A DNA stretch of 64,000 nucleotides from an uncultured Clostridia bacterium. GTDB lineage: Bacteria > Bacillota > Clostridia > TANB77 > CAG-508. Numbering within the stretch: the first letter of the stretch is position 1; each line of letters opens with the position of its first letter. The DNA lies in contig CAKPRA010000008.1 in NCBI GenBank assembly GCA_934180065.1, positions 344 through 64,343 on the forward strand. The letters are read 5' to 3'. Below are positions 1 to 64,000 of this stretch, piece by piece. The translations under genes and the position numbers were made by a program. A model generated the notes under the pieces. That model was not told where the DNA came from. It made no database searches and worked only from the letters and a program-made list of their open reading frames with translations.

Positions 1-1
1 A

Positions 2-1327
2 ATAGACCAAGGAAAAAGAGTTGAAAATAGAAATTGTCCAATTGAAAAAGTTGGAAAATGTGTTAAATGCCAACCATATTGTAATATAACAAGTGGATTT
101 TCAGGTGCAGGAGCATTTTCTGATGGTAAATTATCATTATATAATGATGAAGATGATGATATTTATGTTGGAGGAATTTTACAAGAATATATAGGTGTTG
201 AAAATACTAAAAGATTAATTGATTATACTGATGATATCTACTTAAAATTTGGAGCTGATAAAAAATTAGAAGGTGTAAATTTTAAAGATGAAGTAAAAGT
301 AATAAAGGAAAAATCTAAAAAGCAAGGAATTAATCTTATTAATATTCCAATAAGACATTTAGGAACAGAAAAAGCTCATGAATTATATAAAAAGTTAGAA
401 AATTATTTAGAAGAAAATAATATAAATATGATGTTTGAAACTGAAGTTCAAGATTTAATAATTGAAAACAATTCGGTAAAAGGAGTAAAAATTTTAAATA
501 AGAAAAGCAATAAAAAGCAAGAATTATTTTCTGACAATGTAATAATTGCAGTAGGTAGAAAAGGTGCAAACTGGCTTGTTGAAATGTGTGATAGACACAA
601 TATTATAACAAAATCTGGTTGTGTTGATATAGGTGTAAGATATGAATTACCAGATGCAGTTATGAAAGATGTAAATAAATATATGTATGAAGGAAAATTT
701 ATTGGATATCCATACCCATACAAAGATAAAGTAAGAACATTTTGTCAAAATCCAAGTGGTTTTGTTTCATCAGAAGTATATGACAATAATTTAAGTTTAG
801 TAAATGGACACTCATATAAAGAGAAAAAAAGCACAAATACAAATTTGGCAATTTTAGTATCACATAATTTTACATATCCGTTTGATAAGCCAATTGATTA
901 TGGAAGAAATGTAGCAAAAAATTTAAATGAGCTTGCAAATGGAAATGTTATAGTTCAAAGATTGGGTGATATAAATAGAGGAAAAAGAACTTGGCAAGAA
1001 GAATTAGACAAAAATTCAGTAGTACCAACATTAAAATCAGCAGTACCAGGAGATATAACATTTGCAATAGGTTACAGAACTATGACAGATATTTTGCAAT
1101 TTATAAAAGAGATGGATAAAATAGTTGAAGGATTTGCAAATCCGGATAATTTACTATATGCTCCAGAAATTAAGTTTTACAGTAATAAATTAGAAATAGA
1201 CAACAATTTTGAATCAAGTGTAAGAGGCTTATACTCAATAGGAGATGGCGGAGGAATGACAAGAGGATTAATGATGGCATCATGCTCAGGAGTGCAAATG
1301 GCAAGAAATTTGGCTGGAAAAATATAG
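2..1327 (+). CDS. FAD-dependent oxidoreductase family protein (COG2509-like), 5' end outside the window
   Basis: Frame 2 is open from the window edge and continuous with the listed 428..1327 ORF. Cys cluster (CPIEKVGKCVKCQPYC) and C-terminal GDGGGMTRGLMMASCSG motif are typical of this family. Confidence 0.7.
   Translation: MDQGKRVENRNCPIEKVGKCVKCQPYCNITSGFSGAGAFSDGKLSLYNDEDDDIYVGGILQEYIGVENTKRLIDYTDDIYLKFGADKKLEGVNFKDEVKVIKEKSKKQGINLINIPIRHLGTEKAHELYKKLENYLEENNINMMFETEVQDLIIENNSVKGVKILNKKSNKKQELFSDNVIIAVGRKGANWLVEMCDRHNIITKSGCVDIGVRYELPDAVMKDVNKYMYEGKFIGYPYPYKDKVRTFCQNPSGFVSSEVYDNNLSLVNGHSYKEKKSTNTNLAILVSHNFTYPFDKPIDYGRNVAKNLNELANGNVIVQRLGDINRGKRTWQEELDKNSVVPTLKSAVPGDITFAIGYRTMTDILQFIKEMDKIVEGFANPDNLLYAPEIKFYSNKLEIDNNFESSVRGLYSIGDGGGMTRGLMMASCSGVQMARNLAGKI
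1255..1316. repeat. Direct repeat copy A (62 bp, 1 mismatch) = 3' end of the oxidoreductase gene
   Basis: aatgacaagaggattaatgatggcatcatgctcaggagtgcaaatggcaagaaat(t/c)tggctg recurs at 2891-2952. Confidence 0.9.
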
Positions 1328-1377
1328 ATTTTATATTGGAAAAATGTTATAATAGTATTATTAGGAGGTGTTTTTCT

Positions 1378-2361
1378 ATGGATGAAAAATTTATTTTTCA
1401 GATTGCAAAACATAACCTTGAAATTGCTAACAGTAAAATTTCTGGGCTTATTGAAAATTATAATGCAATTGTTAATGATATGTTAAAAGATGAAAATCAA
1501 TCAATGGATGTGTATAGAACATTATTGATTTACTCAATGAAAAAAGCATATACTTTAGAAAAAATGCAACCTAAGTCAGATAATATTAGATGGTCTAGAG
1601 AAAGAAATTCAAAGGCATTTGAAATTCGTAAAAGAACTTTAAAAAATTATGAAAAAATTTTAAAAACGAGTTTTGACATAAATGAGAGCTCTTATGATGA
1701 AGTGAAAAAAATTACAGACCAAATATATCAGCAGGAGAAAGCTATATGGGAAAAAGGAGAAATGCATAAATTAGTTGAAAGATTTAAAGCTGATATTACT
1801 GAGAAGTATTGTGAAGACAATCAATATGTATATACGGTTTTGCAAAACGAACCAGAAAGTAAAGTATTGAAAAAAACTCAAAATCGAGAAAATCAATATT
1901 TGAATGAAATAGTAGATGCACATTTTGCCATAGCTGACTATGAGGGGATGATTGGCTATATTTGTAGGGCTGTAAATGGTAATGGTTTTCATGGAAGCAT
2001 TAGAGATGGAAAAAAATGTTGTGAATATCCGGAAAATCCATTTGCAGATTCTGACAAACAAGATGATGCAAATGCAGTCAAACTAAAAAAAGGAGTTAGT
2101 GTATTGCTAACTGATGCTAGTGTATATGAACCAGTTTTTGATTTTGCTATAGATAGATATGGAAAAATTGGATTTAGATATGATGGTGAGATGATTGCAA
2201 GATTTACAGATGAGTTAAATTATGAAAAAATTGAAGTGAATTATATAGATAAGTCAATTATGAAAAAGATTAATTTTAGTGTGAGAACAAGTGATGATAG
2301 GGTAATTGACTTAAATGGGTTATATTCTAATAGTCAAGAACAAGATAATCTAGAAAGATAA
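1378..2361 (+). CDS. Hypothetical protein (328 aa) inside the insertion
   Basis: ATG at 1378 preceded by aggaggtg. The listed 1282 start overlaps the upstream gene and is unlikely. No family recognised. Confidence 0.6.
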   Translation: MDEKFIFQIAKHNLEIANSKISGLIENYNAIVNDMLKDENQSMDVYRTLLIYSMKKAYTLEKMQPKSDNIRWSRERNSKAFEIRKRTLKNYEKILKTSFDINESSYDEVKKITDQIYQQEKAIWEKGEMHKLVERFKADITEKYCEDNQYVYTVLQNEPESKVLKKTQNRENQYLNEIVDAHFAIADYEGMIGYICRAVNGNGFHGSIRDGKKCCEYPENPFADSDKQDDANAVKLKKGVSVLLTDASVYEPVFDFAIDRYGKIGFRYDGEMIARFTDELNYEKIEVNYIDKSIMKKINFSVRTSDDRVIDLNGLYSNSQEQDNLER

Positions 2362-2556
2362 TAACTTTTTATTTAAATTGGAAATTATAGTAAATGGAGT
2401 ATGAAGAATATTACTTAACAGATACCTTGAACAAAATGAAAAAATAGACGTAGATCATACAATAATATATAATATTGCCGAAAAATTGTATAAGTATTTT
2501 CACAATGATTTTATCTAGATTAATTATACTAAATATTTTTAGAGGAGGCATATTTT

Positions 2557-2895
2557 ATGAGTTTAACAATAAGAAAAATGCAAAAATACTTAAAAGAAAA
2601 GTACAAGATAACAAAACCTGAAGACATTAAAAATACGCAAAGGTATTTTTTAAAATTAATAGAGGAAGTCGGTGAATTAGCAGAAGCTATTAGAAAAGAG
2701 CAGAGAATGGAAGGTAATAATATTAAAGGAACTATAGAAGAAGAATTATCGGATGTTTTATATTATGTTTTAATGATTGCAAATACATATGATATAGATT
2801 TAGAGGATTGCTTTAGAATGAAAGAAGAATTAAATCGTGTTAGATATGGACATAAATTAAGAATAGATGATATACTAGAAGATGATGAAAAATGA
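2557..2895 (+). CDS. MazG-like nucleoside triphosphate pyrophosphohydrolase (small all-alpha NTP-PPase)
   Basis: RBS gaggagg. EEVGELAEAIRK ... EELSDVLYYVLMIANTYDIDLEDCF matches the MazG EExxE/D signature pattern. Confidence 0.7.
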   Translation: MSLTIRKMQKYLKEKYKITKPEDIKNTQRYFLKLIEEVGELAEAIRKEQRMEGNNIKGTIEEELSDVLYYVLMIANTYDIDLEDCFRMKEELNRVRYGHKLRIDDILEDDEK

Positions 2896-2952
2896 CAAGA
2901 GGATTAATGATGGCATCATGCTCAGGAGTGCAAATGGCAAGAAATCTGGCTG
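2891..2952. repeat. Direct repeat copy B (displaced 3' end of the oxidoreductase gene, reads ...ARNLAEKINK*)
   Basis: Near-identical to 1255-1316. The MazG stop codon (2893-2895) lies inside it. Confidence 0.9.
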
Positions 2953-3047
2953 AGAAGATAAATAAGTAATTAACATCTCCTCATATGTTTGTAGAAAAGC
3001 TGCAACCTACAATTAATATAGGAATTACAAACTAATAATTTAAAGTG

Positions 3048-3096
3048 CAACATCAATGTTTAAAGTGCAATTTTTGCACTTTAAACATTGATGTTG
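3048..3096. promoter_or_regulatory. Perfect 23-bp inverted repeat (3-nt loop) overlapping the putative fic promoter; terminator and/or operator
   Basis: caacatcaatgtttaaagtgcaa ttt ttgcactttaaacattgatgttg. Extra half-site tttaaagtgcaa at 3039-3050. Candidate TTGATG(3088)-17 nt-TATAAT(3111) promoter. Confidence 0.6.
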
Positions 3097-3136
3097 TATT
3101 GAATAACTGATATAATATATATAGGAGGTATTTCGA

Positions 3137-4195
3137 ATGGATAAAAAAGAAGATTGGAATTTGGAATTATCTGAATATATTAAACAAGATGAATTAAATA
3201 AGGGAGAAAAGGCTAAAACATGGGGAGCAGCAATAGGTCTGCAAGATGTAGATGGATTAAAACCTTCAAAATATTTAATAAAAACTGCTAAGGAACATAT
3301 TGAAGGAACAATAAATATTGAAGAAGTTAAAAAAAGAATAGATGAATATTATGAAGTTCAAGGTAATAGAAAAAACTTTGAAAACAAAACTGAAGAGGCT
3401 GATAAAGTTGCGGTAAGAATTACAGAAATATTAAGTGAGAAGGCATTTAGTTTTTCTCCAGCAGAGCTGTTAAATATTCATAAAAGATTGTTTGAAAATT
3501 TATTTGATGGTGCAGGAATATATAGAAACTATAATTTTACTAAAAAGGAATGGGTACTAAATGGAGATACTGTAATATATGCACCATTTGATACTATAAA
3601 AGAAACATTAGAATATGACTTTGAGCAAGAAAAAAATTTTTCATATAAGGGATTAAGTTTAGATGAATCTATAAAACACCTATGTAAATTCACATCAAAT
3701 ATTTGGCAGGTACATCCATTTTGTGAAGGAAATACAAGAACAACAGCAGTATTTATGATAAAATATTTAAGAACTTTTGGATTTTGCATTAATGATGAGG
3801 TATTTGCTGAAAATTCTTGGTATTTTAGAAACTCATTAGTAAGAGCTAATTATAAAAACTTTGAAAAAAAAATATTTGAAGATTTTTCATTTTTAGAAAA
3901 GTTTTTTTATAATCTCCTTGCAAATACAAACAATGATTTGAAAAATAGATATACACATATAGATAATTTTAAAAGCACAGAGAATAACAATTTAAAAGAC
4001 AATAATTATACTTTAGAAGAGCAAGCAATTATAAATATATTAAAAATAAATTCTATGATAACTCAAGAAGAAATATCAAAACAAATTAATAAATCTTTAA
4101 GGACAGTAAAAAAATATATGGCAGAAATGCAAGAAAAAGGGTTAATAGAGAGAAAAAATGGTAAAAAAAACGGTGAGTGGATAGTGAGAAAATAA
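3137..4195 (+). CDS. Fic/DOC family protein with C-terminal winged-helix domain
   Basis: RBS aggagg. Fic motif variant HPFCEGNTRTTAVF. C-terminal LEEQAIINILK...ISKQINKSLRTVKKYMAEMQEKGLIER looks like a wHTH. Confidence 0.8.
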   Translation: MDKKEDWNLELSEYIKQDELNKGEKAKTWGAAIGLQDVDGLKPSKYLIKTAKEHIEGTINIEEVKKRIDEYYEVQGNRKNFENKTEEADKVAVRITEILSEKAFSFSPAELLNIHKRLFENLFDGAGIYRNYNFTKKEWVLNGDTVIYAPFDTIKETLEYDFEQEKNFSYKGLSLDESIKHLCKFTSNIWQVHPFCEGNTRTTAVFMIKYLRTFGFCINDEVFAENSWYFRNSLVRANYKNFEKKIFEDFSFLEKFFYNLLANTNNDLKNRYTHIDNFKSTENNNLKDNNYTLEEQAIINILKINSMITQEEISKQINKSLRTVKKYMAEMQEKGLIERKNGKKNGEWIVRK

Positions 4196-4251
4196 TAGAA
4201 AAATGTGTAAAAACAATACATAAAAAAATTCAAGCTTTTGCTTGAATTTTT

Positions 4252-6639
4252 TTAGTCTTTTACTTTAATTGAAGCATACTTCTTTAATTTTTCATAAGCC
4301 AAATAATTTATTGTACCAGCTGGGAAGTTTCCGTTTGAATCTTTTTTTCCTGCTGGAACACCAGTTAGTAGTTCAATTCCTTCATCAATTGTGCTGATAG
4401 CATAAATATGAAATTTTCCATCTTTAACTGCATTTATTACTTCATCAGATAGATTTAAATTTTTGGCGTTTTGAATTGGTATCATTACTGAATGAGAGCC
4501 ATTTAATCCACGCATTTTGCAAATTTGGAAAAATCCTTCAATTTTTTCATTTACCCCACCGATTGGTTGGATTTCACCTTTTTGGTTTACTGAGCCTGTT
4601 ACTGCAAAATTTTGATTTATTGGTATGCCAGATAGACTAGACAATATAGCGTATAGCTCTGTACTAGATGCGCTATCTCCGTCTACACCATTATATAACT
4701 GTTCAAAACATATACTAGCAGTAAGAGATAGGGGAATATCTTGGGCAAATTTTTCTCCTAAATATCCACTTAAAATATATACACCTTTTGAGTGAGTAGA
4801 TCCTGATAAATCAACTTCTCTTTCAATATTTATAACGCCTGTTTTTCCTGTATAGGTGTTAGCAGTTATTTTTACAGGTTTTCCAAACATATAATCACCA
4901 ATATTCATTATTGTAAGACCATTTATTTGACCAACCTTAGCTCCAGAAGTATCAATTAAAAGAGTATTTTCTTTTATCATTTCTGTGTACATTGAATCAT
5001 ATTTTTTTACTCTATTAACTCTTTCATATAGAGCCATATCAACATATTCAGATGTTACTACTTTAGATTTATGCATTTGAGCCCATGTTGCTGCTTCTGC
5101 AATTATTTGTGATAAATCATTAAATTTAGTAGAAAGTTTATCCTGATTGTCAGCAAGTCTTGATGAATATTCCATTATTTTGGCAACTGCACTTTTATCA
5201 AGATGTGGAAGCTCTTCTTGTTCACAGAAACCATGAATAAATTTGGCAAGTTTATTCATATTTTCTTCAGTATTCTCAGATGAATCTTCAAATTCAACTT
5301 TTATTTTAAATAATTTTCCAAAGTCAGAATCCATAGCAGATAAGGCTCTGTAAATTTCCTCATTTCCTATAATAATTACTTTTATATCTAGAGGAATTGG
5401 CTCTGGTTTTAAAGAAATCATTACCATTGGAGATCTAGGATCTGCTGTATTTTCAATAAGTAATTGTTTTTGTCTTAGAGATTTTTTTAAGGCTTCATAG
5501 CATATTCCGTTTTCGATTAAGTCATGTGCTTGGAAAATTATATATCCACCGTTTGCTTGATGCAAAAGTCCTGGTTTTAGCATTGTGTAGTCAGTTTTTA
5601 AAGATCCATAATAGTTTTCATATTCAAGTTTTCCAAATATATTATGATATGAATAATCAGAATCCATAATAACTGGTGCACCTTCTTGATCATGATTATC
5701 TACAAATAAATTAACTCTATAATTATTCCATGGTTTTGGTGGTTCAGGTCTTGGACCTGGAACTTGTTGTTGATTTTCTGCTGATGGTTCAACTAAAAAT
5801 AAATCAATGTTTTTTAAAATGTCTTTTTTTACACTTTCTAAAAATATTCCTATTTTTTTGTTTCTTTTAAATTTAGATCTTATATAGTTTATATGTGCAT
5901 TAATTGTTAATAATGCGACATTTGATTGCCATTCTGACAATTTTTTTTGAGTTTCTCTTTCAATATTCTTAATTTCACTTATTACTTGTAAAATTTGCTC
6001 TTGTACTATATTTGAATTATCTTCAAAGTTTTGTTTTGTTTCAGCATCTAGCTTGTCAAATTCTTCTTGTTCAATAGCCTTCCCATTTAAAATAGGCATC
6101 ATATAAATTCCATTTTGAGCAGATTTCACTTGGAATCCATATTTTTCTGATTTCTTATTTAACTTATCCATAAGAGCAACTCTTTTTTCTTCATATGACT
6201 GGGTTATTAATGCTTTTTCTTTCTCAAAATCATCATTATTAAATGTATTTTTTAAATCAGATCTGATGTCTTTTATAAATGAATCCATATAATCTTTGAA
6301 TTCTCTTCCTTGTCCTGCATGAAGAGGCACTGCAATTGGTTCGTTAGGGTTATCAAAATTGTATATATAACACCAATCACAAGGTGTTTTTTTCTTTTTT
6401 GATATTTTATCAAGATAGTGTTTAGTGTACATTGTTTTACCAACTCCACTAGGTCCTTCTAGATAAAGGTTATAGCCTTTTATATCAACATTTAGACCAA
6501 ACTCTAATGCTTTTATTCCTCTGTCTTGACCAATTCCAGTTTCTATGTTTGTCAATTCCTCAGTTGTATCAAATTTGAAAATATTTGGGTCGCAAAAGGC
6601 CTTTAAACTTTTGTAATTTAATTCATTTTTATTTTTCAT
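4252..6639 (-). CDS. Lon-related ATP-dependent protease (AAA+ ATPase + Lon S16 protease domain, COG1067-like)
   Basis: Walker A GPSGVGKT. C-terminal GDSASSTELYAILSSLSGIPINQNFAVTGSVNQKGEIQPIGGVNEKIEGF (Lon Ser-Lys region). Confidence 0.8.
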   Translation of the reverse strand: MKNKNELNYKSLKAFCDPNIFKFDTTEELTNIETGIGQDRGIKALEFGLNVDIKGYNLYLEGPSGVGKTMYTKHYLDKISKKKKTPCDWCYIYNFDNPNEPIAVPLHAGQGREFKDYMDSFIKDIRSDLKNTFNNDDFEKEKALITQSYEEKRVALMDKLNKKSEKYGFQVKSAQNGIYMMPILNGKAIEQEEFDKLDAETKQNFEDNSNIVQEQILQVISEIKNIERETQKKLSEWQSNVALLTINAHINYIRSKFKRNKKIGIFLESVKKDILKNIDLFLVEPSAENQQQVPGPRPEPPKPWNNYRVNLFVDNHDQEGAPVIMDSDYSYHNIFGKLEYENYYGSLKTDYTMLKPGLLHQANGGYIIFQAHDLIENGICYEALKKSLRQKQLLIENTADPRSPMVMISLKPEPIPLDIKVIIIGNEEIYRALSAMDSDFGKLFKIKVEFEDSSENTEENMNKLAKFIHGFCEQEELPHLDKSAVAKIMEYSSRLADNQDKLSTKFNDLSQIIAEAATWAQMHKSKVVTSEYVDMALYERVNRVKKYDSMYTEMIKENTLLIDTSGAKVGQINGLTIMNIGDYMFGKPVKITANTYTGKTGVINIEREVDLSGSTHSKGVYILSGYLGEKFAQDIPLSLTASICFEQLYNGVDGDSASSTELYAILSSLSGIPINQNFAVTGSVNQKGEIQPIGGVNEKIEGFFQICKMRGLNGSHSVMIPIQNAKNLNLSDEVINAVKDGKFHIYAISTIDEGIELLTGVPAGKKDSNGNFPAGTINYLAYEKLKKYASIKVKD

Positions 6640-6654
6640 TTGTTCCTCCTTAAA

Positions 6655-7170
6655 TTATAGATATAGTGTCATAAGTATAGCAGAATCAATATTGTTATAA
6701 TATTTTTTCCTGATTCCTACTGTCTGAAAATTATATTTTTGATAAAGTTTTATTGCTGGTATATTATTTTCATTTACTTCTAATGTTATTGAATTCATAT
6801 TTAGTTTTTTTGATATATTAATTAATTCAGATAGAAGTAGAGAACCAATACCTAGATTACGTTTATCTTTCCTTGTAACTATGTTCATTATGTTTGCTTC
6901 ATCAAGTATAGTTAAAATTCCTGCAAATCCTAGAATTTTATTGTCTTGTTTTGCAACAATATATGTAGTATTTGTATTTGAAAGCTCTTTTTCTAATATT
7001 GAATAAGACCAAAAATCATCAAAATCTGTTATTAAGGTATTTTTTAGATCTTGTAAATCTTCAGAATTCATTGTACAAATTTCAATTTTTGCATTATCAA
7101 TATTTTTCTCAGTATGTGTAAAGCCTGTATTTAAAATAGTATTTTTTTCATCCATGTTATTTTTCACCAT
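6655..7170 (-). CDS. rimI: GNAT N-acetyltransferase, ribosomal-protein-alanine acetyltransferase-like
   Basis: GNAT motif RKDKRNLGIGSLLL. Conserved tsaE-tsaB-rimI gene order. Start could instead be 7155. Confidence 0.7.
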   Translation of the reverse strand: MVKNNMDEKNTILNTGFTHTEKNIDNAKIEICTMNSEDLQDLKNTLITDFDDFWSYSILEKELSNTNTTYIVAKQDNKILGFAGILTILDEANIMNIVTRKDKRNLGIGSLLLSELINISKKLNMNSITLEVNENNIPAIKLYQKYNFQTVGIRKKYYNNIDSAILMTLYL

Positions 7171-7849
7171 TTAGATTTCTTTCTGCTTGTGATTTTTTTA
7201 AATAAATAGGTAAGACAAAATCTGAGCTTCCGTAAATTCCATTTTTGAATTTATTATATGCAGATTTTCCAATACTAATACTTGTTTGATTATTTTGCTC
7301 TGCAGTTGCAAAAAAAGGATTTTTAATATATGTTTTTATTTTGTCATGATGTGCAATAGAGCCATCGCCAACAAAGATTAATGAATCATCATATATTGAA
7401 AGTTCATCTAAAATATTTTGAATTGTATCAGATTTATAATCTCCAATTTGTTTATATGTTGTTCCATCATTACTAAATAGAGAATAATAAACATTATCAT
7501 TTTTGGCATCTATTAAGCTAACAATAAGGCCTGTAGATTGAATATTATAAGCTAAACTTTCAAGTGATGTAACACCTGTAACTGGGATATTTTTTGCATC
7601 TGAAAATGCTTTTACTGTTGAAATTCCAATTCTGATTCCTGTAAAAGATCCTGGTCCAAGACAACAGGCAAGTAGGTCAATATTATCTAATGTTAAGTCT
7701 GTTTCTTGAAATAAATTATCAATTAGTGGCATCAAATTTTGTGAATGAGTTTTCTCATCATTTGTATGTTTTTCTAATATTATTTTTTGATCTTCCATTA
7801 GTGCAACAGAGCATATTTTTGAAGATGTGTCAATTGCTAAAATTTTCAT
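7157..7849 (-). CDS. tsaB: tRNA threonylcarbamoyladenosine (t6A) biosynthesis protein TsaB
   Basis: MKILAIDTSS... start with ggaggt RBS. Sits between tsaE and rimI. Confidence 0.8.
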   Translation of the reverse strand: MKILAIDTSSKICSVALMEDQKIILEKHTNDEKTHSQNLMPLIDNLFQETDLTLDNIDLLACCLGPGSFTGIRIGISTVKAFSDAKNIPVTGVTSLESLAYNIQSTGLIVSLIDAKNDNVYYSLFSNDGTTYKQIGDYKSDTIQNILDELSIYDDSLIFVGDGSIAHHDKIKTYIKNPFFATAEQNNQTSISIGKSAYNKFKNGIYGSSDFVLPIYLKKSQAERNLNGEK

Positions 7850-7864
7850 TGTAACCTCCATTTT

Positions 7865-8326
7865 TTAATTTGTTTCCGGAAATAAGTTTTTAAATTTTTC
7901 TCCTACTGTTTCAATTTTCAATAATCTGTAATTTTCATCATTTTCGCTTTTTTCAAATGTTATATGAATATAATCTTTTGGTAAAGCATCTTTAATAATT
8001 TCGCCCCATTCAATTATGCAAATACCATTTTCAAAATATTCTTCTCCACCTATAGCGTAAAATTCCTCTGAATCAGATAGTCTGTATACATCAAAATGGT
8101 AAATGTTTAATCCATCTTTAGTATTATATTCATTTACAATTGTGAACGTTGGACTTGAGATTTCTTTTTCTAGACCATAATGCTCTAAAAAACCTTGAGT
8201 AAATTTGGTTTTCCCTGATCCAAGCTCTCCAGTTAAAACAACGATATCAGAAGGTTTTAATTTTGAAGCTAATTTTTTTGCGAAATTTATTGTATCAGAT
8301 TCTGATTTTGATATAAATTTATACAT
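7865..8326 (-). CDS. tsaE: t6A biosynthesis ATPase TsaE
   Basis: P-loop GELGSGKT, about 150 aa, conserved context. Confidence 0.8.
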   Translation of the reverse strand: MYKFISKSESDTINFAKKLASKLKPSDIVVLTGELGSGKTKFTQGFLEHYGLEKEISSPTFTIVNEYNTKDGLNIYHFDVYRLSDSEEFYAIGGEEYFENGICIIEWGEIIKDALPKDYIHITFEKSENDENYRLLKIETVGEKFKNLFPETN

Positions 8327-8474
8327 ATTTTCACCTTTTTTTCAATTTTAATTCTAGGGATATTTTATATTAATAATATCAATTTGTAAATATTTATTTT
8401 AAAATTGATGAGCTGTTTCTAGATTTTTCTATTGACTTTTATTAAAATCTACTATAAACTTTAATCATATGAAT

Positions 8475-8550
8475 GCTTGCATAGCTCAGTAGGCAGAGCA
8501 CTACCTTGGTAAGGTAGAGGTCACCAGTTCGATTCTGGTTGTAAGCTCCA
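8475..8550 (+). tRNA. tRNA-Thr (anticodon GGU)
   Basis: Cloverleaf read by eye. Acceptor gcttgca/tgtaagc. Anticodon stem ctacc/ggtag with loop ttGGTaa. T-arm accag-ttcgatt-ctggt. Encoded CCA. Confidence 0.85.
8534..8550. repeat. attL core (tRNA 3' end)
   Basis: Identical to 40998-41014. Confidence 0.85.
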
Positions 8551-8707
8551 AGAAATAGCAAAAGCAATGAAATTTATTGAGTTTCATTGCTTTTATATTA
8601 TATTTTATTAACATCTAAAAACTAGTAAAATCAATATATAACAAGATTTCTTGAAATAACAAAAACAATATTAAAGTATATTAAATTTGATTAGCAATAT
8701 AAAAAAC

Positions 8708-8749
8708 TGCATTCAAATTGCATTCAAAAATAAAAAAAATGCATTCAAA
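8708..8749. repeat. Arm-type repeat block (3x tgcattcaaa), putative integrase arm sites, attL side
   Basis: tgcattcaaa at 8708, 8719 and 8740. Block 8708-8741 is near-identical to 40923-40957. Confidence 0.6.
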
Positions 8750-8751
8750 AA

Positions 8752-10191
8752 TTATTTTTTGAATGCAATTATCTTTCCAGAATAATTATCATTATTAGAA
8801 GCGGAAGAGTTAGGGTTTAATAACATATTATCATCAGCTCTTTTAACCTTAGCTTTTTGAATTTCTTTCTCAACGAAAGAATCTAAAATATGTGCATATG
8901 TTTCCTGAAGTACTTCGACACTGGTTCCAACAAGAGCAGAGATTGCATAAATATTCATACCATTTTCGATTAGACGCGTAACACAAGTATGTTTAGTCAT
9001 ATGAGTATTACAACCATCTTTTAAATCCAATTTAATTCCAGCTTGGCGACAAATTCTTTTAAAAATACAATTAAAAGATGAATGCGAAATATAACCGCCG
9101 TCTTTTCTACAAAACAATAAATGCTCTGTATTATTAATATTGTTTTTAGATACTTCAAGTTGTTCGTTTAAGAAGTTTTCAAAATCATTCTCATCAAAAA
9201 GAATATCAAAAGGTATGAATCTAATATCCTTTTTTCCATATTTTCTTGCCTTTTTACCAGTTTTTGTATGTTTACCAACAATAATCTTATTTTCCTTGTT
9301 TTTAGTTAATGTTTTAGATACAATTACTTTCTTTCCAATAGTGTCAATATCTGTATCTCTATTTAAAGCACAGATTTCTCCAATTCTCATAGATGTAGCC
9401 AAAGCAAACTTTATTATATTTTTTACGGTCAGCGAATCAATTGCAGATTTGCTATTGCATACCAAAGTCGACTGATGCATATTAATGTAGTCTAATAATT
9501 GTTGCTCCTCGTCACTAGAAAAAGCTATAACATCTTTTTTATCCTTTAGGCTTATAAAAGTATTCCTCTTAATTTCATCAAATAATTCTTCAATCTCACA
9601 GCTTTTACAGGCACTTTTTAGTATATCATAGACCTTTTCAATTTGACTTTGGCTTGCTTCAATATCAACAAAATAGGTAAAAACAGATTTTATATCATCT
9701 TCTGTAAGTACACGCATCTTTTTAAATGCAATAGGATGTTTTTCGATTGCTGTAATAGTTGCAATATTTCTTATATAAGAGTTTTCTTCTGTAATATTAG
9801 AATTAAGTTTATTTTCCTCAATGTATCGCATTGTTTTAGAAAGAGTATAATCACCGTGTTTTATTTTATCCTTTTTTTGCAATTCTTCCGTTTTTTCTTC
9901 TTTTTTCAATTTAGCTTCTTTTTTATTTTTAGCACTACCAGTAGATTTTCGCTCTCCATTTAATGTTATTTGTGTTGCAGAAGTTTTGTAGCAATAAAAC
10001 CTATCACAATATTTTAGACAATCTGTACATTGCTTACATTTGTCGCATTTTATATATCCAGTTCTATTATCACATTTGCTTCTATCTAAACAAGCTTTAC
10101 AAGTAGAGCACTCTTCTGCTAAAAAAGAATCCCTTTTATTTCTTTTTATTGTTTCATAAATTGTTCCTTCGCCATTTGCACGTCGTTTCAT
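8752..10191 (-). CDS. int: Tyrosine recombinase/phage integrase with a Cys-rich N-terminal insertion
   Basis: True start MKRRANGEGTIY at 10191 (ggagg RBS). C-terminal catalytic region ...HMTKHTCVTRLIENG...LQETYAHIL (H-x-x-R ... Y). The listed 10329 start is an unlikely extension. Confidence 0.85.
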   Translation of the reverse strand: MKRRANGEGTIYETIKRNKRDSFLAEECSTCKACLDRSKCDNRTGYIKCDKCKQCTDCLKYCDRFYCYKTSATQITLNGERKSTGSAKNKKEAKLKKEEKTEELQKKDKIKHGDYTLSKTMRYIEENKLNSNITEENSYIRNIATITAIEKHPIAFKKMRVLTEDDIKSVFTYFVDIEASQSQIEKVYDILKSACKSCEIEELFDEIKRNTFISLKDKKDVIAFSSDEEQQLLDYINMHQSTLVCNSKSAIDSLTVKNIIKFALATSMRIGEICALNRDTDIDTIGKKVIVSKTLTKNKENKIIVGKHTKTGKKARKYGKKDIRFIPFDILFDENDFENFLNEQLEVSKNNINNTEHLLFCRKDGGYISHSSFNCIFKRICRQAGIKLDLKDGCNTHMTKHTCVTRLIENGMNIYAISALVGTSVEVLQETYAHILDSFVEKEIQKAKVKRADDNMLLNPNSSASNNDNYSGKIIAFKK

Positions 10192-10358
10192 AAAAAATAC
10201 CTCCATTTTCAAAAAAATATGTTTAATAAACACTTGAAAATAAAGGTATATATAGTTTATAATATATATATCAATACTTTCAAAAGTGTTGTGATTCGGA
10301 TATTGTGTTGAGCCGCGAAACTTATTCACAATGTCCTTTTTTGTTTTTATTAAGTTTT

Positions 10359-11030
10359 TTATTCAATTGGCACCATCTTAAAAGATGAATTTGCTTCTAT
10401 ATGTTCTCCTGATTGGAATGTATATAAATATTCTGAAACTCTATAACTTCCATTTCCCAATATTATATTAACTCTTAAAGAGCCACTAGAAGAATAAACA
10501 AAGAAATTACTTGATCCACCATATATTTTATATCTACCTGGTTCAAAGTCTTTACCAGCAGTTAAGAAACCAGCCGGATATGTTTTTTCTGTACCTTTTA
10601 AGGTTATTATATCTTTGTTTAATTTTTCAACTTGGGTTTCTAAATTAGATTTATTGGTTTCTAACTCATTTATTTTAGATTTTAGTTCAGTTTGATATTT
10701 TTCTTGAGTTGTTTCTTGATATTTATTATTCAATTCATCGTATTTACTGTTTAAAGAATTATATTTATCTGATAATGTTTTTTTGGCGGATGCTAAATTT
10801 GCGTATTTAGTATTCAATTCTTTATAATTTGCTTGAGAATTGTCATAATCTTCAGATAATTTATTGTAAGAAGAATGTTTTGATATATATAAAGATATAA
10901 TTATTATATTTAAAATAATTGATATAGTAATTATTCCTAGAATTACTTGTACAAAACGGTATTTTTTTATAACTTCAAATATATTTAAATTTTTAATAGC
11001 AAGTAATTTGTTATTTTTGTTTAATTCCAT
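10359..11030 (-). CDS. Membrane-anchored coiled-coil protein of the lysogeny operon (function unknown)
   Basis: ATG at 11030 after ggagg (the listed 11042 start is a TTG inside the RBS). One TM (VILGIITISIILNIIIISLYI), long coiled coil, beta-rich C-terminus. Lies between the repressor and int on the same strand. Confidence 0.6.
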   Translation of the reverse strand: MELNKNNKLLAIKNLNIFEVIKKYRFVQVILGIITISIILNIIIISLYISKHSSYNKLSEDYDNSQANYKELNTKYANLASAKKTLSDKYNSLNSKYDELNNKYQETTQEKYQTELKSKINELETNKSNLETQVEKLNKDIITLKGTEKTYPAGFLTAGKDFEPGRYKIYGGSSNFFVYSSSGSLRVNIILGNGSYRVSEYLYTFQSGEHIEANSSFKMVPIE

Positions 11031-11045
11031 TTTTTCCTCCAATCA

Positions 11046-11382
11046 TTACACTGTTTTATTAGAATGTGACATATTTTTCTTTTTATTTTTTAAGAACTCA
11101 ATAAATCTATTAAGCTCTTCAATATCTTTTTCATCAAGACCGTTAGTATCTAAGTTATTATTAGATATACTATTAAAATCAAAGAAATAGTTACCATCTT
11201 TTCCAAGAATATCACATAAGGCGGATATAGTATCTGCATCAGGTTTGTTTAAACCTTTTTCCCAATTTGCAATAGCAGTATTACTAGTTTTAAATCCGTT
11301 TCTCTGTCAGTTTTTCTGCGAGTATTTTTTGAGTCATTTTCTTTTCAAGTCTTGCATCTTTTATTCTACTATTCAAAAACAT
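11046..11382 (-). pseudogene. cI-like XRE-family repressor interrupted by a 1-nt frameshift
   Basis: ATG 11382 (ggaggtgg RBS) gives MFLNSRIKDARLEKKMTQKILAEKLTEKRI*. The next frame continues GFKTSNTAIANWEKGLNKPDADTISALCDILG... to TAA at 11046-11048. Together they form one HTH_3 domain. Confidence 0.7.
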
Positions 11383-11439
11383 AGTTTTCCACCTCCGTTA
11401 ACAGAATATCACATTGAAAAAGAAATGTAAATAAAAAAA

Positions 11440-11527
11440 TTCAGAAAAACTGAAAAAAATAGTAAAAAAGGTATTGACATTTCAGAAATAATGGAATATA
11501 TTTAAAAAGACTTCAGAAAATCTGAAG
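11440..11527. promoter_or_regulatory. Genetic-switch region: palindromic operators and rightward promoter
   Basis: ttcagaaaaactgaa (11440-11454), half-site tttcagaaat (11480-11489), cttcagaaaatctgaag (11511-11527). TTGACA(11474)-17 nt-TATATT(11497). Confidence 0.6.
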
Positions 11528-11542
11528 AGAAAGGAGGGCAAT

Positions 11543-11746
11543 ATGAGTGTTGGGGAAAAAATAAAGTTATATTTAGTTCAAAATAATATACATCAATATT
11601 GGCTATCGGAACAAGCAAAAATTGCATTACCAAAATTGAATGCATCATTAAATAGTAAAAGAAAATTAAGTGCAGATGAGTTTGAGGATATTGTGATAGC
11701 CTTAAAAGTAGATGCAAATTTGTTTTTAAGCAAAAAATATCCTTAA
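11543..11746 (+). CDS. Cro/antirepressor-like small HTH protein
   Basis: 67 aa, RBS aaaggaggg, divergent from the repressor, HTH-like WLSEQAKIALPKLNASLN. Confidence 0.55.
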   Translation: MSVGEKIKLYLVQNNIHQYWLSEQAKIALPKLNASLNSKRKLSADEFEDIVIALKVDANLFLSKKYP

Positions 11747-11792
11747 AATAAAATCGAAAATCGCGGCTCAACACAAATAGAGGAGGGATACT

Positions 11793-12095
11793 ATGAATAT
11801 AAAAAAAACAGCAACACTTAAATGGGAAGATGCACCAGATACGATCACACCAGAAATTTATGCACAAATAAGAGGTATAAGTGTACAGAGTGCAAGAGAT
11901 GAATTTAATACAAAGGAATTTCCAATTTTAACGAGTGGAGGATCTAAACTAATTGCAGATAAAACAGCTATATACATGTATGAATTAGGTTTAAATCCTA
12001 AAAGCAATACAAAGCAATGTGTAGAATACTTAATATTATTAGAGCTAAAAAAATTTAACGAGAAATTTAATAATATTAAGTCGGAAAGTATTTAA
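11793..12095 (+). CDS. Hypothetical DNA-binding protein (excisionase-like HTH?)
   Basis: RBS gaggaggg. ITPEIYAQIRGISVQSARDEFNTKEFPIL...GSKLIADKTAIYMY resembles Xis/MerR-type HTH_17. Confidence 0.4.
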   Translation: MNIKKTATLKWEDAPDTITPEIYAQIRGISVQSARDEFNTKEFPILTSGGSKLIADKTAIYMYELGLNPKSNTKQCVEYLILLELKKFNEKFNNIKSESI

Positions 12096-12408
12096 TTTCA
12101 AAATAGATTAATTCTTAAATGTTCCAATATATGTTGGCACTAAAGAAATTAAAAAATACAAAAGTAAAGAAGGGAAAAAATGAGAATTAAAACATTTATA
12201 AAAACTATAGCGATAAATCATAGATTTTCAAAAATGAAAAATACATCATTGAAAATGCAACAGAATTTAAAAATGTTAAAAAGACAAAATAATAGAACTA
12301 GTTGACCGGAAAAATCTGCCTAGTTCTAAAGAATACAAATAAAGATAAATAAGCATTCTCAGTAACTATATTAGCATAGTTACTGAGAATATGCAAGAGG
12401 AGAAACGT

Positions 12409-12963
12409 ATGAATATTAGTAAACAACTTGAAAAATTTTATTTAACTTTAGACATTAATACAATTTCTACAAATGCAATTGCTCTATATACAATTTTAGT
12501 GCAACTTGCAAAGTTAGCAAATAATTTTAATGAATTTAAAGTTACAAATACAATTTTGAAAAGCAAAACAAGACTAAATACTTCAGCATTGCAAAGAGCA
12601 AGAAATGAATTAATAACAAATAATTTTATTACATACAAAAAAGGAACAAATCAAATTGATGCTTCTAAATACGGAATAATAGATTTAACTGATAATAGCG
12701 AACAAACACAAGAAAATATAGAAAATCAAAACACCGAACAAACAACAGAAAATCTTAATATTGTTGAAGTTGAACAAGCGAACGCACAACCAAACGAACA
12801 ACCGAACGCACAAGCGAACATAACTCCTATATATATTAATAATATTATCACTACACTAAACTTATTATTTAATTATATTAATAAAGGGGATGCACAAAAA
12901 TTTTCAAAAGAGGATTTACAGGAAATAGGTGTAACACAAAAAGAAAAGAAACGGAATAATTAA
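12409..12963 (+). CDS. Replication-organiser-like protein (N-terminal winged helix) with internal iteron-like repeats
   Basis: ATG 12409 after agaggag. Position in the early operon. The Q/N/E-rich central part is encoded by repeated (g/c)cgaaca units. Confidence 0.45.
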   Translation: MNISKQLEKFYLTLDINTISTNAIALYTILVQLAKLANNFNEFKVTNTILKSKTRLNTSALQRARNELITNNFITYKKGTNQIDASKYGIIDLTDNSEQTQENIENQNTEQTTENLNIVEVEQANAQPNEQPNAQANITPIYINNIITTLNLLFNYINKGDAQKFSKEDLQEIGVTQKEKKRNN

Positions 12964-12976
12964 TTATTTAAAGCGT

Positions 12977-13228
12977 TTGGATGTTTATGTTCAAGACACA
13001 AAAATTTTGCAATATATGAACCAGGAGCAAATCCTAAATCTAAAAATAAAATACTGGGTAATAAAAGAGCTGTATTTAAGTCCACATACACGATTATTAA
13101 ACAAATTGACAAAAGAGAAATTTGATTTTAGATTTTTAAAGGCTAGAAAATATAAAGAGCTAACAAATTTGGAAGAGTTTACGGCATATTTTATAAAGTG
13201 TTTGCAAAATGAATTAGAAGCGGCATGA
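12977..13228 (+). CDS. Hypothetical phage protein (start uncertain; ATG at 13016 possible)
   Basis: ORF in the early operon only. Confidence 0.35.
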   Translation: MDVYVQDTKILQYMNQEQILNLKIKYWVIKELYLSPHTRLLNKLTKEKFDFRFLKARKYKELTNLEEFTAYFIKCLQNELEAA

Positions 13229-13240
13229 AAGTGAGGAAAT

Positions 13241-13549
13241 ATGGCAACAGACAAACGAATTATAAACAGATTTTATGAATTATATAGCAGGAACAGAATT
13301 GAGGTAAAAATACAATATGCAGATCAATCAGATAATCAAATTTCTAGTAGATTATCGAATGTGACAAAAAAGGTTTTGTATAAATACTACAATTGCGATT
13401 ATTGTAATGCAAGAATAGTAATAAACGGAAGAAGAGATGGCATTGTAATTTTACCACGTACATTGACAAAAAGAACACCACTTAAATTAGCATTATGCAA
13501 TAAGTGTATAGGTTTTGTAGTAAAAGAATTTGAGGAGGAATACAAATGA
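13241..13549 (+). CDS. Hypothetical zinc-ribbon protein
   Basis: CDYC...CNKC pairs; RBS gtgagga. Confidence 0.45.
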   Translation: MATDKRIINRFYELYSRNRIEVKIQYADQSDNQISSRLSNVTKKVLYKYYNCDYCNARIVINGRRDGIVILPRTLTKRTPLKLALCNKCIGFVVKEFEEEYK

Positions 13550-13959
13550 AAAGTTACACATTTGAAGTAACAGGAGAGATTGTTGGTAAAGCCAGACCAC
13601 GAATGAATACATACACTGGAAAAGCATATACACCGACAAAGACAAAAAATTATGAATATTTAGTAAAACAAAGCTTTTTACTAAAATATCCAAATGCAGA
13701 GGTACTTGAAGGAAGAGCAAGTGTTAGTATTTTAGCTTTATTTCAAGTTCCAAAAAGTACAAGCAAAAAGAATTCTGAAAAGATGCTTAACAAACAAATA
13801 AGTCCAACCAAAAAGCCAGATATAGATAATATAGCAAAAATAGTATTAGATGCACTTAATAAATTAGCATACAAAGATGATACACAAGTTGTAGATTTAA
13901 ACATTGCAAAAGCATATGCAGATAGAGAGCGTTTAATAATTAAAATCGAGGAATTTTAA
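13546..13959 (+). CDS. rusA: RusA-family Holliday junction resolvase
   Basis: GKARPR...KPDIDNIAKIVLDALNKLAYKDDTQV signature. ATGA overlap with the upstream gene. Confidence 0.8.
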   Translation: MKSYTFEVTGEIVGKARPRMNTYTGKAYTPTKTKNYEYLVKQSFLLKYPNAEVLEGRASVSILALFQVPKSTSKKNSEKMLNKQISPTKKPDIDNIAKIVLDALNKLAYKDDTQVVDLNIAKAYADRERLIIKIEEF

Positions 13960-13986
13960 GAAAAATTCAGAAGCGGAGGAAAAGAA

Positions 13987-14340
13987 ATGAAGAATCTAAA
14001 GAAAATGGTTATAAATATAATTGCTATATTACTAATAGCAATATATGCAATAAAAGGATTTGCATATAAGATAAGGGGATACAAAAGACTTGATAATATA
14101 AAAATTCCCAAAACACTAACAAGACCACGAGAACAACAACTAAATTATTGGAGGGGATTTTATAGATATTTTAAATTTTTACCAGATGTTTTAATAAATC
14201 AACATAACTATTTAATAAGAGGTTGGGATATTTACATAGTAGCATATGAATTAAATTTAGATTATATAAAGGTTAAAAAGGTAAAAAGAAAATTAAAAAT
14301 AAACAATAACAAAGAAAAGAGGGAAGCAATATGCCAATAG
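13987..14340 (+). CDS. Hypothetical membrane-anchored phage protein
   Basis: N-terminal TM INIIAILLIAIYAI; RBS gcggagga. Confidence 0.45.
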   Translation: MKNLKKMVINIIAILLIAIYAIKGFAYKIRGYKRLDNIKIPKTLTRPREQQLNYWRGFYRYFKFLPDVLINQHNYLIRGWDIYIVAYELNLDYIKVKKVKRKLKINNNKEKREAICQ

Positions 14341-14447
14341 AGTTTATAGTGGGTTTTATATTGGGAACAGCAACAGGTTTAATACTAACGTGTTTAGTTG
14401 TGGTTAGTTCAAGAGAAAAAGATAAAAATGATTTTAACAGGAAATGA
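14331..14447 (+). CDS. Small hydrophobic protein (38 aa)
   Basis: Not in the ORF track. ATG 14331 after aagaggga. MPIEFIVGFILGTATGLILTCLVVVSSREKDKNDFNRK. Confidence 0.4.
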   Translation: MPIEFIVGFILGTATGLILTCLVVVSSREKDKNDFNRK

Positions 14448-14471
14448 AAAATATTTTGAGGGGGGCTTTTA

Positions 14472-14804
14472 GTGAAAGAAAATAAGGTTTATTGTGCAGA
14501 AGGCGACCCAGATTATGGGTGCATATTTATTGCAGCTAAAACAAGTAAGGAAGCTAAAAACATTGCAATGAGTAGTTGGGTAACTGAACATTTGGACAAT
14601 CCGTACATAGAGTTAAGAGTAACAAGATGTTGGAACATAAAAGAAACAAATTATAGTGGAATATTAGATATTTACCAAATAAATGAATTAGGATTAATTT
14701 GGTGGTCGTGCCCAAAATGTGACAATGAAAAATTTGAGATATTAGATACACAAACATATAAATGTAAAAAATGTGGGAAGATAAACTCAATACCATATGT
14801 TTAG
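14472..14804 (+). CDS. Hypothetical zinc-ribbon protein
   Basis: CPKC...CKKC; GTG start after gagggggg. Confidence 0.45.
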   Translation: MKENKVYCAEGDPDYGCIFIAAKTSKEAKNIAMSSWVTEHLDNPYIELRVTRCWNIKETNYSGILDIYQINELGLIWWSCPKCDNEKFEILDTQTYKCKKCGKINSIPYV

Positions 14805-14815
14805 GAGGTGTTTTA

Positions 14816-15052
14816 GTGAACAAAAATAATGTAGAAGATATAAAAATAATAAATAGTGAATATAGATTATGTATAGTAAAGAAAAAAAGAGCATTATTTC
14901 ATAAATGGGTACATACAAAAAACTTATTGGGACAAGAATTCGAAGTAGGAATAGTAGAATATGAAAATGGACAAGTAGAGGAAGTAACTCCAAACAATAT
15001 AAAATTTTGTGATGATAAATTAAAAGAATATTGTTTTATAAAGGAGGACTAA
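14816..15052 (+). CDS. Hypothetical phage protein
   Basis: GTG 14816 after aggaggtg. The listed 14771 start overlaps the previous gene. Confidence 0.45.
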   Translation: MNKNNVEDIKIINSEYRLCIVKKKRALFHKWVHTKNLLGQEFEVGIVEYENGQVEEVTPNNIKFCDDKLKEYCFIKED

Positions 15053-15055
15053 TCA

Positions 15056-15280
15056 ATGGCTGAAACAAAAAGATATAAAGTTATATGTTGCAATTGTAAT
15101 AAAGAAATATATGCAACAAAATCAATATTTCATGAAATGGGAATGTTTGATTTAGGACGAGGAAGGTGTTTGCATTGCAATACAAGTTTACAATTAATAT
15201 ATGAGCCGGAAACAGACACGATGAACTCAAGATTATATGATGATTTCATAAAAGAAAGACAAAGCAAAATGAAAAATTAA
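15056..15280 (+). CDS. Hypothetical zinc-ribbon protein
   Basis: CCNCN...CLHCN. Confidence 0.45.
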   Translation: MAETKRYKVICCNCNKEIYATKSIFHEMGMFDLGRGRCLHCNTSLQLIYEPETDTMNSRLYDDFIKERQSKMKN

Positions 15281-15302
15281 ATTTATATGGAGGTACTAAA
15301 AG

Positions 15303-15593
15303 ATGAAGTGTACAGGAAAAGAATGGGATACTTGCAGAGTTGAAAAAATGGGATGCAAAGGATGTTATTATGATGAAAAAGAATTTGTAACATTCACAAA
15401 AGATGAAGAAGCGATAAATGTATATTTTGTAAAAGATGGTATAAAAGTTGCAGATATTTTAATGGGAGTAGCAGCAACAATAAAAATTATTATGGAAGAA
15501 ACCGGAAAAGACAAAGAAACAGTATTAAAAGTAGTTAATGAAATGATTGATGAAGCCAATAAAAAGAAAAAGGGGAAAAATAATGAAAAATGA
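15303..15593 (+). CDS. Hypothetical phage protein
   Basis: RBS tggaggt; ORF in the operon. Confidence 0.45.
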   Translation: MKCTGKEWDTCRVEKMGCKGCYYDEKEFVTFTKDEEAINVYFVKDGIKVADILMGVAATIKIIMEETGKDKETVLKVVNEMIDEANKKKKGKNNEK

Positions 15594-15755
15594 TAAAGTA
15601 GAAAATATAAAACAAGCAATTGTATATATTAATTAAAGAGGAGGTTTTAAGTAAAAAAATAGTATAAAGATAATAAAGGAAAAAATAAAAGTATTAGATT
15701 TACACATACAAAGCTACAAGAATTATTAGGATTATAAAAATTTTAGGAGGTACAT

Positions 15756-16247
15756 ATGAGAAAAGAAGAACTTGTTGATTTATTAAAAGGCTATAAAGAA
15801 AATATAGCAAAATTAAAATTGAGAAAGTTAGAAAAGAAAAAGTGCGAAAAAAGATTAAAGCAATACAAACGATTAGAAAGTAATACAACTGCTATATTAG
15901 GAATTAACTGTGATATACATAGCAAAAACAAAATTAGTAATAAAACAGAAAAAACTGTAATTGATACAATTGAATTAAATGAAAAAGAAAAAAGAGAAGC
16001 GGAACAGAGAATTAAAGAGTTAATTACAGAAATTGAAGTATTAGAAGAAAAAGTAAAACAAACTTCAATAAGACTTTCAGCATTACAATATAAAGAAAAA
16101 GAGATATTATATGCGTATTACATTGAAAACCGAACATATGAAGATATTGGAAATAATTTATATTTTAGTTTATTTAATCAAACAAGAGAGATAAGAGCAA
16201 TAAAGACTATAGTGAAAAATGCAACAAATAAAATGCTAAAATTATAA
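15756..16247 (+). CDS. ArpU/sigma-70 region-4-like late transcription regulator
   Basis: LSALQYKEKEILYAYYIENRTYEDIGNNLYFSLFNQTREIRAIKTIVKNATNKM resembles sigma region 4. Sits immediately before the packaging module. Confidence 0.6.
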   Translation: MRKEELVDLLKGYKENIAKLKLRKLEKKKCEKRLKQYKRLESNTTAILGINCDIHSKNKISNKTEKTVIDTIELNEKEKREAEQRIKELITEIEVLEEKVKQTSIRLSALQYKEKEILYAYYIENRTYEDIGNNLYFSLFNQTREIRAIKTIVKNATNKMLKL

Positions 16248-16520
16248 AGTGTCCCAAAAATGCACCAAAATGACATTGTTTTTGCAAAAAACATTGTATT
16301 ATAATTATAATTGCAAGAACTAGATAAGTTTATTACATAATAATAAAAACTGTCTAGGTAAATAAAAAAGAGCTAGTTTAAAAGATATGACTAGCTTTTA
16401 TTTATAGCCATCAACGATACTAGATAGGTTGATATAAAAATCCATTATAAGACTCCTAAAATATTTTATTTAAGACGATTCTAGTTAAGTCTTAAATAAT
16501 ATAAAAAGGAAGATAAAGAT

Positions 16521-16886
16521 ATGAAAAAGAGAAGAGCAAGAAGAAAGTATTATAATTGGGAAGCGGAAATTGCTAAAGGAAATACAGACAAGTTTTATCA
16601 TTCGACGGATTTTCAAATTGCAAGAGAAAAGGTTTTAGAAAGAGATAAGCATAAATGTCAGTTTTATTTAGGAAAATGGAATGATGGCAAACATTTCCCA
16701 GATAAAATAAAAATAGTAAATGCTAATACAGTACATCACATTGTTCCAATAAAACAACGACCAGATTTGGCTCTTAACATAGACAATATGGTAAGCCTGA
16801 GTTTTGAAGCACACGAAATAATTGAAGACAGACATAGATGGACATGGAGAAAGAAAAAGAAACCATTAACAGAAGAGAGGTGGTAA
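16521..16886 (+). CDS. HNH endonuclease (packaging-associated)
   Basis: HKCQ...NTVHHIVPIK...NMVSLSFEAHEIIE. Typical position upstream of terminase in cos phages. Confidence 0.8.
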   Translation: MKKRRARRKYYNWEAEIAKGNTDKFYHSTDFQIAREKVLERDKHKCQFYLGKWNDGKHFPDKIKIVNANTVHHIVPIKQRPDLALNIDNMVSLSFEAHEIIEDRHRWTWRKKKKPLTEERW

Positions 16887-16889
16887 GAT

Positions 16890-17330
16890 TTGAAACTAGA
16901 ACATTTATTAAAAGCATATAAACTAAATAATATAAATGCAGAAATAAAAGATATGAATAATGAAATTGAAAGAGCAGGAGTAATAACATTTACAAATGGA
17001 ATATCAGCAAGCTATCTATTGGATAATGAAGATATAGTAATAGCTATGAAGATATTCTTTAATTGTTTAGTACCAGACAATAAAGGGAAATTAACAGTAA
17101 TAAATCAAATTGAACATACAAAAAAAATAATAACAATAATACAAAAAACAATGATGCTATTATCAAATATTCCACAAAAAGAAGCTAATATGATACTAGA
17201 GCATTTAGGATTATTTGATAATACATTTGGAAGCGGAAAGCAAATAAAACATTTAGAACATGAATATAGAATAGAAACTATAGATGGACTATTATGTTTT
17301 ACTGTAAATGAAGTAGTTGAAAAGAGGTAG
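16890..17330 (+). CDS. Hypothetical phage protein
   Basis: ORF only. Confidence 0.45.
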   Translation: MKLEHLLKAYKLNNINAEIKDMNNEIERAGVITFTNGISASYLLDNEDIVIAMKIFFNCLVPDNKGKLTVINQIEHTKKIITIIQKTMMLLSNIPQKEANMILEHLGLFDNTFGSGKQIKHLEHEYRIETIDGLLCFTVNEVVEKR

Positions 17331-17335
17331 AGAAG

Positions 17336-17857
17336 ATGAGGAAAGATAGTTATATAGAAACAAAGAGAAGATTAAGTAGATGCTTTGATATTAAAAATAT
17401 GAGTGATAAAGAAATAATTGAAGTATTAGATAATGAAATTAAACAATATAGAGAAAGAATAGAGCAATTACAAGAACAGGTAAAAGAATTATATAATAGA
17501 GAAATAAAGAGTGAAACTATAACATTAGATACTACAGAAGAAGATTTAGTAGATAAAGATATATTAGAAATAATATCAACTACACAATATGCAGATGGAA
17601 AGCTAATACAATCTAAAATGGAATATAAATATAAAGATACTTCGAATAACATGATGAATAACAAGAATAAAAATGCAAAAGAATTAAAAGCAATATATCA
17701 TGCAGAGATATATGAAACCAATGACGGTGCTATAGATATTCTGTATGAGTGTAACAAAGATTGTATAGAATGTAATAAAAAGAATTGTATTCCAGAGTAT
17801 TGTACATACACATTAAATAAAAAATATGCAAAAAATTATTATAATAAAGAAAGCTGA
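17336..17857 (+). CDS. Hypothetical phage protein (coiled coil + Cys-rich C-terminus)
   Basis: ORF; CNKDCIECNKKNCIPEYC. Confidence 0.45.
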   Translation: MRKDSYIETKRRLSRCFDIKNMSDKEIIEVLDNEIKQYRERIEQLQEQVKELYNREIKSETITLDTTEEDLVDKDILEIISTTQYADGKLIQSKMEYKYKDTSNNMMNNKNKNAKELKAIYHAEIYETNDGAIDILYECNKDCIECNKKNCIPEYCTYTLNKKYAKNYYNKES

Positions 17858-17940
17858 ACAGAAGCGGATACCCCCACTAAAATCTCAAGCCCGGTCGGGG
17901 CTTAACGGGAGCGGGTGTGGGCCTCGACTGTACAACTTTT
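17858..17940. other. GC-rich spacer, candidate cos/packaging recognition site
   Basis: gcggatacccccactaaaatctcaagcccggtcggggcttaacgggagcgggtgtgggcctcgactg is far more GC-rich than its flanks and lies between the HNH block and terS. Confidence 0.4.
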
Positions 17941-17951
17941 TTCATTTTCAC

Positions 17952-18437
17952 ATGAAAGGGGTGGTAAATGTGGCTAAAAAGAAACAAACAAAAGCTGAAA
18001 AGCTAGAAATAGAGCTAAATAACGCAGAAAAGAGCTTAGAAGTTATAGATAAAATAACACAAGAGGAAGAAGAAAGAAAAAAAGAGCTGGAAAAAGCAAA
18101 AAGAATGGAAAAAAGGAGATTAAAGAAAGTAGAAGAGAAAGCAGAAAAAATAAAAGATGATTTAAAAAATCAATTAAAAAAACAAGAAAAAAACGGAAAA
18201 CAATTTGAAGATATGGTTGAAGATTATATATTTTTTGTTAAATTAAAAGAAAATTTGCAAAATGATATTAATGTACGAGGTCTGACATATGAAGTAATAA
18301 CTGGAAATGGGTATAAAACTGAAAAAAATAACGAAAGTGTAAAAAATATAATAAAAGTTAATGCTCAAATGCTTAAAATACTACAAGATTTGGAATTAAA
18401 ATCTCCTGAAGAAGGTGAAGGAGATGATTTGTTGTAA
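17952..18437 (+). CDS. terS: Terminase small subunit (P27-family-like)
   Basis: Start ATG 17952 or GTG 17970 (aaaggggtgg RBS). The listed 17826 start reads through the GC-rich spacer. Immediately upstream of terL. Confidence 0.65.
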   Translation: MKGVVNVAKKKQTKAEKLEIELNNAEKSLEVIDKITQEEEERKKELEKAKRMEKRRLKKVEEKAEKIKDDLKNQLKKQEKNGKQFEDMVEDYIFFVKLKENLQNDINVRGLTYEVITGNGYKTEKNNESVKNIIKVNAQMLKILQDLELKSPEEGEGDDLL

Positions 18438-20091
18438 AGAAATAAATGAATACATAGATTATTACGAAAACAATAAAAAATATTTTAATCGAGAAAGAAT
18501 ATTGTTAATGGAGAACATAGTAAAACCTACATTAAAACAAGATGATGTTTTTTTTGATGAAGATACTTTTTATACTTGTATAAAATATGTGGAAAAAAAT
18601 TTTTATCCACTATTTCCTTATCAAAAATTTATTTATGCATTTGTGTTTATGTATGATAAGGAGGATTTCCCGTTATTTAGGACATTTTTTATAATGATGG
18701 GGAGAGGTAATGGAAAAGATGGTTTTATAGCTCCATTATTGAGTTTTTTTCAGACTGAATATTATGGAATTCCAAATTATAATATAGATATTGTTGCTAC
18801 AAGTGAGCAACAGGCAAAGGATACTTTTGATGAGATATATAATGTTCTTGATTCTAATAAGAGCAAATACAAAAAAAGTTTTAAATGGAATAAAGAAGAA
18901 ATAATTGGAAGAAAAACAAAGGCAAAATTAAAATATAATACATCCAACGGAGATACTAAAGATGGAAAAAAAGATGGTTGTATTGTATTTAATGAAAAGC
19001 ATGCATATAAAAGTAATGATTTAATTAATGTATTTACAAGTGGTGCTGGTAAAGTAAGGCATTTTAGAATTTTTATAATAACAACAAACGGAAAAATCAG
19101 AGAAGGACCACTAGATGAAGATTTAGATCTATGCGAGATGGTACTTGCAGGAGATAATGATATAAGATATTTTCCTTTTATTTGTAAAATTGATGCTGAA
19201 GAAGAAGTTGATAATGAGGAAATGTGGATAAAGGCAAATCCAAGCTATCCATATATGCCAGCATTAAGACATGAGATGAAAATGCAATATAAAGAAATGA
19301 AAAAGAAACCGTCTAGTTCAGCAGAATTTATGACAAAAAGAATGAATTGGCCAAAACGTAGTCAAGATGAACAAGTAACAGATTGGGAAAATATATTAAA
19401 AGCATCATATTCAGATGTAAAGAAAAAAATAGTAAGGCAAATACCAAATTTGAAAGATAATCAAGCAATAATTGGTATTGATTTAGCAACTGTAAATGAT
19501 TTTGCCACAGCTGGTATATTACTTAAGAATGGAAATGAGTATATTTGGAGATGTAAAACCTGGATTTGTACAGCGAATGAAAATTATGAGCATATTAATT
19601 TTCCATTTGATAGGAAAGGACAAGAAGGTTTTAATGATTTTGAAATTGTCAATGATATTTCTCTTGATTTTGATGAGATTGTGAATTGGTGTATTTCTCA
19701 AATGGAAATGTATAATGTTATAAAAATAATTATGGATATGTATAGATTCAAATTATTAAAAAAGGCTTTTGCAGATAAAGGTTTTGATGATACTTATATA
19801 GAAACAAAGCAAAATCCAAATGGCTTAATAAGAATGATTAAATATATACCATCAGTTGAAGCAATATATATTCCATTTATAGAAATGTTGTTTTTAAAGT
19901 GTAATTTAAATATTGGAAATAGTGCAATAATGAGATGGGCAATTAATAATACTTGTGTAAAGCAAAAAAAGGATGGAAATAGGTCATATGAAAAGATAGA
20001 GCCAAAGTTAAGGAAAAATGATCCTTTTATGGCTTTTTTTTGTGCTTATAGCGGACATGAATTATTTGATAAAGGTGTCATTTATGTGTAA
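18415..20091 (+). CDS. terL: Terminase large subunit
   Basis: 558 aa. Walker-A-like GRGNGKDG. Position. Confidence 0.85.
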   Translation: MKEMICCKEINEYIDYYENNKKYFNRERILLMENIVKPTLKQDDVFFDEDTFYTCIKYVEKNFYPLFPYQKFIYAFVFMYDKEDFPLFRTFFIMMGRGNGKDGFIAPLLSFFQTEYYGIPNYNIDIVATSEQQAKDTFDEIYNVLDSNKSKYKKSFKWNKEEIIGRKTKAKLKYNTSNGDTKDGKKDGCIVFNEKHAYKSNDLINVFTSGAGKVRHFRIFIITTNGKIREGPLDEDLDLCEMVLAGDNDIRYFPFICKIDAEEEVDNEEMWIKANPSYPYMPALRHEMKMQYKEMKKKPSSSAEFMTKRMNWPKRSQDEQVTDWENILKASYSDVKKKIVRQIPNLKDNQAIIGIDLATVNDFATAGILLKNGNEYIWRCKTWICTANENYEHINFPFDRKGQEGFNDFEIVNDISLDFDEIVNWCISQMEMYNVIKIIMDMYRFKLLKKAFADKGFDDTYIETKQNPNGLIRMIKYIPSVEAIYIPFIEMLFLKCNLNIGNSAIMRWAINNTCVKQKKDGNRSYEKIEPKLRKNDPFMAFFCAYSGHELFDKGVIYV

Positions 20092-20100
20092 GGAGGTGAG

Positions 20101-21291
20101 ATGAAAATGAACATTCTGAAGAAGTTATTTAAAACAGATGATGGGGATATTGATTTATGTGGAATGTTAGTAAACAAATCTGATGCTAAAGATTACATAT
20201 ATGCAATGGCAGAAGCAAAAGCGATAAACTTAATAGCTAAAACAATAGCTAAAACAGAGCTTTTAGTATTTTCAAAGAATCCCAAAACAAAGAAGATTGA
20301 AAATACTAAAAATGATACATATTACATACTAAACATTAAGCCAAATTATAATGAAAATGGAACAGAATTTTTATATAAATTAGCACTTAAATTATTAATA
20401 GATAAGGAAGTGTTAGTAGTAATAAATAAAAGACAAACAAAAAAACTTCTATATATAGCGGATAGTTTTGATAAAACAACTGATATTTTATATCCTAAAA
20501 CATTTAGAAATATAACAATTTCAGACAAATCAGGAAATTCAATTATATTAAATAAAACATATAAACAAGAAGATGTAATATACATATCCTTGCAAAATAC
20601 TAAGCTAGCGACAGCAGAAACAAATTTTAAAAATCAATTAGGAAAATTACTACAAACAGTACAAACAAAATACAAAAGAGCTAATACATCAAAATGGAAA
20701 CTAAAAAAACCAGGAGGACAATTAACCTTAAGAGATTTTGAAACTGGAAAAGACATATCGTACGAAGACTATATAAATAAAATAACAAAAGGAATTTTTA
20801 GTGATGAAGAAGCGGTTATAATGCTTGCAGAAGCATTTGATTTGGTGAATTTAAATGATAAAGAAAATGTAAATTTAACAGACTATAAGGATTTAACAAA
20901 AAATATAGGCGATGCCGTAGCATCTAGGTTTGGAATTCCACTAGATTTATTTTATGGAACAAAAACCGAAAAATCTACCGCTAATGATGATTTTATATCG
21001 TTTGGTTGTGATTTTTATTATAATAGCATAGAAGATGCTATAAATGATGCTTTTGTTGGATGTAAAGATTATTGCGACGGTGAAAGAATACAATTTAACA
21101 AATATGCAATATTCCATAAAGATATAATAGATTCTGCAAATGGAATAGATAAACTAGTGTCAAGTACATTTAGTAGAAACGAGATAAATGAATTTATAAA
21201 TTTACCACATATAGATGAAGATTGGGCGGATGAGCACAATTTAACTAAAAATTATGGAAATGTGAAAGGAGGTGTGAATGATGAAAAATAA
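20101..21291 (+). CDS. Portal protein (HK97-type)
   Basis: Size and position between terL and the prohead protease. Confidence 0.75.
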   Translation: MKMNILKKLFKTDDGDIDLCGMLVNKSDAKDYIYAMAEAKAINLIAKTIAKTELLVFSKNPKTKKIENTKNDTYYILNIKPNYNENGTEFLYKLALKLLIDKEVLVVINKRQTKKLLYIADSFDKTTDILYPKTFRNITISDKSGNSIILNKTYKQEDVIYISLQNTKLATAETNFKNQLGKLLQTVQTKYKRANTSKWKLKKPGGQLTLRDFETGKDISYEDYINKITKGIFSDEEAVIMLAEAFDLVNLNDKENVNLTDYKDLTKNIGDAVASRFGIPLDLFYGTKTEKSTANDDFISFGCDFYYNSIEDAINDAFVGCKDYCDGERIQFNKYAIFHKDIIDSANGIDKLVSSTFSRNEINEFINLPHIDEDWADEHNLTKNYGNVKGGVNDEK

Positions 21292-22072
21292 ATTTTATAA
21301 TTTTGAAAAGATAAATGACGAGAAAGCAGCAATATACATTTATGGAGATATTGTTTCTGAAAAGTGGTGGAGTGACAGTCCAGATGTTGACCCAACAACT
21401 TTCAAAGATGAGTTAGCTGAATTAGGTGATGTAAATGAAATTGATGTACATATTAACTCATTTGGAGGAGAAGTATATGCAGGTTTTGCAATACATAACT
21501 TACTAAAACAACATAAAGCAACAATAAATGTGTATATAGATGGTATTGCAGCAAGTATTGCCAGCGTGATAGCTATGGCAGGAGATAAGATATATATGCC
21601 AAAAACAGCCTTAATGATGATTCACAATTGCTGGACCTGGACATCAGGAAATTCTAAAGAATTACGTAAAACTGCTGAAGATATGGATAAAGTAGGAGAA
21701 GCAATTAAATCATCTTATTTAAACAAAGTGAATATTACAAAAGAAGAGCTTGAGCGATTATTAGATGATGAGTCGTTAATGACTGCTGAGGAATGTTTAA
21801 ATAAAGGATTTATCGATGAAATTATTCAAGATGATAAGGAAATACAAAATAAATATACAAACAAAACATTATTAAATATGTATAAAAAAATGCATAAACA
21901 GACATCAAAACAAGAAATTAGTGATGAAACTATAAATAAAATTGCTAATAGAATTGTTGAAATAACAAAAACTCAAAATGATGAGAAACAAAAAAATAAT
22001 ATTTTAGTTAATAAAGACTTACAAGAAAAAAATAAAAATCCTTGGGAGTCTTTTTTTCATACAAAAAAATAG
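21278..22072 (+). CDS. ClpP-like prohead (head maturation) protease
   Basis: INSFGGEVYAGFAIHNLLKQHKATINVYIDGIAASIASVIAMAG ... MMIHN, the ClpP Ser/His region. Confidence 0.85.
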   Translation: MMKNKFYNFEKINDEKAAIYIYGDIVSEKWWSDSPDVDPTTFKDELAELGDVNEIDVHINSFGGEVYAGFAIHNLLKQHKATINVYIDGIAASIASVIAMAGDKIYMPKTALMMIHNCWTWTSGNSKELRKTAEDMDKVGEAIKSSYLNKVNITKEELERLLDDESLMTAEECLNKGFIDEIIQDDKEIQNKYTNKTLLNMYKKMHKQTSKQEISDETINKIANRIVEITKTQNDEKQKNNILVNKDLQEKNKNPWESFFHTKK

Positions 22073-22088
22073 AAAGGTAGGAAAATAT

Positions 22089-23255
22089 ATGAAAATTGAT
22101 AAAAATAATATGAAAGAAGCTAAAGATTCGGCAAAAGAAATTTTAAATAACACAGAAGATAAGGCAGAGGCTATAATAGAAGCAATGGACTTATTGAACA
22201 ATGCAAAATATGCAGATTTAATAGAAGAAATACAAGAACAAGCAACAAGAGCAGAAAGTGATAAAAGTTATGCAAAAAAATTAGGGTTAAGAGCATTATC
22301 TAAAGAAGAGAAAAATTTTTATGACCAATTAAAAGATATTAAAAATGCAGTTACAGGAAAACAAATAAACATGATACCAACATCAATAATAGATTTAACA
22401 CTAGAAAATATAAGACAAGAAAGTACTATACTAGAAGATATAAATTTTGCACCAGCAGATGTTAAAAATTGGCTTGTAGGTGAAAAAACAGGTAATTTTG
22501 GATGGGGAGAGCTATCAGAAGCTTTAACAGAAGAATTGACTGCTGAAATAGATGGTTTGATAACAGATGTAAACAAATTATATGTAGTATTAGTAATTCC
22601 AAAAGGAATTAGAGAGCTTTCATACGAATTTATAGATAAATATTTTATGGCAATTTTACAAGAAGCACTAAATGACGGTTTAGAATATGGATACTTTCAA
22701 GGAAATGGAAAAAAACAACCAATTGGAATTTATAAACAAATAGATTCTGTAAATGAAGATGGAACTCATAAAGATAAAACAGTTAACAAAAACCTAGTTA
22801 ACTTTACACCAAAGGGGCTAGCTAATGCTAAAGAATATCTTACAAATGATGGTAAGAGAACGCTAACAGAATTAGTAATTTACTGCAATCCAAGTGATAA
22901 GGCAAATTATGTTGATCCAGCTATATACAATGACAGAGGAGAATTAATATCATCATTAAAGAGCTTAAAAGTAAAAGATTCTGCTCAAAATCCACAAGGA
23001 AAAGCAGCATTAGCAATACCTAAAAAATATGTAATGGGACTTACAAATTTCGGAATAAACGAATATAAAGAAACAAAAGCTCTGGATGATGCAGATGTGC
23101 TAATTGGAAAGGGATATGCCAATGGTAGAGCAGTAGATGATAAGATTGCCTTTGTGTTTGATGTAACTAAATTAGAGGAATACATAGATAAAGTAAAAGT
23201 AACAGCAATTGAAGGCACAGTTAATACAAAATCAGAGGGAGTAGCAGGGGCTTAG
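22089..23255 (+). CDS. Major capsid protein (HK97 fold family)
   Basis: 388 aa, coiled-coil delta-like N-terminus, follows the protease. Confidence 0.8.
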   Translation: MKIDKNNMKEAKDSAKEILNNTEDKAEAIIEAMDLLNNAKYADLIEEIQEQATRAESDKSYAKKLGLRALSKEEKNFYDQLKDIKNAVTGKQINMIPTSIIDLTLENIRQESTILEDINFAPADVKNWLVGEKTGNFGWGELSEALTEELTAEIDGLITDVNKLYVVLVIPKGIRELSYEFIDKYFMAILQEALNDGLEYGYFQGNGKKQPIGIYKQIDSVNEDGTHKDKTVNKNLVNFTPKGLANAKEYLTNDGKRTLTELVIYCNPSDKANYVDPAIYNDRGELISSLKSLKVKDSAQNPQGKAALAIPKKYVMGLTNFGINEYKETKALDDADVLIGKGYANGRAVDDKIAFVFDVTKLEEYIDKVKVTAIEGTVNTKSEGVAGA

Positions 23256-23294
23256 TAAATAAGCTCCTAAATAAATTTAAGGAGGGAAAGCGTA

Positions 23295-23636
23295 ATGGCT
23301 AAAAATAAACAAAAAACAGAAAGTGTTAAAGAAAATGAAATAGTAAAATATATAGTAATTGAGAAATTTAAAGATTTACAAGATCATCAATATATTTATG
23401 AAATTGGTGAAGAATTTCCACGTGTGGGATTACAAGTAACACCAGAAAGAATAGAAGAATTAGCAAGTTCAAATAATTTGACAAAAAAAGTTTTAATAAA
23501 AAAGGAAGTTATTAAAACAAAAGAAAATGATGAAGAGAATACTGAAACAGAAAAAGAAGATAATGGAGAGAATACTGAAACAGACAAAGAAGATAATGGA
23601 GAGAGTATTGAAATAGAAAAAGAAAAATCAGAATAG
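23295..23636 (+). CDS. Hypothetical head-module protein with acidic 11-aa tandem repeat
   Basis: 33-nt unit gagaatactgaaacaga(a/c)aaagaagataatgga at 23535 and 23568, plus a partial third copy. Confidence 0.5.
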   Translation: MAKNKQKTESVKENEIVKYIVIEKFKDLQDHQYIYEIGEEFPRVGLQVTPERIEELASSNNLTKKVLIKKEVIKTKENDEENTETEKEDNGENTETDKEDNGESIEIEKEKSE

Positions 23637-23645
23637 AGGTGTCAT

Positions 23646-23927
23646 ATGAATGAAAAATTAATATCTGAAATGTTAGAGGAAATAAAAGGAGAGCAACATC
23701 CAATAGAAGATGATGAAATCTTAAAAGGATATATAAAGGACGCCGAATATGATATTAATTATCAATCAGGAAAGAAAATTGATTATACAACTGACTTAGA
23801 TGCAAAGAGATTATTAAAAAATTATGTGTTATATGCAAGATTTGCTAGATTATCAGAATTTAAACAACTGTACGAAGGAGATTACGTTGATTTACAAGCA
23901 AAGTACACAGCTACCATTATACAATGA
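23646..23927 (+). CDS. Head-tail connector (gp6-like) protein
   Basis: Size, position, LEEIKGEQHPIEDDEILKGYIKDAE pattern. Confidence 0.55.
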   Translation: MNEKLISEMLEEIKGEQHPIEDDEILKGYIKDAEYDINYQSGKKIDYTTDLDAKRLLKNYVLYARFARLSEFKQLYEGDYVDLQAKYTATIIQ

Positions 23928-24267
23928 TGGTAAATTTGAAGTATTTGAAATAAAACAAACCGAAACAACATTACCAGTAGAATATATAAAATCAACAGGT
24001 AAATTTGTATGGTATGAAGAGCTATCAATTACCGATAGATTAAAATTTGAAGCTGATGAGCGAAATAAGAAAATAACATATAAATTGCGAATTCCACAAA
24101 TTAAAGAATTAACATCTTTGCATGTTTTAAAAATAGATAATCAATATCATAGAATATATAATGCTTACCATTTTACAAATAAAGATGGATTTAAGCAAAC
24201 AGATCTTACACTAGAGCTATATCCAAGACAAAAATTTGAAAAGGATGTGACAGAAAATGATGAATAA
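23824..24267 (+). CDS. Head-closure/head-tail adaptor protein (start uncertain)
   Basis: The in-frame ATGs overlap the previous gene by ~100 nt, so the true start is probably non-ATG near 23930. Position. Confidence 0.45.
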   Translation: MCYMQDLLDYQNLNNCTKEITLIYKQSTQLPLYNDGKFEVFEIKQTETTLPVEYIKSTGKFVWYEELSITDRLKFEADERNKKITYKLRIPQIKELTSLHVLKIDNQYHRIYNAYHFTNKDGFKQTDLTLELYPRQKFEKDVTENDE

Positions 24268-24592
24268 GGAAGAATTAATTGAACTATTAAAAAAGACTGG
24301 TGTTAAAGTAAATGAATGTATTCCAGAAGATATCCATATGAATGATGAAACAAGAATTTGTTTTTGGGAGTATGAATGGGAGCCACTTGTAGCAAGTAAC
24401 CTTGAATATAATACAAAAGTTACATATCAAATTTCTATAATATCTAACAAACCAAGAAATAATGCAATATTAATGCTAAAAAAAGAGCTTGAGAAAAATG
24501 GATTGCATCCAGTAATACAACATGAAAAAGATATTGAAAGTAGAAGATGGCATTCATATTTTGCATTAGAGGTACTAGAAAACATTGAGTAA
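24257..24592 (+). CDS. Hypothetical neck/tail-completion protein
   Basis: ORF in the head-tail joining block. Confidence 0.45.
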   Translation: MMNKEELIELLKKTGVKVNECIPEDIHMNDETRICFWEYEWEPLVASNLEYNTKVTYQISIISNKPRNNAILMLKKELEKNGLHPVIQHEKDIESRRWHSYFALEVLENIE

Positions 24593-24941
24593 TTTTGAAG
24601 GATTTACAGAGCTATCCGAGTATCTTACAGAAATAACAAAGGAAATGGATAATGTTACGGATATTTTAGAAATAGGAGCACAGGATTTTGTAAAAGATTT
24701 ATTAAAACTACCAAAACCAATTTCAAGCATAAGGAAGTCTGGATATACACATTTAGTAAAAAGTTTTGCATATGCAAAACGAGATAAGGAAGTTGAAGTG
24801 GGTTGGGGCAAATATTATGGCAGAATGGTTGAAAATGGAACTAGTAAAATGTATGCCAGGGAACACCTTAACCCTTGTTTTAACAGAAACAAAGAAAAAT
24901 ATTACAAAAAAATGATTGCAAAATTGGGTTTTGAAACTTAA
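24585..24941 (+). CDS. HK97 gp10-family tail-completion protein
   Basis: MVENGTSKMYAREHLNPCF motif; TTG start. Confidence 0.55.
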   Translation: MSNFEGFTELSEYLTEITKEMDNVTDILEIGAQDFVKDLLKLPKPISSIRKSGYTHLVKSFAYAKRDKEVEVGWGKYYGRMVENGTSKMYAREHLNPCFNRNKEKYYKKMIAKLGFET

Positions 24942-24981
24942 TTTGGAATTTTATAAAATTATAAGAAAAGAGGTAAATATT

Positions 24982-25632
24982 ATGGGAATAACAAAGAAAA
25001 GACCAATGGTAAAACAGACAGTAGGAGACATGTATTATGCATTTAATACACAAACAGAAAATGGAGATTTTCAAGCAGGAAAATATGAAGGAACTGTGCA
25101 ATGTCCAACTGTAAAAAATGTATCAACAACAGAAAATGCAGAATCTACCACAATTAAAGCAAGTGGAAAAGATTATGAAACAGTAAATCAGTCTGATTCA
25201 ACAGATATTGCTGTAGAAGTAATTGCGTTTGATCCAGGAGATTTAGCAAGAATGAGAGGGGATGATGCCTCAGCAGATAATGGATTAATTTTATCTGGAG
25301 CTGCTAATAGACGACCATTTTTTGCTTATGGAAAAGTTGTAAAAAAACTAGGTGGAGGTTTTAGATACGAATGGTTTCCAAAGTGCCAATTGGTAGAAAA
25401 TACAGATGACATTGCGACATCAGAAGATTCTTTCAGTGAACAAAATGATACAGTAACGATAAGAGCTTATGATTTCGATGGAAAAGGAAATAAAAAAGCT
25501 TTTGTTGATAGTGAAACAGAGCAATTTCCTAAAGGATTAACAGAAGAAAAATTTTTTGCTAATGTAATATCTTCAAAGGAAGATTTAGATAAAGCAATAG
25601 CAACAGAGTCACAAGAAGTTGAAGGTGCGTAA
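24982..25632 (+). CDS. Major tail protein
   Basis: ATG 24982 after aaagaggt; size and position before the chaperone and tape measure. Confidence 0.7.
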   Translation: MGITKKRPMVKQTVGDMYYAFNTQTENGDFQAGKYEGTVQCPTVKNVSTTENAESTTIKASGKDYETVNQSDSTDIAVEVIAFDPGDLARMRGDDASADNGLILSGAANRRPFFAYGKVVKKLGGGFRYEWFPKCQLVENTDDIATSEDSFSEQNDTVTIRAYDFDGKGNKKAFVDSETEQFPKGLTEEKFFANVISSKEDLDKAIATESQEVEGA

Positions 25633-25689
25633 TAATAAAATAAATTAAGCTCTAGAAATAGAGCTTAATTGTTAAATTAGGAGGGAAAT

Positions 25690-26028
25690 ATGCAAATAGA
25701 ATTAAAAAATGGCGAAATACTAAATTTAGAAGTGACACCACTTATCTTAGAATTCTTTGAAGAGTATCCAGGTGGTGTTGAACAAATAAAAAAGGATGCA
25801 CATGGAGAAAAAGATAAAAATGGATATACTAGAACTATGTACGCAACTAATCAATTGTTGTATGCAATAATTGCATCAAATTATGATACACCATTAACAT
25901 ATAGACAAGCGGTGCGACTTGTGAAATTGGAAGATATAGAAATGATTGCAGATTTTGTTATAAAAAATATACCAAATGCAACAAATAGAGAAAGTGTGGA
26001 AACAGACAGAAAAACTCACAGAATATGA
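25690..26028 (+). CDS. Tail assembly chaperone
   Basis: 112 aa between the major tail and tape measure genes. Confidence 0.55.
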   Translation: MQIELKNGEILNLEVTPLILEFFEEYPGGVEQIKKDAHGEKDKNGYTRTMYATNQLLYAIIASNYDTPLTYRQAVRLVKLEDIEMIADFVIKNIPNATNRESVETDRKTHRI

Positions 26029-26103
26029 TGTCGAAATTTGTCGAAGAAAATGCCTTGAATTATTTATAAATAAAATATAAAATAACGAAAAGGGGGGATT
26101 TTC

Positions 26104-26490
26104 TTGAACAATGGAGCAAATAAAGTTGATACGACAAGTTATATAATAGGCTTTATAATATTGGCAATAATAATATTTGTCATTTGGAAAATGATTAGCG
26201 GAGTATTTGGTACATCAAGTGTTAGTACTAACGATGGTGGGAAGCCAGATGATGTAGAATTAATGACATATGCTCAAACAGTTGTAAAGGATTATTTTAG
26301 TGATTCTAAATTTTCGAGCAATCCAAGTAATTATAAATTTATAGAAACAGGATTGCAATATAAAATTGAGGGATATGTTACAACAAATAGCAAAGAAGAA
26401 AAATTTTATATAGTAATAAGATTTTCAGATGATAAATATAAGGAATATGATGTGGTTTCACTCCAAGTGGGAAATAAAAGAATATATTAA
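26104..26490 (+). CDS. Membrane-anchored moron protein inserted in the tail module
   Basis: TTG start after aaggggggg. TM IIGFIILAIIIFVIW. Own terminator atacttaca-gtaat-tgtaagtat + T-run (~26500-26527). Confidence 0.55.
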   Translation: MNNGANKVDTTSYIIGFIILAIIIFVIWKMISGVFGTSSVSTNDGGKPDDVELMTYAQTVVKDYFSDSKFSSNPSNYKFIETGLQYKIEGYVTTNSKEEKFYIVIRFSDDKYKEYDVVSLQVGNKRIY

Positions 26491-26568
26491 AATAAAAATA
26501 CTTACAGTAATTGTAAGTATTTTTTAGCACTTATCTAGTTCTTGCAAAACTAAAGGAGTTGAAGATAA

Positions 26569-29500
26569 GTGGCAAACAATGAATTAAAAAGAGTTGGCTT
26601 AGTGTTTACGCAGGAAGGTGCAGTTGATTTTAAAAAGAGCTTACAAGAAATAAATTTAGAGATGAACAAAAATTACAATCAGTTCAAATTAACGCAGGCA
26701 CAATGGGACAAATCAACAACAAGTGCAGAAAAATTGAAGGCACAGCAAGAGTATTTAACAAATGCATATGCTATACAAGAGGATAAAGTAAAAACCTTGA
26801 AAATGCAATTATCTGAGCTTGAAAATTCTGAAAATAAAAACACCACAGCAATAAAAAAGAAAAGAAATGAGTTAACAAGTGCTCAAATAAAGTTAGAAGA
26901 TTATAAAAACAAATTAAAGGATGTTGAAAATCAACTTACTAGTAATGGAAAAAAGTTAGAAGAGTGGGGAGATAAAGTTCAAAAGTCTGGAGATAAAATA
27001 GAAAAAGCAGGTAGTAAACTATCTGCTTTTTCTGCAGCTACAGTAGCAGCTCTAGTTGGTGCATCTAAAAGTGCAATTGACTTTGAAACAGCATTTACAG
27101 GAGTGGAAAAGACTGTTGATGCAACACCAGAACAACTTGAAAATATAAAACAGGGTATCCGAGATATGGCGAAAGAAATTCCAGCAAGTACAACGGAAAT
27201 TGCAGGAGTAGCGGAAGCCGCAGGACAATTAGGAATAAAAACAGAGAACATTTTAAGTTTCTCTAAAGCCATGATTGATTTAGGTAATTCAACCAATTTA
27301 ACTGCGGATGAAGCAGCATCACAATTGGCAAAATTTGCTAATATAATGAATATGTCACAATCTGATTTTGATAAATTGGGCTCTAGTATTGTTGATTTAG
27401 GAAACCATTTTGCGACTACAGAAGCAGATATAGTAGAAATGGCGATGCGTCTTGCTGGTGCAGGAAAACAAGTTGGTCTGAGTGAAGGTCAAGTGCTAGG
27501 TTTAGCAACAGCTTTGAGCTCTGTTGGTATTGAAGCTGAAATGGGTGGCTCTGCAATAAGCAAAGCCATGGTTAAAATGCAAAATGCTGTCGATTTAGGT
27601 GGCGGAAAAATGGAAACTGTACTAAAAAAAGCAGGAATGTCTTTACACGAAATGGAATTAATGGCTGCAAATGACTCAATGGGATTTAAGGAATTGGCAG
27701 GCAGCTTAGACATGACAAGTACAGAGTTAAAAAATATGATAACAGCAGGTACTAACTTAGAAGATTTTGCCAAAGTTTCGGGAATGACAGTAGAACAGTT
27801 TAAAAAGGCTTGGAAAGAAGATGCAGCTGGGGCATTAAGTGCTTTTATACAAGGTTTAGGGCACGCAGAAGATAAAGGTGAAAGTGCTATAACAATGCTT
27901 TCCGAAATGGGATTAACAGAAGTAAGATTAAGAGATTCTTTGTTAAGAGCTGCGAATGCTGGAGAGTTATTTACCGATGCATTAAAAACAGGAACTACTG
28001 CTTGGGAAGATAACACAGCACTAACAAATGAAGCAAATAAAAGATATGCTACGTTACAAAGTAAAATACAAATAGCAACGAACAAATTGAAAGATTTAGC
28101 AATAACATTTGGTAATAAATTAACACCTAGTATAGATAAAGGAATTGGAAAAATAGAAGCAATTACAAAAAAAGTTGAAAATCTAAATGATAGCCAGGTT
28201 GAGTGGATATTAAAAACGGCAGCAGTTGTTGTTGCAATAGGACCACTTGTAAAAATACTAGGAACTGTGACATCAACAACAGGAAAGGTTGTAAAAGGAT
28301 TTGGAACATTTATACAAGCGGTTGGAGTAATGAAAGGAAAAGTTACAGCCACTTCTGAGTCAGTAAATGGATTAGCTGGTTTCCTAACAAAATTAACGAG
28401 TCCAGCAGGTATAGCAACAGCTGCAATATTAGCAACTGCAGGTGCTTTGGTATATTTTGCTACAAAAAAATCAGAAGCAACGAAAGCGGCAGAAGAATTT
28501 GCTAATAAAGCATCAGATTTCAAAAAGCAATTAGATGAATACAACAACAGCGTTGATGAAGCAGCGGGGGCTGAATTAGCACATATAGAGGCTGTGGAGA
28601 GATTAAAAAATGAATTATCTACATTAGTTGATGAAAATGGTAAAGTAAAAGAAGGTGAAAAAAGTAGAGTTCAATTTATTCTAAATGAATTAAATAGTGC
28701 ATTAGGTACAGAATACAGTTTAAATGGTGATATTATACAAAATTATAAAGACTTACAGAAAGAAATAGATGGAACAATAGAAAAGAAGAGAGCAAAAATA
28801 AAACTAGATGCAGAAGAAAGTAAATATAAAAATGCAATAGAAAAGCAAACTGAAGCAGTAGAGGGAATGAAAAAGGCACAACAAGATTTAGGTATGTCAT
28901 ATGAAGATGCCAAGAAGAAATTAGAAGATTACAACAAAAAAAGTGAAGACATGTTATATATGAGAGGAGAGTTTGCTAATTTATCAAAAATGGAATTTGA
29001 TAGAAAACAAGCAGAAATGTTACAAAAGGCAGGTGAAATTGATCAACTTAAGAAAAATATTGAAGCATATGAAAATTATAAAGGAACAGTACAAATGTGT
29101 ACAAATGATATAAAAAGATATGAGGATGATTATGCTAAGTATACAGAAGGAAAATATGAAGAAATAGGTAATACAATAATTACAGCTGCCAAAGAGTGGA
29201 AAAATGCATCAGTAGAAGAAATAAAAAATGGAATTAATGAACAGGAGAATGCATTAAAGCAATATAAAGAAATTTATGATAGAACAGGAAGTAAAATTGC
29301 AAATGCAAACGCAGAACAAGCAAAGAAAAATCTTGAGGATCTTGCTAATAACTTACAAATAAGAACTGAAAGACTTGGAGAGCTGGGGCAAACTGAAATT
29401 GAAGCCTGGAAAAATTTAGCTACACAAAGTTACAATATATATCAGGAACAATTATCAAAAATGACTCCAGAAATGCAAAAAAAGATTTCTGATGTAACAG

Positions 29501-30258
29501 GAGTAATATACCAAAAAACTCCAGATGTTTCTGCTGCCACTGAAATAATGTCCAAAGAAATATTATCAAGGTTAGATAATGATAAAGCATTTAAAGATGA
29601 AGCATTAAAAAGTATGTATAGCTACTTGAACGGTTTAAGTAATAGTGATTTAAGGAGTTTATTAACTGCAGCAGGTATACAAAATGTTGATAAAGTAATG
29701 GAAGGAATAAGAGCTGGAAATCTAGCAGAGGATGAAGGAAAGAAAATTTTAACGAGTTTAAATAATGGATTAAATAGTGGTGCTTTTAAAGGAACATTGT
29801 TTAATACAGCTAGAGATATAGCAAGTGGTATTGCAAATCGATTGTCTGTAAAATTTAATGTAAGTGGATTAAATAATGTATTTAAGACAATTACAGGATT
29901 TTTACCAGGACATAAACTAGGTCTGGACTATGTCCCAAAAGATAACTATGTAGCACGACTACATAAAGGAGAAAGGGTCTTAACTGCGGAAGAAAATAAA
30001 GAATATACAGAAGCAGAAGAAGAAAGTAGAAAGAGAAATAGTACAAGTGTAGTACATACAACAAATGTAGTTGCGAACAATGAAATAGTTGAAAGAATAT
30101 TAGAAACAAATTCAAAAATGGTTACGTTATTGCAGAGAATATTAGAAACCAATAATAAAAGCATTGTACTTGATACTGGAGAGCTAGTAGGAGCAACAGC
30201 AGATAAATATAATATAGAGCTAGAGCGAATAAGAAGAAAAGATGAAAGGGGTAGTTAA
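26569..30258 (+). CDS. Tail tape measure protein
   Basis: 1229 aa. TP901-type core (TTEIAGVAEAAGQLGI...), TM segments, long coiled coils. Confidence 0.9.
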   Translation: MANNELKRVGLVFTQEGAVDFKKSLQEINLEMNKNYNQFKLTQAQWDKSTTSAEKLKAQQEYLTNAYAIQEDKVKTLKMQLSELENSENKNTTAIKKKRNELTSAQIKLEDYKNKLKDVENQLTSNGKKLEEWGDKVQKSGDKIEKAGSKLSAFSAATVAALVGASKSAIDFETAFTGVEKTVDATPEQLENIKQGIRDMAKEIPASTTEIAGVAEAAGQLGIKTENILSFSKAMIDLGNSTNLTADEAASQLAKFANIMNMSQSDFDKLGSSIVDLGNHFATTEADIVEMAMRLAGAGKQVGLSEGQVLGLATALSSVGIEAEMGGSAISKAMVKMQNAVDLGGGKMETVLKKAGMSLHEMELMAANDSMGFKELAGSLDMTSTELKNMITAGTNLEDFAKVSGMTVEQFKKAWKEDAAGALSAFIQGLGHAEDKGESAITMLSEMGLTEVRLRDSLLRAANAGELFTDALKTGTTAWEDNTALTNEANKRYATLQSKIQIATNKLKDLAITFGNKLTPSIDKGIGKIEAITKKVENLNDSQVEWILKTAAVVVAIGPLVKILGTVTSTTGKVVKGFGTFIQAVGVMKGKVTATSESVNGLAGFLTKLTSPAGIATAAILATAGALVYFATKKSEATKAAEEFANKASDFKKQLDEYNNSVDEAAGAELAHIEAVERLKNELSTLVDENGKVKEGEKSRVQFILNELNSALGTEYSLNGDIIQNYKDLQKEIDGTIEKKRAKIKLDAEESKYKNAIEKQTEAVEGMKKAQQDLGMSYEDAKKKLEDYNKKSEDMLYMRGEFANLSKMEFDRKQAEMLQKAGEIDQLKKNIEAYENYKGTVQMCTNDIKRYEDDYAKYTEGKYEEIGNTIITAAKEWKNASVEEIKNGINEQENALKQYKEIYDRTGSKIANANAEQAKKNLEDLANNLQIRTERLGELGQTEIEAWKNLATQSYNIYQEQLSKMTPEMQKKISDVTGVIYQKTPDVSAATEIMSKEILSRLDNDKAFKDEALKSMYSYLNGLSNSDLRSLLTAAGIQNVDKVMEGIRAGNLAEDEGKKILTSLNNGLNSGAFKGTLFNTARDIASGIANRLSVKFNVSGLNNVFKTITGFLPGHKLGLDYVPKDNYVARLHKGERVLTAEENKEYTEAEEESRKRNSTSVVHTTNVVANNEIVERILETNSKMVTLLQRILETNNKSIVLDTGELVGATADKYNIELERIRRKDERGS

Positions 30259-30975
30259 ATGGAAGAATATATTGAATTTTTTGATATTAATAATAACCTA
30301 ATATTAAATACATTTAAAGACTTTGGTTTGTTAATACAAAGTATAACTATCCCAGAAGCGGAAATAAAAGAAGAAATAGAAGAAATACCAGGTTCAAGTG
30401 ACTTTTTAGATTATACAGAAGCTATAAACAATGATGTTAATTATAATAGAAGAACAATACCAATAGAGCTATCTGGATTTAAACATAGAAATGAGTTTTT
30501 AACAGTTTATAGTGAATTTTTAAATAGATTACACGGTAAAAAAGTTAAAATGATTTTAAGTGAAGAGCCAAACTTTTATTGGATAGGTAGAGTTTCTGTT
30601 GGAGATATTAATGCATACAACATAACGAGATCATTAACACTAAATGTAGTTTGCTACCCATATAAATATGAAATAAATAGTTCTGCAGATGACTGGTTAT
30701 GGGATCCATTCAATTTTGAAAATGGAATTATAAATGAATGTAAAGATTTAGAAATTAATGGAACTTTAGATATAACAATATATGGAAGAAGAAAACATGT
30801 AATTCCAACGTTTGATATAGCAGGAAATGTAACAGTAACATTCAACGATGCAAAATATGAACTAACAGAAGGAACAAATGAAGTACTAGACATTGAAATA
30901 TTGCCAGGTGAAAATAAATTAAAATTTGAAGGAACTGGAACTGTTACAGTTGATTATAGAGGAGGTAGCTTATAA
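30259..30975 (+). CDS. Distal tail protein (Dit)
   Basis: Size and position directly after the tape measure gene. Confidence 0.65.
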   Translation: MEEYIEFFDINNNLILNTFKDFGLLIQSITIPEAEIKEEIEEIPGSSDFLDYTEAINNDVNYNRRTIPIELSGFKHRNEFLTVYSEFLNRLHGKKVKMILSEEPNFYWIGRVSVGDINAYNITRSLTLNVVCYPYKYEINSSADDWLWDPFNFENGIINECKDLEINGTLDITIYGRRKHVIPTFDIAGNVTVTFNDAKYELTEGTNEVLDIEILPGENKLKFEGTGTVTVDYRGGSL

Positions 30976-32525
30976 TGTATCAGATAACGTGTGATAATCA
31001 AATTCTATATGATATACGCTCTAGGGACAGAATTGTAACATCTCCTAAATTAATACTAGAAACTGGAAAAAATGGCAGTTTAAGCTTTAGAATACCACGA
31101 ACAAATCCAATGAGAGATAAAATAAATCTAAAGAAAAGCATTTTTAAAGTTTTTCAAATTGATGTTGTAAACAATAAAAAAATATATAATCAATTGTTCA
31201 GAGGAAGTGCATATTCCACGGAAGAAGATTTGTATTTACGAGGAACTGTTGATGTTGAGGGAGAACTTGCATTTTTTAATGATAGTATTGTTAGACCATA
31301 TAACTGGACTGGTGATGTAGAGCCATATTTCCAAAAACTTATAAATGAGCATAATACAAGGGTAGATGATACACGAAAATTTATTGCAAGAAAATGCACG
31401 GTTAAAGATTCAAACAATAATATTACTAGAGCAAACGAGAACTATCCAACCACAAAAGAAGAAATGAACAATAAATTAATTGACTTACTAGGAGGACACT
31501 TTGAAACTGAAGAAATCGATGAAGTTATAGATGGAAAAAGGGTTGAAAAAATATACATAGATTATTTAGCAAACTATGATAAATACAATAAACAATCAAT
31601 TGTTTTTCAAAAAAACTTGATAGATTTTACAAAATGTATAACAGCACAAGATGTAAAAACAGTAATAATACCATTGGGAAAAAAGCTAGAAAATGGCGAT
31701 TATACAACCATAAAAAGTGTAAATAATAACAAGGATTATGTAGAAGATCAATCTGCAATATCCATTTTTGGAAGAATAGAAGGAACAGTAACACACGAAA
31801 ATGTTACTGTTCCTTCTACATTACTAAAAAGAGGAATAGCAGATTTAGCAAATAGCATAAATACAGAAACAACAATAGAAGTAACCGCAGCAGACCTGCA
31901 CGAATTAAATGTTAACATAGAAGCACTAAGAGTAGGCAGAATGACAAGGGTTATATCTAAACCACATAAATGGGATAAATATATGCTATTGTCTAAACTA
32001 GAGCTAAATCTAGATGATATAAAATCCAGCAAGATAACACTGGGAGCAACATTAAAAACATATACAGAAAATCAAGTAGAAAAGCTAAAAAAGGTAAATA
32101 CAATAACAACAGATATAAAAGGAATAAACAATACAGTTGAATCCGTAAACAATGAATTAAAGACAATAAATACAGTTATAACAGAGATACCAACAGAATA
32201 TGTAAAAACAGAAATTTTCAATGATTTTAAAACAGAAATAAATAACAAAGTTGGAAGAGTATATAGAATTAAAGGAAGTGTAGCAAGCTATAACGTATTA
32301 ATCAAGTTAACAAATGTTGAAATTGGAGATGTATACAATTGTAAGGATACAGGAGCAAATTATGTATTCACGGAAGAAGGTTGGGATAAATTTTCTGAGA
32401 ATTATGATTTTAGTATTTATATTACTAATGCGACAGCAAATAAAACATTTGCAACAATTGAAAATTTTAATAAATTAATTGAAAGAGTTGATGCTTTAGA
32501 AAAAAATGAAGGAGGTACGAATTAA
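30975..32525 (+). CDS. Tail-associated protein (Tal, prophage tail endopeptidase-family N-terminus)
   Basis: Position after Dit, 516 aa, coiled-coil C-terminus. Confidence 0.6.
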   Translation: MYQITCDNQILYDIRSRDRIVTSPKLILETGKNGSLSFRIPRTNPMRDKINLKKSIFKVFQIDVVNNKKIYNQLFRGSAYSTEEDLYLRGTVDVEGELAFFNDSIVRPYNWTGDVEPYFQKLINEHNTRVDDTRKFIARKCTVKDSNNNITRANENYPTTKEEMNNKLIDLLGGHFETEEIDEVIDGKRVEKIYIDYLANYDKYNKQSIVFQKNLIDFTKCITAQDVKTVIIPLGKKLENGDYTTIKSVNNNKDYVEDQSAISIFGRIEGTVTHENVTVPSTLLKRGIADLANSINTETTIEVTAADLHELNVNIEALRVGRMTRVISKPHKWDKYMLLSKLELNLDDIKSSKITLGATLKTYTENQVEKLKKVNTITTDIKGINNTVESVNNELKTINTVITEIPTEYVKTEIFNDFKTEINNKVGRVYRIKGSVASYNVLIKLTNVEIGDVYNCKDTGANYVFTEEGWDKFSENYDFSIYITNATANKTFATIENFNKLIERVDALEKNEGGTN

Positions 32526-34672
32526 TGGGTACTATTAAAAATTTTATAGAAAAAATAAAAAGTGCAAGATATGGCAAAGATGTAAGACAAAGCATAATAG
32601 ATGCAATAGAGCAAACATATGACGATGCAATAGCAAACGGTCATACGGATATGGAAGTTGCAAAGGCAAGAGATACATATAATGATTTAAATAGTAGGCT
32701 AGAAGCGGATAAAAACAAAATGAAAGAAAAAATAGAAAATGAGGAAGCAGATAGAAAAGAAGCATTAGAAGATATACAAAAACAAGTAAGCGGATTAGCA
32801 AGAGAAGGACATTTGGTAGCAAGTAATGTAAGTGAAATGACAGATACGAATAGAACATATGTAAATACCAGTGATGGTAATTGGTATTATTATAATGGAA
32901 ACAACTGGACTGTTGGTGGAGTTTATCAGGCATCAGAAATTGAAGATAAATCCATAACTGCGAAAAAAACCGATTTCGCTTTAGATGATTCGGTAGAAAA
33001 AACAATAAATTTATTTGACAAAACAACGGAAGTCTTGTCAATAACAGGAGTAACTGATGTAGCACAGGCAAGTTATAAACAATTTGTAAATTCTAATTTA
33101 CTAAAAAGTGTCATTATACCAATTAAACCAAATAAAACTATAACTATTGAAAAAGATAACTCTTCAAGATTTAGAATCTTTACATCTACAGAAAGTCCGA
33201 AAGTAGGTGAAACATTTAATCAATACTTTGTAAATGATGGAAATAATCAATGTGTTTTTGAGAGTGGAGAAAATGACAATTATATTTTAATAAGCTTTTA
33301 TAATATATCGTATGATAGCGATATAGATATAGATGAATTGAAAAACAGTATAAAAGTTTTTTTTGGTGTAGAATGGATTGATAATGATAAAAAAGCTACA
33401 AGAATAGAAATACCTTTACTGAAATTGCAAAACAATAGCGTAGAGCCTGAAAATACTACTTTTATTGAAAAATCAGGAACGGAAAATTTATATGATGTAA
33501 ATACACCTATTTTATCATTAGTTGCAGTTACTGATATAGCATTAGATACATATGGAACATTTGCAAATTCAAGTAAAACAAAGGGAATTGTATTAAGTGT
33601 AAAACCTAATACGCAATATACAATTGAAAAAATTCTATCTGAAAGATTTACAATTTCTACATCGAATAAGTATCCCGCTAAAGATGTTAATTACAATAAA
33701 TTTTATAACTGTAATGGTACAACGAAGAAAACAATTACAACAGAAGAAAATGATAATTATATTTATGTTGTAATTTATAATAGTGATATTGATACTATAG
33801 ACATAAATAGTATAATATCTTCGATTAAGTTCTATGTAGGAAATCAATTTGTAAAGAGTTCATATAAAATGAAAAATGTGTCAGTTGATGCTGAAAATAT
33901 AGACTGCATTGAAGAAAGAGAGAATTCTCTCTTTATGCCAAGTTTAAAAATCATTTTTAATAATCTTTCAAATGAAATTATAAATTTATTATCCTATCGT
34001 CCATTGGGAACATTAGATAAAGGTTACCTATGTTTAGTTGCAGATGATGGAAACATGTCATTAGCTACAAATACATTTAATATATTGAAATCTAAAAATG
34101 TACCTTGCACTTTTGCTCTGATGAGTAATTCGCCAATAATGAACGAAATAACAGGAGATATTAAAGGTTTAAAAGAAATGATAAATGATTATGGTTGTTC
34201 TGTATGTCAACACGGATCTAGTTCATTTTTTAATTATACAGAAGAAGAATTATTACAGTATTTTAGAGAGGAGAAGAAGTTTTGGGAAAGCAAAGAAATA
34301 ACTGTTAATGGAATTTGCTACCCAAATCACGAACATAATAAGTTAATTCAATCAATATGTGGTTCTATATATGATGTTTGTGCTGGGGGATTTGGAAATA
34401 ATATAAAATCACCAGTATATAATTCATGCTTAAATGGTGCTCATTCTAATATTTTTGAATTAACACGTATAAGTTTAGTTTCTTTTGGAACTGCAAATTT
34501 GCAGAATGCTATAAATTCTGCAATAGAAAATAAACAACTACTTATTGTATTTTGGCATGATAAAAGCATACAAGAAAATACAAATTATCAGGCTGAATTA
34601 GAAGAGTTTATTGACTATGCTAAAGGTAGAGATATTGAATTTATAACATTGGATAAAATTAAAAATATATAA
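32525..34672 (+). CDS. Tail fibre/receptor-binding protein with duplicated central module and C-terminal polysaccharide-deacetylase-like (NodB/CE4-like) domain
   Basis: BppU-like N-terminus (KSARYGKDVRQSIIDAIEQ). Two ~135-aa homologous modules. C-terminus LVADDGN ... CQHGSS ... CYPNHEH ... LIVFWHD. Confidence 0.6.
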   Translation: MGTIKNFIEKIKSARYGKDVRQSIIDAIEQTYDDAIANGHTDMEVAKARDTYNDLNSRLEADKNKMKEKIENEEADRKEALEDIQKQVSGLAREGHLVASNVSEMTDTNRTYVNTSDGNWYYYNGNNWTVGGVYQASEIEDKSITAKKTDFALDDSVEKTINLFDKTTEVLSITGVTDVAQASYKQFVNSNLLKSVIIPIKPNKTITIEKDNSSRFRIFTSTESPKVGETFNQYFVNDGNNQCVFESGENDNYILISFYNISYDSDIDIDELKNSIKVFFGVEWIDNDKKATRIEIPLLKLQNNSVEPENTTFIEKSGTENLYDVNTPILSLVAVTDIALDTYGTFANSSKTKGIVLSVKPNTQYTIEKILSERFTISTSNKYPAKDVNYNKFYNCNGTTKKTITTEENDNYIYVVIYNSDIDTIDINSIISSIKFYVGNQFVKSSYKMKNVSVDAENIDCIEERENSLFMPSLKIIFNNLSNEIINLLSYRPLGTLDKGYLCLVADDGNMSLATNTFNILKSKNVPCTFALMSNSPIMNEITGDIKGLKEMINDYGCSVCQHGSSSFFNYTEEELLQYFREEKKFWESKEITVNGICYPNHEHNKLIQSICGSIYDVCAGGFGNNIKSPVYNSCLNGAHSNIFELTRISLVSFGTANLQNAINSAIENKQLLIVFWHDKSIQENTNYQAELEEFIDYAKGRDIEFITLDKIKNI

Positions 34673-34830
34673 TGTATAGACAATAAAGAGGAAAGACCAA
34701 CTATAAGAAGTCAATAGATTTTTGAAAAAATTAAAAATTTTTTTAGAAATAAAAAAAGATACAACAAATAAGCGATTTTTTAGATATAAAAATCACTGAA
34801 AATAAATGGAAATAATTTTATTTCAAGGAG

Positions 34831-36012
34831 CTATTGTTTAGGTACTTCATAAGGAGTGTTATTCTTTAATACAGCATAAATGATATTGCACATTTTTCTT
34901 GAAACAGCACCAATACAAGTTTTATGATGTTTACCTTCAGCACGTTTCTTTTGATAATATGCTTTTAAAACAGGGTCAGTGTTAGAGGCAACCAAAGCCG
35001 CTTGAAATAGTGCTTTTCTCAAATATGGTGAACCACGTTTAGACATTACATTATGAGTACCTTCAAATTCACCAGATTGTGAAACAGTTGCATCAATACC
35101 AGCAAAGGCAACTAATTTTGAAGGGTTGTCAAAACGTTTAATGTCGCCTAATTCACTGATAATTACAGCACCAAGAACTGGACCAATACCAGGAATAGAA
35201 GTAATAGGAGAATTGATTTTTTCCATTAATTCTTTGATTTTGGTTTCACATTCTTTGACTTGATTATCAATAAATTGAATTTGTTCAATTAATAATTTTA
35301 ATTGAAATTTAAAACTTTCTTTAGAGAAAGTAATGCCAAATGAATTTTTTGCAGAATTGATTAGTTTTTCAGCAGTACTTTGACCAACTTTCTTTCTGCT
35401 TAGAGCTTCAAGAGTTTCTGTTAAATCTTCAACAGAAAGTTCTTCAAAATCAGAAGGAGAAGAATAGTCTAAAAGTAGCTGTTTAGAGGTAGTTCCAAAA
35501 GTGTTAGAAAAGATAGTTTGATATTCAGGAAATACTTGATCAAGAACGCAAATAACTTTACGTTTTAGGTCACCAGCAGATTGAATAAGGTAGTTACGCA
35601 TACGACAAATATTTCTAAGAGAATATAAATCTTCATTAGAAAGAGTTGTTTTAACAAAATCACCATAACGAATTAAATCTGCAATTAAAACAGAATCAAT
35701 TGTATCATTTTTACGTTTACGAATTTCAGCGCCCTTACGCCATCCGTCAGTTTGAATAGGGTTAATTACATGAATGCAATGAAAATCATAATCATAAAGA
35801 AATGAGTAAATTGAAAGCCAATAATGACCAGTTGCTTCCATACCTACTGTAATATCAGAGAAATCAGAATATTTCTTGATTATTTCAAGAAGAGATTTAC
35901 CACCTTCGGTAGTGTTAGAAAAAGAGAAACCTTTAAAAATAGTTTTTCCTTTTTCATCCATTAAGGAAGCAACATGAGTATTTTTAGCAATATCAATACC
36001 TAAATAAAACAT
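34831..36012 (-). CDS. IS110-family transposase/recombinase
   Basis: MFYLGIDIAKNTHVA... (DEDD N-terminus) and C-terminal SIPGIGPVLGAVIISELGDIKRF (Transposase_20 HhH). ATG 36012 with gaggtg RBS. Confidence 0.85.
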   Translation of the reverse strand: MFYLGIDIAKNTHVASLMDEKGKTIFKGFSFSNTTEGGKSLLEIIKKYSDFSDITVGMEATGHYWLSIYSFLYDYDFHCIHVINPIQTDGWRKGAEIRKRKNDTIDSVLIADLIRYGDFVKTTLSNEDLYSLRNICRMRNYLIQSAGDLKRKVICVLDQVFPEYQTIFSNTFGTTSKQLLLDYSSPSDFEELSVEDLTETLEALSRKKVGQSTAEKLINSAKNSFGITFSKESFKFQLKLLIEQIQFIDNQVKECETKIKELMEKINSPITSIPGIGPVLGAVIISELGDIKRFDNPSKLVAFAGIDATVSQSGEFEGTHNVMSKRGSPYLRKALFQAALVASNTDPVLKAYYQKKRAEGKHHKTCIGAVSRKMCNIIYAVLKNNTPYEVPKQ

Positions 36013-36029
36013 AATAAAACACCTCAAAT

Positions 36030-36216
36030 ATAAAATTTTAGATAGTGTAAATCCTTTACTCTTATAAGCGATACAACCTTGTTATATATACGGAGAAAAT
36101 CCTAAAAAGGAAGTCAACATCCAACTCATTCATATACAGCCGATAAGAAAGAGGCGCTAGTCTTTCGGGCACGAAGATAAACTTCAAGGAATGAAGAGCG
36201 ACACTCTATCTAAGTT
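36030..36216 (-). ncRNA. Candidate IS110 bridge/seek-type guide RNA (5' leader of the recombinase gene)
   Basis: Downstream of a near-consensus minus-strand promoter. GC-richer with local hairpins (cttcg-tgcc-cgaag). Contains a 12-nt copy (36047-36058) of sequence at 36263-36274. Confidence 0.35.
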
Positions 36217-36222
36217 ACCATA

Positions 36223-36251
36223 ATTATACTAAGATATAATGATGGTGGCAA
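36223..36251 (-). promoter_or_regulatory. Minus-strand promoter TTGCCA-17 nt-TATAAT driving the IS leader and recombinase
   Basis: rc of tggcaa (36246-36251) and attata (36223-36228), with a 17-nt spacer. Confidence 0.55.
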
Positions 36252-36312
36252 TAGGTTTATAGGTAAATCCTTTATTAAAAACCTAAATATATTATACAAG
36301 GAATGAGAAATC

Positions 36313-36645
36313 ATGTCAGAAAATTACATTGAAATTTTTTCTGCAATAGAGAAATTCGGAGGGCTAGTAATATTAGCCTTCCTTTTTGTTTACGTTTTTT
36401 TTACAGATAGAAAGAAACAAGAGCAAAAAGATATTGAATTAAAAGAAGAAAAGAAAAATAATAATGCAGTATTATCAGAATTATCTGCATCAAACAGAAA
36501 TATAGCTGAAAGCTTAAATTTATTAAAGACAAGTATAGATAATAACACAACTGAGTTCAAACAGCATGATGAAAGGGCAATACAGCAGTTTAATGTTTTA
36601 AATGAAAAGTTAATAAAAATAAATGAAAAATTAACAAAAAAATAG
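36313..36645 (+). CDS. BhlA/UviB-family holin-like protein
   Basis: N-terminal single TM (FGGLVILAFLFVYVFF) then charged coiled coil. Directly upstream of the lysin. Confidence 0.6.
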   Translation: MSENYIEIFSAIEKFGGLVILAFLFVYVFFTDRKKQEQKDIELKEEKKNNNAVLSELSASNRNIAESLNLLKTSIDNNTTEFKQHDERAIQQFNVLNEKLIKINEKLTKK

Positions 36646-36660
36646 AAAGGTGGAATAAAG

Positions 36661-38109
36661 ATGAGAAATAGAATATTAATAATATTAGCAAGTATATTAG
36701 CAATAATAGCAACATTATGCAATATTTATATACCAAATCATAAAATCAATAACACAATACAAGAAACACAAAATATAATACAAGAAGAAATAAAAAATGA
36801 CAATGTAACAGTATCAGAATATGTCTATGGAGAGTCAAATGATGTAAAAGATGCAACAGTAAATAATAAAGAAGATATTTCTACAAAGCAATTACCAGAA
36901 ACAACAGAAACAGAGGAAAAAAATGTTGAAGAAGAAATAACAACGGAAATAGATGCTCAAATAGAGCAAGAAAATATAAGTTATAATGGAGCTAGTACAG
37001 GGAATGGACTAGCTCTTTTAGGTGCATATCAAGGACTAACATACTACTCACAGGCTGATTCACGATGGGCAAGTGTAATGTATTCTAGCAAAAATGATCC
37101 AACACAGACAATGAAAGCAAGTGCCTGTGGACCTACATCTGCCGCAATGGTTATTTCTAGCTCTAAAGGAAGTATATTACCAACAACATTAGCAAGTTTA
37201 GCAGTAAGTAATGGGTACAGAACTAAAAATTCAGGAACAGCATGGAGCTTCTATCCATTTATAGCAGATTACTTTGGATTTAGCGAGTATTACACAACAG
37301 ATAAATTAGAAACTGCATTAAATTATCTATCTCAAAAAAACAATGATGGAACTAGCAAATATTATATAATATGCAGTTGTGGTAGTGGTTTATTTACATA
37401 TAACGGACATTACATAGTATTAACAAGTTTAGATGAAAATACAATGCAGGTATATGATCCATATTTATACAATAACAAATTCGCAACAGCAACAAGAAAA
37501 AAGGCAAATGTAACTATATCTGGAAATTCTGTGTTTGTTAACAAAGAAGATTTCAGAAAATATGCAAACTATAAAAACTTTTGGATTTTTTCTAATGATA
37601 AAGGAAGCGGAAACTCTAATAATACTACTATAAATAATGTAACCAATTATACAAAATATGTTGCAACAAAAAGCTCAAGTTTAAATGTAAGAAAATCAGC
37701 AAGCATTAATTCAAGTAGGATTTATTCGCTTACGAAAGGAACTAAAGTGAATGTCACAGAAACTAGCGGAAATTGGTCAAAAATAAGCAGTCCGGTTACA
37801 GGTTGGGTAAATACAACATATCTTTCATCTACGCAAGTGTACTCAATAGTGAACGAAAGTTCAAAGAATTATAAAATTGGTACATATAAGGTAACAAGTA
37901 ATTTACATGTTAGAAGCGGTCCAGGAACAAATTATAAAATAAAAATATATAACCAATTAACAAATAATGCTAGAGCTCAAAATAAACGATTAGGAAATCA
38001 ATATTACAACGGATATTTAAAAGGTGTAATTTGTACAGTTACGCTGGTAAAAAGTAACTGGGGCAAAACTACATCTGGCTGGATCTGTTTAGATTATTGT
38101 AAAAAATAA
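36661..38109 (+). CDS. Cell-wall hydrolase/endolysin: N-terminal signal-anchor, C39-like cysteine peptidase domain, two SH3b domains
   Basis: TM ILIILASILAIIATL. ACGPTSAAMV ... NGHYIVLTS ... DP (Cys/His/Asp). Two SH3b-like repeats (LNVRKSASINS..., LHVRSGPGTNY...). Confidence 0.65.
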   Translation: MRNRILIILASILAIIATLCNIYIPNHKINNTIQETQNIIQEEIKNDNVTVSEYVYGESNDVKDATVNNKEDISTKQLPETTETEEKNVEEEITTEIDAQIEQENISYNGASTGNGLALLGAYQGLTYYSQADSRWASVMYSSKNDPTQTMKASACGPTSAAMVISSSKGSILPTTLASLAVSNGYRTKNSGTAWSFYPFIADYFGFSEYYTTDKLETALNYLSQKNNDGTSKYYIICSCGSGLFTYNGHYIVLTSLDENTMQVYDPYLYNNKFATATRKKANVTISGNSVFVNKEDFRKYANYKNFWIFSNDKGSGNSNNTTINNVTNYTKYVATKSSSLNVRKSASINSSRIYSLTKGTKVNVTETSGNWSKISSPVTGWVNTTYLSSTQVYSIVNESSKNYKIGTYKVTSNLHVRSGPGTNYKIKIYNQLTNNARAQNKRLGNQYYNGYLKGVICTVTLVKSNWGKTTSGWICLDYCKK

Positions 38110-38177
38110 AAAAATAATTATTTACTACATCAATTATATGTGTTAAAATGACTCAATAGAGTTACATATGTAATGGG

Positions 38178-39206
38178 GTGATAAATATACGAAAGAATAA
38201 TCCAGAATATAGAGATTTCATAAGAAGAAAGAATGAAAAAAATTTAAGACAACGTACTAAAAGAAAAAAAAGAAAATATACAACAAAAAAATATACAAGA
38301 AAAGATAAGAAACCTTATCGAATTTTCTCAGTGCCCAAAATATTTAGTATTCTAGAAAATCCAGAAGAAACTATAAGCTTTTTTAATAATGTAATAAAAG
38401 AAATCGAAAAAATATACTGTAATAACATATTATATATTTTTTTGATAGATATGGAGGACGTTCAAAAGATTACAGGTGATGCTTTAATGTATTTTTTGAC
38501 AGTAATGAGAAACTATAGAGTAAGAGGTTGTAAAGGAATATATTGGAGAGGCAATTTTCCAAAAAATGAAGACATATCTAATTTTTTAAAATGCTCTGGA
38601 TTTTTAGGGTATTTAGATACACCTAAATGCAATTTGATGCATACTGATGAGAATATTCAGATTAAATCAGGTACTTTAATAGAACCAAATGTAATGAAAT
38701 CGATTTGTGATTTTACAAATGATAAATTGAATACTGATAGAAAATATAGTAGATTTTTAGCTAATATGTTAACTGAACTAATGACGAATACTAAAGATCA
38801 TGCATATAATAGTAATAATAAATTTGATTTTTGTTGGTATGTATTTGTTGAAAATTCACAAGATTATATCAGATATACATTCATGGATAATGGACTAGGT
38901 ATTCCAACAACTGTAAATAAACGATTAGGGGAAAAATTTAAGAAATATATAAATATTGATAAAGAATATAAATATATTGAATCATGCTTAAGTGGCAATT
39001 TTTTGAGAACCGAAACTAACCTTACTCATAGAGGAAAAGGATTGCCAGAAATAAACTCATATTATAATGATAATAAAATGTCCAATTTGACCATAATATC
39101 AAATCATGCATATTATCAAAAAAATAAATCAAAAGATTTGATAAACCATTTATTTGGAACGATAGTTTATTGGGAAATAGATAAAAATCAGAAAGGAGAT
39201 ATATAG
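38178..39206 (+). CDS. GHKL (histidine-kinase-like) ATPase domain protein with K/R-rich N-terminus
   Basis: GTG start. N-box-like ELMTNTKDHA, G1 FMDNGLGIP, G2 HRGKGLPE. N-terminal 50 aa are very basic, followed by a STAS-like-looking segment (LIDMEDVQKITGDALMYFL). Confidence 0.6.
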   Translation: MINIRKNNPEYRDFIRRKNEKNLRQRTKRKKRKYTTKKYTRKDKKPYRIFSVPKIFSILENPEETISFFNNVIKEIEKIYCNNILYIFLIDMEDVQKITGDALMYFLTVMRNYRVRGCKGIYWRGNFPKNEDISNFLKCSGFLGYLDTPKCNLMHTDENIQIKSGTLIEPNVMKSICDFTNDKLNTDRKYSRFLANMLTELMTNTKDHAYNSNNKFDFCWYVFVENSQDYIRYTFMDNGLGIPTTVNKRLGEKFKKYINIDKEYKYIESCLSGNFLRTETNLTHRGKGLPEINSYYNDNKMSNLTIISNHAYYQKNKSKDLINHLFGTIVYWEIDKNQKGDI

Positions 39207-39207
39207 A

Positions 39208-39540
39208 ATGAACATAAATATTTGTGAGGAATATACTGATGCACCAGGTGGGAGATACGAGAGCCAAGGTCCTTTTTCAGGGGAGAATTTCAGAAAAAAA
39301 ATATTGAAACCTAGATTTATTGAAGCTGCAAACAAAGAGGAAAAGTTATTTATTGACTTTGATGGTGGCTATGGTTACGGTTCATCTTTTTTAGAAGAAG
39401 CTTTTGGAGGCATAATAAGAGAGTTAAAAGAAGAAAAAAATTCAATTTATAAGAAAGCGTTGGATATAATAGAAATTAAATCGGATGATGAGCCAAATTT
39501 AATACAAAGAGTAAAAGACTATATGAAAAATGAAATCTAA
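39208..39540 (+). CDS. STAS-like (DUF4325-like) small protein
   Basis: Starts 1 nt after the upstream stop. ...KLFIDFDGGYGYGSSFLEEAFGGIIRE... resembles the DUF4325/STAS-like pattern. Confidence 0.5.
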   Translation: MNINICEEYTDAPGGRYESQGPFSGENFRKKILKPRFIEAANKEEKLFIDFDGGYGYGSSFLEEAFGGIIRELKEEKNSIYKKALDIIEIKSDDEPNLIQRVKDYMKNEI

Positions 39541-39555
39541 AGATAAGGAGATATT

Positions 39556-40107
39556 ATGGTAGTACAATTTGAAATAAAAAAGAAACACTGTTATATTGCA
39601 ATAATATTAATATTTTTTGTAATAATTTCATTTATCAATATCAAATGTTTAGAATATAATTGGAAAGAATATTTTAGGATGTCTTTACAAGAAATTCTAA
39701 CCATAATTGTAGGAAGTATTGTTATTTACTGTTTGACAAAAAAAGATAATAAAGAGTCAAAGTTATATGATAAAGTTGAAAAAAAATGTGAGGATTTAAA
39801 AGAATATATTAAAATTAACTTAAAGGATATTCCATCAATGCTAAAAGAAGAACGATTGCTTAAAATAAGATATATTTCTAATCAAGTATCTAATATAGAA
39901 AGATATATTGATAATATAGATAAGCTGTCTGAAAATTATAGAAAAATGAAAGAGGCGTTTGATAACTTGAATGATTTTATATCTGACAATATAGATCAAA
40001 GCAAAGAATATTTTGATAAAGATAATAGAAAGATAAAATTAGAAAGGTTGATTAACAATGTCGAACTTAGAATAGAAGATATAATAATTTTTACATATAT
40101 AAATTAA
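39556..40107 (+). CDS. Two-TM membrane protein with coiled-coil cytoplasmic tail
   Basis: RBS aaggagat. TMs CYIAIILIFFVIISFINI and ILTIIVGSIVIYCLT. Confidence 0.55.
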   Translation: MVVQFEIKKKHCYIAIILIFFVIISFINIKCLEYNWKEYFRMSLQEILTIIVGSIVIYCLTKKDNKESKLYDKVEKKCEDLKEYIKINLKDIPSMLKEERLLKIRYISNQVSNIERYIDNIDKLSENYRKMKEAFDNLNDFISDNIDQSKEYFDKDNRKIKLERLINNVELRIEDIIIFTYIN

Positions 40108-40164
40108 AGTATCATATCTCTATATATAGTTGGTTAAAAATTTTGATTATAGATGATAGAAGGA

Positions 40165-40208
40165 GACTAAATATTATTGAACATAAAAGAGTTCAATAAT
40201 ATTTAGTC
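40165..40208. terminator. Bidirectional terminator (perfect 18-bp inverted repeat)
   Basis: gactaaatattattgaac ataaaaga gttcaataatatttagtc, between convergent genes. Confidence 0.7.
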
Positions 40209-40535
40209 TTCTTTTTCTTGCATTTCAATATTAATTAATAAATCCAAAATCTGACTTATTTCCATAACTTCGGAGGAATTTAAGCCGTATTTCTCTACTC
40301 TCTTATACATTTCTTCCTTTAATTCCTCTATATCAAATTTGCTGAAAAATAAATCCTTAATATTAACATCTAATCCATTAGCAATACTATATAAAACAGC
40401 CAAGGTAGGATTTAATTTTATATTATTTTCCAATTTGTATAAATAAGCTCTAGAAATTCCCGTAATTTTTTCTAATTTATATAAAGTTATTCCCTTTTTC
40501 TTTCTAATATTTTTTATGTTAAAAACAATCATCAT
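40203..40535 (-). CDS. XRE-family HTH transcriptional regulator
   Basis: IRKKKGITLYKLEKITGISRAYLYKLENNIKLNPTLAVLYSIANGLDV, a classic HTH_3. Confidence 0.8.
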   Translation of the reverse strand: MMIVFNIKNIRKKKGITLYKLEKITGISRAYLYKLENNIKLNPTLAVLYSIANGLDVNIKDLFFSKFDIEELKEEMYKRVEKYGLNSSEVMEISQILDLLINIEMQEKED

Positions 40536-40686
40536 TGCACCTCTAAAATAGTATCTCTTTATTTTATAAAATTATTAGTATATCCGCAATATGAAACTCC
40601 AGGGAAACGCTTCTGTCGAACGGTTTTCCTTGACTTTTTATAGCAGTATAATAGAATAAAAGAAAATGAAAATTGGAGTGGTGCAG

Positions 40687-40845
40687 ATGAAAGAAAAAAT
40701 GGAAGAAAAAATTGTAAATGAAATCAGCAAGGAATTTAATAAAAAGCCAGAATTAGTTGAAGTAATGCTAACAACATGCCATATAGAGGGATATGATTTA
40801 GATGATACAAGAAAGATATTAAAAGAATTTTATAAAACATATTAA
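40687..40845 (+). CDS. Small hypothetical protein (52 aa), divergent from the XRE gene
   Basis: Not in the ORF track. ATG 40687 after ggagtgg. MKEKMEEKIVNEISKEFNKKPELVEVMLTTCHIEGYDLDDTRKILKEFYKTY. Confidence 0.4.
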   Translation: MKEKMEEKIVNEISKEFNKKPELVEVMLTTCHIEGYDLDDTRKILKEFYKTY

Positions 40846-40922
40846 CAGAAATATTGACAAATTTAGAGATTACTTATAGAATAAAGATAATGTGATTAGA
40901 AGTATAATAGAAAATATTAAAT

Positions 40923-40957
40923 TGCATTCAAATTGCATTCAAAAAATAAAAAAAGTG
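40923..40957. repeat. Arm-type repeat block (2x tgcattcaaa), attR side
   Basis: Near-identical to 8708-8741. Confidence 0.6.
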
Positions 40958-40997
40958 AATAAATTACAATCACAATGCGGACTTACAAACCTTCAAA

Positions 40998-41014
40998 TCT
41001 GGTTGTAAGCTCCA
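40998..41014. repeat. attR core
   Basis: tctggttgtaagctcca, identical to the tRNA 3' end at 8534-8550. Confidence 0.85.
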
Positions 41015-41046
41015 TAGTTTTTTTACAAGAAAGGTATGATTACAAA

Positions 41047-42138
41047 ATGAAAATAGGAATAGTAGGACTTCCAAATGTTGGAAAAAGTACATTATTTAAT
41101 GCAATAACAAATGCAGGAGCTGAATGTGCAAATTATCCTTTTTGTACAATAGAGCCAAATGTTGGAGTTGTTCCAGTACCTGATGAAAGACTAGATAATT
41201 TAGCAAAAATGTATAATCCAGAAAAAGTTACACATGCAATAATTGAATTTGTTGATATAGCAGGTTTAGTAAAAGGTGCTAGTAAAGGCGAAGGATTGGG
41301 AAATAAATTTTTATCTCATATAAGAGAAGTTGATAGTATAGCTCAAGTTGTAAGATGTTTTGAAGATCCAAATGTTGTCCACGTTGATGGAAGCATCGAT
41401 CCAGTTAGAGATATCGATACAATTAACTTAGAGCTTATTTTTGCGGATTTAGAAACTGTTGAAAAAAGATTAGAAAGAGCAAAGAAAAATTTAAAAGCTG
41501 ATAAAAAGTATCAAGCTGAAATAGATGTTTTAGAAAAAATAAAAGTAGCCCTAGAAGCTGGAAAAACAGCAAGAATGGTAGAGCTAAATGAAGATGAGCA
41601 AGAGCTTATAAAAGATGCATTTTTATTAACAATAAAACCAACTTTATATATTGCTAATGTGTCAGAAGAGCAATTAGCAGATGCCGAAAATGATGAAAAT
41701 GTAAAAAAAGTTATAGAAATTGCCAAAAAAGAGCATGCGGAAGTAATTCCATTATGTATTAAAATTGAAGAAGAGCTTGCAAGTATAGATGATGATGAAA
41801 AAGCAGATATGTTAGAAATGCTAGGTTTATCTGAATCTGGTTTAGATAAAGTTATAAAATCAAGCTATGATCTTTTAGGTTTAATGTCATTTTTAACAGC
41901 TGGTGAGCCTGAAGTTAGAGCTTGGACTATAAAAAAAGGTACAAAGGCACCACAAGCTGCAGGAAAAATACATTCTGATATTGAAAGAGGATTTATCAGA
42001 GCTGAGGTTGTTTCATATGATGACTTAATGAAAGAAGGCTCTATGAATGCTGTAAAAGAAAAAGGTTTATTACGTTCAGAAGGTAAAGAATATGTTATGC
42101 AAGATGGAGATATTGTATTATTTAGATTTAATGTATAA
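41047..42138 (+). CDS. ychF: Ribosome-binding ATPase YchF
   Basis: MKIGIVGLPNVGKSTLFNA... start. The listed 40975 start reads through attR. Confidence 0.9.
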   Translation: MKIGIVGLPNVGKSTLFNAITNAGAECANYPFCTIEPNVGVVPVPDERLDNLAKMYNPEKVTHAIIEFVDIAGLVKGASKGEGLGNKFLSHIREVDSIAQVVRCFEDPNVVHVDGSIDPVRDIDTINLELIFADLETVEKRLERAKKNLKADKKYQAEIDVLEKIKVALEAGKTARMVELNEDEQELIKDAFLLTIKPTLYIANVSEEQLADAENDENVKKVIEIAKKEHAEVIPLCIKIEEELASIDDDEKADMLEMLGLSESGLDKVIKSSYDLLGLMSFLTAGEPEVRAWTIKKGTKAPQAAGKIHSDIERGFIRAEVVSYDDLMKEGSMNAVKEKGLLRSEGKEYVMQDGDIVLFRFNV

Positions 42139-42240
42139 ACTAAATAGTTATTATTCAAATTTGAGAACATAGAATTAATTGATTTAATATAATAAATAAA
42201 AATGTTATTAATATTATGAAATATTCAAAGGAGGAAATTT

Positions 42241-43146
42241 ATGGAGAAAGAAAAAAGCAGAAAATCGCATTCTAAAATTTTTAAGTTATTTTCAATAATC
42301 ATATTAAGTATTTCAATACTGTTTTGTTCAACTGTATTAAATAAAAAAGCTGTATTTGCAGATTCTGGATATGATTTTAGTTATGATAGTGGAAGTAGTA
42401 GTAGTTCATCAGATTGGGGAAGCTCAAGTTATGACGGAAGCTCCTATGATTATGATGGAGATTTAGATGGGGGAAGTATAGTAGGAACTATAATTTTTTT
42501 CATAATATTATTTGTGATTTTAGTTATAGTAAATGCATGTAAAAAATCAACACCTACAACATCAAATACTGTTTCAACTGTAAATGATCAAGCTGTTGTA
42601 AATAGAATTAAAGAATATATTCCAAACTTCGATAGAGCACAATTCTTATCAGATGGATTTAATATTTACAAAGATGTTCAAAATGCATGGATGAACTTTA
42701 AACTAGATGATGTTAAAGATAAGATTACAGATGAAATGTTTAATATGTATCAATCTGAATTAGATGCACTTGAAATTAAAGGCGAACAAAATATAATGAA
42801 AGACTTTACTTTAAAATCAAATTATTTGAAGGATGTTGTTAAACAAAATGATAATATTACAATTACAACATGTTATGTAATTGATTTCTATGACTATATT
42901 GTTGAACAATCAACAGGTAAAGTTTTAAGAGGATCTTCAACAACTAAGATGAGAGTAACGTATGAAATGAAATTTAGAAAGACCTTAGATGAGAAACTTA
43001 CAGTAGATAAATGTCCATGTTGTGGAGCTGAAATTAAACAATTAAACGGATCTGGAACTTGCGAATATTGTGGATCTAAGATTGTTTCTGAAAATTCTAA
43101 ATGGGTTCTTACTGATAAAAAAATAACAAATCAAACTAGAGCTTAA
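42241..43146 (+). CDS. Membrane protein with S/D/Y-rich segment, Tim44-like domain and C-terminal zinc ribbon
   Basis: Signal/TM, SGYDFSYDSGSSSSSSDWGSSSYDGSSYDYDGD, second TM, CPCCGA...CEYCGS. Confidence 0.6.
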   Translation: MEKEKSRKSHSKIFKLFSIIILSISILFCSTVLNKKAVFADSGYDFSYDSGSSSSSSDWGSSSYDGSSYDYDGDLDGGSIVGTIIFFIILFVILVIVNACKKSTPTTSNTVSTVNDQAVVNRIKEYIPNFDRAQFLSDGFNIYKDVQNAWMNFKLDDVKDKITDEMFNMYQSELDALEIKGEQNIMKDFTLKSNYLKDVVKQNDNITITTCYVIDFYDYIVEQSTGKVLRGSSTTKMRVTYEMKFRKTLDEKLTVDKCPCCGAEIKQLNGSGTCEYCGSKIVSENSKWVLTDKKITNQTRA

Positions 43147-43218
43147 ATAAAATGATGATATATACTAGGAAATTATAATTCCTAGTATATATTTTAATTA
43201 AGAAAGGATATATTGATT

Positions 43219-43764
43219 ATGAGTGAAGTATTAGATAATTTAATAAGAGAAGATTCTGAATTCTCAGAATCAAAATTTAAATCTAAAGTTGAAAATGAGT
43301 TTATTCAAATAAGAATGTCTATAGTTACCGGAAAAACTGAGAGAATTAAGCATTTTGTGAATGATGAAACATATGAAAAAATTGTTGCAAAAGTAGAAGA
43401 TGATAAGGCTAATAATAGAATTCAAATGTATGATGAACTTAATGTTTCAAATGTTACGTTTACAAATATTAAGGAACTAGATGATTGTTTTGAAATAGAG
43501 GTTAAATTGCATTCAAAAGCACTTGATTATTATTTAAACAGAGAAACTAGAAAATTTTTATCAGGAAATAATAGTTATAGAACTGAAAAAGATCACACTA
43601 TTGTTTTTAAAAAGATTAAAAATAATAGAGCTTTAGGTGTCGCAAGAAAATGTCCAGGCTGTGGTGCTAGTTTAGATTTAAATAAAACTGGAGTTTGTGA
43701 ATATTGTGGAACTATTTTCAACCTTGAAAAATATGATTGGGTTATTACATATATGGATTTATAA
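43219..43764 (+). CDS. Soluble paralogue: Tim44-like domain + zinc ribbon
   Basis: CPGCGA...CEYCGT and shared domain architecture with the upstream gene. Confidence 0.6.
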   Translation: MSEVLDNLIREDSEFSESKFKSKVENEFIQIRMSIVTGKTERIKHFVNDETYEKIVAKVEDDKANNRIQMYDELNVSNVTFTNIKELDDCFEIEVKLHSKALDYYLNRETRKFLSGNNSYRTEKDHTIVFKKIKNNRALGVARKCPGCGASLDLNKTGVCEYCGTIFNLEKYDWVITYMDL

Positions 43765-43904
43765 TTTTTAGATAAAGTATATGTATATATGCATGATTAT
43801 ATAAATGTGAGTGTAATACAGAAACAAAAAAATTTGTATTAAGTATTGTAAAATTTATGTAAAGGTGTTATTATTATTTACATATAGAAAAACGATATAA
43901 AAGA

Positions 43905-44166
43905 CAACACATTCAAAGTAAAACTTTTAGAGAGCTGATGATTGGTGAAATTTCAGTAAGGTAATAATTTGTATGTTATCACTTTTATTGTTACTTAATT
44001 GAAATATATAGTAAATTAAGTCGTAATTCTTGCGTTAAAAGATTTTGAGTGGGCATTTTTACTAATATTTATAAAAGGTAAATTATGCTAAAATAGGTGG
44101 TACCGCGGATTAGTTTATAAAAGCTATTCGTCCTAGTATTTTTCTAGTGACGAATAGCTTTTTTGT
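43905..44166 (+). promoter_or_regulatory. T-box riboswitch leader (Ile) with terminator
   Basis: Stem I AGAGAG...GGTGAAA (43929-43950). T-box aaataggtggtaccgcgg (44091-44108). Terminator aagctattcgtc...gacgaatagctttttt (44120-44165). ATC-A at 43978-43981 is where a specifier is expected. Confidence 0.8.
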
Positions 44167-44233
44167 ATGTGTAAGAAAGTATAAATAGTGAATATCGTCC
44201 TAGTTTTAATATTTACAAAAAGGAGAGATGAAA

Positions 44234-46984
44234 ATGAGTGATGAAAAGAAAGATTATGGTAAAACATTAAACTTACCAGAAACAGACTTCCCTATGAGAG
44301 GAAATTTACCAGAAAACGAGCCAAAAATATTTGATGAAATATTTGACAACGACTTATACGAAAAAATGGTAAAGAAAAATGAAGGAAAAGAGCCTTTTGT
44401 ATTACATGATGGACCTCCATATGCAAATGGTGAAATTCATGCAGGCCATGCAATTAACAAAGTATTAAAAGATACAATTGTAAGATATAAAAATTTAAAA
44501 GGATATTATACTCCATTTATTCCAGGATTTGATACACATGGAATGCCAACTGAAAAAAAAGCAATTGAAAAATTAGGACTAAACAGAGATGAAATACCAG
44601 TTATTAAATTCAGAGATACGTGTAAAGAATTTAATCAAGAATACATAGAAAAACAAACTGAAGGATTTAAAAGATTAGGTGTTCTTGCAGATTGGAAACA
44701 TCCATACATAACATATCAGCCACAAATGGAAGCTAAACAAATTGGTGTATTTGGAACAATGTATAAAAAAGGTTATATTTATAAAGGATTAAAACCAGTA
44801 TATTGGTGTACAGATTGTGAAACAGCTCTAGCAGAAGCTGAAATTGAATATAAAGATGTAAAGTCAAATACAGCATATGTAAAATTCCCAGTAATAGAAG
44901 GAAAAGGATTATTTGATGAAAGAGATACTTATGTTGTAATTTGGACAACAACACCTTGGACATTACCTGGAAACACAGGTATAACAATAAGTCCAGAATT
45001 TAAATATAGTTTAGTAGAAGCACAAGGCGAAAAATTAATAATGGCATCTGAACTTGTAGAAAAAGTTATGAAAATAGCTGAAATAGAAGATTATAGTGTA
45101 ATAAAAGAATATGATGGAAAAGATTTAGAAGGAATTATATGTAAACATCCATTTATGGAAAGAGAATCTAGAGTCGTATTAGGAAGTAATGATACTATAT
45201 TAGTTGACCTTGAAACAGGTACTGGTGCTGTACATACAGCTCCTGGATATGGTAAAGAAGATTATCTTTGCGGATTAAAAAATAAATTAGATATGGTTGT
45301 TACAGTAGATAGTAAAGGTCACCAGACAGAAGAAGCTGGACCTTTCGCTGGTATGTATTATGCTAAATCTGATAAAGAAATTATAAAATGGTTAGATGAA
45401 AATGGATACTTATTAAAAAGACAAGATATAGTTCACTCATATCCACATTGTTGGAGATGTAAAAAGCCTGTTATATACAGAGCTACAAGTCAATGGTTTG
45501 CTTCAATAGATGGATTCAGAAAAGAAGCTCTTGAAGCTATAAAAGGTGTAAAATGGTATCCTGCTTGGGGAGAAGAGCGTATAACAAAAATGATTGAAGA
45601 TAGAAATGATTGGTGTATATCTCGCCAAAGAACTTGGGGAGTTCCACTTCCAATATTCTATTGTAAAAACTGTGAAAAAGAATATGTAACACCAGAAAGT
45701 TTAGATAAAGTTCAAAATATAGTTAAAGAATGTGGTACAAATGCGTGGTTTGAATTAACAGAAAAAGAGCTTATGCCAGAAGGAGCAAAATGTTCTGAAT
45801 GTGGATGTACAGAATTTGTAAAAGAAACAGATATAATGGATGTGTGGTTTGATTCTGGATCAACACATGAATCAGTTTTAGCAGAAAGAGGATTACCAGA
45901 AGCTAATTTATATTTAGAAGGAAATGATCAATACAGAGGATGGTTCCAATCATCATTATTAACATCAATAGCGACAAAAAATAAAGCACCATATAAAGAA
46001 GTTGTAACACATGGAATGCTTGTTGATGAACAAGGTAGAAAGATGTCAAAAAGCCTTGGAAATGTAATTTCTCCACAAGATATAATAAAAGATTATGGAG
46101 CTGATATTTTAAGATTATGGGTATTATCATCAGACTATAAATCAGAGCTTGCATTATCAAAAAATATATTAAAACAAGTTTCAGAAGTATACAGAAAAAT
46201 ACGTAACACTGCAAGATACATATTAGGAAATATCCACGACTTTGATGTAAACAAACCAGTAGCATATGAAGATTTACAAGAAATTGACAAATGGGCTCTA
46301 ACAAGACTAAATAAATTAATAAGCGAATGTACAAAATCATATGATGCATACGACTTCAACAAAGCATATCAAGCAATAAATACATTCTGTGTATTAGACA
46401 TGAGTAATTTCTATTTAGACATAATAAAAGATAGATTATACACAGCAAAACCAGAATCAACAGAAAGAAGATCAGCTCAAACAACAATGTACGAAATACT
46501 AGAAGCACTTGTAAAAATCATAGCTCCAATGGCAAGCTTCACAGCAGAAGAAATATGGAAATATATGCCTCATAAAGATGGCGAAAATACAGAAAGTGTA
46601 ATGCTTTCATATTATCCAGAAGTAAATGAAAAATACGAAGACAAAGAGCTAGAAGCAAAATGGGATGAAATATTAAAAATAAAAGAAGCGGTAGCAAAAA
46701 AATTAGAAGAAGCAAGAGCAGAAAAAGTAATAGGACATTCACTAAACGCAAAAGTAATAATATCAGCAGAAGGAGAAGAATACAAATTCTTAAATGACAA
46801 CAAAGACTTACTAAAAGATGTATTTATAGTATCAGGATTAGATTTAGTAGAAGGTACATCAGACATAAAAGTACAAGTAGCCGAAGGTGAAAAATGCGAA
46901 AGATGTTGGAAATATGATATAACAGTAGGACAAGACAAAGAAAATCCAACAATATGCCACAGATGTAGTGAAGCTTTAAAATAG
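44234..46984 (+). CDS. ileS: Isoleucine--tRNA ligase
   Basis: HAGH (HIGH-type) motif, KMSKS, C-terminal zinc-finger CERCW...CHRC. ATG 44234 has better RBS spacing than 44228. Confidence 0.95.
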   Translation: MSDEKKDYGKTLNLPETDFPMRGNLPENEPKIFDEIFDNDLYEKMVKKNEGKEPFVLHDGPPYANGEIHAGHAINKVLKDTIVRYKNLKGYYTPFIPGFDTHGMPTEKKAIEKLGLNRDEIPVIKFRDTCKEFNQEYIEKQTEGFKRLGVLADWKHPYITYQPQMEAKQIGVFGTMYKKGYIYKGLKPVYWCTDCETALAEAEIEYKDVKSNTAYVKFPVIEGKGLFDERDTYVVIWTTTPWTLPGNTGITISPEFKYSLVEAQGEKLIMASELVEKVMKIAEIEDYSVIKEYDGKDLEGIICKHPFMERESRVVLGSNDTILVDLETGTGAVHTAPGYGKEDYLCGLKNKLDMVVTVDSKGHQTEEAGPFAGMYYAKSDKEIIKWLDENGYLLKRQDIVHSYPHCWRCKKPVIYRATSQWFASIDGFRKEALEAIKGVKWYPAWGEERITKMIEDRNDWCISRQRTWGVPLPIFYCKNCEKEYVTPESLDKVQNIVKECGTNAWFELTEKELMPEGAKCSECGCTEFVKETDIMDVWFDSGSTHESVLAERGLPEANLYLEGNDQYRGWFQSSLLTSIATKNKAPYKEVVTHGMLVDEQGRKMSKSLGNVISPQDIIKDYGADILRLWVLSSDYKSELALSKNILKQVSEVYRKIRNTARYILGNIHDFDVNKPVAYEDLQEIDKWALTRLNKLISECTKSYDAYDFNKAYQAINTFCVLDMSNFYLDIIKDRLYTAKPESTERRSAQTTMYEILEALVKIIAPMASFTAEEIWKYMPHKDGENTESVMLSYYPEVNEKYEDKELEAKWDEILKIKEAVAKKLEEARAEKVIGHSLNAKVIISAEGEEYKFLNDNKDLLKDVFIVSGLDLVEGTSDIKVQVAEGEKCERCWKYDITVGQDKENPTICHRCSEALK

Positions 46985-47042
46985 GGAAAGGGGAAAAGGG
47001 GACGGTTCTCTTTTCCCAGATTTGGGAAAAAGGGACAGTTTA
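46984..47042 (+). repeat. G-block repeat copy 1 (REP-like)
   Basis: gggaaaggggaaaaggggacggttctcttttcccagatttgggaaaaagggacagttta. Confidence 0.85.
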
Positions 47043-47186
47043 CCTGCCTAATGCAAGTTTAAAGGAAGTTATATAGTTTTTTTAGAATGCATTAAAAAAC
47101 ATAATAAAATAAGGGGTTTATAAATAGAAAATGAGGGGGAAAATGATAAATTTACTCCATCATTTTCTTTTTTTGAAAGGAGAAAA

Positions 47187-47951
47187 ATGCCTCGTAAAGC
47201 AAGAAAATATATAGAAAGTAATTATATTCATGTTATAGTCCAAGGGATTGACAGAGAAAAAATTTTTTATAATAGTATACATATACGAAAATATTTAAAA
47301 GAGATTAGATCAAAGATTGAAGAATATGAAAAGGTTAAAATTTTAGCTTATTGTATTATGAATAATCATGCTCATTTTTTGATATATGCTGAGAATATTA
47401 ATGATTTATCTAAATTTATGCAAAAAGCAAATGGTGCATATTCTAATTTTTATAATAAACATAATAACAGAGTAGGTTTTGTGTTCAGGGATAGGTTTTT
47501 TACGCAAGAAATATGTAGTCAGCGCCAATTATTCACGTGTTTAAAATATATACATAATAATCCGGTAAAAGCAAAAATTACAAATACTCCAGGACAGTAT
47601 AGATATTCAAGTTTTAATGAATTTTTATATGGTCCCAAGATTATTGATAAAGAAGCTGTTAATATTTTATTTGAAAATTGTAATGATTACAAAAAGTTTT
47701 TCATTAGTATTCATAATATGGAAGATGATGAAGAAATAAAAATTAAAGATATAAAAGAGGAATGCTTTGAGGAGTTTATTGAGAATTTTCAAAAGCAGTA
47801 TAACATAAGAATAAGTGATTTAAAAATGAATAGAGGAATGTTGGAAAAATTTGTAAAAGAATCAAGGGAAAGGACAACTGTGAAAATTGAAAAAATGGCT
47901 GAAGTAACTGGTATTTCTAAAAGTGTTATAGGTAGAATTGCAAAAAAGTAA
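47187..47951 (+). CDS. IS200-like Y1/HUH transposase-family protein (RAYT-like) with C-terminal HTH
   Basis: HUH NNHAHFLI. YxxxNPV as YIHNNPVKA. C-terminal VKIEKMAEVTGISKSVIGRIAKK HTH. Flanked by inverted copies of the G-block repeat. Confidence 0.7.
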   Translation: MPRKARKYIESNYIHVIVQGIDREKIFYNSIHIRKYLKEIRSKIEEYEKVKILAYCIMNNHAHFLIYAENINDLSKFMQKANGAYSNFYNKHNNRVGFVFRDRFFTQEICSQRQLFTCLKYIHNNPVKAKITNTPGQYRYSSFNEFLYGPKIIDKEAVNILFENCNDYKKFFISIHNMEDDEEIKIKDIKEECFEEFIENFQKQYNIRISDLKMNRGMLEKFVKESRERTTVKIEKMAEVTGISKSVIGRIAKK

Positions 47952-48004
47952 AATAAAAGTGAGGCAGCTAAAAATTGTTACTTTTTTTCAGCTGCCTCAT
48001 AAAA

Positions 48005-48054
48005 GTGTCCCTTTTTCCCAAAACTGGGAAAAGAGAACCGTCCCGCTTTCCCAC
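48005..48054 (-). repeat. G-block repeat copy 2 (inverted)
   Basis: rc = gggaaagcgggacggttctcttttcccagttttgggaaaaagggacac. Confidence 0.85.
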
Positions 48055-48057
48055 AAA

Positions 48058-48777
48058 TTAAATTTTTAAACTACTTTCCAATGCTAGTATAATCATATCA
48101 TTTAAAGATTTTTCTCTTTCTTCAGAAGAAATTTCTTGCTTTTTATAATGTGAATCAACAACAGTTAACAAGCATGAAGCTTTTTTATTTAAATATTTTG
48201 CTGTGTAGAATAAAGCAAAAGATTCCATTTCTGCTGCTGTAATATTAAATTCTGTAGGTAATCTGTTTAATAATACGTTTATATCTTCTATATAATAATC
48301 AAAACATTCACTGCATAAAACATTTCCTTCAATAAGTTTTATATTTTTTTCATGAGCAGTTTCTTTTATAATAGAATTAATATCTTCGCTTGCTTTTATT
48401 ATGTGACAATCATTGTTATTCAAAGCTTTTGCGAAGTTCCCTTCTGTATAGGATTTGTCAACCAGTATAGTATCAAAAATATTTAAATCTGCAGAATAAG
48501 CTCCACAAGAGCCGATTCTTATAATAGTTTCAACATTATAAAATTTGTATAATTCATAGCAATATATTCCCATACTAGGCATACCCATACCTGTTGAGAA
48601 TACAGTAATTTCCTTTCCTTTATATGTTCCAGTATATGCTAGAATATTTCTAACAGTATTAACCAATCTGTAATTTTCTAAAAAATTTTCAGCAATATAT
48701 TTAGCTCTAAGTGGATCTCCTGGAGCTAAAACAATTTTTGCAATATCTTCTTCTTTTGCATTTATATGTGGTGTCAT
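48058..48777 (-). CDS. deoD: Purine nucleoside phosphorylase, DeoD type
   Basis: MTPHINAKEEDIAKIVLAPGDPLRAKYIAENFL...STGMGMPSMGIY...EMESFAL. Confidence 0.9.
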   Translation of the reverse strand: MTPHINAKEEDIAKIVLAPGDPLRAKYIAENFLENYRLVNTVRNILAYTGTYKGKEITVFSTGMGMPSMGIYCYELYKFYNVETIIRIGSCGAYSADLNIFDTILVDKSYTEGNFAKALNNNDCHIIKASEDINSIIKETAHEKNIKLIEGNVLCSECFDYYIEDINVLLNRLPTEFNITAAEMESFALFYTAKYLNKKASCLLTVVDSHYKKQEISSEEREKSLNDMIILALESSLKI

Positions 48778-48974
48778 AAATTTACCTCCTTTGTAAAATT
48801 TGTTTGATTATATCATTATTAATATTAATTAGCAAATATAATTATTGTTATACTTGAAAATATGAAAATATAAATATATAATTTTGATATATTTATAAAT
48901 GGATTATAAATATGATTAAATTGGATTTCAAAAATAGATATTATATTTTAGAAAATTATAATTGAAAAGGTGAA

Positions 48975-49025
48975 AGTGTCCCTTTTTCCCAAAAATGGGA
49001 AAAGAGAACCGTCCCCTTTTCCCAA
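48975..49025 (-). repeat. G-block repeat copy 3 (inverted)
   Basis: rc = gggaaaaggggacggttctcttttcccatttttgggaaaaagggacac. Confidence 0.85.
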
Positions 49026-49039
49026 AAGGAGAGATTTTT

Positions 49040-49705
49040 ATGGATGAATGTAAGATTATTAATTTGTATGACTTAAATCAAACTATTGCGAAAGAAGTTT
49101 TCACTGGCTGTGAATATCCATGGGAAGTTTTGCCTAAAATTAAAGATTTTATTATTAATTTAGGTGAATCTTTGAATAAAGAAGATTATGATAAAATTGG
49201 TGAGAATATCTGGGTGGCTAAAAATGCTAAAATTGCACCTACTGCATATATCAATGGTCCAGCTATTATTGGAAAAAATGCTGAAATTAGGCATTGTGCT
49301 TTTATCAGAGGTAATGCTATAGTTGGTGAAAATGCTGTTGTAGGAAATTCTACGGAACTTAAAAATGTTATTCTATTTAATAATGTTCAAGTTCCTCATT
49401 ATAATTATGTTGGTGATTCAATTTTAGGATATAAATCACATATGGGAGCAGGATCAATTACTTCAAATGTTAAGTCTGATAAGAAATTGGTGGTTGTAAA
49501 AAATGGTGATAAAAAAATAGAAACCGGATTAAAGAAATTTGGAGCAATGATTGGTGATAATGTTGAAGTTGGTTGTGGTTCAATATTAAATCCAGGAAGT
49601 GTTATAGGAAAAAATAGCAATATTTATCCGCTATCTTCAGTAAGAGGTTTTGTAAAAGCAAATAGTATTTATAAAAAACAAGGAGAAATAGTTGACAAAG
49701 AGTAA
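49040..49705 (+). CDS. Left-handed beta-helix (hexapeptide-repeat) transferase, GlmU C-terminal-like
   Basis: ATG 49040 after aaaggagag (the listed 48995 start translates the repeat). Hexapeptide repeats throughout. Confidence 0.7.
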   Translation: MDECKIINLYDLNQTIAKEVFTGCEYPWEVLPKIKDFIINLGESLNKEDYDKIGENIWVAKNAKIAPTAYINGPAIIGKNAEIRHCAFIRGNAIVGENAVVGNSTELKNVILFNNVQVPHYNYVGDSILGYKSHMGAGSITSNVKSDKKLVVVKNGDKKIETGLKKFGAMIGDNVEVGCGSILNPGSVIGKNSNIYPLSSVRGFVKANSIYKKQGEIVDKE

Positions 49706-49906
49706 AAAAAAGTGTATTATAAAAAATGTTGCCAGCTGATGTTGGTAAACCCGTTTGTGTTTCATGCATTGATTAGATTTGATTTTTTTGTATGAGGATT
49801 AAATAAATCCACCTAGTATGTGTTTCATACTAGGATTTTTCTTTTTTTGTCGAATTTTGCTTGTAAAATTACAACTTTAATGATAAAATAATTATATATT
49901 AAAAGT

Positions 49907-49953
49907 AGATTAAAAAAAAACCCCTAAAACAGGGGACAATTTTTTTTAATCTA
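49907..49953. terminator. A-tract/GC hairpin/T-tract structure in the pyrG leader (bidirectional terminator or attenuator)
   Basis: tagattaaaaaaaaa cccct aaaac agggg aca attttttttaatcta, 40 nt upstream of the pyrG ATG. Confidence 0.55.
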
Positions 49954-49993
49954 TTTTTTTGTTTTTATAATAATTTTAATGGAGGGTATTTAA

Positions 49994-51601
<1,608 letters not shown>

Positions 51602-51688
51602 AATAGTACTTGAAAAGTGATTATATCTATTGTATAATAAAAAAACCCAAAAGGATAAATTCTATTATGTAGAAAGGAGCTACCAAAT

Positions 51689-52000
51689 ATGATATCTGAA
51701 GGTCGGAGATTGTATAGTGAAGTAGCGATAGTAAAAACGCTTAAGGAATTAGACCAGGAGAAGGTGGAGAGAGGAAAGGTATACATAAAGCCTCTATATT
51801 CTAGCAAAAATATAGAAATGTCAATGCTATATTTATCTCCTGGTGCAAAAGTCAGAGAGCATAAGCATACTGTGGATTCTGAAATTTATGAGGAGGTTGA
51901 TGGAAAATATTCTGAAGTGTGTAATAAGGGGGAATCACATTCCCTTGAAAATTCATCAACCCACAGATGGTTGGTAATTTTATCTGTAAAGCATAGGTGA
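51689..52000 (+). CDS. Small cupin-domain protein
   Basis: REHKHTVDSEIYEEVDG...GESHSLEN cupin motifs; RBS aaaggag. Confidence 0.55.
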   Translation: MISEGRRLYSEVAIVKTLKELDQEKVERGKVYIKPLYSSKNIEMSMLYLSPGAKVREHKHTVDSEIYEEVDGKYSEVCNKGESHSLENSSTHRWLVILSVKHR

Positions 52001-52105
52001 TGTATGATGTCAGGCTTAAGTTTAAGTCTGGCATCTTTCCTTTGTGAAAAATATGTGAATTCTAATAAAATAATATTGACATTTAATTCCAATGGGTATA
52101 AATTA

Positions 52106-52132
52106 TTAGCAGTCTAGCAAATAGACTGCTAA
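52106..52132. promoter_or_regulatory. CIRCE operator (HrcA binding site) with upstream promoter
   Basis: TTAGCAGTC-N9-GACTGCTAA, one position per arm off the consensus TTAGCACTC-N9-GAGTGCTAA. TTGACA at 52076. Confidence 0.85.
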
Positions 52133-52178
52133 TAATTTTTATACATATTATTAATACAAGCTAAATATATATTAATAA

Positions 52179-52486
<308 letters not shown>

Positions 52487-52487
<1 letters not shown>

Positions 52488-52536
52488 GGAAAAGGGGACG
52501 GTTCTCTTTTCCCAGATTTGGGAAAAAGGGACAGTT
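52487..52536 (+). repeat. G-block repeat copy 4 (in the groES-groEL spacer)
   Basis: gggaaaaggggacggttctcttttcccagatttgggaaaaagggacagtt, identical to the core of copy 1. Confidence 0.85.
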
Positions 52537-52595
52537 TTCTTTAGCAAAAAATATTTCTTTAAAATGAAGAATATAGTTTAAAGAAATTTTTCTAA

Positions 52596-54278
<1,683 letters not shown>

Positions 54279-54396
54279 AATTTAGGGACGGGGTAAAAGT
54301 TTAAATTTTTACTCCGTCCCCAAATTTTAGTCACAATATAGACATAAACGCATTTTATAATATATAATGTTATAAAATGGGAAAGGATGTAGAGCT

Positions 54397-55086
54397 ATGG
54401 GAGATATAACAATTTTGGTAGTAGATGACGAATCAAGAATGAGAAAATTAATAAAGGATTTTTTGAAAGTAAAAGGATATCAAATATTAGAAGCTGGTGA
54501 TGGAGAAGAAGCACTTCAAGTCTTTGAAGAGCACAAAAACGCTATCAATCTAATATTATTAGATGTAATGATGCCAAAACTAGATGGGTGGTCTGTTTTA
54601 AGACAAATAAGACAAATTTCAAATTTGCCAATTATAATGCTCACTGCAAGAGGTGAAGAGCAAGATGAATTATTTGGATTTGAATTAGGCGTTGATGAGT
54701 ATATATCAAAGCCATTTAGTCCAAAAATTTTGGTAGCTAGAGTTGAGGCAATTTTGAAAAGAACTCAAGTGAAAGAAAAAGATATCAAAGATTATGGTGG
54801 AATTGTTATTGATTCTGATGGACGTACAGTTGAGGTGGATTCTAAAAAGATTGATTTAAGTTTGAGAGAGTATGAATTATTAAAATATTTGGTAGATAAT
54901 GAGGGAATTGCCCTTTCAAGAGATAAAATACTAAATAATGTATGGAACTATGATTATTATGGTGATTCAAGAACAATAGATAGTCATATTAAAAAAATAA
55001 GACATAAACTTGGAAAAAAAGGTAAATATATACATACAATGAGAGGGGTTGGATATAAATTTGAAGTTGAAGGAAAGAATGGATAA
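54397..55086 (+). CDS. OmpR-family response regulator
   Basis: Receiver (ILVVDDE...LLDVMMP) plus winged-helix output (RTIDSHIKKIRHKL...VRGVGYKF). Confidence 0.9.
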   Translation: MGDITILVVDDESRMRKLIKDFLKVKGYQILEAGDGEEALQVFEEHKNAINLILLDVMMPKLDGWSVLRQIRQISNLPIIMLTARGEEQDELFGFELGVDEYISKPFSPKILVARVEAILKRTQVKEKDIKDYGGIVIDSDGRTVEVDSKKIDLSLREYELLKYLVDNEGIALSRDKILNNVWNYDYYGDSRTIDSHIKKIRHKLGKKGKYIHTMRGVGYKFEVEGKNG

Positions 55087-56599
55087 AAGAATACAAGAAT
55101 CAAGATCTGTAAGAAAAAAACTATTTGTATCCTTATGTGTCGTAATTATTGTTACAATATTCTTTCTTATTATAATTAATAATATTGTTTTAGAAACGTT
55201 TTATATTTATAATAAAAAAGATTCTGTCAAGGCAATATATGAGGAACTTAATGAGAAATATAATAATGAAGTTTCTGATGAAGAAATAAAAGAATTTGTT
55301 AAGGAACAGTCTTCAAAAAATAACTTAGATATCTTTATTAAAAATCCTTACACAGAGCATATAGTAACAAATAGCCAAAATAAGCTTGATGTAATTGATA
55401 AATTGAAAAATACGGTTAATTTTAGTGATAATGGTAAATTGGGTAATATATTATATAAATCAAAAAATGTGGTTATAAGAATGGTTAAAGACGGAATTTC
55501 AAGTAGAAATTATATAGTTTTATTGGCCACTTTAGATAATAATAATGAATTATATATTAGGACTCCAATATCTGCTATTAAGGATAGTTTAAGAATAAGT
55601 AATCAAGTATTATTATTTGTTGGAATGATATCTATTTTAATTTCGGCTGTAATTGCTTCAATTGTTTCGAAAAGATTTTCGAATCCTATATTAGAGCTTA
55701 ATAATATAGCTAAAAAAATGTCTAACTTAGACTTTTCACAAAAGTATGTTCCAAGAAATTCAGAGGATGAACTAAATGAACTTGGAAAAAGTATAAATAT
55801 GTTATCAGAAAAATTAGAGCATACAATTAAAGAGCTACAAGCTAATAATAATGATTTGGAAAGAGATATAAAAGAAAAATCAAAAATTGATGAAATGAGG
55901 ACTCAATTTATTTCTGATGTATCACATGAACTAAAAACTCCAATTGCTCTTATTCAAGGATATGCAGAAGGCTTGATAGAAAATGTTAATAATGATGATG
56001 AATCGAGGAAGTTTTATGCAGAAGTCATATTAGATGAAGCAGATAAAATGGATAAGCTAGTAAAACAGCTTTTGGAATTAATGAAACTTGAATATGGAAA
56101 GAGAAATTTTAATAATACAAAATTTGATATTGTTTCTTTAACAAAAGAGGTCATAAGAAAGTGCGATGTTATGATAAAAGAAAAAAATATCGATGTTACT
56201 TTTGAAAATAATGAGCCAATATATGTTTTTGCTGATGATTTTTATATTGAGCAAGTTATTACAAATTATGTGACAAATGCTATTAAATATTCACAAGAGA
56301 TTAATGGAAAAAAATCAATGGTTATTGATATTGTAGAGAATATGAACAATATTGTAAGAGTTTCTGTTTATAATACTGGAAAAAATTTTTCTGATGATGA
56401 GATGAAATCTATTTGGGGAAGATTTTATAAAATAGATGCTTCTAGAAATAGAGAAAATGGTGGAACAGGAATAGGGCTTTCTTTGGTAAAGGCTGTTATG
56501 AATAATTATAAAAATAAATTTGGTGTTAGAAACAGAGCTAATGGAGTTGAATTTTATTTTGAATTAAATAAACCAAATACTGTAACTAAAAATGATTAA
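55079..56599 (+). CDS. Sensor histidine kinase (2 TM, HAMP, HisKA, HATPase_c)
   Basis: H-box SHELKTPIALI; N and G boxes (NAIKYS, GTGIGLSLV). ATG 55079 overlaps the response-regulator stop. Confidence 0.9.
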   Translation: MDKRIQESRSVRKKLFVSLCVVIIVTIFFLIIINNIVLETFYIYNKKDSVKAIYEELNEKYNNEVSDEEIKEFVKEQSSKNNLDIFIKNPYTEHIVTNSQNKLDVIDKLKNTVNFSDNGKLGNILYKSKNVVIRMVKDGISSRNYIVLLATLDNNNELYIRTPISAIKDSLRISNQVLLFVGMISILISAVIASIVSKRFSNPILELNNIAKKMSNLDFSQKYVPRNSEDELNELGKSINMLSEKLEHTIKELQANNNDLERDIKEKSKIDEMRTQFISDVSHELKTPIALIQGYAEGLIENVNNDDESRKFYAEVILDEADKMDKLVKQLLELMKLEYGKRNFNNTKFDIVSLTKEVIRKCDVMIKEKNIDVTFENNEPIYVFADDFYIEQVITNYVTNAIKYSQEINGKKSMVIDIVENMNNIVRVSVYNTGKNFSDDEMKSIWGRFYKIDASRNRENGGTGIGLSLVKAVMNNYKNKFGVRNRANGVEFYFELNKPNTVTKND

Positions 56600-56653
56600 A
56601 TGTGAATAGTAATAATATGAAAGCTTATTTGATAAAAAAAGATTTACATAATA

Positions 56654-56810
56654 TTGACTTTGCTGTGAAAATTTGGTATAATATAAATGTCTATTGGCAT
56701 GAAACAATGACACTAGTGCAAATAGTGCTAGACGTCGTATAAACTTCTTCGTAGTATATAGGGTATAAACTGCGAATACAAACGCCATGAATTATGGCAG
56801 AAAGGCAAAA
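56654..56810 (+). promoter_or_regulatory. Promoter + ~120-nt conserved structured leader, copy 1
   Basis: TTGACT(56654)-17 nt-TGnTATAAT(56677). Hairpins 56713-56731 and 56784-56798. Homologous to 57385-57538. Confidence 0.6.
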
Positions 56811-57302
56811 ATGGAAAAAGAAAAAATGAAAGAAACTCTTACAGCTCTTGATGAAATAAGAGAAGATATGTCATCAATACATGCAGAGTTTCAGGAGATT
56901 GACACCAATTTATCCTATTGCAGAGAATTTTTAAGCCAAGAAATTTCAGGTTGGAAAGATGTAACTGAATACTGTAATTTAAAGCTGAAAGCATTTAATG
57001 AAAAGCTGATATCGTTTGAAAAAAATGTGGAAGCTTTATCAAAAAATCTGAAAGAGGTTGAATCTGAATTATCTAAGGATAATTGTCAATTCGGACAAAT
57101 AATGAATATTCAGGTTAAAGACATGCCGGTATTATCCCAAAGGACAAAAAACGCATGTAAATATGCAGGTATTTGTTATATGGTTGAGTTCATTACTAGA
57201 TTTAAAACACGTAAGGAAATACTTGAAATTCGAAACATTGGTGTTAAATCTGTTAATGAAATCACAGAAGCACTGGCAAAATATGGAATAGAATTAAAAT
57301 GA
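56811..57302 (+). CDS. Helical protein with RpoA alpha-CTD-like (HhH) C-terminal domain, paralogue 1
   Basis: MEKEKMKE start (aaagg RBS). C-terminus LSQRTKNACKYAGICYMVEFI...ILEIRNIGVKSVNEITEALAKYGIEL resembles the RNAP alpha C-terminal domain. Confidence 0.6.
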   Translation: MEKEKMKETLTALDEIREDMSSIHAEFQEIDTNLSYCREFLSQEISGWKDVTEYCNLKLKAFNEKLISFEKNVEALSKNLKEVESELSKDNCQFGQIMNIQVKDMPVLSQRTKNACKYAGICYMVEFITRFKTRKEILEIRNIGVKSVNEITEALAKYGIELK

Positions 57303-57312
57303 TTTTTTCCAT

Positions 57313-57335
57313 GCGGCACTTAGGTGCCGCTTTTT
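57313..57335 (+). terminator. Intrinsic terminator, copy 1
   Basis: gcggcac ttag gtgccgc ttttt; identical hairpin at 58043-58060. Confidence 0.85.
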
Positions 57336-57384
57336 CTTTTTGATATTGATAATTCTTCTTTTAGCAATAATAATTTACATAATG

Positions 57385-57538
57385 TTGGCTTCGCTGTTAA
57401 AATTTGGTATAATATGGTTGTTTATTGGTATGTACCAATGACACTAGTGTAAATAACACTAGACGCATAAACCTCTTCGTAGTATATTGTGTATAAACTG
57501 CGAATACAAACGCCACAAATTGTGGCAGAAAGGACAAA
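57385..57538 (+). promoter_or_regulatory. Promoter + conserved structured leader, copy 2
   Basis: TTGGCT(57385)-17 nt-TGnTATAAT(57408). Hairpins 57444-57462 and 57512-57526. Confidence 0.6.
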
Positions 57539-58033
57539 ATGGAAAAAGAAAAAATTAATGAAATGTTAAATAATATGGAGGAAGCCAGAGCAAAAATGGC
57601 GCCTTTGTACGAGGGAATTAAAGAATTCGATTCTAATCTCGTATATTTAACAAAATTTTTAAAACAACGGACAATAGGTTGGCAAAACGTACTTGAATAC
57701 TCTAACAAAAAAATTAAATCATTTAAATGTGATTTTATGGAGTTTTCAAAGTTTATTGAGGTTTTGGAAAATGATTTTGCAGAGCTCCAAGAAATTTTGT
57801 CAGAAGAAGAAAATCCGCCATATGGAGAATTTGTTAATCTCCGTATTGATGATATTCCAGAGTTGACAGAACGAGCAAGACATGCTTGCAAGAGAGTCGA
57901 GATAAATACGTTAGGTGACTTTGTAATAAGAATATCCTCAAAAAAAGATTTATTAGACATCAAAAATGTTGGTGTAAAAACCTCAAAACAAATTATAGAA
58001 GTTATGTCTAAATATGGTATTAAATTGGAATAA
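57539..58033 (+). CDS. Helical protein with RpoA alpha-CTD-like C-terminal domain, paralogue 2
   Basis: MEKEKINE...; C-terminus LTERARHACKRVEINTLGDFV...LLDIKNVGVKTSKQIIEVMSKYGIKL. Confidence 0.6.
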   Translation: MEKEKINEMLNNMEEARAKMAPLYEGIKEFDSNLVYLTKFLKQRTIGWQNVLEYSNKKIKSFKCDFMEFSKFIEVLENDFAELQEILSEEENPPYGEFVNLRIDDIPELTERARHACKRVEINTLGDFVIRISSKKDLLDIKNVGVKTSKQIIEVMSKYGIKLE

Positions 58034-58042
58034 ATTTTCCAT

Positions 58043-58066
58043 GCGGCACTTAGGTGCCGCTTTTTT
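58043..58066 (+). terminator. Intrinsic terminator, copy 2
   Basis: gcggcac ttag gtgccgc tttttt. Confidence 0.85.
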
Positions 58067-58074
58067 AACTTCAA

Positions 58075-58665
58075 GGGTAAACCACGGGTTATACCCGTGG
58101 TACAGGAAAGCTTATAGCGTTGAGTAAAGTAACAAAAATCCCCACTCAAAACATGATATAATATTTAAAGTTTGACGGCTAAAAATATTAATAATGAGAG
58201 GAGTGGGGCGTATGAAAAAAGTCCATACACAGATAGTTTAGTACACACAATATGGGAATGCAAGTACCATATTGTGTTTGCACCAAAGTTCAGAAGAAAA
58301 GAAATATACGGAAAATTGAAACAAGAGATAGGAATGATATTGAGAGAATTATGTAGAAGAAAAGAAGTAGAGATAATAAATGCAGAGGCATGTCCAGATC
58401 ATATACATATGTATGTAAGTATATTACCAAAATTATGCATATCATCGTTCATGGGATACTTAAAAGGAAGAAAATCAACTAAAAGAAGATATGATGTCAG
58501 ATCAATTAACAATAAAAGAATATAAAGACCCTTTTAAAGGGTAGTAAGTAATAAGAACGCAAGCGAAAGTGGCGTAAGCCGTCAAACTGATACCGCTTAA
58601 GCGGTGGCTTGTAACAAGGCCTTATAGACCGAAATGAAAATCCACGGGTTTTACCCATGGATTGT
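58075..58665 (+). mobile_element. Decayed IS200-type element (IS200/IS605 family)
   Basis: Subterminal hairpins ccacgggttatacccgtgg (58082-58100) and ccacgggttttacccatgg (58642-58660) flank a damaged tnpA. Confidence 0.65.
58212..58544 (+). pseudogene. tnpA: IS200 tnpA (Y1 HUH transposase) pseudogene: N-terminal frameshift plus internal deletion
   Basis: ATG 58212 (gaggag RBS) is out of frame with ...SLVHTIWECKYHIVFAPKFRRK...CPDHIHMYVSI (A6 run 58215-58220). The reading frame is lost after YLKGRKS. The conserved C-terminal end QLTIKEYKDPFKG* reappears in another frame at 58491-58544. Confidence 0.7.
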
Positions 58666-58954
58666 TATGATACATCGGACAAAATAAATGAAGGAATACA
58701 AGAATTTAAGTAAATAAAAAATGAAATCTTAAATAGAAAATTTTAGGGCTTTATTTTTTTACCTTATAAGAATATAAAAACAAGCAACGATAATATTTTG
58801 AGAGTTACTGAAAATAAAAATGTATTAAAAGTAATGCTTTATATGTTGTAAGAAAATTTCTTATATGCTAAAATAGATTTGAAAGAAAAAATAAGGATTT
58901 CTAAATAAATATAACGTATTTTAACAATATTCAGTGGAATAGGAGAAAGAGATT

Positions 58955-60091
58955 ATGGCTAACAATTCAACTATATATATGCAAAATTATATAAGAGAAG
59001 TTTTTGACATAGTAACAGAGTTATATAAAGATGTTGCACCTGAATTAATTTCAGAATCATTTAAAATTGATGTGAAAGATGTACTTAGTACAAGTAGTCA
59101 AGATATAATGGAAAAACTTAATAATTTAGAAATAAATTATAAAATAGTAGAAGAAAATGATAAAGAACAGATTTGGTATCAAGATTCAGTAAATGAAAAA
59201 TTAGTGGCTAAATTGTCAGGCCAAAAAATTCCTAGTAAATCAGATGAATTAAGATTATATCTGAATGAACCAGAAATATTAGATAAAACATCTGTAGAAG
59301 ATATAAAAAAAGCAAGAGATTTAACAGGTATGTCAAAAATAATTTCAGATATAAATTTTATAAGTCATGAAATGGCACATGCTTTTGAGCATATTATTAA
59401 AGTAGAAAATCCTTCATATATAGATTCAAGTATATATTTAGCAAACAACAATAAAAATATGATAGACTATGATATAGGGGAAGCTTTTGCTGAGTCTATG
59501 GAGAGAATAATATTAGATAGGTTATCAGAAGAGGGGCAACTAGAAAAGTATGGATTAAACCAATATGCAACAAAAGCTGATATAGAAGATGTCTGGAATA
59601 AAAAGAGGATAATTCCTTTTACAAAAAGAGGTATTATAGGTAAAACAGAAGATGGACAAGATATGACTCGTTTGGATTTGGATTTAGAAATATATGAATT
59701 TATGAAAGAAAACGGAATGAAAGAAACAGTTAATTATATGAAAACTTTAGATTTACATAGTTTGTATAGCACTATTCCTAACAAGAATGATATAGGGAAA
59801 ATAGAAGAATTTTGTAAAAACGTATCTGCAGGAAGATATAGTGAGTTTTTGATACCAGAAGGACAAAAATATGAACCAGTTTATTCTAATGATGAAATTT
59901 TAACATTAATTAGACAAATGCAAACAGAAAATAATGTTAAATCAGTACAAGAATTAGGAAAGGAAACACTATTAAATCAAAAAGATATTCAATCTATAGA
60001 TTTTGAAGAAAATTTAATAGTAAAAGAAGAGAGATATATAGAAGCAGAAAGAGAAGAAAAATTAGGAAACATAAGAGGAGAGAAAAAGTAA
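58955..60091 (+). CDS. Hypothetical protein with HExxH metalloprotease-like motif
   Basis: SHEMAHAFEH; RBS aggagaaag. Confidence 0.5.
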   Translation: MANNSTIYMQNYIREVFDIVTELYKDVAPELISESFKIDVKDVLSTSSQDIMEKLNNLEINYKIVEENDKEQIWYQDSVNEKLVAKLSGQKIPSKSDELRLYLNEPEILDKTSVEDIKKARDLTGMSKIISDINFISHEMAHAFEHIIKVENPSYIDSSIYLANNNKNMIDYDIGEAFAESMERIILDRLSEEGQLEKYGLNQYATKADIEDVWNKKRIIPFTKRGIIGKTEDGQDMTRLDLDLEIYEFMKENGMKETVNYMKTLDLHSLYSTIPNKNDIGKIEEFCKNVSAGRYSEFLIPEGQKYEPVYSNDEILTLIRQMQTENNVKSVQELGKETLLNQKDIQSIDFEENLIVKEERYIEAEREEKLGNIRGEKK

Positions 60092-60546
60092 TGATTGACA
60101 TAAAACATGCTAATGCATATAGTGAAGTTTTAGAAATATTAAACTATATATCTATCCAAGATTATAATAAAATACCAAAAGAAAAAATTGAAGTATTTGA
60201 AAAGCTTTCTAATAAAGAATATAAATTTAGTTATAATCCTAATGTTTCATTAGATGAAAATAACGTTTCTAATATTACTAAGACTATAATAGCTATTCTT
60301 TTTAGAGATTACTGGGCAACTGAAATACAAAGAGAAAAAATAATATCAAAACAAAATTATGATAGAGCTATTTTTGAAGAAGAAAAAAGAAAAATTTATA
60401 ATCCAGACAATATTTTTAATAAATATAAGCAAAAAAGTAAAATAGAAGAAAGTACTATTCAAAACGACGTTGCTTTAGTAGAGCATAAAGAATCAATTCT
60501 TAAGAGATTAATAAATAAAATAAAAAGTTTTTTTCATATAAATTGA
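60091..60546 (+). CDS. Hypothetical protein, translationally coupled to the upstream gene
   Basis: TAATG overlap at 60088-60093. Terminator aaataggttact...agtagcctattt + T-run at ~60571-60608. Confidence 0.5.
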   Translation: MIDIKHANAYSEVLEILNYISIQDYNKIPKEKIEVFEKLSNKEYKFSYNPNVSLDENNVSNITKTIIAILFRDYWATEIQREKIISKQNYDRAIFEEEKRKIYNPDNIFNKYKQKSKIEESTIQNDVALVEHKESILKRLINKIKSFFHIN

Positions 60547-60966
60547 TAAAAATGATATATATTAATATAAATAGGTTACTAAATATATAGTAGCCTATTT
60601 ATTTTTTGTATTAGTAATCCAAATTTCAAATTCTTTTGCAGAGATTTCCTTATTTTGATATTTACTTTCATAATGAATTTCATTCCTTTCTCGATTCGCT
60701 CGAAGGCTCACATAGGTATGAAAGCCTCAATAATTTTCCATTAAAGTTAGAGAGAAAAATAAGCAAAAAAGAAAGGCGTTCTATTCAATGTGTTAGGACG
60801 ACGCAGTAAATTCTCATATTGGTACAGCATTGCGGTGGTGTGAGAGGGGAGGAACACACTAAGTGTTATCCTCTACTCGATTTTTTCTTGACAGATTTTT
60901 ATTAAAAATATATAATTTGTTTGTGAAAATAATAAATTCCACAATTTTTATAAGGGGAATAAACAT

Positions 60967-62691
60967 ATGAAGAAAAAAGTATTAATTTGTATTGTTTCTA
61001 TAATTTTAATAATAGGGATAATCTTGATTATAAATATTAATAAAGATAATAAAAAATATGAATATACAATTGAAAAACTAGGCGAAGCAAATTATTTTTT
61101 ATTAATGAAGGAAAATAAATATGGGATTATAGATAAGCAAGGCAATATTATAATTGATCCATTATATGATATTATCGAAATGCCAAATCCATCTAAAGAT
61201 ATATTCATTTGTAAAAGTAATTATAATGCAGAAAGTAATGAATATAATGTTCAAGTTTTTAATAGCAAAAAAGAGCCAATATTGTATCAATATTATATTG
61301 TTGAAGCTATACCATTAAATAATATTGAAAATAATGGTTTTTTCGAAAAGAGTGTATTAAAATATAAGTCTGAAGGGTTGTATGGATTAATAGACTTATC
61401 AGGGAAAAAAATAACAGATGCTATTTATGAATCAATTGATGGGTTTGAATATAAAGAAGGCATGTTACTTGTAAAAAAATCTGGAAAATATGGAATTATT
61501 AATATAAATGGAGCTGTTATTGTTAAAAATAAATATGATGAAATAACATGTGATGGATATTTTAATAAAGATTCAAACTATAATGATAGTGGATATATCG
61601 TAGGAACAAGAACTGATAACGGTATGAGATATGGATATATAGATACAAATCGTAAAATATTGTTGAAAAACGATTTTAATGATATATATAGAATTACAGA
61701 TAAATATGATAATAATATTTATATTGTAGCATATAAGAATGGAAAAGCTGGATTATATAAAAACAAAAAAATAATGTTAAAACATGATTATGAAGATATT
61801 TTATATAATGCAGATAATGATTTATTAATATTACAAAAAGCATCAAAACAGGGTGTTTCGAAGTTTGATGGAACTGCTATAGTTCCAATTGAATATGATA
61901 ATATCTTTTTTGCTGGAAATTATATCAATGCTCAAAAGGGTGAGAATATAGATATATTCGATTCAAATGGAAATAAAGATTCTAACACAGAATATATAAG
62001 TAAACAAAATTTTAATAATAATAAATATGAGATTGTTTCTACATCAAAAGATGAATATAAAGTTATAATTAAAGATAGTGATAAAGTAATTGAAAATGGA
62101 TATTCATATATACAATACTTATCTGATAATTATTTTATGGTTCAAAAAGATAATTTGTTTGGAATTATAGATGATTCTGGAAAATATATTATTGAACCAA
62201 AATATAAGATAATTCAACCAATATATGATTATAATATAATTGAATTGATAAATGATAAAAATAATGTTATCTTAATTGATAATAAAATGAAAGAGCTTGC
62301 AGAATTTAAGGAAGGAAATATTTACAATATAGGTAATTTCTTGAAGGTATCTACTAGCAATGATGTAAAGTATATAAATAAATCTGGAGAATTAGTGGAA
62401 AATTTAGAGGCTTTTTCAAATAATAAGTTATTTGCTTTTTGTGAAAAGAATAAATGGGGATTTAAAGATAAAGACGGTAATATTGTAGTTAAACCTATAT
62501 ATGAATTAGTTACTGAATTTAATGAATTTGGATTTGCTGGAATTAAATCTAAAGGATTATGGGGATCTATAGACGAAAATGGTACAGTTATTAAGAATCC
62601 ATCATATAGTTTAAATCAAGAGCCAAGCTTTATTAATGAATATTATAAAGTTGATTTAGGATATGGAGAGCCATATTATACTAATTCATAG
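60967..62691 (+). CDS. WG-repeat (KWG-type beta-propeller-like repeat) protein with N-terminal membrane anchor
   Basis: Many repeats of the type GKYGIINxxGxxIIxPxYDxI; N-terminal TM. Confidence 0.7.
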   Translation: MKKKVLICIVSIILIIGIILIININKDNKKYEYTIEKLGEANYFLLMKENKYGIIDKQGNIIIDPLYDIIEMPNPSKDIFICKSNYNAESNEYNVQVFNSKKEPILYQYYIVEAIPLNNIENNGFFEKSVLKYKSEGLYGLIDLSGKKITDAIYESIDGFEYKEGMLLVKKSGKYGIININGAVIVKNKYDEITCDGYFNKDSNYNDSGYIVGTRTDNGMRYGYIDTNRKILLKNDFNDIYRITDKYDNNIYIVAYKNGKAGLYKNKKIMLKHDYEDILYNADNDLLILQKASKQGVSKFDGTAIVPIEYDNIFFAGNYINAQKGENIDIFDSNGNKDSNTEYISKQNFNNNKYEIVSTSKDEYKVIIKDSDKVIENGYSYIQYLSDNYFMVQKDNLFGIIDDSGKYIIEPKYKIIQPIYDYNIIELINDKNNVILIDNKMKELAEFKEGNIYNIGNFLKVSTSNDVKYINKSGELVENLEAFSNNKLFAFCEKNKWGFKDKDGNIVVKPIYELVTEFNEFGFAGIKSKGLWGSIDENGTVIKNPSYSLNQEPSFINEYYKVDLGYGEPYYTNS

Positions 62692-62792
62692 GATATATTA
62701 CTATTTACAGAATTTTAATAAATCTACATAATGTGACATTTGGTTTATAGGTAAATCCATAAAAACCTAAATTTTTATGTGAGGATTTTAGA

Positions 62793-64000
62793 ATGTATAA
62801 AGAATTTGGAATAAAAGATGAAGTTTTAGATTTATCAAAAAAAGTTGAAAAAGATATTTCATCTATTATAGATGATGTTAACAAAAGATGTGAAATTAAT
62901 ACTTTAAAAGTATTAAAAGCTTTTAATAAATACAATATTTCAGACATGCACTTTGGAAGTACAACAGGTTATGGATATGGTGATGTAGGAAGAGATACTA
63001 TTGAAAAGGTTTTTGCGGAGGTTTTAGGTGCAGAAGATGCTTTGGTTAGAAGTCAATTCATTTCAGGAACACATGCTTTAACTGTAGCTTTATTTGCATT
63101 CTTAAGACCGAATGATACTATGGTTAGTGTTTGCGGTAAACCGTATGATACTCTAGATGAGGTTATAGGAATTGTTGAAAATAATAGCTCTTTGAAATCT
63201 TTTGGGGTAAATTATGAACAAATTGATTTAATTGATAATGATTTTGATTATGAGAAAATTCGTGAGAGAATGAGCAAAAATGATGTTAAATTAATTGAAA
63301 TTCAGCGATCTAGAGGATATGCTTTACGTAAAAGTTTGACTTTAGATAAAATTGAAAGAGTAATTTCTACAATTAGAGCTGTTAATAAAGATGTTATTAT
63401 TATGGTTGATAATTGTTATGGTGAATTTGTTGATGATAAAGAGCCTTTAGCTGTTGGGGCTGATGTTATTGTAGGATCTCTTATAAAGAATTTAGGCGGA
63501 GGTATTGCTCCAAATGGTGCATATATTGCAGGTAAAAAAGAGCTTGTTGAGCTTGCAGCCGAAAGATTAACTGCTCCTGGACTTGGTAAAGAAGTTGGTC
63601 CAACACTTGGTATAAATAAGTATATTTTACAAGGATTATTTTTTGCTCCTAGTGTTGTTGCAAGCAGTTTAAAGACAGCTATATATACTAGTAAAATGAT
63701 GGAAGAGCTTGGATTTAAACCAGTACCTGCATCTGATGAAAAAAGATCAGATATTGTTCAAACAATTGAGTTTGGAGATAAAGAAAAATTGATTAAATAT
63801 TGCCAAGGAATTCAGATGGGATCACCTGTTGATTCAAATTCTATTCCTGAGCCATGGGATATGCCAGGATATACAGATCAAGTTATTATGGCGGCAGGAG
63901 CTTTTACACAAGGTTCATCAATAGAGCTTTCTTGTGATGCACCAATTAGACCTCCATATATAGCTTTTCAGCAAGGAGGACTAACTTATGAATATGGAAA
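62793..64000 (+). CDS. YnbB-like PLP-dependent enzyme (Met gamma-lyase/'aluminium resistance' family), 3' end outside the window
   Basis: Not in the ORF track because it runs off the window. ATG 62793 after gtgagga. ...FGSTTGYGYGDVGRDTIEKVFAEVLGAEDALVR...GSLIKNLGGGIAPNGAYIAG... Confidence 0.75.
   Translation, partial: MYKEFGIKDEVLDLSKKVEKDISSIIDDVNKRCEINTLKVLKAFNKYNISDMHFGSTTGYGYGDVGRDTIEKVFAEVLGAEDALVRSQFISGTHALTVALFAFLRPNDTMVSVCGKPYDTLDEVIGIVENNSSLKSFGVNYEQIDLIDNDFDYEKIRERMSKNDVKLIEIQRSRGYALRKSLTLDKIERVISTIRAVNKDVIIMVDNCYGEFVDDKEPLAVGADVIVGSLIKNLGGGIAPNGAYIAGKKELVELAAERLTAPGLGKEVGPTLGINKYILQGLFFAPSVVASSLKTAIYTSKMMEELGFKPVPASDEKRSDIVQTIEFGDKEKLIKYCQGIQMGSPVDSNSIPEPWDMPGYTDQVIMAAGAFTQGSSIELSCDAPIRPPYIAFQQGGLTYEYG

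What the first reader, a model, noticed from the sequence alone, without database searches (positions are those of the whole stretch)
38121..40208. Unassigned three-gene accessory cassette at the prophage lysis/attR end: GHKL-ATPase-like + STAS/DUF4325-like + 2-TM protein
Seen in sequence: three tightly packed genes follow the endolysin. The gaps are 1 nt (39206/39208) and 15 nt with an RBS. A 342-aa protein carries GHKL ATPase boxes (ELMTNTKDHA, DNGLGIP, HRGKGLP) behind a very basic N-terminus and a STAS-like-looking segment. The 110-aa protein has a core (LFIDFDGGYGYGSSFLEEAFGG) resembling the STAS-like DUF4325 pattern. The 183-aa protein has two TM helices and a coiled coil. The cassette has its own promoter-like signal (TTTACT-17 nt-TAAAAT, 38121-38149) and a perfect 18-bp bidirectional terminator (40165-40208), so it can be expressed independently of the late operon. 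Established knowledge: the slot between lysis genes and att is a classic site for lysogenic-conversion and anti-phage morons. A GHKL kinase-like protein plus a STAS protein is the logic of partner-switching modules (RsbW/RsbV, SpoIIAB/SpoIIAA). Inference: this may be a prophage-borne partner-switching-type sensor coupled to a membrane effector (abortive infection or superinfection exclusion). I cannot match it to any named defence system from memory.
Basis: partly seen in the sequence, partly recalled or inferred. Interest (0 to 1): 0.8.

Follow-up and report, generated by a model that had tools for sequence, protein, structure and literature searches.

The report
Kinase–STAS switch with membrane effector
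A prophage in a gut Clostridium carries a widespread, always-linked three-gene cassette: a serine-kinase-like sensor, a small STAS-like substrate protein and a two-pass membrane protein; it is an undescribed membrane-effector relative of the recently characterised anti-phage VapKSC toxin–antitoxin system.

Summary
Three translationally coupled genes (A 38178-39206, B 39208-39540, C 39556-40107) follow the endolysin and end at a perfect 18-bp hairpin. The claimed promoter is no better than chance.

A is a basic tail plus a STAS-like domain plus a GHKL kinase. Its best PDB fold match is SpoIIAB. A shares phrog_3364 with VapK, the kinase of the anti-phage VapKSC system (Chambers et al., EMBO J 2026). 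B and VapS are both Pfam DUF4325, and B keeps an invariant Ser at the phospho-acceptor site. C has two N-terminal TM helices and a helical cytoplasmic domain, and sits where VapC (a PIN toxin) sits.

The A-B-C order is kept in 67 of 73 related loci across about eight phyla: in prophages, on a plasmid, and beside R-M and other defence genes. In two phages the trio lies directly after cI, the rexAB position. The kinase family has at least 1,000 clusters at 50% identity.

This clade differs from VapKSC in three ways: a membrane protein replaces the nuclease, the kinase has a ~50-108-residue Lys/Arg-rich N-terminal tail, and the ssDNA-stacking aromatic is lost.

Most likely it is a kinase-gated membrane toxin giving abortive infection or exclusion. 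That function is inferred, not shown. It is a new variant of a known kind.

The parts
38121..38149 (+). Promoter-like site (TTTACT, 17 nt, TAAAAT, with TG); weak and possibly not functional
   Evidence: 9/12 match with an extended -10 TG. The region holds 43 such sites against 38.3 expected, so this is not above chance. No terminator separates it from the endolysin gene, so read-through from the late operon is equally possible.
38178..39206 (+). Gene A: VapK/CapK-like serine-kinase sensor (342 aa)
   Evidence: phrog_3364 E 6.7e-32, the same family as VapK (E 3.6e-38). hhalign of the A family against VapK: E 3.3e-5 over 207 columns. AF2 model pLDDT 83.4, pTM 0.78. Foldseek top hits are SpoIIAB (1th8_A, E 2.8e-5, TM 0.71 normalised to target), then UsfX and RsbW.
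38178..38315 (+). A residues 1-46: Lys/Arg-rich N-terminal tail (21 K+R, 4 D+E), predicted as a long helix (9-35)
   Evidence: The tail is present in every kinase sampled that is paired with a membrane protein (six A-family members, Leptospira plasmid, phage AS1). It is absent from VapK and the Deinococcus, Burkholderia, Marinitoga and LYGO9 kinases.
38316..38681 (+). A residues 47-168: STAS-like alpha/beta domain (invariant S57, N61, D101, M104, Y105, P128, S140, G141)
   Evidence: Alternating strand/helix pattern in the AF2 model. Weak Foldseek STAS hits (4xs5_A, E 0.24; SLC26 STAS domains). The equivalent VapK/CapK region is called STAS in PMC13373217. No sequence-profile similarity to the B family.
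38685..39191 (+). A residues 170-338: GHKL (Bergerat-fold) kinase domain with N-box E200/N204, G1 D237-x-G239-x-G241-IP and G2-like R285-G-x-G288-L
   Evidence: E200, N204, D237, G239, G241 and G288 are invariant in 58/58 family members and kept in all VapK-type relatives (R285 55/58, G286 53/58). Pfam HATPase_c is sub-threshold (E 1e-3). Fold match to SpoIIAB.
39193..39198 (+). AAGGAG ribosome-binding site for B, inside the 3' end of A (translational coupling)
   Evidence: In other loci A and B overlap by 4-11 nt.
39208..39540 (+). Gene B: VapS-like STAS-like (DUF4325) substrate and switch protein (110 aa)
   Evidence: Pfam DUF4325 E 4.4e-10; VapS is DUF4325 at E 2.7e-17. AF2 pLDDT 96.8. It is the most conserved of the three genes (mean pairwise identity 49%).
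39382..39387 (+). Codons for Ser59-Ser60 of B: candidate phospho-acceptor at the N-cap of helix 59-75
   Evidence: S60 is invariant in 65/65 members, position 59 is S or T in 51/65, and F61 is invariant. VapS S48, the proposed phospho-acceptor (supported by S48E/S48A mutants), aligns with position 59. Secondary structure.
39545..39550 (+). AAGGAG ribosome-binding site for C
39556..40107 (+). Gene C: 2-TM membrane protein with a helical cytoplasmic domain (183 aa); putative effector in the position VapC holds in VapKSC
   Evidence: It has no Pfam, PADLOC or NCBIfam family. A relative is found after B in 67/73 loci. It evolves fastest (mean identity 23%).
39595..39735 (+). C residues 14-60: two transmembrane helices (14-32, 42-60) joined by a 9-residue loop. 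The KKK at residues 8-10 suggests an N-in, C-in topology
   Evidence: Kyte-Doolittle scan, sequence. The topology is inferred from the positive-inside rule.
40165..40208 (.). Perfect 18-bp inverted repeat (8-nt loop) followed by a T-run. It is a shared terminator for the trio and the convergent HTH/Spo0E-like gene

Best explanation
The cassette is a three-component, kinase-gated membrane toxin system. It is a distinct clade of the CapK/VapK-CapS/VapS kinase-STAS switch.

Proposed mechanism:
1. In an unperturbed lysogen, the STAS-like protein B binds the cytoplasmic helical domain of the 2-TM protein C and keeps it inactive.
2. An infection-associated cue activates the GHKL serine kinase A. The cue is probably a nucleic acid or nucleoprotein, read through the kinase's STAS-GHKL groove and/or its Lys/Arg-rich N-terminal tail.
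3. A phosphorylates B on the Ser59/Ser60 dyad at the N-cap of helix 2.
4. Phospho-B lets go of C.
5. C oligomerises and permeabilises or depolarises the membrane, stopping growth of the infected cell. The result is abortive infection or superinfection exclusion that benefits the prophage.

Shown here: the architecture, homology of A and B to VapK and VapS, conservation of the catalytic and acceptor residues, obligate linkage of the three genes, and their mobile-element and defence contexts.

Inferred: the activating signal, the B-C interaction and its direction, the toxicity of C, and any phage-resistance phenotype.
For: Homology and fold:
- A and VapK both match phrog_3364 over their full length. 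hhalign gives E 3.3e-5. The A-family HMM finds the Deinococcus kinase, whose operon ends in a PIN gene, at E 2e-11.
- A's fold is closest to the Ser kinases SpoIIAB, UsfX and RsbW.
- N-box and G1 residues and G288 are invariant in 58/58 members; R285 55/58, G286 53/58.
- B and VapS are both DUF4325. S60 is invariant in 65/65 members, and VapS S48 aligns with position 59. The dyad lies at the helix N-cap, as in SpoIIAA, CapS and VapS (PMC13373217).

Linkage:
- A-B-C colinear, overlapping or tightly spaced, in 67/73 loci from Clostridia, Bacilli, Tenericutes, Endomicrobia, Planctomycetes, Bacteroidales, Fusobacteria, Spirochaetes and Deltaproteobacteria.
- Divergence of the three genes is correlated (r 0.78-0.86, Mantel p <= 5e-4).
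- There is no conserved fourth gene.

Context:
- After holin and lysin in several prophages. Next to type III R-M, Mrr, DUF4238, Fic, AbiH, SIR2 and PD-(D/E)xK genes.
- On a Leptospira plasmid beside MNT/HepT.
- Directly after the CI repressor in Marinobacter phage AS1 and Francisella phage KIRK, which is the lambda rexAB position.

Membrane effector:
- C has two TM helices in 52/63 members.
- Distant loci keep an unrelated membrane protein in third place (L073, AS1_39).

Precedent: in VapKSC, VapS neutralises VapC, the phosphomimetic S48E releases it, and the operon gives about 2 logs of protection (PMC13373217).
Against: - There is no experimental or multimer-model evidence that B binds C, that C is toxic, or that A phosphorylates B.
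- PADLOC v2 has no model for A or B, and only about 5-10% of immediate neighbours are known or candidate defence genes.
- B has no significant Foldseek match to canonical STAS structures (best E 0.18). The direct B-family/VapS profile alignment is weak (E 0.017).
- The aromatic residue needed for ssDNA activation in CapK (W68) and for protection in VapK (F54) is not conserved here (K97, a variable column), so the trigger cannot simply be carried over.
- C has no conserved polar or catalytic signature and no family assignment.
- Expression in the lysogen is unproven, because the promoter-like site is at the chance level.
Confidence: 0.55

Rival explanations
1. The cassette is a toxin-antitoxin or addiction-type stress module. 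It stabilises the prophage, plasmid or island, or responds to a general stress such as DNA damage. It has the same kinase-STAS-toxin logic but no dedicated anti-phage role.
For: VapKSC is itself TA-like, and the authors stress the blurred line between stress response and defence. The trio occurs on a plasmid next to the MNT/HepT TA pair and next to recombinases, Mob and relaxase genes. Only a minority of neighbours are defence genes.
Against: Its position after cI in two phages and after lysis genes in many prophages is typical of lysogen-protecting morons. VapKSC does protect against a phage. The two roles are not mutually exclusive.
Confidence: 0.15
2. The cassette is a lysis-control module of the phage itself. 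C would be a holin- or antiholin-like membrane protein whose activity is timed by phosphorylation of B by A.
For: In the window the trio directly follows the holin and endolysin genes. Several related loci have Phage_holin_4_1, Glyco_hydro_25, LysM, Peptidase_M23 or C39_2+SH3 lysins immediately upstream. Streptococcus phage LYGO9 has a kinase-STAS pair right after its lysin. C is a small 2-TM protein.
Against: The same trio sits outside prophages, beside R-M, Mrr, DUF4238 and UvrD genes, on a plasmid, and in the immunity region after cI. C matches no holin family in Pfam or PHROGs, and its ~120-residue cytoplasmic domain is atypical of holins. The window already has a holin candidate at 36313-36645.
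Confidence: 0.1
3. Signal flow is reversed. C would be a membrane-anchored sensor or scaffold that detects, for example, envelope perturbation during phage DNA entry and controls the kinase. The output would be phospho-B or the basic tail of A acting on another target.
For: STAS proteins serve as sensor scaffolds in stressosomes (established knowledge; RsbS and stressosome entries appear among weak fold hits). C lacks any recognisable toxin signature. The A clade has lost the ssDNA aromatic and gained a basic tail.
Against: No conserved fourth gene could serve as an effector. In the homologous VapKSC operon the third gene is the effector. Distant loci swap in unrelated membrane proteins at the third position, a pattern typical of interchangeable effectors.
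Confidence: 0.1
4. The cassette is a classical partner-switching transcription switch. A would act as an anti-sigma factor sequestering a sigma factor, and B as its antagonist.
For: A's best structural matches are the anti-sigma factors SpoIIAB, UsfX and RsbW in complex with sigma factors or antagonists.
Against: No sigma factor or PP2C phosphatase gene is conserved next to the trio in 63 loci. The closest characterised homologues (VapK, CapK) do not act on sigma factors. The obligate membrane partner is unexplained by this model.
Confidence: 0.05

Closest known systems
VapKSC (VapK kinase, VapS STAS antitoxin, VapC PIN toxin), Escherichia sp. E4736; Chambers et al., EMBO J 2026 (PMC13373217)
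   Same: Both are three-gene operons in the same order: a STAS+GHKL kinase, then a ~110-aa DUF4325 STAS-like protein, then an effector. A and VapK share phrog_3364 and all the kinase motifs. B and VapS share Pfam DUF4325 and a Ser just before an invariant Phe at the helix-2 N-cap. Both occur on mobile elements and near defence genes.
   Different: The third gene is a 2-TM helical membrane protein, not a PIN nuclease. The kinase carries a ~50-108-residue Lys/Arg-rich N-terminal tail that VapK lacks. The aromatic equivalent to VapK F54 / CapK W68 is not conserved. A and VapK are only about 20% identical. B has clade-specific motifs (PGGRY, GGYGY, SFLEEAFGG).
CapK-CapS transcriptional regulators of CBASS, Bub and Thoeris operons (same paper)
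   Same: Both have a GHKL Ser kinase with an internal STAS domain that phosphorylates a conserved Ser of a downstream STAS protein.
   Different: CapK has an N-terminal HTH, and CapS has a C-terminal wHTH and represses a downstream operon. B has no DNA-binding domain, and no immune operon follows it, only the single membrane protein C.
SpoIIAB/SpoIIAA and RsbW/RsbV partner-switching modules of Firmicutes
   Same: The kinase domain of A is structurally closest to SpoIIAB (E 2.8e-5, TM 0.71 normalised to target). The candidate acceptor Ser sits at the helix-2 N-cap, as SpoIIAA Ser58 does.
   Different: There is no sigma factor or PP2C phosphatase partner. A is twice the size, with extra STAS-like and basic regions. 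B is not detectably similar to canonical STAS structures by Foldseek.
Lambda RexA/RexB (functional analogy only)
   Same: Both are encoded by a prophage and combine a cytoplasmic sensor with a membrane protein. In phages AS1 and KIRK the trio lies directly downstream of cI, as rexAB does.
   Different: No homology was tested or is claimed. Rex has two components and no kinase or STAS switch (established knowledge).

Membership tests
VapKSC / CapKS kinase-STAS switch (Chambers et al. 2026) | Kinase with an internal STAS domain followed by a GHKL domain | tested here: met
   phrog_3364 over the full length for both A (E 6.7e-32) and VapK (E 3.6e-38). hhalign E 3.3e-5. The AF2 model shows two domains. 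The GHKL fold matches SpoIIAB. Direct structural support for the STAS part alone is weak (E 0.24).
VapKSC / CapKS kinase-STAS switch (Chambers et al. 2026) | Conserved catalytic Asn of the N-box (CapK N218) and ATP-binding G1/G2 motifs | tested here: met
   N204, E200, D237, G239, G241 and G288 are invariant in 58/58 family members and aligned with VapK N160, E156, D190, G192, G194 and G239; R285 (VapK R236) is kept in 55/58.
VapKSC / CapKS kinase-STAS switch (Chambers et al. 2026) | Small STAS (DUF4325) protein encoded immediately downstream of the kinase | tested here: met
   B is DUF4325 at E 4.4e-10 and VapS at E 2.7e-17. B follows A in 69/73 loci.
VapKSC / CapKS kinase-STAS switch (Chambers et al. 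2026) | Absolutely conserved Ser/Thr on the second helix of the STAS protein (VapS S48, CapS S54) | tested here: met
   S60 in 65/65 members, S/T59 in 51/65, and VapS S48 aligns with position 59. The N-cap of helix 59-75 is seen in the AF2 model. Which of the two Ser residues is the acceptor is unresolved.
VapKSC / CapKS kinase-STAS switch (Chambers et al. 2026) | Aromatic residue in the STAS-GHKL groove required for ssDNA activation (CapK W68, VapK F54) | tested here: not met
   The column is F or W in VapK and in the Deinococcus, Burkholderia, Marinitoga and LYGO9 kinases. It is K, N, E, Y, T or S in the A family (window K97). The alignment in this region has moderate confidence.
VapKSC / CapKS kinase-STAS switch (Chambers et al. 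2026) | Third gene encodes a VapC-like PIN nuclease toxin (VapKSC specifically) | tested here: not met
   C has no PIN match and is a 2-TM helical protein. A canonical PIN version exists elsewhere, on the Deinococcus plasmid.
VapKSC / CapKS kinase-STAS switch (Chambers et al. 2026) | Kinase phosphorylates the STAS protein, the phospho-form releases the effector, and the system protects against phage | not testable with these tools
   This needs Phos-tag or mass spectrometry, toxicity rescue and plaque assays.
Classical partner-switching (SpoIIAB/SpoIIAA, RsbW/RsbV) | SpoIIAB-like GHKL Ser-kinase fold | tested here: met
   Foldseek 1th8_A E 2.8e-5, TM 0.71 normalised to target. 1l0o, 1til, 1tid, 8ih8 and 6m37 also match.
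Classical partner-switching (SpoIIAB/SpoIIAA, RsbW/RsbV) | Antagonist with the canonical STAS fold | tested here: inconclusive
   The B model is confident (pLDDT 96.8), but its best PDB match has E 0.18, and RsfB and RsbS appear only at E of about 2. Pfam calls DUF4325 'STAS-like'.
Classical partner-switching (SpoIIAB/SpoIIAA, RsbW/RsbV) | Cognate sigma factor and PP2C phosphatase in the module | tested here: not met
   None appears among 220 flanking genes of 63 loci or in the window.
Defence systems catalogued in PADLOC-DB v2.0.0 | HMM match of any component to a catalogued system or candidate | tested here: not met
   There are no hits for A or B at E <= 1, and only noise for C.
Holins / SLATT-type 2-TM effectors | Profile match of C to a holin or SLATT family | tested here: not met
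   There is no holin or SLATT family among the Pfam, PHROGs or NCBIfam hits for C. The best hit is phrog_4038, of unknown function, at E 0.0019.

The most novel reading that the evidence does not exclude
The trio defines a large, previously undescribed family of prophage-, plasmid- and island-borne immune systems. A GHKL serine kinase has exchanged the ssDNA-stacking aromatic of CapK/VapK for a long Lys/Arg-rich tail and so senses a different infection cue. It uses phosphorylation of a STAS-like protein to unleash a membrane-depolarising 2-TM effector. This would be a phospho-switch counterpart of lambda Rex, and the first membrane-effector branch of the kinase-STAS immune switch.
Probability: 0.4. 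Interest if true: 0.72.

Novelty: new variant of a known kind. Interest (0 to 1): 0.62.

Why it matters
The kinase-STAS switch (CapKS/VapKSC) was described only in 2026, with a transcription factor or a PIN nuclease as its output. This cassette suggests that the same sensor-switch pair has been coupled to a membrane protein.

That form is common. The kinase family has at least 1,000 clusters at 50% identity at E <= 1e-30 and spans about eight phyla. It is frequent in gut Firmicutes prophages.

If it is validated, three things would follow:
- It would extend the modularity principle of bacterial immunity to a new sensor-effector combination.
- It would give a tractable system for asking how serine phosphorylation gates a membrane toxin.
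- It would pose a clear question about the signal, because the residue required for ssDNA activation is replaced by a basic tail.

It also gives a likely function to two 'hypothetical' gene sets sitting in the rexAB position of phages AS1 and KIRK.

Tried and rejected
- Sequence searches of PDB chains with A, B and the profiles A1 and A4 found nothing meaningful. The VapS-VapC entry 9Z7O is evidently not in the copies searched.
- Foldseek of the B model found no significant match, so B's STAS assignment rests on Pfam and VapS, not on fold search.
- hhalign of A's N-terminal domain against the B family showed no relationship (E 0.1 over 10 columns).
- PADLOC v2 had no model for A or B.
- A single-sequence search with C found only 3 relatives in 5.8 billion proteins. 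C relatives had to be found by iterative search inside the fetched loci.
- A scan of viral contigs with VapK found nothing.
- Literature searches for a membrane-effector version returned only the Chambers et al. paper or nothing. The terms tried were 'partner-switching' + 'phage defense'; 'STAS-like' + prophage + transmembrane; 'STAS domain' + 'anti-phage'; 'anti-sigma factor antagonist' + 'abortive infection'; and 'VapKSC'.
- The independent promoter was rejected as evidence because such sites occur at the chance rate.
- An anti-sigma reading was considered and set aside because no sigma factor or PP2C gene is linked.
Full report
**1. What is in the sequence**

The three ORFs exist exactly as described.

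| Gene | Coordinates | Length | Notes |
|---|---|---|---|
| A | 38178-39206 | 342 aa | GTG start |
| B | 39208-39540 | 110 aa | 1-nt gap after A; AAGGAG at 39193-39198 |
| C | 39556-40107 | 183 aa | 15-nt gap after B; AAGGAG at 39545-39550 |

A perfect 18-bp inverted repeat (40165-40182 / 40191-40208) followed by a T-run closes the cassette. It also serves the convergent gene at 40203-40535.

The promoter-like site at 38121-38149 scores 9/12 with a TG. Such sites are no more frequent here than in shuffled sequence (43 found, 38.3 expected), and no terminator separates the cassette from the endolysin gene. Independent expression is therefore possible but not shown.

The surroundings are a prophage:
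- integrase 8752-10329, large terminase, portal, major head protein, tape measure, tail and fibre genes;
- an IS transposase at 34831-36027;
- a BhlA-like holin candidate at 36313-36645;
- a Peptidase_C39_2+SH3 endolysin at 36661-38109.

An exact 23-bp direct repeat at 8708-8730 and 40923-40945 is a good candidate att core. If so, the trio lies inside the prophage near its right end, with an HTH/Spo0E-like gene and a 59-codon ORF between it and attR. The trio's GC content (24.7%; C is 20.8%) is a little below that of the prophage (28.4%). The nearest database relative is Clostridium sp. CAG:492 (97-100% identity).

**2. The three proteins**

*Protein A.* It matches Pfam HATPase_c only below threshold, but it matches phrog_3364 over its full length (E 6.7e-32). 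Across the family, E200/N204 of the N-box, the G1 motif D237-x-G239-x-G241-I-P and G288 of the G2-like motif are invariant; R285 is kept in 55/58 members and G286 in 53/58.

An AlphaFold2 model (pLDDT 83.4, pTM 0.78) shows three parts:
- a long basic helix (residues 9-35; 21 K+R in the first 46 residues);
- an alternating strand/helix domain (about 47-165);
- a GHKL domain (about 170-335).

Foldseek against the PDB puts the partner-switching serine kinases first: SpoIIAB (1th8_A, E 2.8e-5, TM 0.71 normalised to the target), then CheA P4, UsfX and RsbW. STAS proteins match only weakly (E 0.24 and worse).

*Protein B.* It is Pfam DUF4325, annotated 'STAS-like' (E 4.4e-10, above the cut-off). Its model is very confident (pLDDT 96.8). 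Ser59-Ser60 sit at the N-cap of helix 59-75, after strand 47-50 and a Gly-rich loop. S60 and F61 are invariant in 65/65 family members, and position 59 is Ser or Thr in 51/65. Foldseek finds no significant PDB neighbour for B (best E 0.18).

*Protein C.* It has no family in Pfam, NCBIfam or PADLOC. It has two hydrophobic helices at 14-32 and 42-60, and 52 of 63 family members have two. A ~120-residue charged helical region follows. A KKK motif before TM1 suggests that both termini are cytoplasmic; this is an inference from the positive-inside rule.

**3. The trio is a conserved unit**

Pattern-plus-tblastn scans returned 56 genome loci and 13 viral contigs encoding relatives of A, and two look-ups by exact protein added four more. 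An iterative HMM search of all six-frame ORFs of these 73 loci found A in 71, B in 69 and C in 67.

In 67 of the 73 loci the order is A-B-C on one strand. The genes are mostly overlapping or a few nucleotides apart, with junctions ranging from a 59-nt overlap to a 33-nt gap and one 130-nt outlier. Most of the exceptions are contig ends or truncated genes.

The hosts span Clostridia, Bacilli/Erysipelotrichia, Tenericutes, Endomicrobia, Planctomycetes, Bacteroidales, Fusobacteria, Spirochaetes and Deltaproteobacteria.

Pairwise-identity matrices of the three proteins across 52 distinct loci are strongly correlated (r 0.78-0.86, Mantel p <= 5e-4). Mean identities are 49% for B, 35% for A and 23% for C. 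The genes therefore travel and diverge together, and C evolves fastest. This shows linkage, not physical interaction.

An exhaustive profile search of 1.84 billion representatives found 4,068 A-like clusters at E <= 1e-3 and 1,013 at E <= 1e-30. The count at E <= 1e-3 probably also includes VapK- and CapK-type kinases.

**4. Context**

There is no conserved fourth gene. The flanks are a mix of two kinds of gene:
- Mobile-element genes: serine and tyrosine recombinases, Mob and relaxase genes, TnpV, small terminases, holins and lysins.
- Conflict genes: Fic, AbiH, YhcG-type PD-(D/E)xK nucleases, DpnII, a type III R-M system, Mrr, DUF4238, SIR2, TOTE primase, and PADLOC candidates PDC-S02/S04/S05/S23 and HEC-06.

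Only about 5-10% of the immediate neighbours hit PADLOC models, so the association with defence islands is real but modest.

Three annotated cases are informative:
- In Marinobacter phage AS1 the order is CI repressor (Phage_CI_repr, E 1.4e-7), then an A-like gene, then DUF4325, then a 159-aa protein with an N-terminal TM helix.
- Francisella phage KIRK has the same order after its CI gene. This is the position rexAB holds in lambda (established knowledge).
- A Leptospira interrogans plasmid carries the trio next to an MNT/HepT pair.

**5. The known relative**

Chambers et al. (EMBO J 2026, PMC13373217) describe two systems.

- **CapK-CapS.** CapK is an HTH-STAS-GHKL kinase. ssDNA activates it, and it phosphorylates Ser54 of the STAS-wHTH repressor CapS.
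- **VapKSC.** VapK is a STAS-GHKL kinase. VapS is a STAS protein with a C-terminal helix, acts as the antitoxin, and has a conserved S48. VapC is a PIN toxin. The operon gives about 2 logs of protection against phage Bas42, and this is lost in the VapC D28A, VapS S48A and VapK F54A mutants.

I took the VapK and VapS sequences from the paper's deposited AlphaFold3 model and tested the relationship directly.

- VapK matches phrog_3364 over its full length (E 3.6e-38), as A does.
- hhalign of the A family against VapK gives E 3.3e-5 over 207 columns. BLASTP gives E 0.007 at 20% identity.
- The A-family HMM finds a Deinococcus kinase, whose operon ends in a PIN gene, at E 2e-11.
- VapS is DUF4325 (E 2.7e-17), like B.
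- The direct B-family/VapS profile alignment is weak (E 0.017) but in register, and VapS S48 falls on B position 59.

A and B are therefore distant homologues of VapK and VapS. The paper contains no mention of a transmembrane partner or of DUF4325, and further literature searches found no description of a membrane-effector version. An older survey had noted PIN genes 'transcriptionally coupled to DUF4325'.

**6. How this clade differs**

A joint alignment of 65 kinases shows three correlated differences.

| Feature | VapK-type kinases | Kinases paired with a membrane protein |
|---|---|---|
| Third gene | PIN nuclease, small proteins, or none | 2-TM helical protein |
| N-terminus before the STAS domain | 10-21 residues, 0-4 K+R | ~50-108 residues, 11-24 K+R |
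| Column of VapK F54 / CapK W68 | F or W | K, N, E, Y, T or S (window K97) |

- The VapK-type set is VapK plus the Deinococcus, Burkholderia phage, Marinitoga phage and Streptococcus phage LYGO9 kinases.
- The membrane-partnered set is the A family, the Leptospira plasmid, phage AS1 and locus L073; N-termini were tabulated for eight of these kinases.
- F54 and W68 are required for protection and for ssDNA activation respectively.

Other relatives show how modular the third position is:
- PIN in Deinococcus.
- Small non-membrane proteins, or nothing, in LYGO9, MPV1 and vB_E188.
- In the very distant viral locus L073, a 225-aa protein unrelated to C with hydrophobic segments at both ends.

**7. 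Mechanism and confidence**

By homology, architecture and gene order, the most likely reading is a kinase-gated membrane toxin. B holds C inactive, an infection cue activates A, A phosphorylates the Ser59/Ser60 dyad of B, and C is released to damage the membrane. The result would be abortive infection or superinfection exclusion (confidence about 0.55).

The steps stand as follows.
- Shown: the fold, motif and homology assignments, the obligate linkage, and the contexts.
- Carried over from VapKSC: the kinase-substrate relation and the antitoxin role of the STAS protein.
- Inferred only: the B-C interaction, the toxicity of C, the nature of the trigger and the phenotype.

The loss of the aromatic and the gain of a basic tail argue that the trigger may differ from the ssDNA mechanism of CapK.

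Four rival readings are listed separately with their refutation tests: a TA or stress module without a defence role, a lysis-timing module, reversed signal flow with C as the sensor, and a classical anti-sigma switch.

**8. Verdict**

The cassette is not a member of VapKSC in the strict sense, because two defining features were tested and not met: the PIN toxin and the ssDNA aromatic. It is a new variant of the same kind of system, and it is abundant and experimentally untouched.

Noticed in passing
window 8708-8730 and 40923-40945: An exact 23-bp direct repeat, TGCATTCAAATTGCATTCAAAAA (about 35 bp with 2-3 mismatches), lies just outside the integrase gene and just before ychF. It is a candidate attL/attR core giving a prophage of about 32.2 kb. 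tRNA-Thr (8475-8550) lies about 160 bp outside it.
   Followed up: partly
window 40203-40535 (- strand): This gene lies inside the candidate prophage boundary and encodes a fusion of an HTH_3 domain (E 3e-13) and a Spo0E-like domain (E 1.2e-11). A Spo0E-type phosphatase domain carried by a phage could affect the host sporulation phosphorelay. The same gene type follows the trio in a second, 71%-identical locus.
   Followed up: no
window 34831-36027 (- strand): An IS110-type transposase (phrog_2199, E 1.4e-94) is inserted between the tail-fibre gene and the holin and lysin genes. It may separate the lysis genes and the trio from the late operon.
   Followed up: no
window 36661-38109: The endolysin (Peptidase_C39_2 + SH3_3) starts with a hydrophobic segment (MRNRILIILASILAIIATLCNIY). 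This suggests a signal-anchor or SAR-type export rather than a purely holin-dependent lysin.
   Followed up: no
L078 (Streptococcus phage LYGO9, JX409894.1) 2111-3910; also the Javan39, Javan132 and Javan140 hits: Streptococcal prophages carry a VapK-type kinase and a STAS-like protein directly after the lysin. These have no basic tail and keep the aromatic. They are followed by a CsbD-like protein and a 62-aa protein rather than a PIN or membrane protein, so this may be another effector variant or a two-gene regulator.
   Followed up: partly
L073 (IMGVR_UViG_3300048079_000130) 515-2783: This very distant version has a 420-aa kinase with a 108-residue N-terminal extension, a 111-aa DUF4325-like protein, and a 225-aa protein unrelated to C with hydrophobic segments at both ends.
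   Followed up: partly
PHROGs phrog_5816 (441-position profile): B and VapS match the C-terminal ~100 positions of this profile, and VapK weakly matches positions 191-284. Some phages may therefore encode the kinase and the STAS-like protein as a single fused polypeptide.
   Followed up: no
L001 7021-15592; L002 5867-15361: The non-prophage copies of the trio sit in apparent defence islands. L001 has Fic, integrase fragments and a type III-like R-M (N6_N4_Mtase + ResIII/SWI2_SNF2). L002 has three DUF4238 genes, Mrr_cat, a Macro domain and a UvrD-like helicase with zinc ribbons.
   Followed up: no

Follow-up and report, generated by a model that had tools for sequence, protein, structure and literature searches.

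A RAYT-like Y1/HUH gene between inverted hairpin repeats with a conserved loop: a probable TIRtron/REPtron in an uncultured gut member of the Clostridia

Introduction

Among "domesticated transposases", the RAYT-like Y1 proteins rank with the most widespread. To our knowledge, reviews treat their largest branch, TIRYT or TnpA-Y1 subclass 2.1 (probably Group 1), as one without associated REP or REPIN populations, and we know of no substrate structure or function for it. In a 64-kb stretch of DNA from an uncultured gut bacterium of low GC content within the Clostridia (hereafter the window), a Y1/HUH gene lies between inverted copies of a ~50-nt "G-block" repeat, which raises the question of whether gene and repeat belong together as a REP/RAYT-like system, and of which kind. 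TIRYTs and TIRtrons were described by Di Nocera, De Gregorio and Rocco (2013; PMC3733652), and Quentin et al. (2018; PMC6006769) treated TIRYTs as equivalent to TnpA-Y1 subclass 2.1.

Results

Repeat copies around the Y1 gene

The four repeat copies claimed in an earlier note on this DNA were all found in the window. The exact 50-mer occurs on the forward strand at 46991-47040 (copy 1) and 52487-52536 (copy 4), and with three mismatches on the reverse strand at 48974-49023 (copy 3), against none expected from 100 shuffles. Copy 2 (48003-48052, reverse strand), the most diverged with four mismatches and the 5' arm GGGAAAGC, was recovered by a search with the 17-nt sub-repeat together with an inverted-repeat scan. 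The two sub-repeats per copy, GGGAAAA(R)GGGAC(R)(S)TT, which the note had also pointed out, stand 33 nt apart in each copy (eight matches versus 0.02 expected). All four copies are inside 5.5 kb around the Y1 gene, a looser 25-nt pattern with three mismatches allowed revealed none elsewhere in the 64 kb, and no two copies in the window form a doublet of less than 200 nt. While the sites were thus as claimed, their boundaries had been placed 1-7 nt off, positions 46984-46990 being a partial arm, GGGAAAG, outside the 50-mer.

Copy 1, the upstream flank of the Y1 gene, abuts the stop codon of ileS (TAG, 46982-46984), with the partial arm preceding it, and a related unit fills the same post-ileS position in the Clostridial lineages L007 and L009. 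Copy 2, the downstream flank, is inverted relative to copy 1 and 92% complementary to it over 51 nt in the inverted-repeat scan, in agreement with the convergent arrangement proposed for 47187-47951; read on its own strand, it begins 5 nt past the stop codon of deoD. The latter gene (PNP_UDP_1; 48058-48777, reverse strand) does lie between copies 2 and 3, and copy 3, which was flagged as terminator-like on the minus strand, occupies the divergent spacer between deoD and a hexapeptide-repeat gene (probable start 49041). Copy 4, of the same sequence as copy 1, is located in the groES-groEL spacer and shares with groES the final base of its stop codon (TAG). At 47960-47999, past the stop codon of Y1 and before copy 2, the sequence contains a further inverted repeat, TGAGGCAGCT(20 nt)AGCTGCCTCA, which is outside the repeat family and may serve as a bidirectional terminator for Y1 and deoD. 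An Rfam match to mir-84 at this site was at chance level and due to the hairpin.

A hairpin unit with a conserved loop

The repeat has as its basic unit a hairpin in which the 11-nt loop, GGGACGGTTCT, is conserved and the A/T-rich stem of 5-14 bp differs between lineages, the ~50-nt block consisting of one full unit and a half unit. In copy 1, these are GGGAAAAG-GGGACGGTTCT-CTTTTCCC and GGGAAAAA-GGGACAGTT, respectively. Stem position 8 covaries, with T-A in 74 units and G-C in 42 (69% paired versus 42% in shuffles); positions 3-7 are nearly invariant and thus uninformative on pairing, and the base pairs closest to the loop are often unpaired. Unrelated stems surround the same loop at loci chosen by their protein (AAGACGAG, AGCGCGC, TGAGTCAA, and AGGCA), and a stem of at least 5 bp was observed at 29% of the family loci versus 5% of random anchors. 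The two alternative hairpins proposed earlier both appeared in single-strand folds, but the fold energies were unremarkable, beating those of shuffles only modestly (z from -1.2 to -3.1). The palindromic arms could also suit double-stranded binding by a helix-turn-helix (HTH) domain.

The GTAG tag is absent from the repeat, the conserved element being the 11-nt loop between variable arms, and no Rfam family matches the repeat. The CGTC-tagged REP (Di Nocera 2013), in which a stem of 8-9 bp carries a loop of 4-5 nt and the tag is terminal and unpaired, was considered and rejected, since CGTC is found here inside the much larger 11-nt loop and on the reverse strand.

The Y1/HUH protein

The gene at 47187-47951 (forward strand) encodes a 254-aa protein that matches Pfam Y1_Tnp (E=1e-14) and contains the NNHAHFLI and YIHNNPV motifs recognized previously. 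H61 and H63 make up the HUH motif, Y121 is the catalytic Tyr, with N125-P126 after it, and a YSS motif lies at 140-142; H61, H63, Y121, N125, and P126 are invariant in 52 homologues. The best family match in NCBIfam was REP_Tyr_transpos (NF047646) at 71.4 bits, which is below the cut-off of 80 for this RAYT family, while IS200 (NF033573) scored 26.8 bits, far under its cut-off of 55. In BLASTP against the sequences from Additional file 5 of PMC3733652, the TIRYTs gave E-values of 2e-26 to 1e-18 (top match gbm_2474 with 34% identity and 2e-26; also pca_3049, sml_1152, and dau_2153), the Pseudomonas fluorescens RAYT 2e-7, and the Escherichia coli RAYT 0.003. The top PDB match of the AlphaFold model (pLDDT 89) was 4ER8, the complex of the E. 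coli RAYT with a REP hairpin (E=3e-7; TM 0.69 normalised to the target), and the model was also similar in fold to the TnpA proteins of IS608 and ISDra2. A grouping with ordinary IS200 transposases, the possibility that the earlier note had set against its own reading, is at odds with these family scores, the TIRYT matches, and the fold. By Pfam, NCBIfam, BLASTP, and the model, the protein is a member of the RAYT-like branch formed by the TIRYTs / TnpA-Y1 subclass 2.1, apart from the classical GTAG-REP RAYTs.

The C-terminal HTH that had been claimed corresponds to a helical region at approximately 194-253, with three short helices at 216-253 in the model. Pfam gave no significant HTH match for the window protein itself, and weak matches to HTH families were observed among the 52 homologues (HTH_3 in 15, HTH_11 in 15, and HTH_23 in 4, with HTH_19 also among the families). 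Because one loop core is common to proteins with differing C-termini (an RGRP tail or an HTH), sequence comparison points to the Y1 domain as the probable reader of the loop.

Copy number, synteny, and inheritance

A single Y1 match was present in the window, and approximately 85 repeat-bearing blocks yielded one Y1 locus for each MAG. The gene order ileS-Y1-deoD is kept in relatives at 64% and 55% protein identity, a ROK-Y1-T2SSF arrangement is common to two other species, and the location of the gene changes from one sub-clade to another, the flanks always accompanying it. Three conspecific contigs (95-99% identical) carry all four copies at the same sites. The divergence of Y1 at the same locus (55-64%) exceeds that of the neighbour genes, and viral contigs yielded just two chance-like matches. 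Within sub-clades, the Y1 gene is vertically inherited.

Flanking units in other lineages

Convergent units surround the Y1 gene in all eight Clostridial lineages examined (the window, L007, L009, L122, and L209-L212) and likewise in L062, L064, and L088 from three other phyla, and the loop GGGACGGTTCT is conserved across Clostridia, Omnitrophota, Planctomycetota, and Nitrospirota. Among 56 family members chosen by the protein, approximately 40 have flanking inverted repeats with the motif GGGG[AT]C[AG]G, which at these loci forms a continuum (GGGGTCAG, GGGGACAG, GGGGACGG, and GGGGTCGG). When compared with the published motif GGGG[AT][CG]A[CG], the full unit of the window (GGGGACGG) fits at seven of eight positions, with G instead of A at position 7, whereas the second half unit, (A)GGGACAG/C, fits.

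Dispersal of the unit in related genomes

Confinement of the repeat to its four sites describes the window itself, but related genomes carry the unit in dispersed form. In RGIG8562, the genome of the 64%-identical homologue, at least 13 strict and at least 19 core matches are distributed over 10 separate blocks of 8 kb. Four other related MAGs contain at least 11-12 units each, such that at least 11-19 units per related MAG are spread over 5-11 separate blocks of this size. The copies counted number in the tens, below the hundreds typical of REPINs. Predicted ORFs make up 85% of the sequence, yet 112 of 130 units (86%) lie outside them; 70 of these 112 lie downstream of a gene on the same strand, many with the core 7-20 nt past the stop codon, a typical unit beginning a few bases from such a codon at most, and a T-rich tract follows 51% of units versus 15% in the background. 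The doublets in the related MAGs comprise 19 convergent ones (spaced by 43-126 nt), six tandem ones, and no divergent one, and they have conserved arms and variable spacers. Being convergent wherever they are inverted, with such arms and spacers, the doublets would, judging from sequence, have the look of miniature derivatives of a transposable cassette. In the MAG CAPZDM (L041), the groES-groEL spacer is ~100 nt shorter and lacks the unit, a gain or loss at an orthologous site.

Discussion

A probable TIRtron/REPtron and its proposed mechanism

The REP/RAYT-like system with a distinct repeat family that had been inferred from the window is supported by these results, with two refinements: the protein falls in the TIRYT / subclass 2.1 branch, and one hairpin, conserved in its loop, makes up the functional unit of the repeat. 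We consider that the locus is probably a "TIRtron/REPtron", in which mobilisation in trans would operate by analogy with known systems. By comparison with TnpA of IS608 and TnpA-REP of E. coli, the Y1 domain would bind the unit as a single-stranded DNA hairpin, reading bases of the loop, and would cleave nearby by means of Tyr121 and an HUH-bound metal. Singlets and doublets would occasionally be copied or moved in trans, preferentially near the gene for the protein. The cassette of gene plus flanks has itself changed position a few times as the clade evolved, and many units also resemble terminators and may have been co-opted for that role.

Alternative explanations

One alternative takes the Y1-HTH protein to be a host factor that has been fully domesticated, for instance a nuclease or regulator at replication forks, terminators, or gene boundaries, with the hairpins as fixed cis-acting sites that are no longer mobile, a role of the kind that Bertels and Rainey proposed for Group 1, 4, and 5 RAYTs. 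The single-copy, syntenic gene, the identical copy sites in conspecific contigs, the adjoining housekeeping genes (ileS, deoD, and groESL), the HTH domain, and the T-rich tracts after half of the units would all suit such a factor, as would the literature view that REPINs occur in Group 2 and 3 RAYTs only (10.1101/2021.07.10.451892). Fixed sites are, however, difficult to reconcile with unit positions that vary between species, as in the groES-groEL spacer, with convergent-only doublets that have conserved arms and variable spacers and look like the ends flanking the gene, with a cassette that sits at different loci per sub-clade yet always with its flanks, and with invariant catalytic residues, and we thus regard this explanation as unlikely.

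The frequent location just downstream of same-strand genes, the T-rich tracts, and the terminator-like copy 3 might alternatively mean that the repeats are primarily RNA-level or transcriptional elements, namely intrinsic terminators or stabilisers of mRNA 3' ends, which spread or converged independently of Y1 and are close to it by coincidence. Coincidence would hardly place the unit beside the Y1 gene in every Clostridial lineage examined and in three other phyla, nor provide most protein-chosen family members with flanking inverted repeats of the same motif; moreover, a conserved loop of 11-15 nt is atypical of terminators and no Rfam family matches, all of which renders this reading very improbable.

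That the locus is an ordinary autonomous IS200/IS605 insertion sequence with the repeats as its ends is hardly credible despite the Y1_Tnp domain, the hairpins on both sides, and the fold similarity to IS608 and ISDra2 TnpA, given the IS200 score far below cut-off, one copy per genome among the repeat-bearing blocks in a conserved housekeeping context, a Y1 divergence at one locus that fits long residence, ends that are inverted copies of one unit without distinct left-end and right-end hairpins, a majority of unit copies without the gene, and the absence of tnpB.

Comparison with known systems

The window protein shares with TIRYTs the MPR start, the motifs C(I/L)MxNHxH, Y-I-x-x-NPV, and (W/Y)SS, and a C-terminal HTH extension, and its gene likewise lies between inverted repeats with a GGGG[AT][CG]A[CG]-like motif. 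It differs in that its C-terminus is a short HTH after the usual position of the RGRP tail, and in its host, an uncultured gut Clostridium, a Bacillota repeat family not being reported in PMC3733652. In the published TIRtrons, the inverted repeats were reported as moderately abundant families in dimers or clusters (PMC3733652), and the C-terminal domains of subclass 2.1 as Bac_DnaA_C, HTH_23, or HTH_28 (PMC6006769). REP-like secondary structures were stated as not found beside subclass 2.1 genes (PMC6006769), whereas the repeat described herein is a conserved-loop hairpin, as backed by the unrelated stems in other lineages.

With the REP/RAYT and REPIN systems (Nunvar 2010; Bertels & Rainey 2011; Ton-Hoang 2012; 4ER8), the locus has in common a single-copy Y1/HUH gene between inverted extragenic hairpin repeats, vertical inheritance, and the best structural match, and, in the related MAGs, the dispersal of the flanking repeat downstream of genes and the inverted doublets with variable spacers. 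Unlike in those systems, there is no 5' GTAG tag, the loop is conserved rather than tag plus stem, the copies number tens rather than hundreds, and the protein remains under the NCBIfam RAYT cut-off, with a marginal BLASTP match to the E. coli RAYT. Group 1 RAYTs, the widest-ranging group, which includes Clostridia, are mostly single-copy with flanking 16-mers at ~12 per replicon (Bertels et al. 2017; PMC5581495); compared by description, these low copy numbers match those found here, whereas neither a repeat consensus nor doublets are described for Group 1 (PMC5581495). The IS200/IS605 TnpA proteins have the same Y1 HUH fold and catalytic motifs, and their recognition of single-stranded hairpins is the model for the proposed mechanism; in contrast to them, the present gene is neither multi-copy nor autonomous, and has identical inverted ends, no tnpB partner, and an extra C-terminal domain.

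Significance

Since publications of 2013 and 2018 already cover this arrangement, the class of protein, and a related repeat motif, the locus is a new example of the known TIRYT/RAYT kind, not a new kind of system. As a tentative generalization, for which we would claim slightly less than even chances, inverted repeats throughout the TIRYT / subclass 2.1 family might be, instead of plain terminal repeats, single-strand hairpins in which a conserved loop of 11-13 nt (GGGG[AT]C[AG]G...) is recognized and the stems are free to vary, with one loop variant, GGGACGGTTCT, nearly unchanged across phyla and with REPIN-like populations of convergent doublets maintained by the family in Clostridia. If true, this would contradict two current statements, the restriction of REPINs to Group 2 and 3 RAYTs and the absence of REP-like structures in subclass 2.1. 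The locus and its relatives offer a synthesisable candidate substrate for this branch, a short hairpin with a conserved 11-nt loop, together with natural stem variants usable for specificity tests, and they provide evidence for small REPIN-like repeat populations in Bacillota from animal guts.

Repeat copies in the window

Within the window, which is chromosomal DNA of low GC content (28%), the 50-mer described in the earlier note occurs exactly at 46991-47040 (+) and 52487-52536 (+) (copies 1 and 4) and with three mismatches at 48974-49023 (-) (copy 3), while shuffles of the window gave no match as the chance expectation. Copy 2 (48003-48052, -; four mismatches) was found via the 17-nt sub-repeat, which has eight matches in the window versus 0.02 expected, together with an inverted-repeat scan, and a looser 25-nt pattern with three mismatches allowed returned the same four sites only across the 64 kb. 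Copies 1 and 2 converge on the ORF at 47187-47951 (+), deoD is enclosed by copies 2 and 3, and the groES-groEL spacer contains copy 4; for three of the four copies, a stop codon precedes the repeat by 0-5 nt, the repeat having the same sense as the gene before it. The sequence matches, orientations and gene bracketing reported in the earlier note were thus reproduced, with its coordinates being a few bases off. Its two mutually exclusive hairpins are also accounted for, since the 50-mer is made up of one full unit and one half, GGGAAAAA-GGGACAG/C. A mechanically called ORF (48995-49705) begins within copy 3; the gene call in the conspecific contigs starts at ATG 49041, and copy 3 is therefore upstream of the gene and noncoding.

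A permissive Rfam search of 46000-53500 yielded no family matching the repeat, a match to mir-84 being a chance one on a separate terminator-like hairpin, and the core 10-mers searched as strings in the literature returned unrelated primer sequences only. CGTC-tagged REPs, considered because CGTC is found on the reverse strand, were ruled out by the loop size and the tag position.

Properties of the Y1 protein

The 254-aa product of the bracketed gene contains a Y1_Tnp domain (Pfam, E=1e-14) and scored 71.4 bits against the NCBIfam REP-associated tyrosine transposase model, under its cut-off of 80. His61 and His63 of the HUH motif, Tyr121, Asn125 and Pro126 were invariant across 52 homologues. 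An AlphaFold model built from the alignment of these homologues, without locus-derived sequences, had a mean pLDDT of 89, and its closest PDB fold was the E. coli RAYT in complex with a REP hairpin (4ER8, E=3e-7), followed by IS608 and ISDra2 TnpA; 4ER8 emerged from this fold search, no relevant match having been obtained when the protein alone was compared with PDB entries by sequence. The final ~60 residues of the model form three short helices, and many homologues showed weak matches to HTH_3, HTH_11, HTH_19 or HTH_23.

When BLASTP was run against the sequences supplied by Di Nocera et al. (2013; PMC3733652; Additional file 5), the best matches were TIRYTs, namely Geobacter gbm_2474 (2e-26), then pca_3049, sml_1152 and Desulforudis dau_2153, while the P. 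fluorescens and E. coli RAYTs gave 2e-7 and 0.003, respectively. Judged by these alignments, the protein is clearly nearest to the TIRYT proteins among the compared set. TIRYTs correspond to TnpA-Y1 subclass 2.1 (Quentin et al., 2018; PMC6006769), whose members are long and carry an HTH at the C-terminus.

Inheritance and copy number of the gene

Exact or near-exact copies of the gene were found on gut-metagenome contigs with unchanged neighbours. Homologues of 64% (Clostridia MAG GCA_017625035.1) and 55% identity (GCA_045643465.1) occupy the same site directly after ileS and beside deoD, the neighbouring IleS and DeoD proteins being 82-84% and 88% identical, respectively. Four protein-picked homologues of ~50% identity lie in other housekeeping contexts, with a ROK-Y1-T2SSF arrangement common to two of them. 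In a tblastn search of all the collected DNA with the window protein, the gene appeared once in the window, each MAG had a single Y1 locus across the ~85 repeat-bearing blocks, and neither tnpB nor any other mobile-element gene adjoined the Y1 gene at the loci examined. From these conserved sites, the single locus per MAG across those blocks and the lack of tnpB or a mobile gene nearby, the behaviour of the gene is judged to be RAYT-like and not IS200-like. The ordinary multi-copy IS200 transposase that the earlier note had named as an alternative is opposed by this copy number and by the NCBIfam IS200 score of 26.8 bits versus a cut-off of 55.

Other features of the window

A ~32-kb prophage occupies 8696-40954, with genes for integrase (8752-10329, minus strand), large terminase (18415-20091), portal (20101-21291), minor-tail/tape-measure (26569-30258) and tail endopeptidase (30975-32525) proteins and for an SH3/C39 lysin (36661-38109). 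The 44-nt direct repeats at its two ends (8696-8739 and 40911-40954; core TGCATTCAAATTGCATTCAAAAA) are probably attL and attR, and the prophage is missing from three conspecific contigs (L001-L003), in which window position 8550 is joined directly to 40992 between tsaE and ychF. The hairpin repeat has zero copies within the prophage.

The ileS gene of L001 and L002 is mosaic: an internal ~2 kb (window 44400-46400; 7200-9200 in L001/L002) is 77-86% identical to the window, with flanks of 97-99%, and that of L003 is 99% identical throughout. Between the window and L001/L002, the IleS protein is 84% and the adjacent Y1 protein 99% identical. From this identity profile, the mosaic looks like allelic replacement by recombination; a connection of repeat copy 1 with the divergent ileS allele was rejected, as the mosaic is internal to ileS and not bounded by the repeat. 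Two ~245-nt direct repeats (56624-56870 and 57355-57598; 79-80% identical, ~730 nt apart) lie in a strain-divergent region upstream of a WG_beta_rep gene (called in L001; window ~60.9 kb).

Association of the gene with the repeat

Convergent units surround the Y1 gene in all eight Clostridial lineages examined (the window, L007, L009, L122 and the protein-picked L209-L212). Intact catalytic residues of a known protein class, single copy with synteny, and convergent flanks are all established. In the RGIG8562 locus (L007), the gene-flanking units (9832-9886 and 10762-10817) have the degenerate cores GGGACGTTTTT and GGGACGCTTTT, whereas the dispersed copies keep GGGACGGTTCT; by their sequence, the flanking copies may be decaying, or selected as poor substrates.

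Many non-Clostridial matches, labelled as Aminicenantes, Omnitrophota, Planctomycetales, Nitrospirae, Propionicimonas, Syntrophaceae and Blautia, have AAAG/CTTT arms and inverted partners as in Clostridia, and on this pattern are regarded as not due to chance. The form (A)AAAG-GGGACGGTTCT-(C/A)TTTTCC, often in inverted doublets, occurs in distant-lineage genomes of up to 72% GC (loci L011, L025, L034, L038, L057, L062, L064, L075, L082, L087, L088, L090, L094, L110 and L116). In L062, L064 and L088, from three other phyla, units flank an intact Y1 homologue that is 29-35% identical and has the usual RGRP C-terminus, and in L121 a truncated Y1 reading frame adjoins one.

In a protein-first scan of metagenome contigs, in which 80 of 540 relatives were kept, inverted repeats with GGGG[AT]C[AG]G surrounded the gene in ~40 of the 56 two-flank loci; this motif resembles the GGGGWSAS of TIRYT TIRs (Di Nocera et al., 2013). 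In eight to ten of the 80 loci, the core was exactly GGGGACGGTTC(T), within very different stems (AAGACGAG/CTCGTCTT, AGCGCGC/GCGCGCT, TGAGTCAA/TTGACTCA and AGGCA/TGCCT), and a perfect stem of at least 5 bp enclosed the motif in 29% of the sampled loci versus 5% of random anchors.

Structure and dispersal of the unit in relatives

The unit, TGGGAAAAGGGGACGGTTCTCTTTTCCCA, which is the candidate substrate, is a hairpin with a conserved loop. Core alignment defined the basic unit as [T/G]GGAAA(A/T)(G/T)-GGGACGGTTCT-CTTTTCC[A/C]. Stem position 8 shows covariation across the Clostridial units, being T-A in 74 and G-C in 42 of them (69% paired versus 42% in shuffles), while positions 3-7 are invariant and therefore uninformative on pairing.

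Searching one genome per species for GGGACGGTTCTHWTTTCCM retrieved at least 117 8-kb blocks, ~85 of which, among the matches listed, belong to uncultured Clostridia MAGs of low GC, among them Candidatus Scatovivens sp. and Clostridium sp. CAG:492. The per-genome counts describe relatives, the window's own genome not being among the matches listed, and are lower bounds: RGIG8562 has at least 13 strict and 19 core matches in at least 10 separate 8-kb blocks, MGBC122997, RGIG9027 and RGIG5890 at least 12 strict matches each, and Scatovivens sp. at least 11. Confinement to four sites, which the earlier note had set against its own reading, therefore holds within the window and not in related MAGs, with at least 11 units each. 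A phage-borne unit was also considered; the viral-contig scan gave two chance-like matches without arms, and the unit is therefore not phage-borne.

In relatives, the units are dispersed outside predicted ORFs, often just past stop codons, and form convergent doublets. By a simple longest-ORF heuristic, 112 of the 130 units among the matches listed were outside predicted ORFs, with predicted coding sequence making up 85% of the DNA; 70 units lay downstream of a same-strand gene, the core often 7-20 nt past the stop codon, and a T-rich tract followed half of the units versus 15% of background. Unit pairs less than 200 nt apart, among the matches listed, were convergent in 19 cases, tandem in six and divergent in none, and doublets within one genome conserve the arms (~56 nt) and not the spacer. 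A related MAG has no unit in its groES-groEL spacer, where the window has one. Inspection by eye of the bases flanking units revealed no consistent target sequence.

In RGIG5890 (L018, L033, L042, L105 and L117), two head-to-head units with a 5-nt centre form near-perfect ~50-nt palindromes, with partial units (GGGACGGTTCT-CGGTGGAAATG...) stacked on either side; the repeat can therefore build compound arrays.

Relation to known systems and proposed mechanism

TIRYT genes flanked by GGGGWSAS-bearing TIRs, and moderately abundant TIR families occurring in dimers or clusters, have been described (Di Nocera et al., 2013), no REP-like structures were reported next to subclass 2.1 genes (Quentin et al., 2018), Group 1 RAYTs with flanking 16-mers of low abundance were found in Clostridia (Bertels et al., 2017; PMC5581495), and REPINs are stated to be limited to Groups 2 and 3 (Bertels and Rainey). 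Since TIRYT genes, TIR families, subclass 2.1 and Group 1 are all published, the window locus is of a published kind, namely TIRYT/RAYT. The repeat family of Clostridia, the exclusively convergent arrangement of its doublets, and the interpretation of the TIR as a hairpin whose conserved loop is shared across phyla appear to be absent from the TIRYT/RAYT literature examined.

The main rival is a fully domesticated Y1 protein with fixed sites, in favour of which the three conspecific contigs show zero polymorphism; under the mobile and the domesticated view alike, many units could serve as terminators. In the preferred TIRtron/REPtron explanation, which is modelled on IS608 TnpA and TnpA-REP, the protein would bind the unit as a single-stranded hairpin, Tyr121 would cleave near it, and units would occasionally be moved or copied in trans. 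Since one loop accompanies proteins of differing C-termini, the Y1 domain is more likely to be the reader of the loop, with the HTH possibly contributing double-strand or targeting contacts. The local clustering of copies near the gene, seen in the window as well as in L006/L007, would fit action in cis.

Follow-up and report, generated by a model that had tools for sequence, protein, structure and literature searches.

Why should two neighbouring gene cassettes agree more closely in their promoters, untranslated leaders and terminators than in the proteins that they encode, and does this agreement mean that the leader acts as an RNA? The question arises in a 64,000-nucleotide stretch of DNA from an uncultured Clostridia bacterium (the window), for which a sequence-only reading proposed a cis-regulatory leader, such as a riboswitch, a protein-binding leader or a thermosensor.

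Unit A (56641-57335) and unit B (57372-58066) are complete neighbours with a parallel layout on the forward strand, and the coordinates and tandem arrangement first given for them all hold. They have in common a near-consensus extended -10 promoter, a leader of ~120 nt, the first 17 coding bases and an identical 31-nt block in which the terminator sits. A consensus scan places the unit A promoter at 56643-56689, where an upstream TTTACATAAT element is followed by the -35 TTGACT (56654-56659), a 17-nt spacer and TGgTATAAT (56674-56682, with TATAAT at 56677-56682). This amounts to 11 of 12 consensus matches plus the TG, with transcription predicted to start at about 56689-56690. The unit B promoter (57374-57420), located by the same scan and by alignment to A, repeats the TTTACATAAT element and has TTGGCT at 57385-57390, a 17-nt spacer and TGgTATAAT, the TATAAT lying at 57408-57413 (10/12 matches plus TG). 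Each promoter leads into a 5' leader (56690-56810, ~121 nt, in A; 57421-57538, ~118 nt, in B), a gene (56811-57302 and 57539-58033) and an intrinsic terminator (57303-57335 and 58034-58066). The terminators consist of GCGGCACTTAGGTGCCGC plus a T-run at 57313-57335 and 58043-58066, with the stem-loops at 57313-57330 and 58043-58060. Gene B encodes 164 aa, the length first assigned to both genes, and gene A encodes 163 aa.

The contrast that raised the question is real. Promoter plus leader are identical at 141 of 168 positions (84%) and the leader alone at 87%, with 17 scattered differences, and the terminator block is invariant between the units, whereas the coding regions retain 57% nucleotide and 37% amino acid identity. 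Synonymous sites are saturated (pS 0.73), with dN 0.5 and dN/dS 0.17. The likeness of the two promoters is, as far as sequence comparison goes, explained by a clade-wide strong-promoter consensus, and the same promoter module also stands before unrelated genes of related genomes.

Directly upstream, an OmpR/PhoB-type response regulator and histidine kinase (54397-56599, +) adjoin the cassette in all strains examined, and its chromosomal setting is between this two-component system and a WG-repeat gene. In related species, the block of cassette and two-component genes is absent downstream of groEL. An IS200-type remnant (58075-58665, +) follows immediately on the unit B terminator, with a sub-threshold match to Rfam STnc490, an IS200 5' structure, at 58080-58206. 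Other strains have Y1_Tnp ORFs at the site of the remnant and differ in what lies downstream; the strain-variable island starts at the remnant. Mobilisation of the cassette by the neighbouring IS200, or as a PATE, can be set aside, since its position is fixed in all strains and its hairpins are unlike IS200 ends. The terminator is not a dispersed repeat, having only two copies among 61 genomes. Nor do we find signs of a defence or phage origin: there is no PHROG match and no significant viral fold match, and the PADLOC matches are coiled-coil noise.

Predicted structure and distribution of the leader

Folding gives each leader four predicted hairpins, P0 to P3, followed by the Shine-Dalgarno sequence. 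Two of these, P1 (56713-56731 in A, 57444-57462 in B) and P3 (56784-56798, 57512-57526), had been described before; P0 and the largest hairpin, P2 (56748-56776, 57476-57504), had been overlooked. The outer 8 bp of P2 are invariant, as is the linker between P2 and P3 among the leader variants. P3 abuts the Shine-Dalgarno AGAAAGG (56799-56805, 57527-57533), which is likewise invariant and stands 5 nt from the AUG in A and B and 7 nt in the variant L033. The 5'-terminal hairpin P0 (56691-56710, 57422-57441) is not conserved. It would begin 1-3 nt after the predicted start, although its position at the 5' end is itself only predicted because the start site is. Leader A has a minimum free energy of -31.7 kcal/mol (z -3.9, against -0.2 for the antisense strand) and leader B one of -33.0 kcal/mol (z -4.1, antisense -2.7).

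All seven A/B substitutions within P1 and P3 preserve pairing, in line with the original observation. The four changes in P1 that had been called compensatory do all pair, but they comprise one pair changed on both sides (C-G to U-A) and two further changes that are one-sided and turn a wobble into a Watson-Crick pair. P1 and P3 are 100% paired across six distinct leaders, and one stem pair forms the series U-A, U-G, C-G, with the wobble intermediate U-G found in L033. Five leader pairs are G-U and would be A-C mismatches on the opposite strand. The chance that seven random transitions in P1 and P3 keep all 13 pairs is 0.067, falling to 0.0004 if any substitution type is allowed. Only 2 pairs are changed on both sides, and the observed covariation, which cannot reach significance because only six distinct leaders are known, is equalled in 59 of 500 column shuffles of four sequences. 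The leader structure is plausible, short of statistical proof.

Nothing in these folds resembles a switch. On the + strand neither leader contains a U-run after a hairpin or a terminator-like site, and the predicted folds show no helix sequestering the Shine-Dalgarno, no terminator/antiterminator pair and no multi-helix junction. The Shine-Dalgarno has an unpaired probability of 0.62-0.85 across seven variants (0.75 in leader A) and is predicted to be open at 37 C in all of them. A riboswitch is not supported, for want of a cross-lineage aptamer and an expression platform, and with only those two two-sided pair changes; nor is an RNA thermometer, since P3 ends one base before a Shine-Dalgarno that is predicted to stay open at 37 C. 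The missing hairpin-associated U-runs and the lack of homologues outside the species also speak against these proposals. What stands of the proposed cis-regulatory RNA is a strand-specific, thermodynamically unusual fold with compensated stems.

Coding explanations of the leader fare no better. The sense ORFs that might give a leader peptide differ (MTLVQIVLDVV in A, MTLV in B), and the upstream ATG precedes the predicted start. An alternative start inside P3, which would extend the protein to 171 aa, does not exist in B and lies in another frame in L033. A hydrophobic antisense ORF (56564-56788, -) has no Shine-Dalgarno and is not conserved beyond the leader, and 11 of the 17 A/B substitutions are non-synonymous in its frame.

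The searches beyond the species returned no second example. A cmscan of 55500-59500 against Rfam 15 (E <= 10) matched neither leader, the IS200 5' structure being the only notable match; the earlier reading had not recognised the motif as a known one either. A DNA search of 60 relatives gave generic promoter and Shine-Dalgarno matches only, exact-core searches for the leader in genome and viral collections returned nothing, and a metagenome pattern search yielded two unrelated chance matches, L066 (within a coding region) and L067. When the covariance model R1 was run over 401 genomes of the order, the leaders themselves scored 143-153 bits (leader B 153) and the best other match 24 bits, with none beside an alpha-CTD gene. 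The full-length protein family forms only two clusters at 50% identity among 1.84 billion representatives. Apart from rpoA, a genus search found no more than a few small alpha-CTD proteins, which are unrelated and have an unrelated upstream region, and a pattern scan of genome contigs for homologous proteins found nothing. Judged by these sequence searches, the leader element and the full-length protein family are restricted to one species. Since the leader has no homologue elsewhere, broad conservation and covariation of the grade required by R-scape cannot be shown, and we regard it as probably a real but species-private RNA element.

Recombination at a hypervariable gene

Strains of the species carry one or two cassettes, with A and B in tandem in the window's strain. 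Gene B is 99-100% identical across at least 34 metagenome contigs. The allelic lineages are deep, with dS 0.25-0.7, and above 2 for B, against 98-99% identity in the flanking genes, and the coding alleles are mosaic. Between variants L033 and L034, the flanks differ at 3 of 207 positions and the coding region at 92 of 492 (19%), starting after codon 6. Within the species this gene is a hot spot for deeply diverged alleles, and their breakpoints fall sharply at the start codon.

Because this hypervariable locus breaks so sharply at the start codon, recombination or gene conversion accounts for much of the contrast between conserved flanks and diverged coding sequence. Four gametes occur at leader columns 11 and 76. 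Given this pattern and coding regions that are recombining polymorphic alleles, the greater conservation of the leader is partly a recombination signature and not the product of purifying selection on RNA alone. The leaders of A and B are 87% identical despite saturated synonymous sites, with loops and linkers conserved too, and such conservation beyond the usual structure-only constraint suggests homogenisation. The identical terminator loop and flanks look like conversion rather than selection. As a general caution, recombination around a hypervariable gene can make non-coding sequence appear more conserved than coding sequence without strong constraint on an RNA.

Within-species nucleotide diversity dips in the leader. 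Here pi is 0.028, compared to 0.10 and 0.067 in the upstream intergenic region and promoter, 0.11-0.21 in the coding region and 0.078 in the terminator between strains. In the pair L098 and L034, 3 of 118 leader positions differ versus 13 of 89 upstream (Fisher p = 0.003). This dip is unlike the steady fall with distance that linkage to the coding region alone would produce. Among the grounds for giving up its proposal, the sequence-only reading had named a recent gene-conversion tract, and with recombining, deeply polymorphic coding alleles this ground applies in part.

Candidate roles of the leader

We favour a conserved expression frame in which the 5' UTR is a constitutive, cis-acting leader that stabilises the mRNA and presents it for translation, and we put the probability of this reading at roughly 45%. 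The locus would hold a hypervariable gene private to the species, whose product would be a small protein of dimer type made of a helical hairpin and an alpha-CTD-like DNA-binding domain. The frame of this gene would comprise the near-consensus constitutive promoter, the four-hairpin 5' UTR of ~120 nt, an exposed Shine-Dalgarno, an A-rich start (ATGGAAAAAGAAAAAAT) and the intrinsic terminator. In an mRNA transcribed from the predicted start, P1-P3, with P3 abutting the open Shine-Dalgarno, would shield the message from decay that depends on its 5' end, and would expose the ribosome-binding site. The leader would work in cis, most likely constitutively, and would sense neither ligand nor temperature; in the modelled folds, the unpaired Shine-Dalgarno and the absence of a U-run speak for a constitutive design and against a switch. 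Conserved flanks around diverged coding sequence would then have two causes. Selection on the expression signals would be the first. Homologous recombination or gene conversion would be the second, with crossovers in the conserved flanks that give the flanks and the old coding alleles separate histories. How much weight falls to selection and how much to conversion is our inference.

In Bacillus subtilis, structured 5' UTRs and initiating ribosomes control the access of RNase J1 and RNase Y (PMC5737220, PMC3997798). Firmicute 5' stabiliser leaders include those of B. subtilis aprE and hbs, that of ermC and the STAB-SD of B. thuringiensis cry3A (PMC3997798; for hbs, PMC5737220). The leader described here resembles them in its strong promoter, in a structured 5' UTR, about 100 nt long and without a switching element, and in a strong, predictedly accessible Shine-Dalgarno directly after a hairpin. 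Unlike them, it is private to one species, has no sequence or Rfam relation to them, and its 5'-terminal hairpin is its least conserved. P0, the hairpin on which a 5' stabiliser would depend most, is weakened in A-type leaders and in unit B of L094 and carries uncompensated mismatches in three lineages, which counts against a stabiliser, as does a covariation that comes down to about three independent events, all transitions.

The same conservation might arise with no RNA function at all, a somewhat less likely reading in which promoter, leader and terminator are homology arms kept alike by conversion and allelic recombination. The coding region would be under long-term balancing or diversifying selection, and the hairpins and their compensation would have arisen by chance or by quasi-palindrome template-switch mutation. 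Much of the recombination evidence speaks for this, including the sharp breakpoints at the coding-region boundaries, the four gametes inside the leader, a unit B promoter in L094 that has two A-type bases within 5 nt, and a 31-nt terminator block and loop that are identical between A and B here even though allelic terminators differ between strains. The leader is also conserved beyond non-synonymous sites, its covariation is not significant, and P1 and P3 of B are perfect DNA palindromes, as a single template-switch correction would yield. However, homology arms leave unexplained why the sense strand has a z of about -4 with an unremarkable antisense strand in the A-type leader. They equally leave unexplained the G-U pairs, the U-G wobble intermediate in L033 and the valley of diversity in the leader relative to the upstream intergenic region and promoter, and a recent conversion tract is at odds with 17 A/B differences scattered over the leader.

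It is unlikely, though worth weighing, that the leader is instead a regulatory RNA bound in trans by the encoded alpha-CTD-like protein (an autoregulation that might be specific to A or to B), another protein or a small RNA, which would modulate translation or decay. The pairs that close the loops change with compensation, whereas the loops themselves (AAAUA, AAU) and the single-stranded linkers do not vary, but with 87% identity overall, invariance at eight loop bases is not significant. Differences between A and B gather at the tops of P1, P2 and P3, which would fit specificity determinants co-evolving with the proteins, and a strong constitutive promoter allows for post-transcriptional control. 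TAYAAC-type heptamers (TAYAAAC) occur three times within or next to the linkers, against an expectation of ~0.03, and in some alleles the region around the start codon shows complementarity to the 3' UTR; both features were noticed post hoc, and the complementarity is not conserved in L034 or A. Against a trans factor, we see no expression platform, and every predicted fold leaves the Shine-Dalgarno open. The alpha-CTD, moreover, is a DNA minor-groove binder whose contact residues are retained here and is not a known RNA-hairpin binder. That each alpha-CTD-like paralogue controls its own mRNA through the leader, with the tops of P1-P3 as specificity determinants in matched, polymorphic RNA-protein pairs, we consider improbable.

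It is very improbable that the inverted repeats are DNA operators downstream of the start, at which the OmpR-type regulator or the alpha-CTD-like proteins act by roadblock or autorepression: the cassette does always follow the response regulator and histidine kinase, it has direct TAYAAAC repeats at 26- and 13-bp spacing, and its proteins keep the alpha-CTD DNA-binding determinant, but the direct repeats of OmpR-family binding sites recur every ~10-11 bp rather than every 13 bp, A-type P1, P2 and P3 are imperfect as DNA palindromes and pair fully only as RNA, through G-U, and compensation that keeps symmetry while changing sequence is unexpected for a protein operator.

Compared to riboswitches, thermometers and ribosomal-protein leaders, the element has a similar structured leader of more than 100 nt between promoter and Shine-Dalgarno, with compensated stems, but unlike these Rfam cis-regulatory families it has no Rfam match, switching helix, multi-helix junction or phylogenetic breadth. 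If functional, it would be a 5' UTR element not described before, in a lineage of uncultured Clostridia from the human gut (relatives of Clostridium sp. CAG:273), and could offer a compact, probably constitutive high-expression frame. We know of no expression tools for these organisms.

The layout of the locus also recalls the PeSL (promoter-early stem-loop) elements, mobile regulatory cassettes of T4-type phages (PMC2839356, PMC4122927). As in PeSLs, conserved promoter and stem-loop or terminator motifs bracket a variable ORF and serve as crossover points, and the content and number of ORFs in the slot differ among related genomes. Unlike PeSLs, the locus is chromosomal rather than in a phage hyperplastic region, its ORFs all belong to one protein family, and its 5' arm is a long structured leader instead of a short promoter with one stem-loop. 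Within-species hypervariable specificity loci with conserved flanks are also represented by the staphylococcal agr groups and the pneumococcal comCD pherotypes. These have similarly deep allelic lineages and sharp divergence boundaries, but in the present locus a single intracellular protein of DNA-binding type varies, not a pair of signal and receptor.

The encoded alpha-CTD-like proteins

The two proteins were said to share an architecture while having strongly diverged, and this is what we find. Both match RNA_pol_A_CTD (PF03118) above its gathering cut-off (35 bits for A and 34 for B; cut-off 23.8), gene B having the same architecture as gene A. In the AlphaFold2 model of the gene A product (pLDDT 86), residues 2-87 form an N-terminal antiparallel two-helix hairpin, and about residues 99-160 form a helix-hairpin-helix domain like that of the RNA polymerase alpha-CTD. 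Foldseek superimposes this C-terminal domain on 1lb2_E with a TM of 0.81 and an rmsd of 1.9, and matches to solved RpoA chains reach E-values down to 2e-5. The resemblance to the RpoA CTD (PF03118; 1LB2, 1COO) extends over the C-terminal 60-65 residues of both proteins, whereas the alpha N-terminal domain is replaced by the two-helix hairpin of ~90 residues, which no other protein cluster contains. Accordingly, the full-length RpoA model TIGR02027 reaches 43.9 bits against a cut-off of 227.8, over the C-terminus only.

The E. coli alpha-CTD fold binds the DNA minor groove. Alignment to clostridial RpoA shows that the R..N and G.KS motifs are kept, with equivalents of R265, N268, G296, K298 and S299, of which N268 is replaced by H and S299 by T in B. 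Positive selection on the coding region is not seen, at dN/dS 0.17-0.36.

This cargo is biologically more intriguing than its leader: a stand-alone alpha-CTD-like protein, found in this species only, in which the residues that RNA polymerase alpha uses to bind DNA are retained, whose allelic divergence is far older than the species and which always lies beside an OmpR-type two-component system. At UP elements or activators, it could act as a competitor or a mimic of the alpha tail of the polymerase. The genuine rpoA (318 aa) lies elsewhere in the genome (G000:C2:51369-51614).

Two expression units around diverged alpha-CTD-like genes

Reading and aligning positions 56400-58400 bears out the sequence-only reading of two parallel units on the forward strand, each with a promoter, leader, gene and terminator: unit A (~56641-57335) and unit B (~57372-58066). 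The unit A promoter consists of TTGACT, a 17-nt spacer and TGgTATAAT (11/12 matches), and unit B has TTGGCT with the same spacing and TGgTATAAT. In both units, a leader of ~120 nt runs to the Shine-Dalgarno AGAAAGG, the open reading frame begins with ATGGAAAAAGAAAAAAT, and the terminator is GCGGCACTTAGGTGCCGC plus a T-run. The length of 164 residues ascribed to both gene products needs correcting for protein A, which has 163.

Promoter and leader together are identical at 141/168 positions (84%) and the terminator lies inside an identical 31-nt block, versus 57% DNA and 37% protein identity for the coding regions, so the flanks are indeed more conserved than the genes, as had been claimed. Nei-Gojobori counts for the coding regions give pS 0.73 (saturated), dN 0.50 and dN/dS 0.17. 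Since 84% identity, promoter included, compares with a dN of 0.50, the leader is conserved beyond even amino-acid-changing sites.

Promoter similarity needs no special explanation, because the strong-promoter consensus (TTTACATAA, then TTGACTTT, then AAAATTTGGTATAAT, covering a block upstream of the -35 plus the promoter) is clade-wide and, in many related genomes, also stands ahead of genes unrelated to these. The module at 56643-56689 is 80-89% identical over 40-48 nt to loci in related genomes (L004, L005, L006, L011 and L014), and may include a conserved proximal UP-like element.

Both proteins match PF03118 (RNA polymerase alpha C-terminal domain) over the curated cut-off, and rpoA models match them in the C-terminal part only. 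The AlphaFold2 model of A (pLDDT 86) has long helices at 2-42 and 48-87 and, C-terminal to them, a compact helix-hairpin-helix domain that superposes on E. coli alpha-CTD 1lb2_E with a TM of 0.81 and rmsd of 1.9 Å. Alignment to clostridial RpoA shows that LSxRxxNxxK and NxGxKS are kept; these correspond to the DNA-binding "265 determinant" of E. coli alpha. The proteins matched no PHROG family, no defence family except as coiled-coil noise, and no viral fold significantly. Other species of the genus (genomes G027 and G016; L037 1267-1767, L038 1312-1767) encode an unrelated-looking 151-aa protein of the same architecture, helical N-terminus plus alpha-CTD, with a different upstream region. A receiver-domain protein and an XRE-type regulator lie near it, and there may be a link between small alpha-CTD proteins and response regulators.

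Leader structure and its likely role

The unit A leader folds at -31.7 kcal/mol (z -3.9 versus shuffled controls) and the unit B leader at -33.0 kcal/mol (z -4.1). Each forms four hairpins, which in unit A are P0 at the predicted 5' end (56691-56710), P1 (56713-56731), P2 (56748-56776) and P3 (56784-56798). P1 and P3 had been described before; P2, an interrupted hairpin of 12 bp, had not. P3 ends one base short of the Shine-Dalgarno.

Going from A to B, both bases of one P1 pair are replaced (C-G to U-A) and two other P1 pairs turn from wobble to Watson-Crick; in P3, a U-A becomes C-G and a G-U becomes A-U. All of these preserve pairing, in agreement with the sequence-only reading. In L033, a third allele from the same species, the P3 pair that goes from U-A to C-G is U-G, the expected intermediate, and P1 and P3 pair at 100% in 6/6 distinct leaders. 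Among these six the P2 outer stem shows no variation; P0 has uncompensated mismatches in three lineages. The covariation statistics are weak, and cannot reach significance in the present data because only six distinct leaders exist there. The observed score is reached by 59/500 column shuffles of four sequences and by 4/500 of six, two of which are non-independent B-type rows. Seven random transitions in P1 and P3 would preserve all pairs with a chance of 6.7%, and seven substitutions of any kind with a chance of 0.04%. Substitutions are not depleted in stems (11 changes in 66 paired columns versus 6 in 58 unpaired).

A riboswitch or thermosensor, as once suggested, finds no support: no leader hairpin is followed by a U-run on the + strand, and the Shine-Dalgarno is 62-85% unpaired in partition-function folds of seven variants, so no expression platform (riboswitch, attenuator or thermometer) is visible. 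The Rfam scan was empty for both leaders even at E <= 10, consistent with the earlier failure to recognise a motif.

The leader probably does form a structure on the sense strand and act in cis. Our best-supported reading, at a probability of roughly 45%, is that a hypervariable alpha-CTD-like gene, private to this species, sits within a conserved expression frame whose leader, from its predicted start, has a constitutive cis function. With the Shine-Dalgarno open, no terminator and a consensus promoter, such a function is the most economical. It would be mRNA protection and ribosome-binding-site presentation, as in Firmicute stabiliser leaders (PMC3997798, PMC5737220). Against this reading, the 5'-terminal hairpin P0 is poorly conserved and the transcription start is only predicted; conservation also extends to loops, linkers and the terminator loop, which smells of homogenisation.

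The start-codon region AUGGAAAAA is complementary over 8-10 bp to UUUUUCCAU in the 3'-UTR, directly 5' of the terminator stem (A, 56811-56819 with 57304-57312; B, 57539-57546 with 58035-58042; also L033). When the full-length mRNA is folded, this pairing is strongly predicted for L033 (p >= 0.9), only weakly for B (0.17) and not at all for A or L034, another same-species allele; in the latter two the 3' motif is mutated. The complementarity recalls the hbs 5'/3' UTR interaction (PMC5737220), but is inconsistent across alleles here.

Three copies of the heptamer TAYAAAC, mostly within or next to single-stranded linkers, lie in the A leader (56738-56744, 56764-56770 and 56777-56783; spacings 26 and 13 nt); unit B has it at 57492-57498 and 57505-57511. 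From the window-wide frequency, a stretch of 121 nt would be expected to hold about 0.03 copies, for a pattern spotted post hoc; it could be a protein-binding repeat.

Recombination and other explanations

It is possible, if somewhat doubtful, that conversion or recombination alone shaped the units and that the leader has no RNA function. In the human-gut metagenome contigs used as the same-species comparison set, the flanks are close to the window (histidine kinase gene 98.7-99.4% identical, WG-repeat gene 97.9%), and strains carry either a single cassette between these two genes or the A-B tandem. Single-cassette alleles share 66-98% protein identity with A at dS 0.25-0.69, an age well beyond that of the flanks. 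Counts of differing positions between L033 and L034 are 4/657 (histidine kinase gene), 1/42 (intergenic region), 0/47 (promoter), 2/118 (leader) and 92/492 (coding region); the breakpoint, directly past the conserved first codons, is sharp. A four-gamete configuration lies inside the leader (columns 11 and 76) and alleles are mosaic; therefore, recombination uncouples the flanks from old coding-region alleles, and alone suffices to make flanks more conserved than the coding region.

In part, then, the contrast reflects recombination; even so, the leader is a local valley of diversity. Pi goes from 0.015 (histidine kinase gene) through 0.10 (intergenic region) and 0.067 (promoter) down to 0.028 (leader) and up again to 0.11-0.21 (coding region), a profile with no simple decay away from the coding region and as expected if the leader itself is constrained. 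L098 and L034 differ at 3/118 leader versus 13/89 upstream positions (Fisher p = 0.003), and the remaining between-haplogroup pairs give p 0.03-0.07.

In architecture the units recall the PeSL cassettes of T4-type phages, promoter/stem-loop modules through which ORFs are shuffled (PMC2839356, PMC4122927). Here, however, the bracketed ORFs are homologues of one another in a chromosomal locus, which makes the likeness one of analogy, not membership. Within-species specificity loci share the deep alleles, but here no known partner drives diversification.

A factor-binding or autoregulatory RNA we regard as unlikely. That the hairpin repeats are DNA-level operators is highly improbable, since five G-U pairs form in the sense RNA alone and leave the complementary strand of the A leader with a fold at chance level (z -0.2 versus -3.9; for B, z -2.7), an asymmetry that argues for RNA over DNA palindromes.

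Species range and the adjoining island

Both the leader and the protein family at full length are confined to one species. A DNA search of 60 relatives found only promoter-like and Shine-Dalgarno-like fragments, not the leader. Over 401 genomes of the order, R1, a covariance model of the leader, scored its own two copies at 143 and 153 bits and all else at <= 24 bits, with no weak match adjoining an alpha-CTD gene. Exact-core searches of genome, viral and metagenome collections gave no real leader match. Among 1.84 billion cluster representatives, a profile search returned two full-length clusters only, A-type and B-type, the remaining matches covering the alpha-CTD domain alone. These searches thus gave no homologous genes elsewhere upstream of which the leader might be conserved. 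Among named relatives, Clostridium sp. CAG:273 is the nearest by GroEL (85% amino-acid identity). In the closest sequenced species (L102-L126), the response regulator/histidine kinase/cassette/WG-repeat block (54397-62691) is not found downstream of groEL, and in this species the block as a whole may be accessory.

Tandem strains carry an IS200 remnant and a strain-variable island 3' of B, with cassette B at the left edge of the island. Beyond the unit B terminator (58075 onward; L070, L071, L073), DNA content is strain-dependent: the IS200 remnant with an HExxH 378-aa/151-aa gene pair, Peptidase_C39-like plus radical-SAM genes, or NUDIX plus HD genes. The left end of the remnant (58080-58206) has a sub-threshold Rfam STnc490 match (42 bits, E 3.6e-6, gathering score 56). 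In two independent samples, L096 (2250-2734) and L097, an A-run near codon 71 of an L033-type allele is longer by two A, a frameshift that leaves only a 77-aa C-terminal ORF, with the leader intact; it may reflect a pseudogene, phase variation at the homopolymer or an error of assembly.
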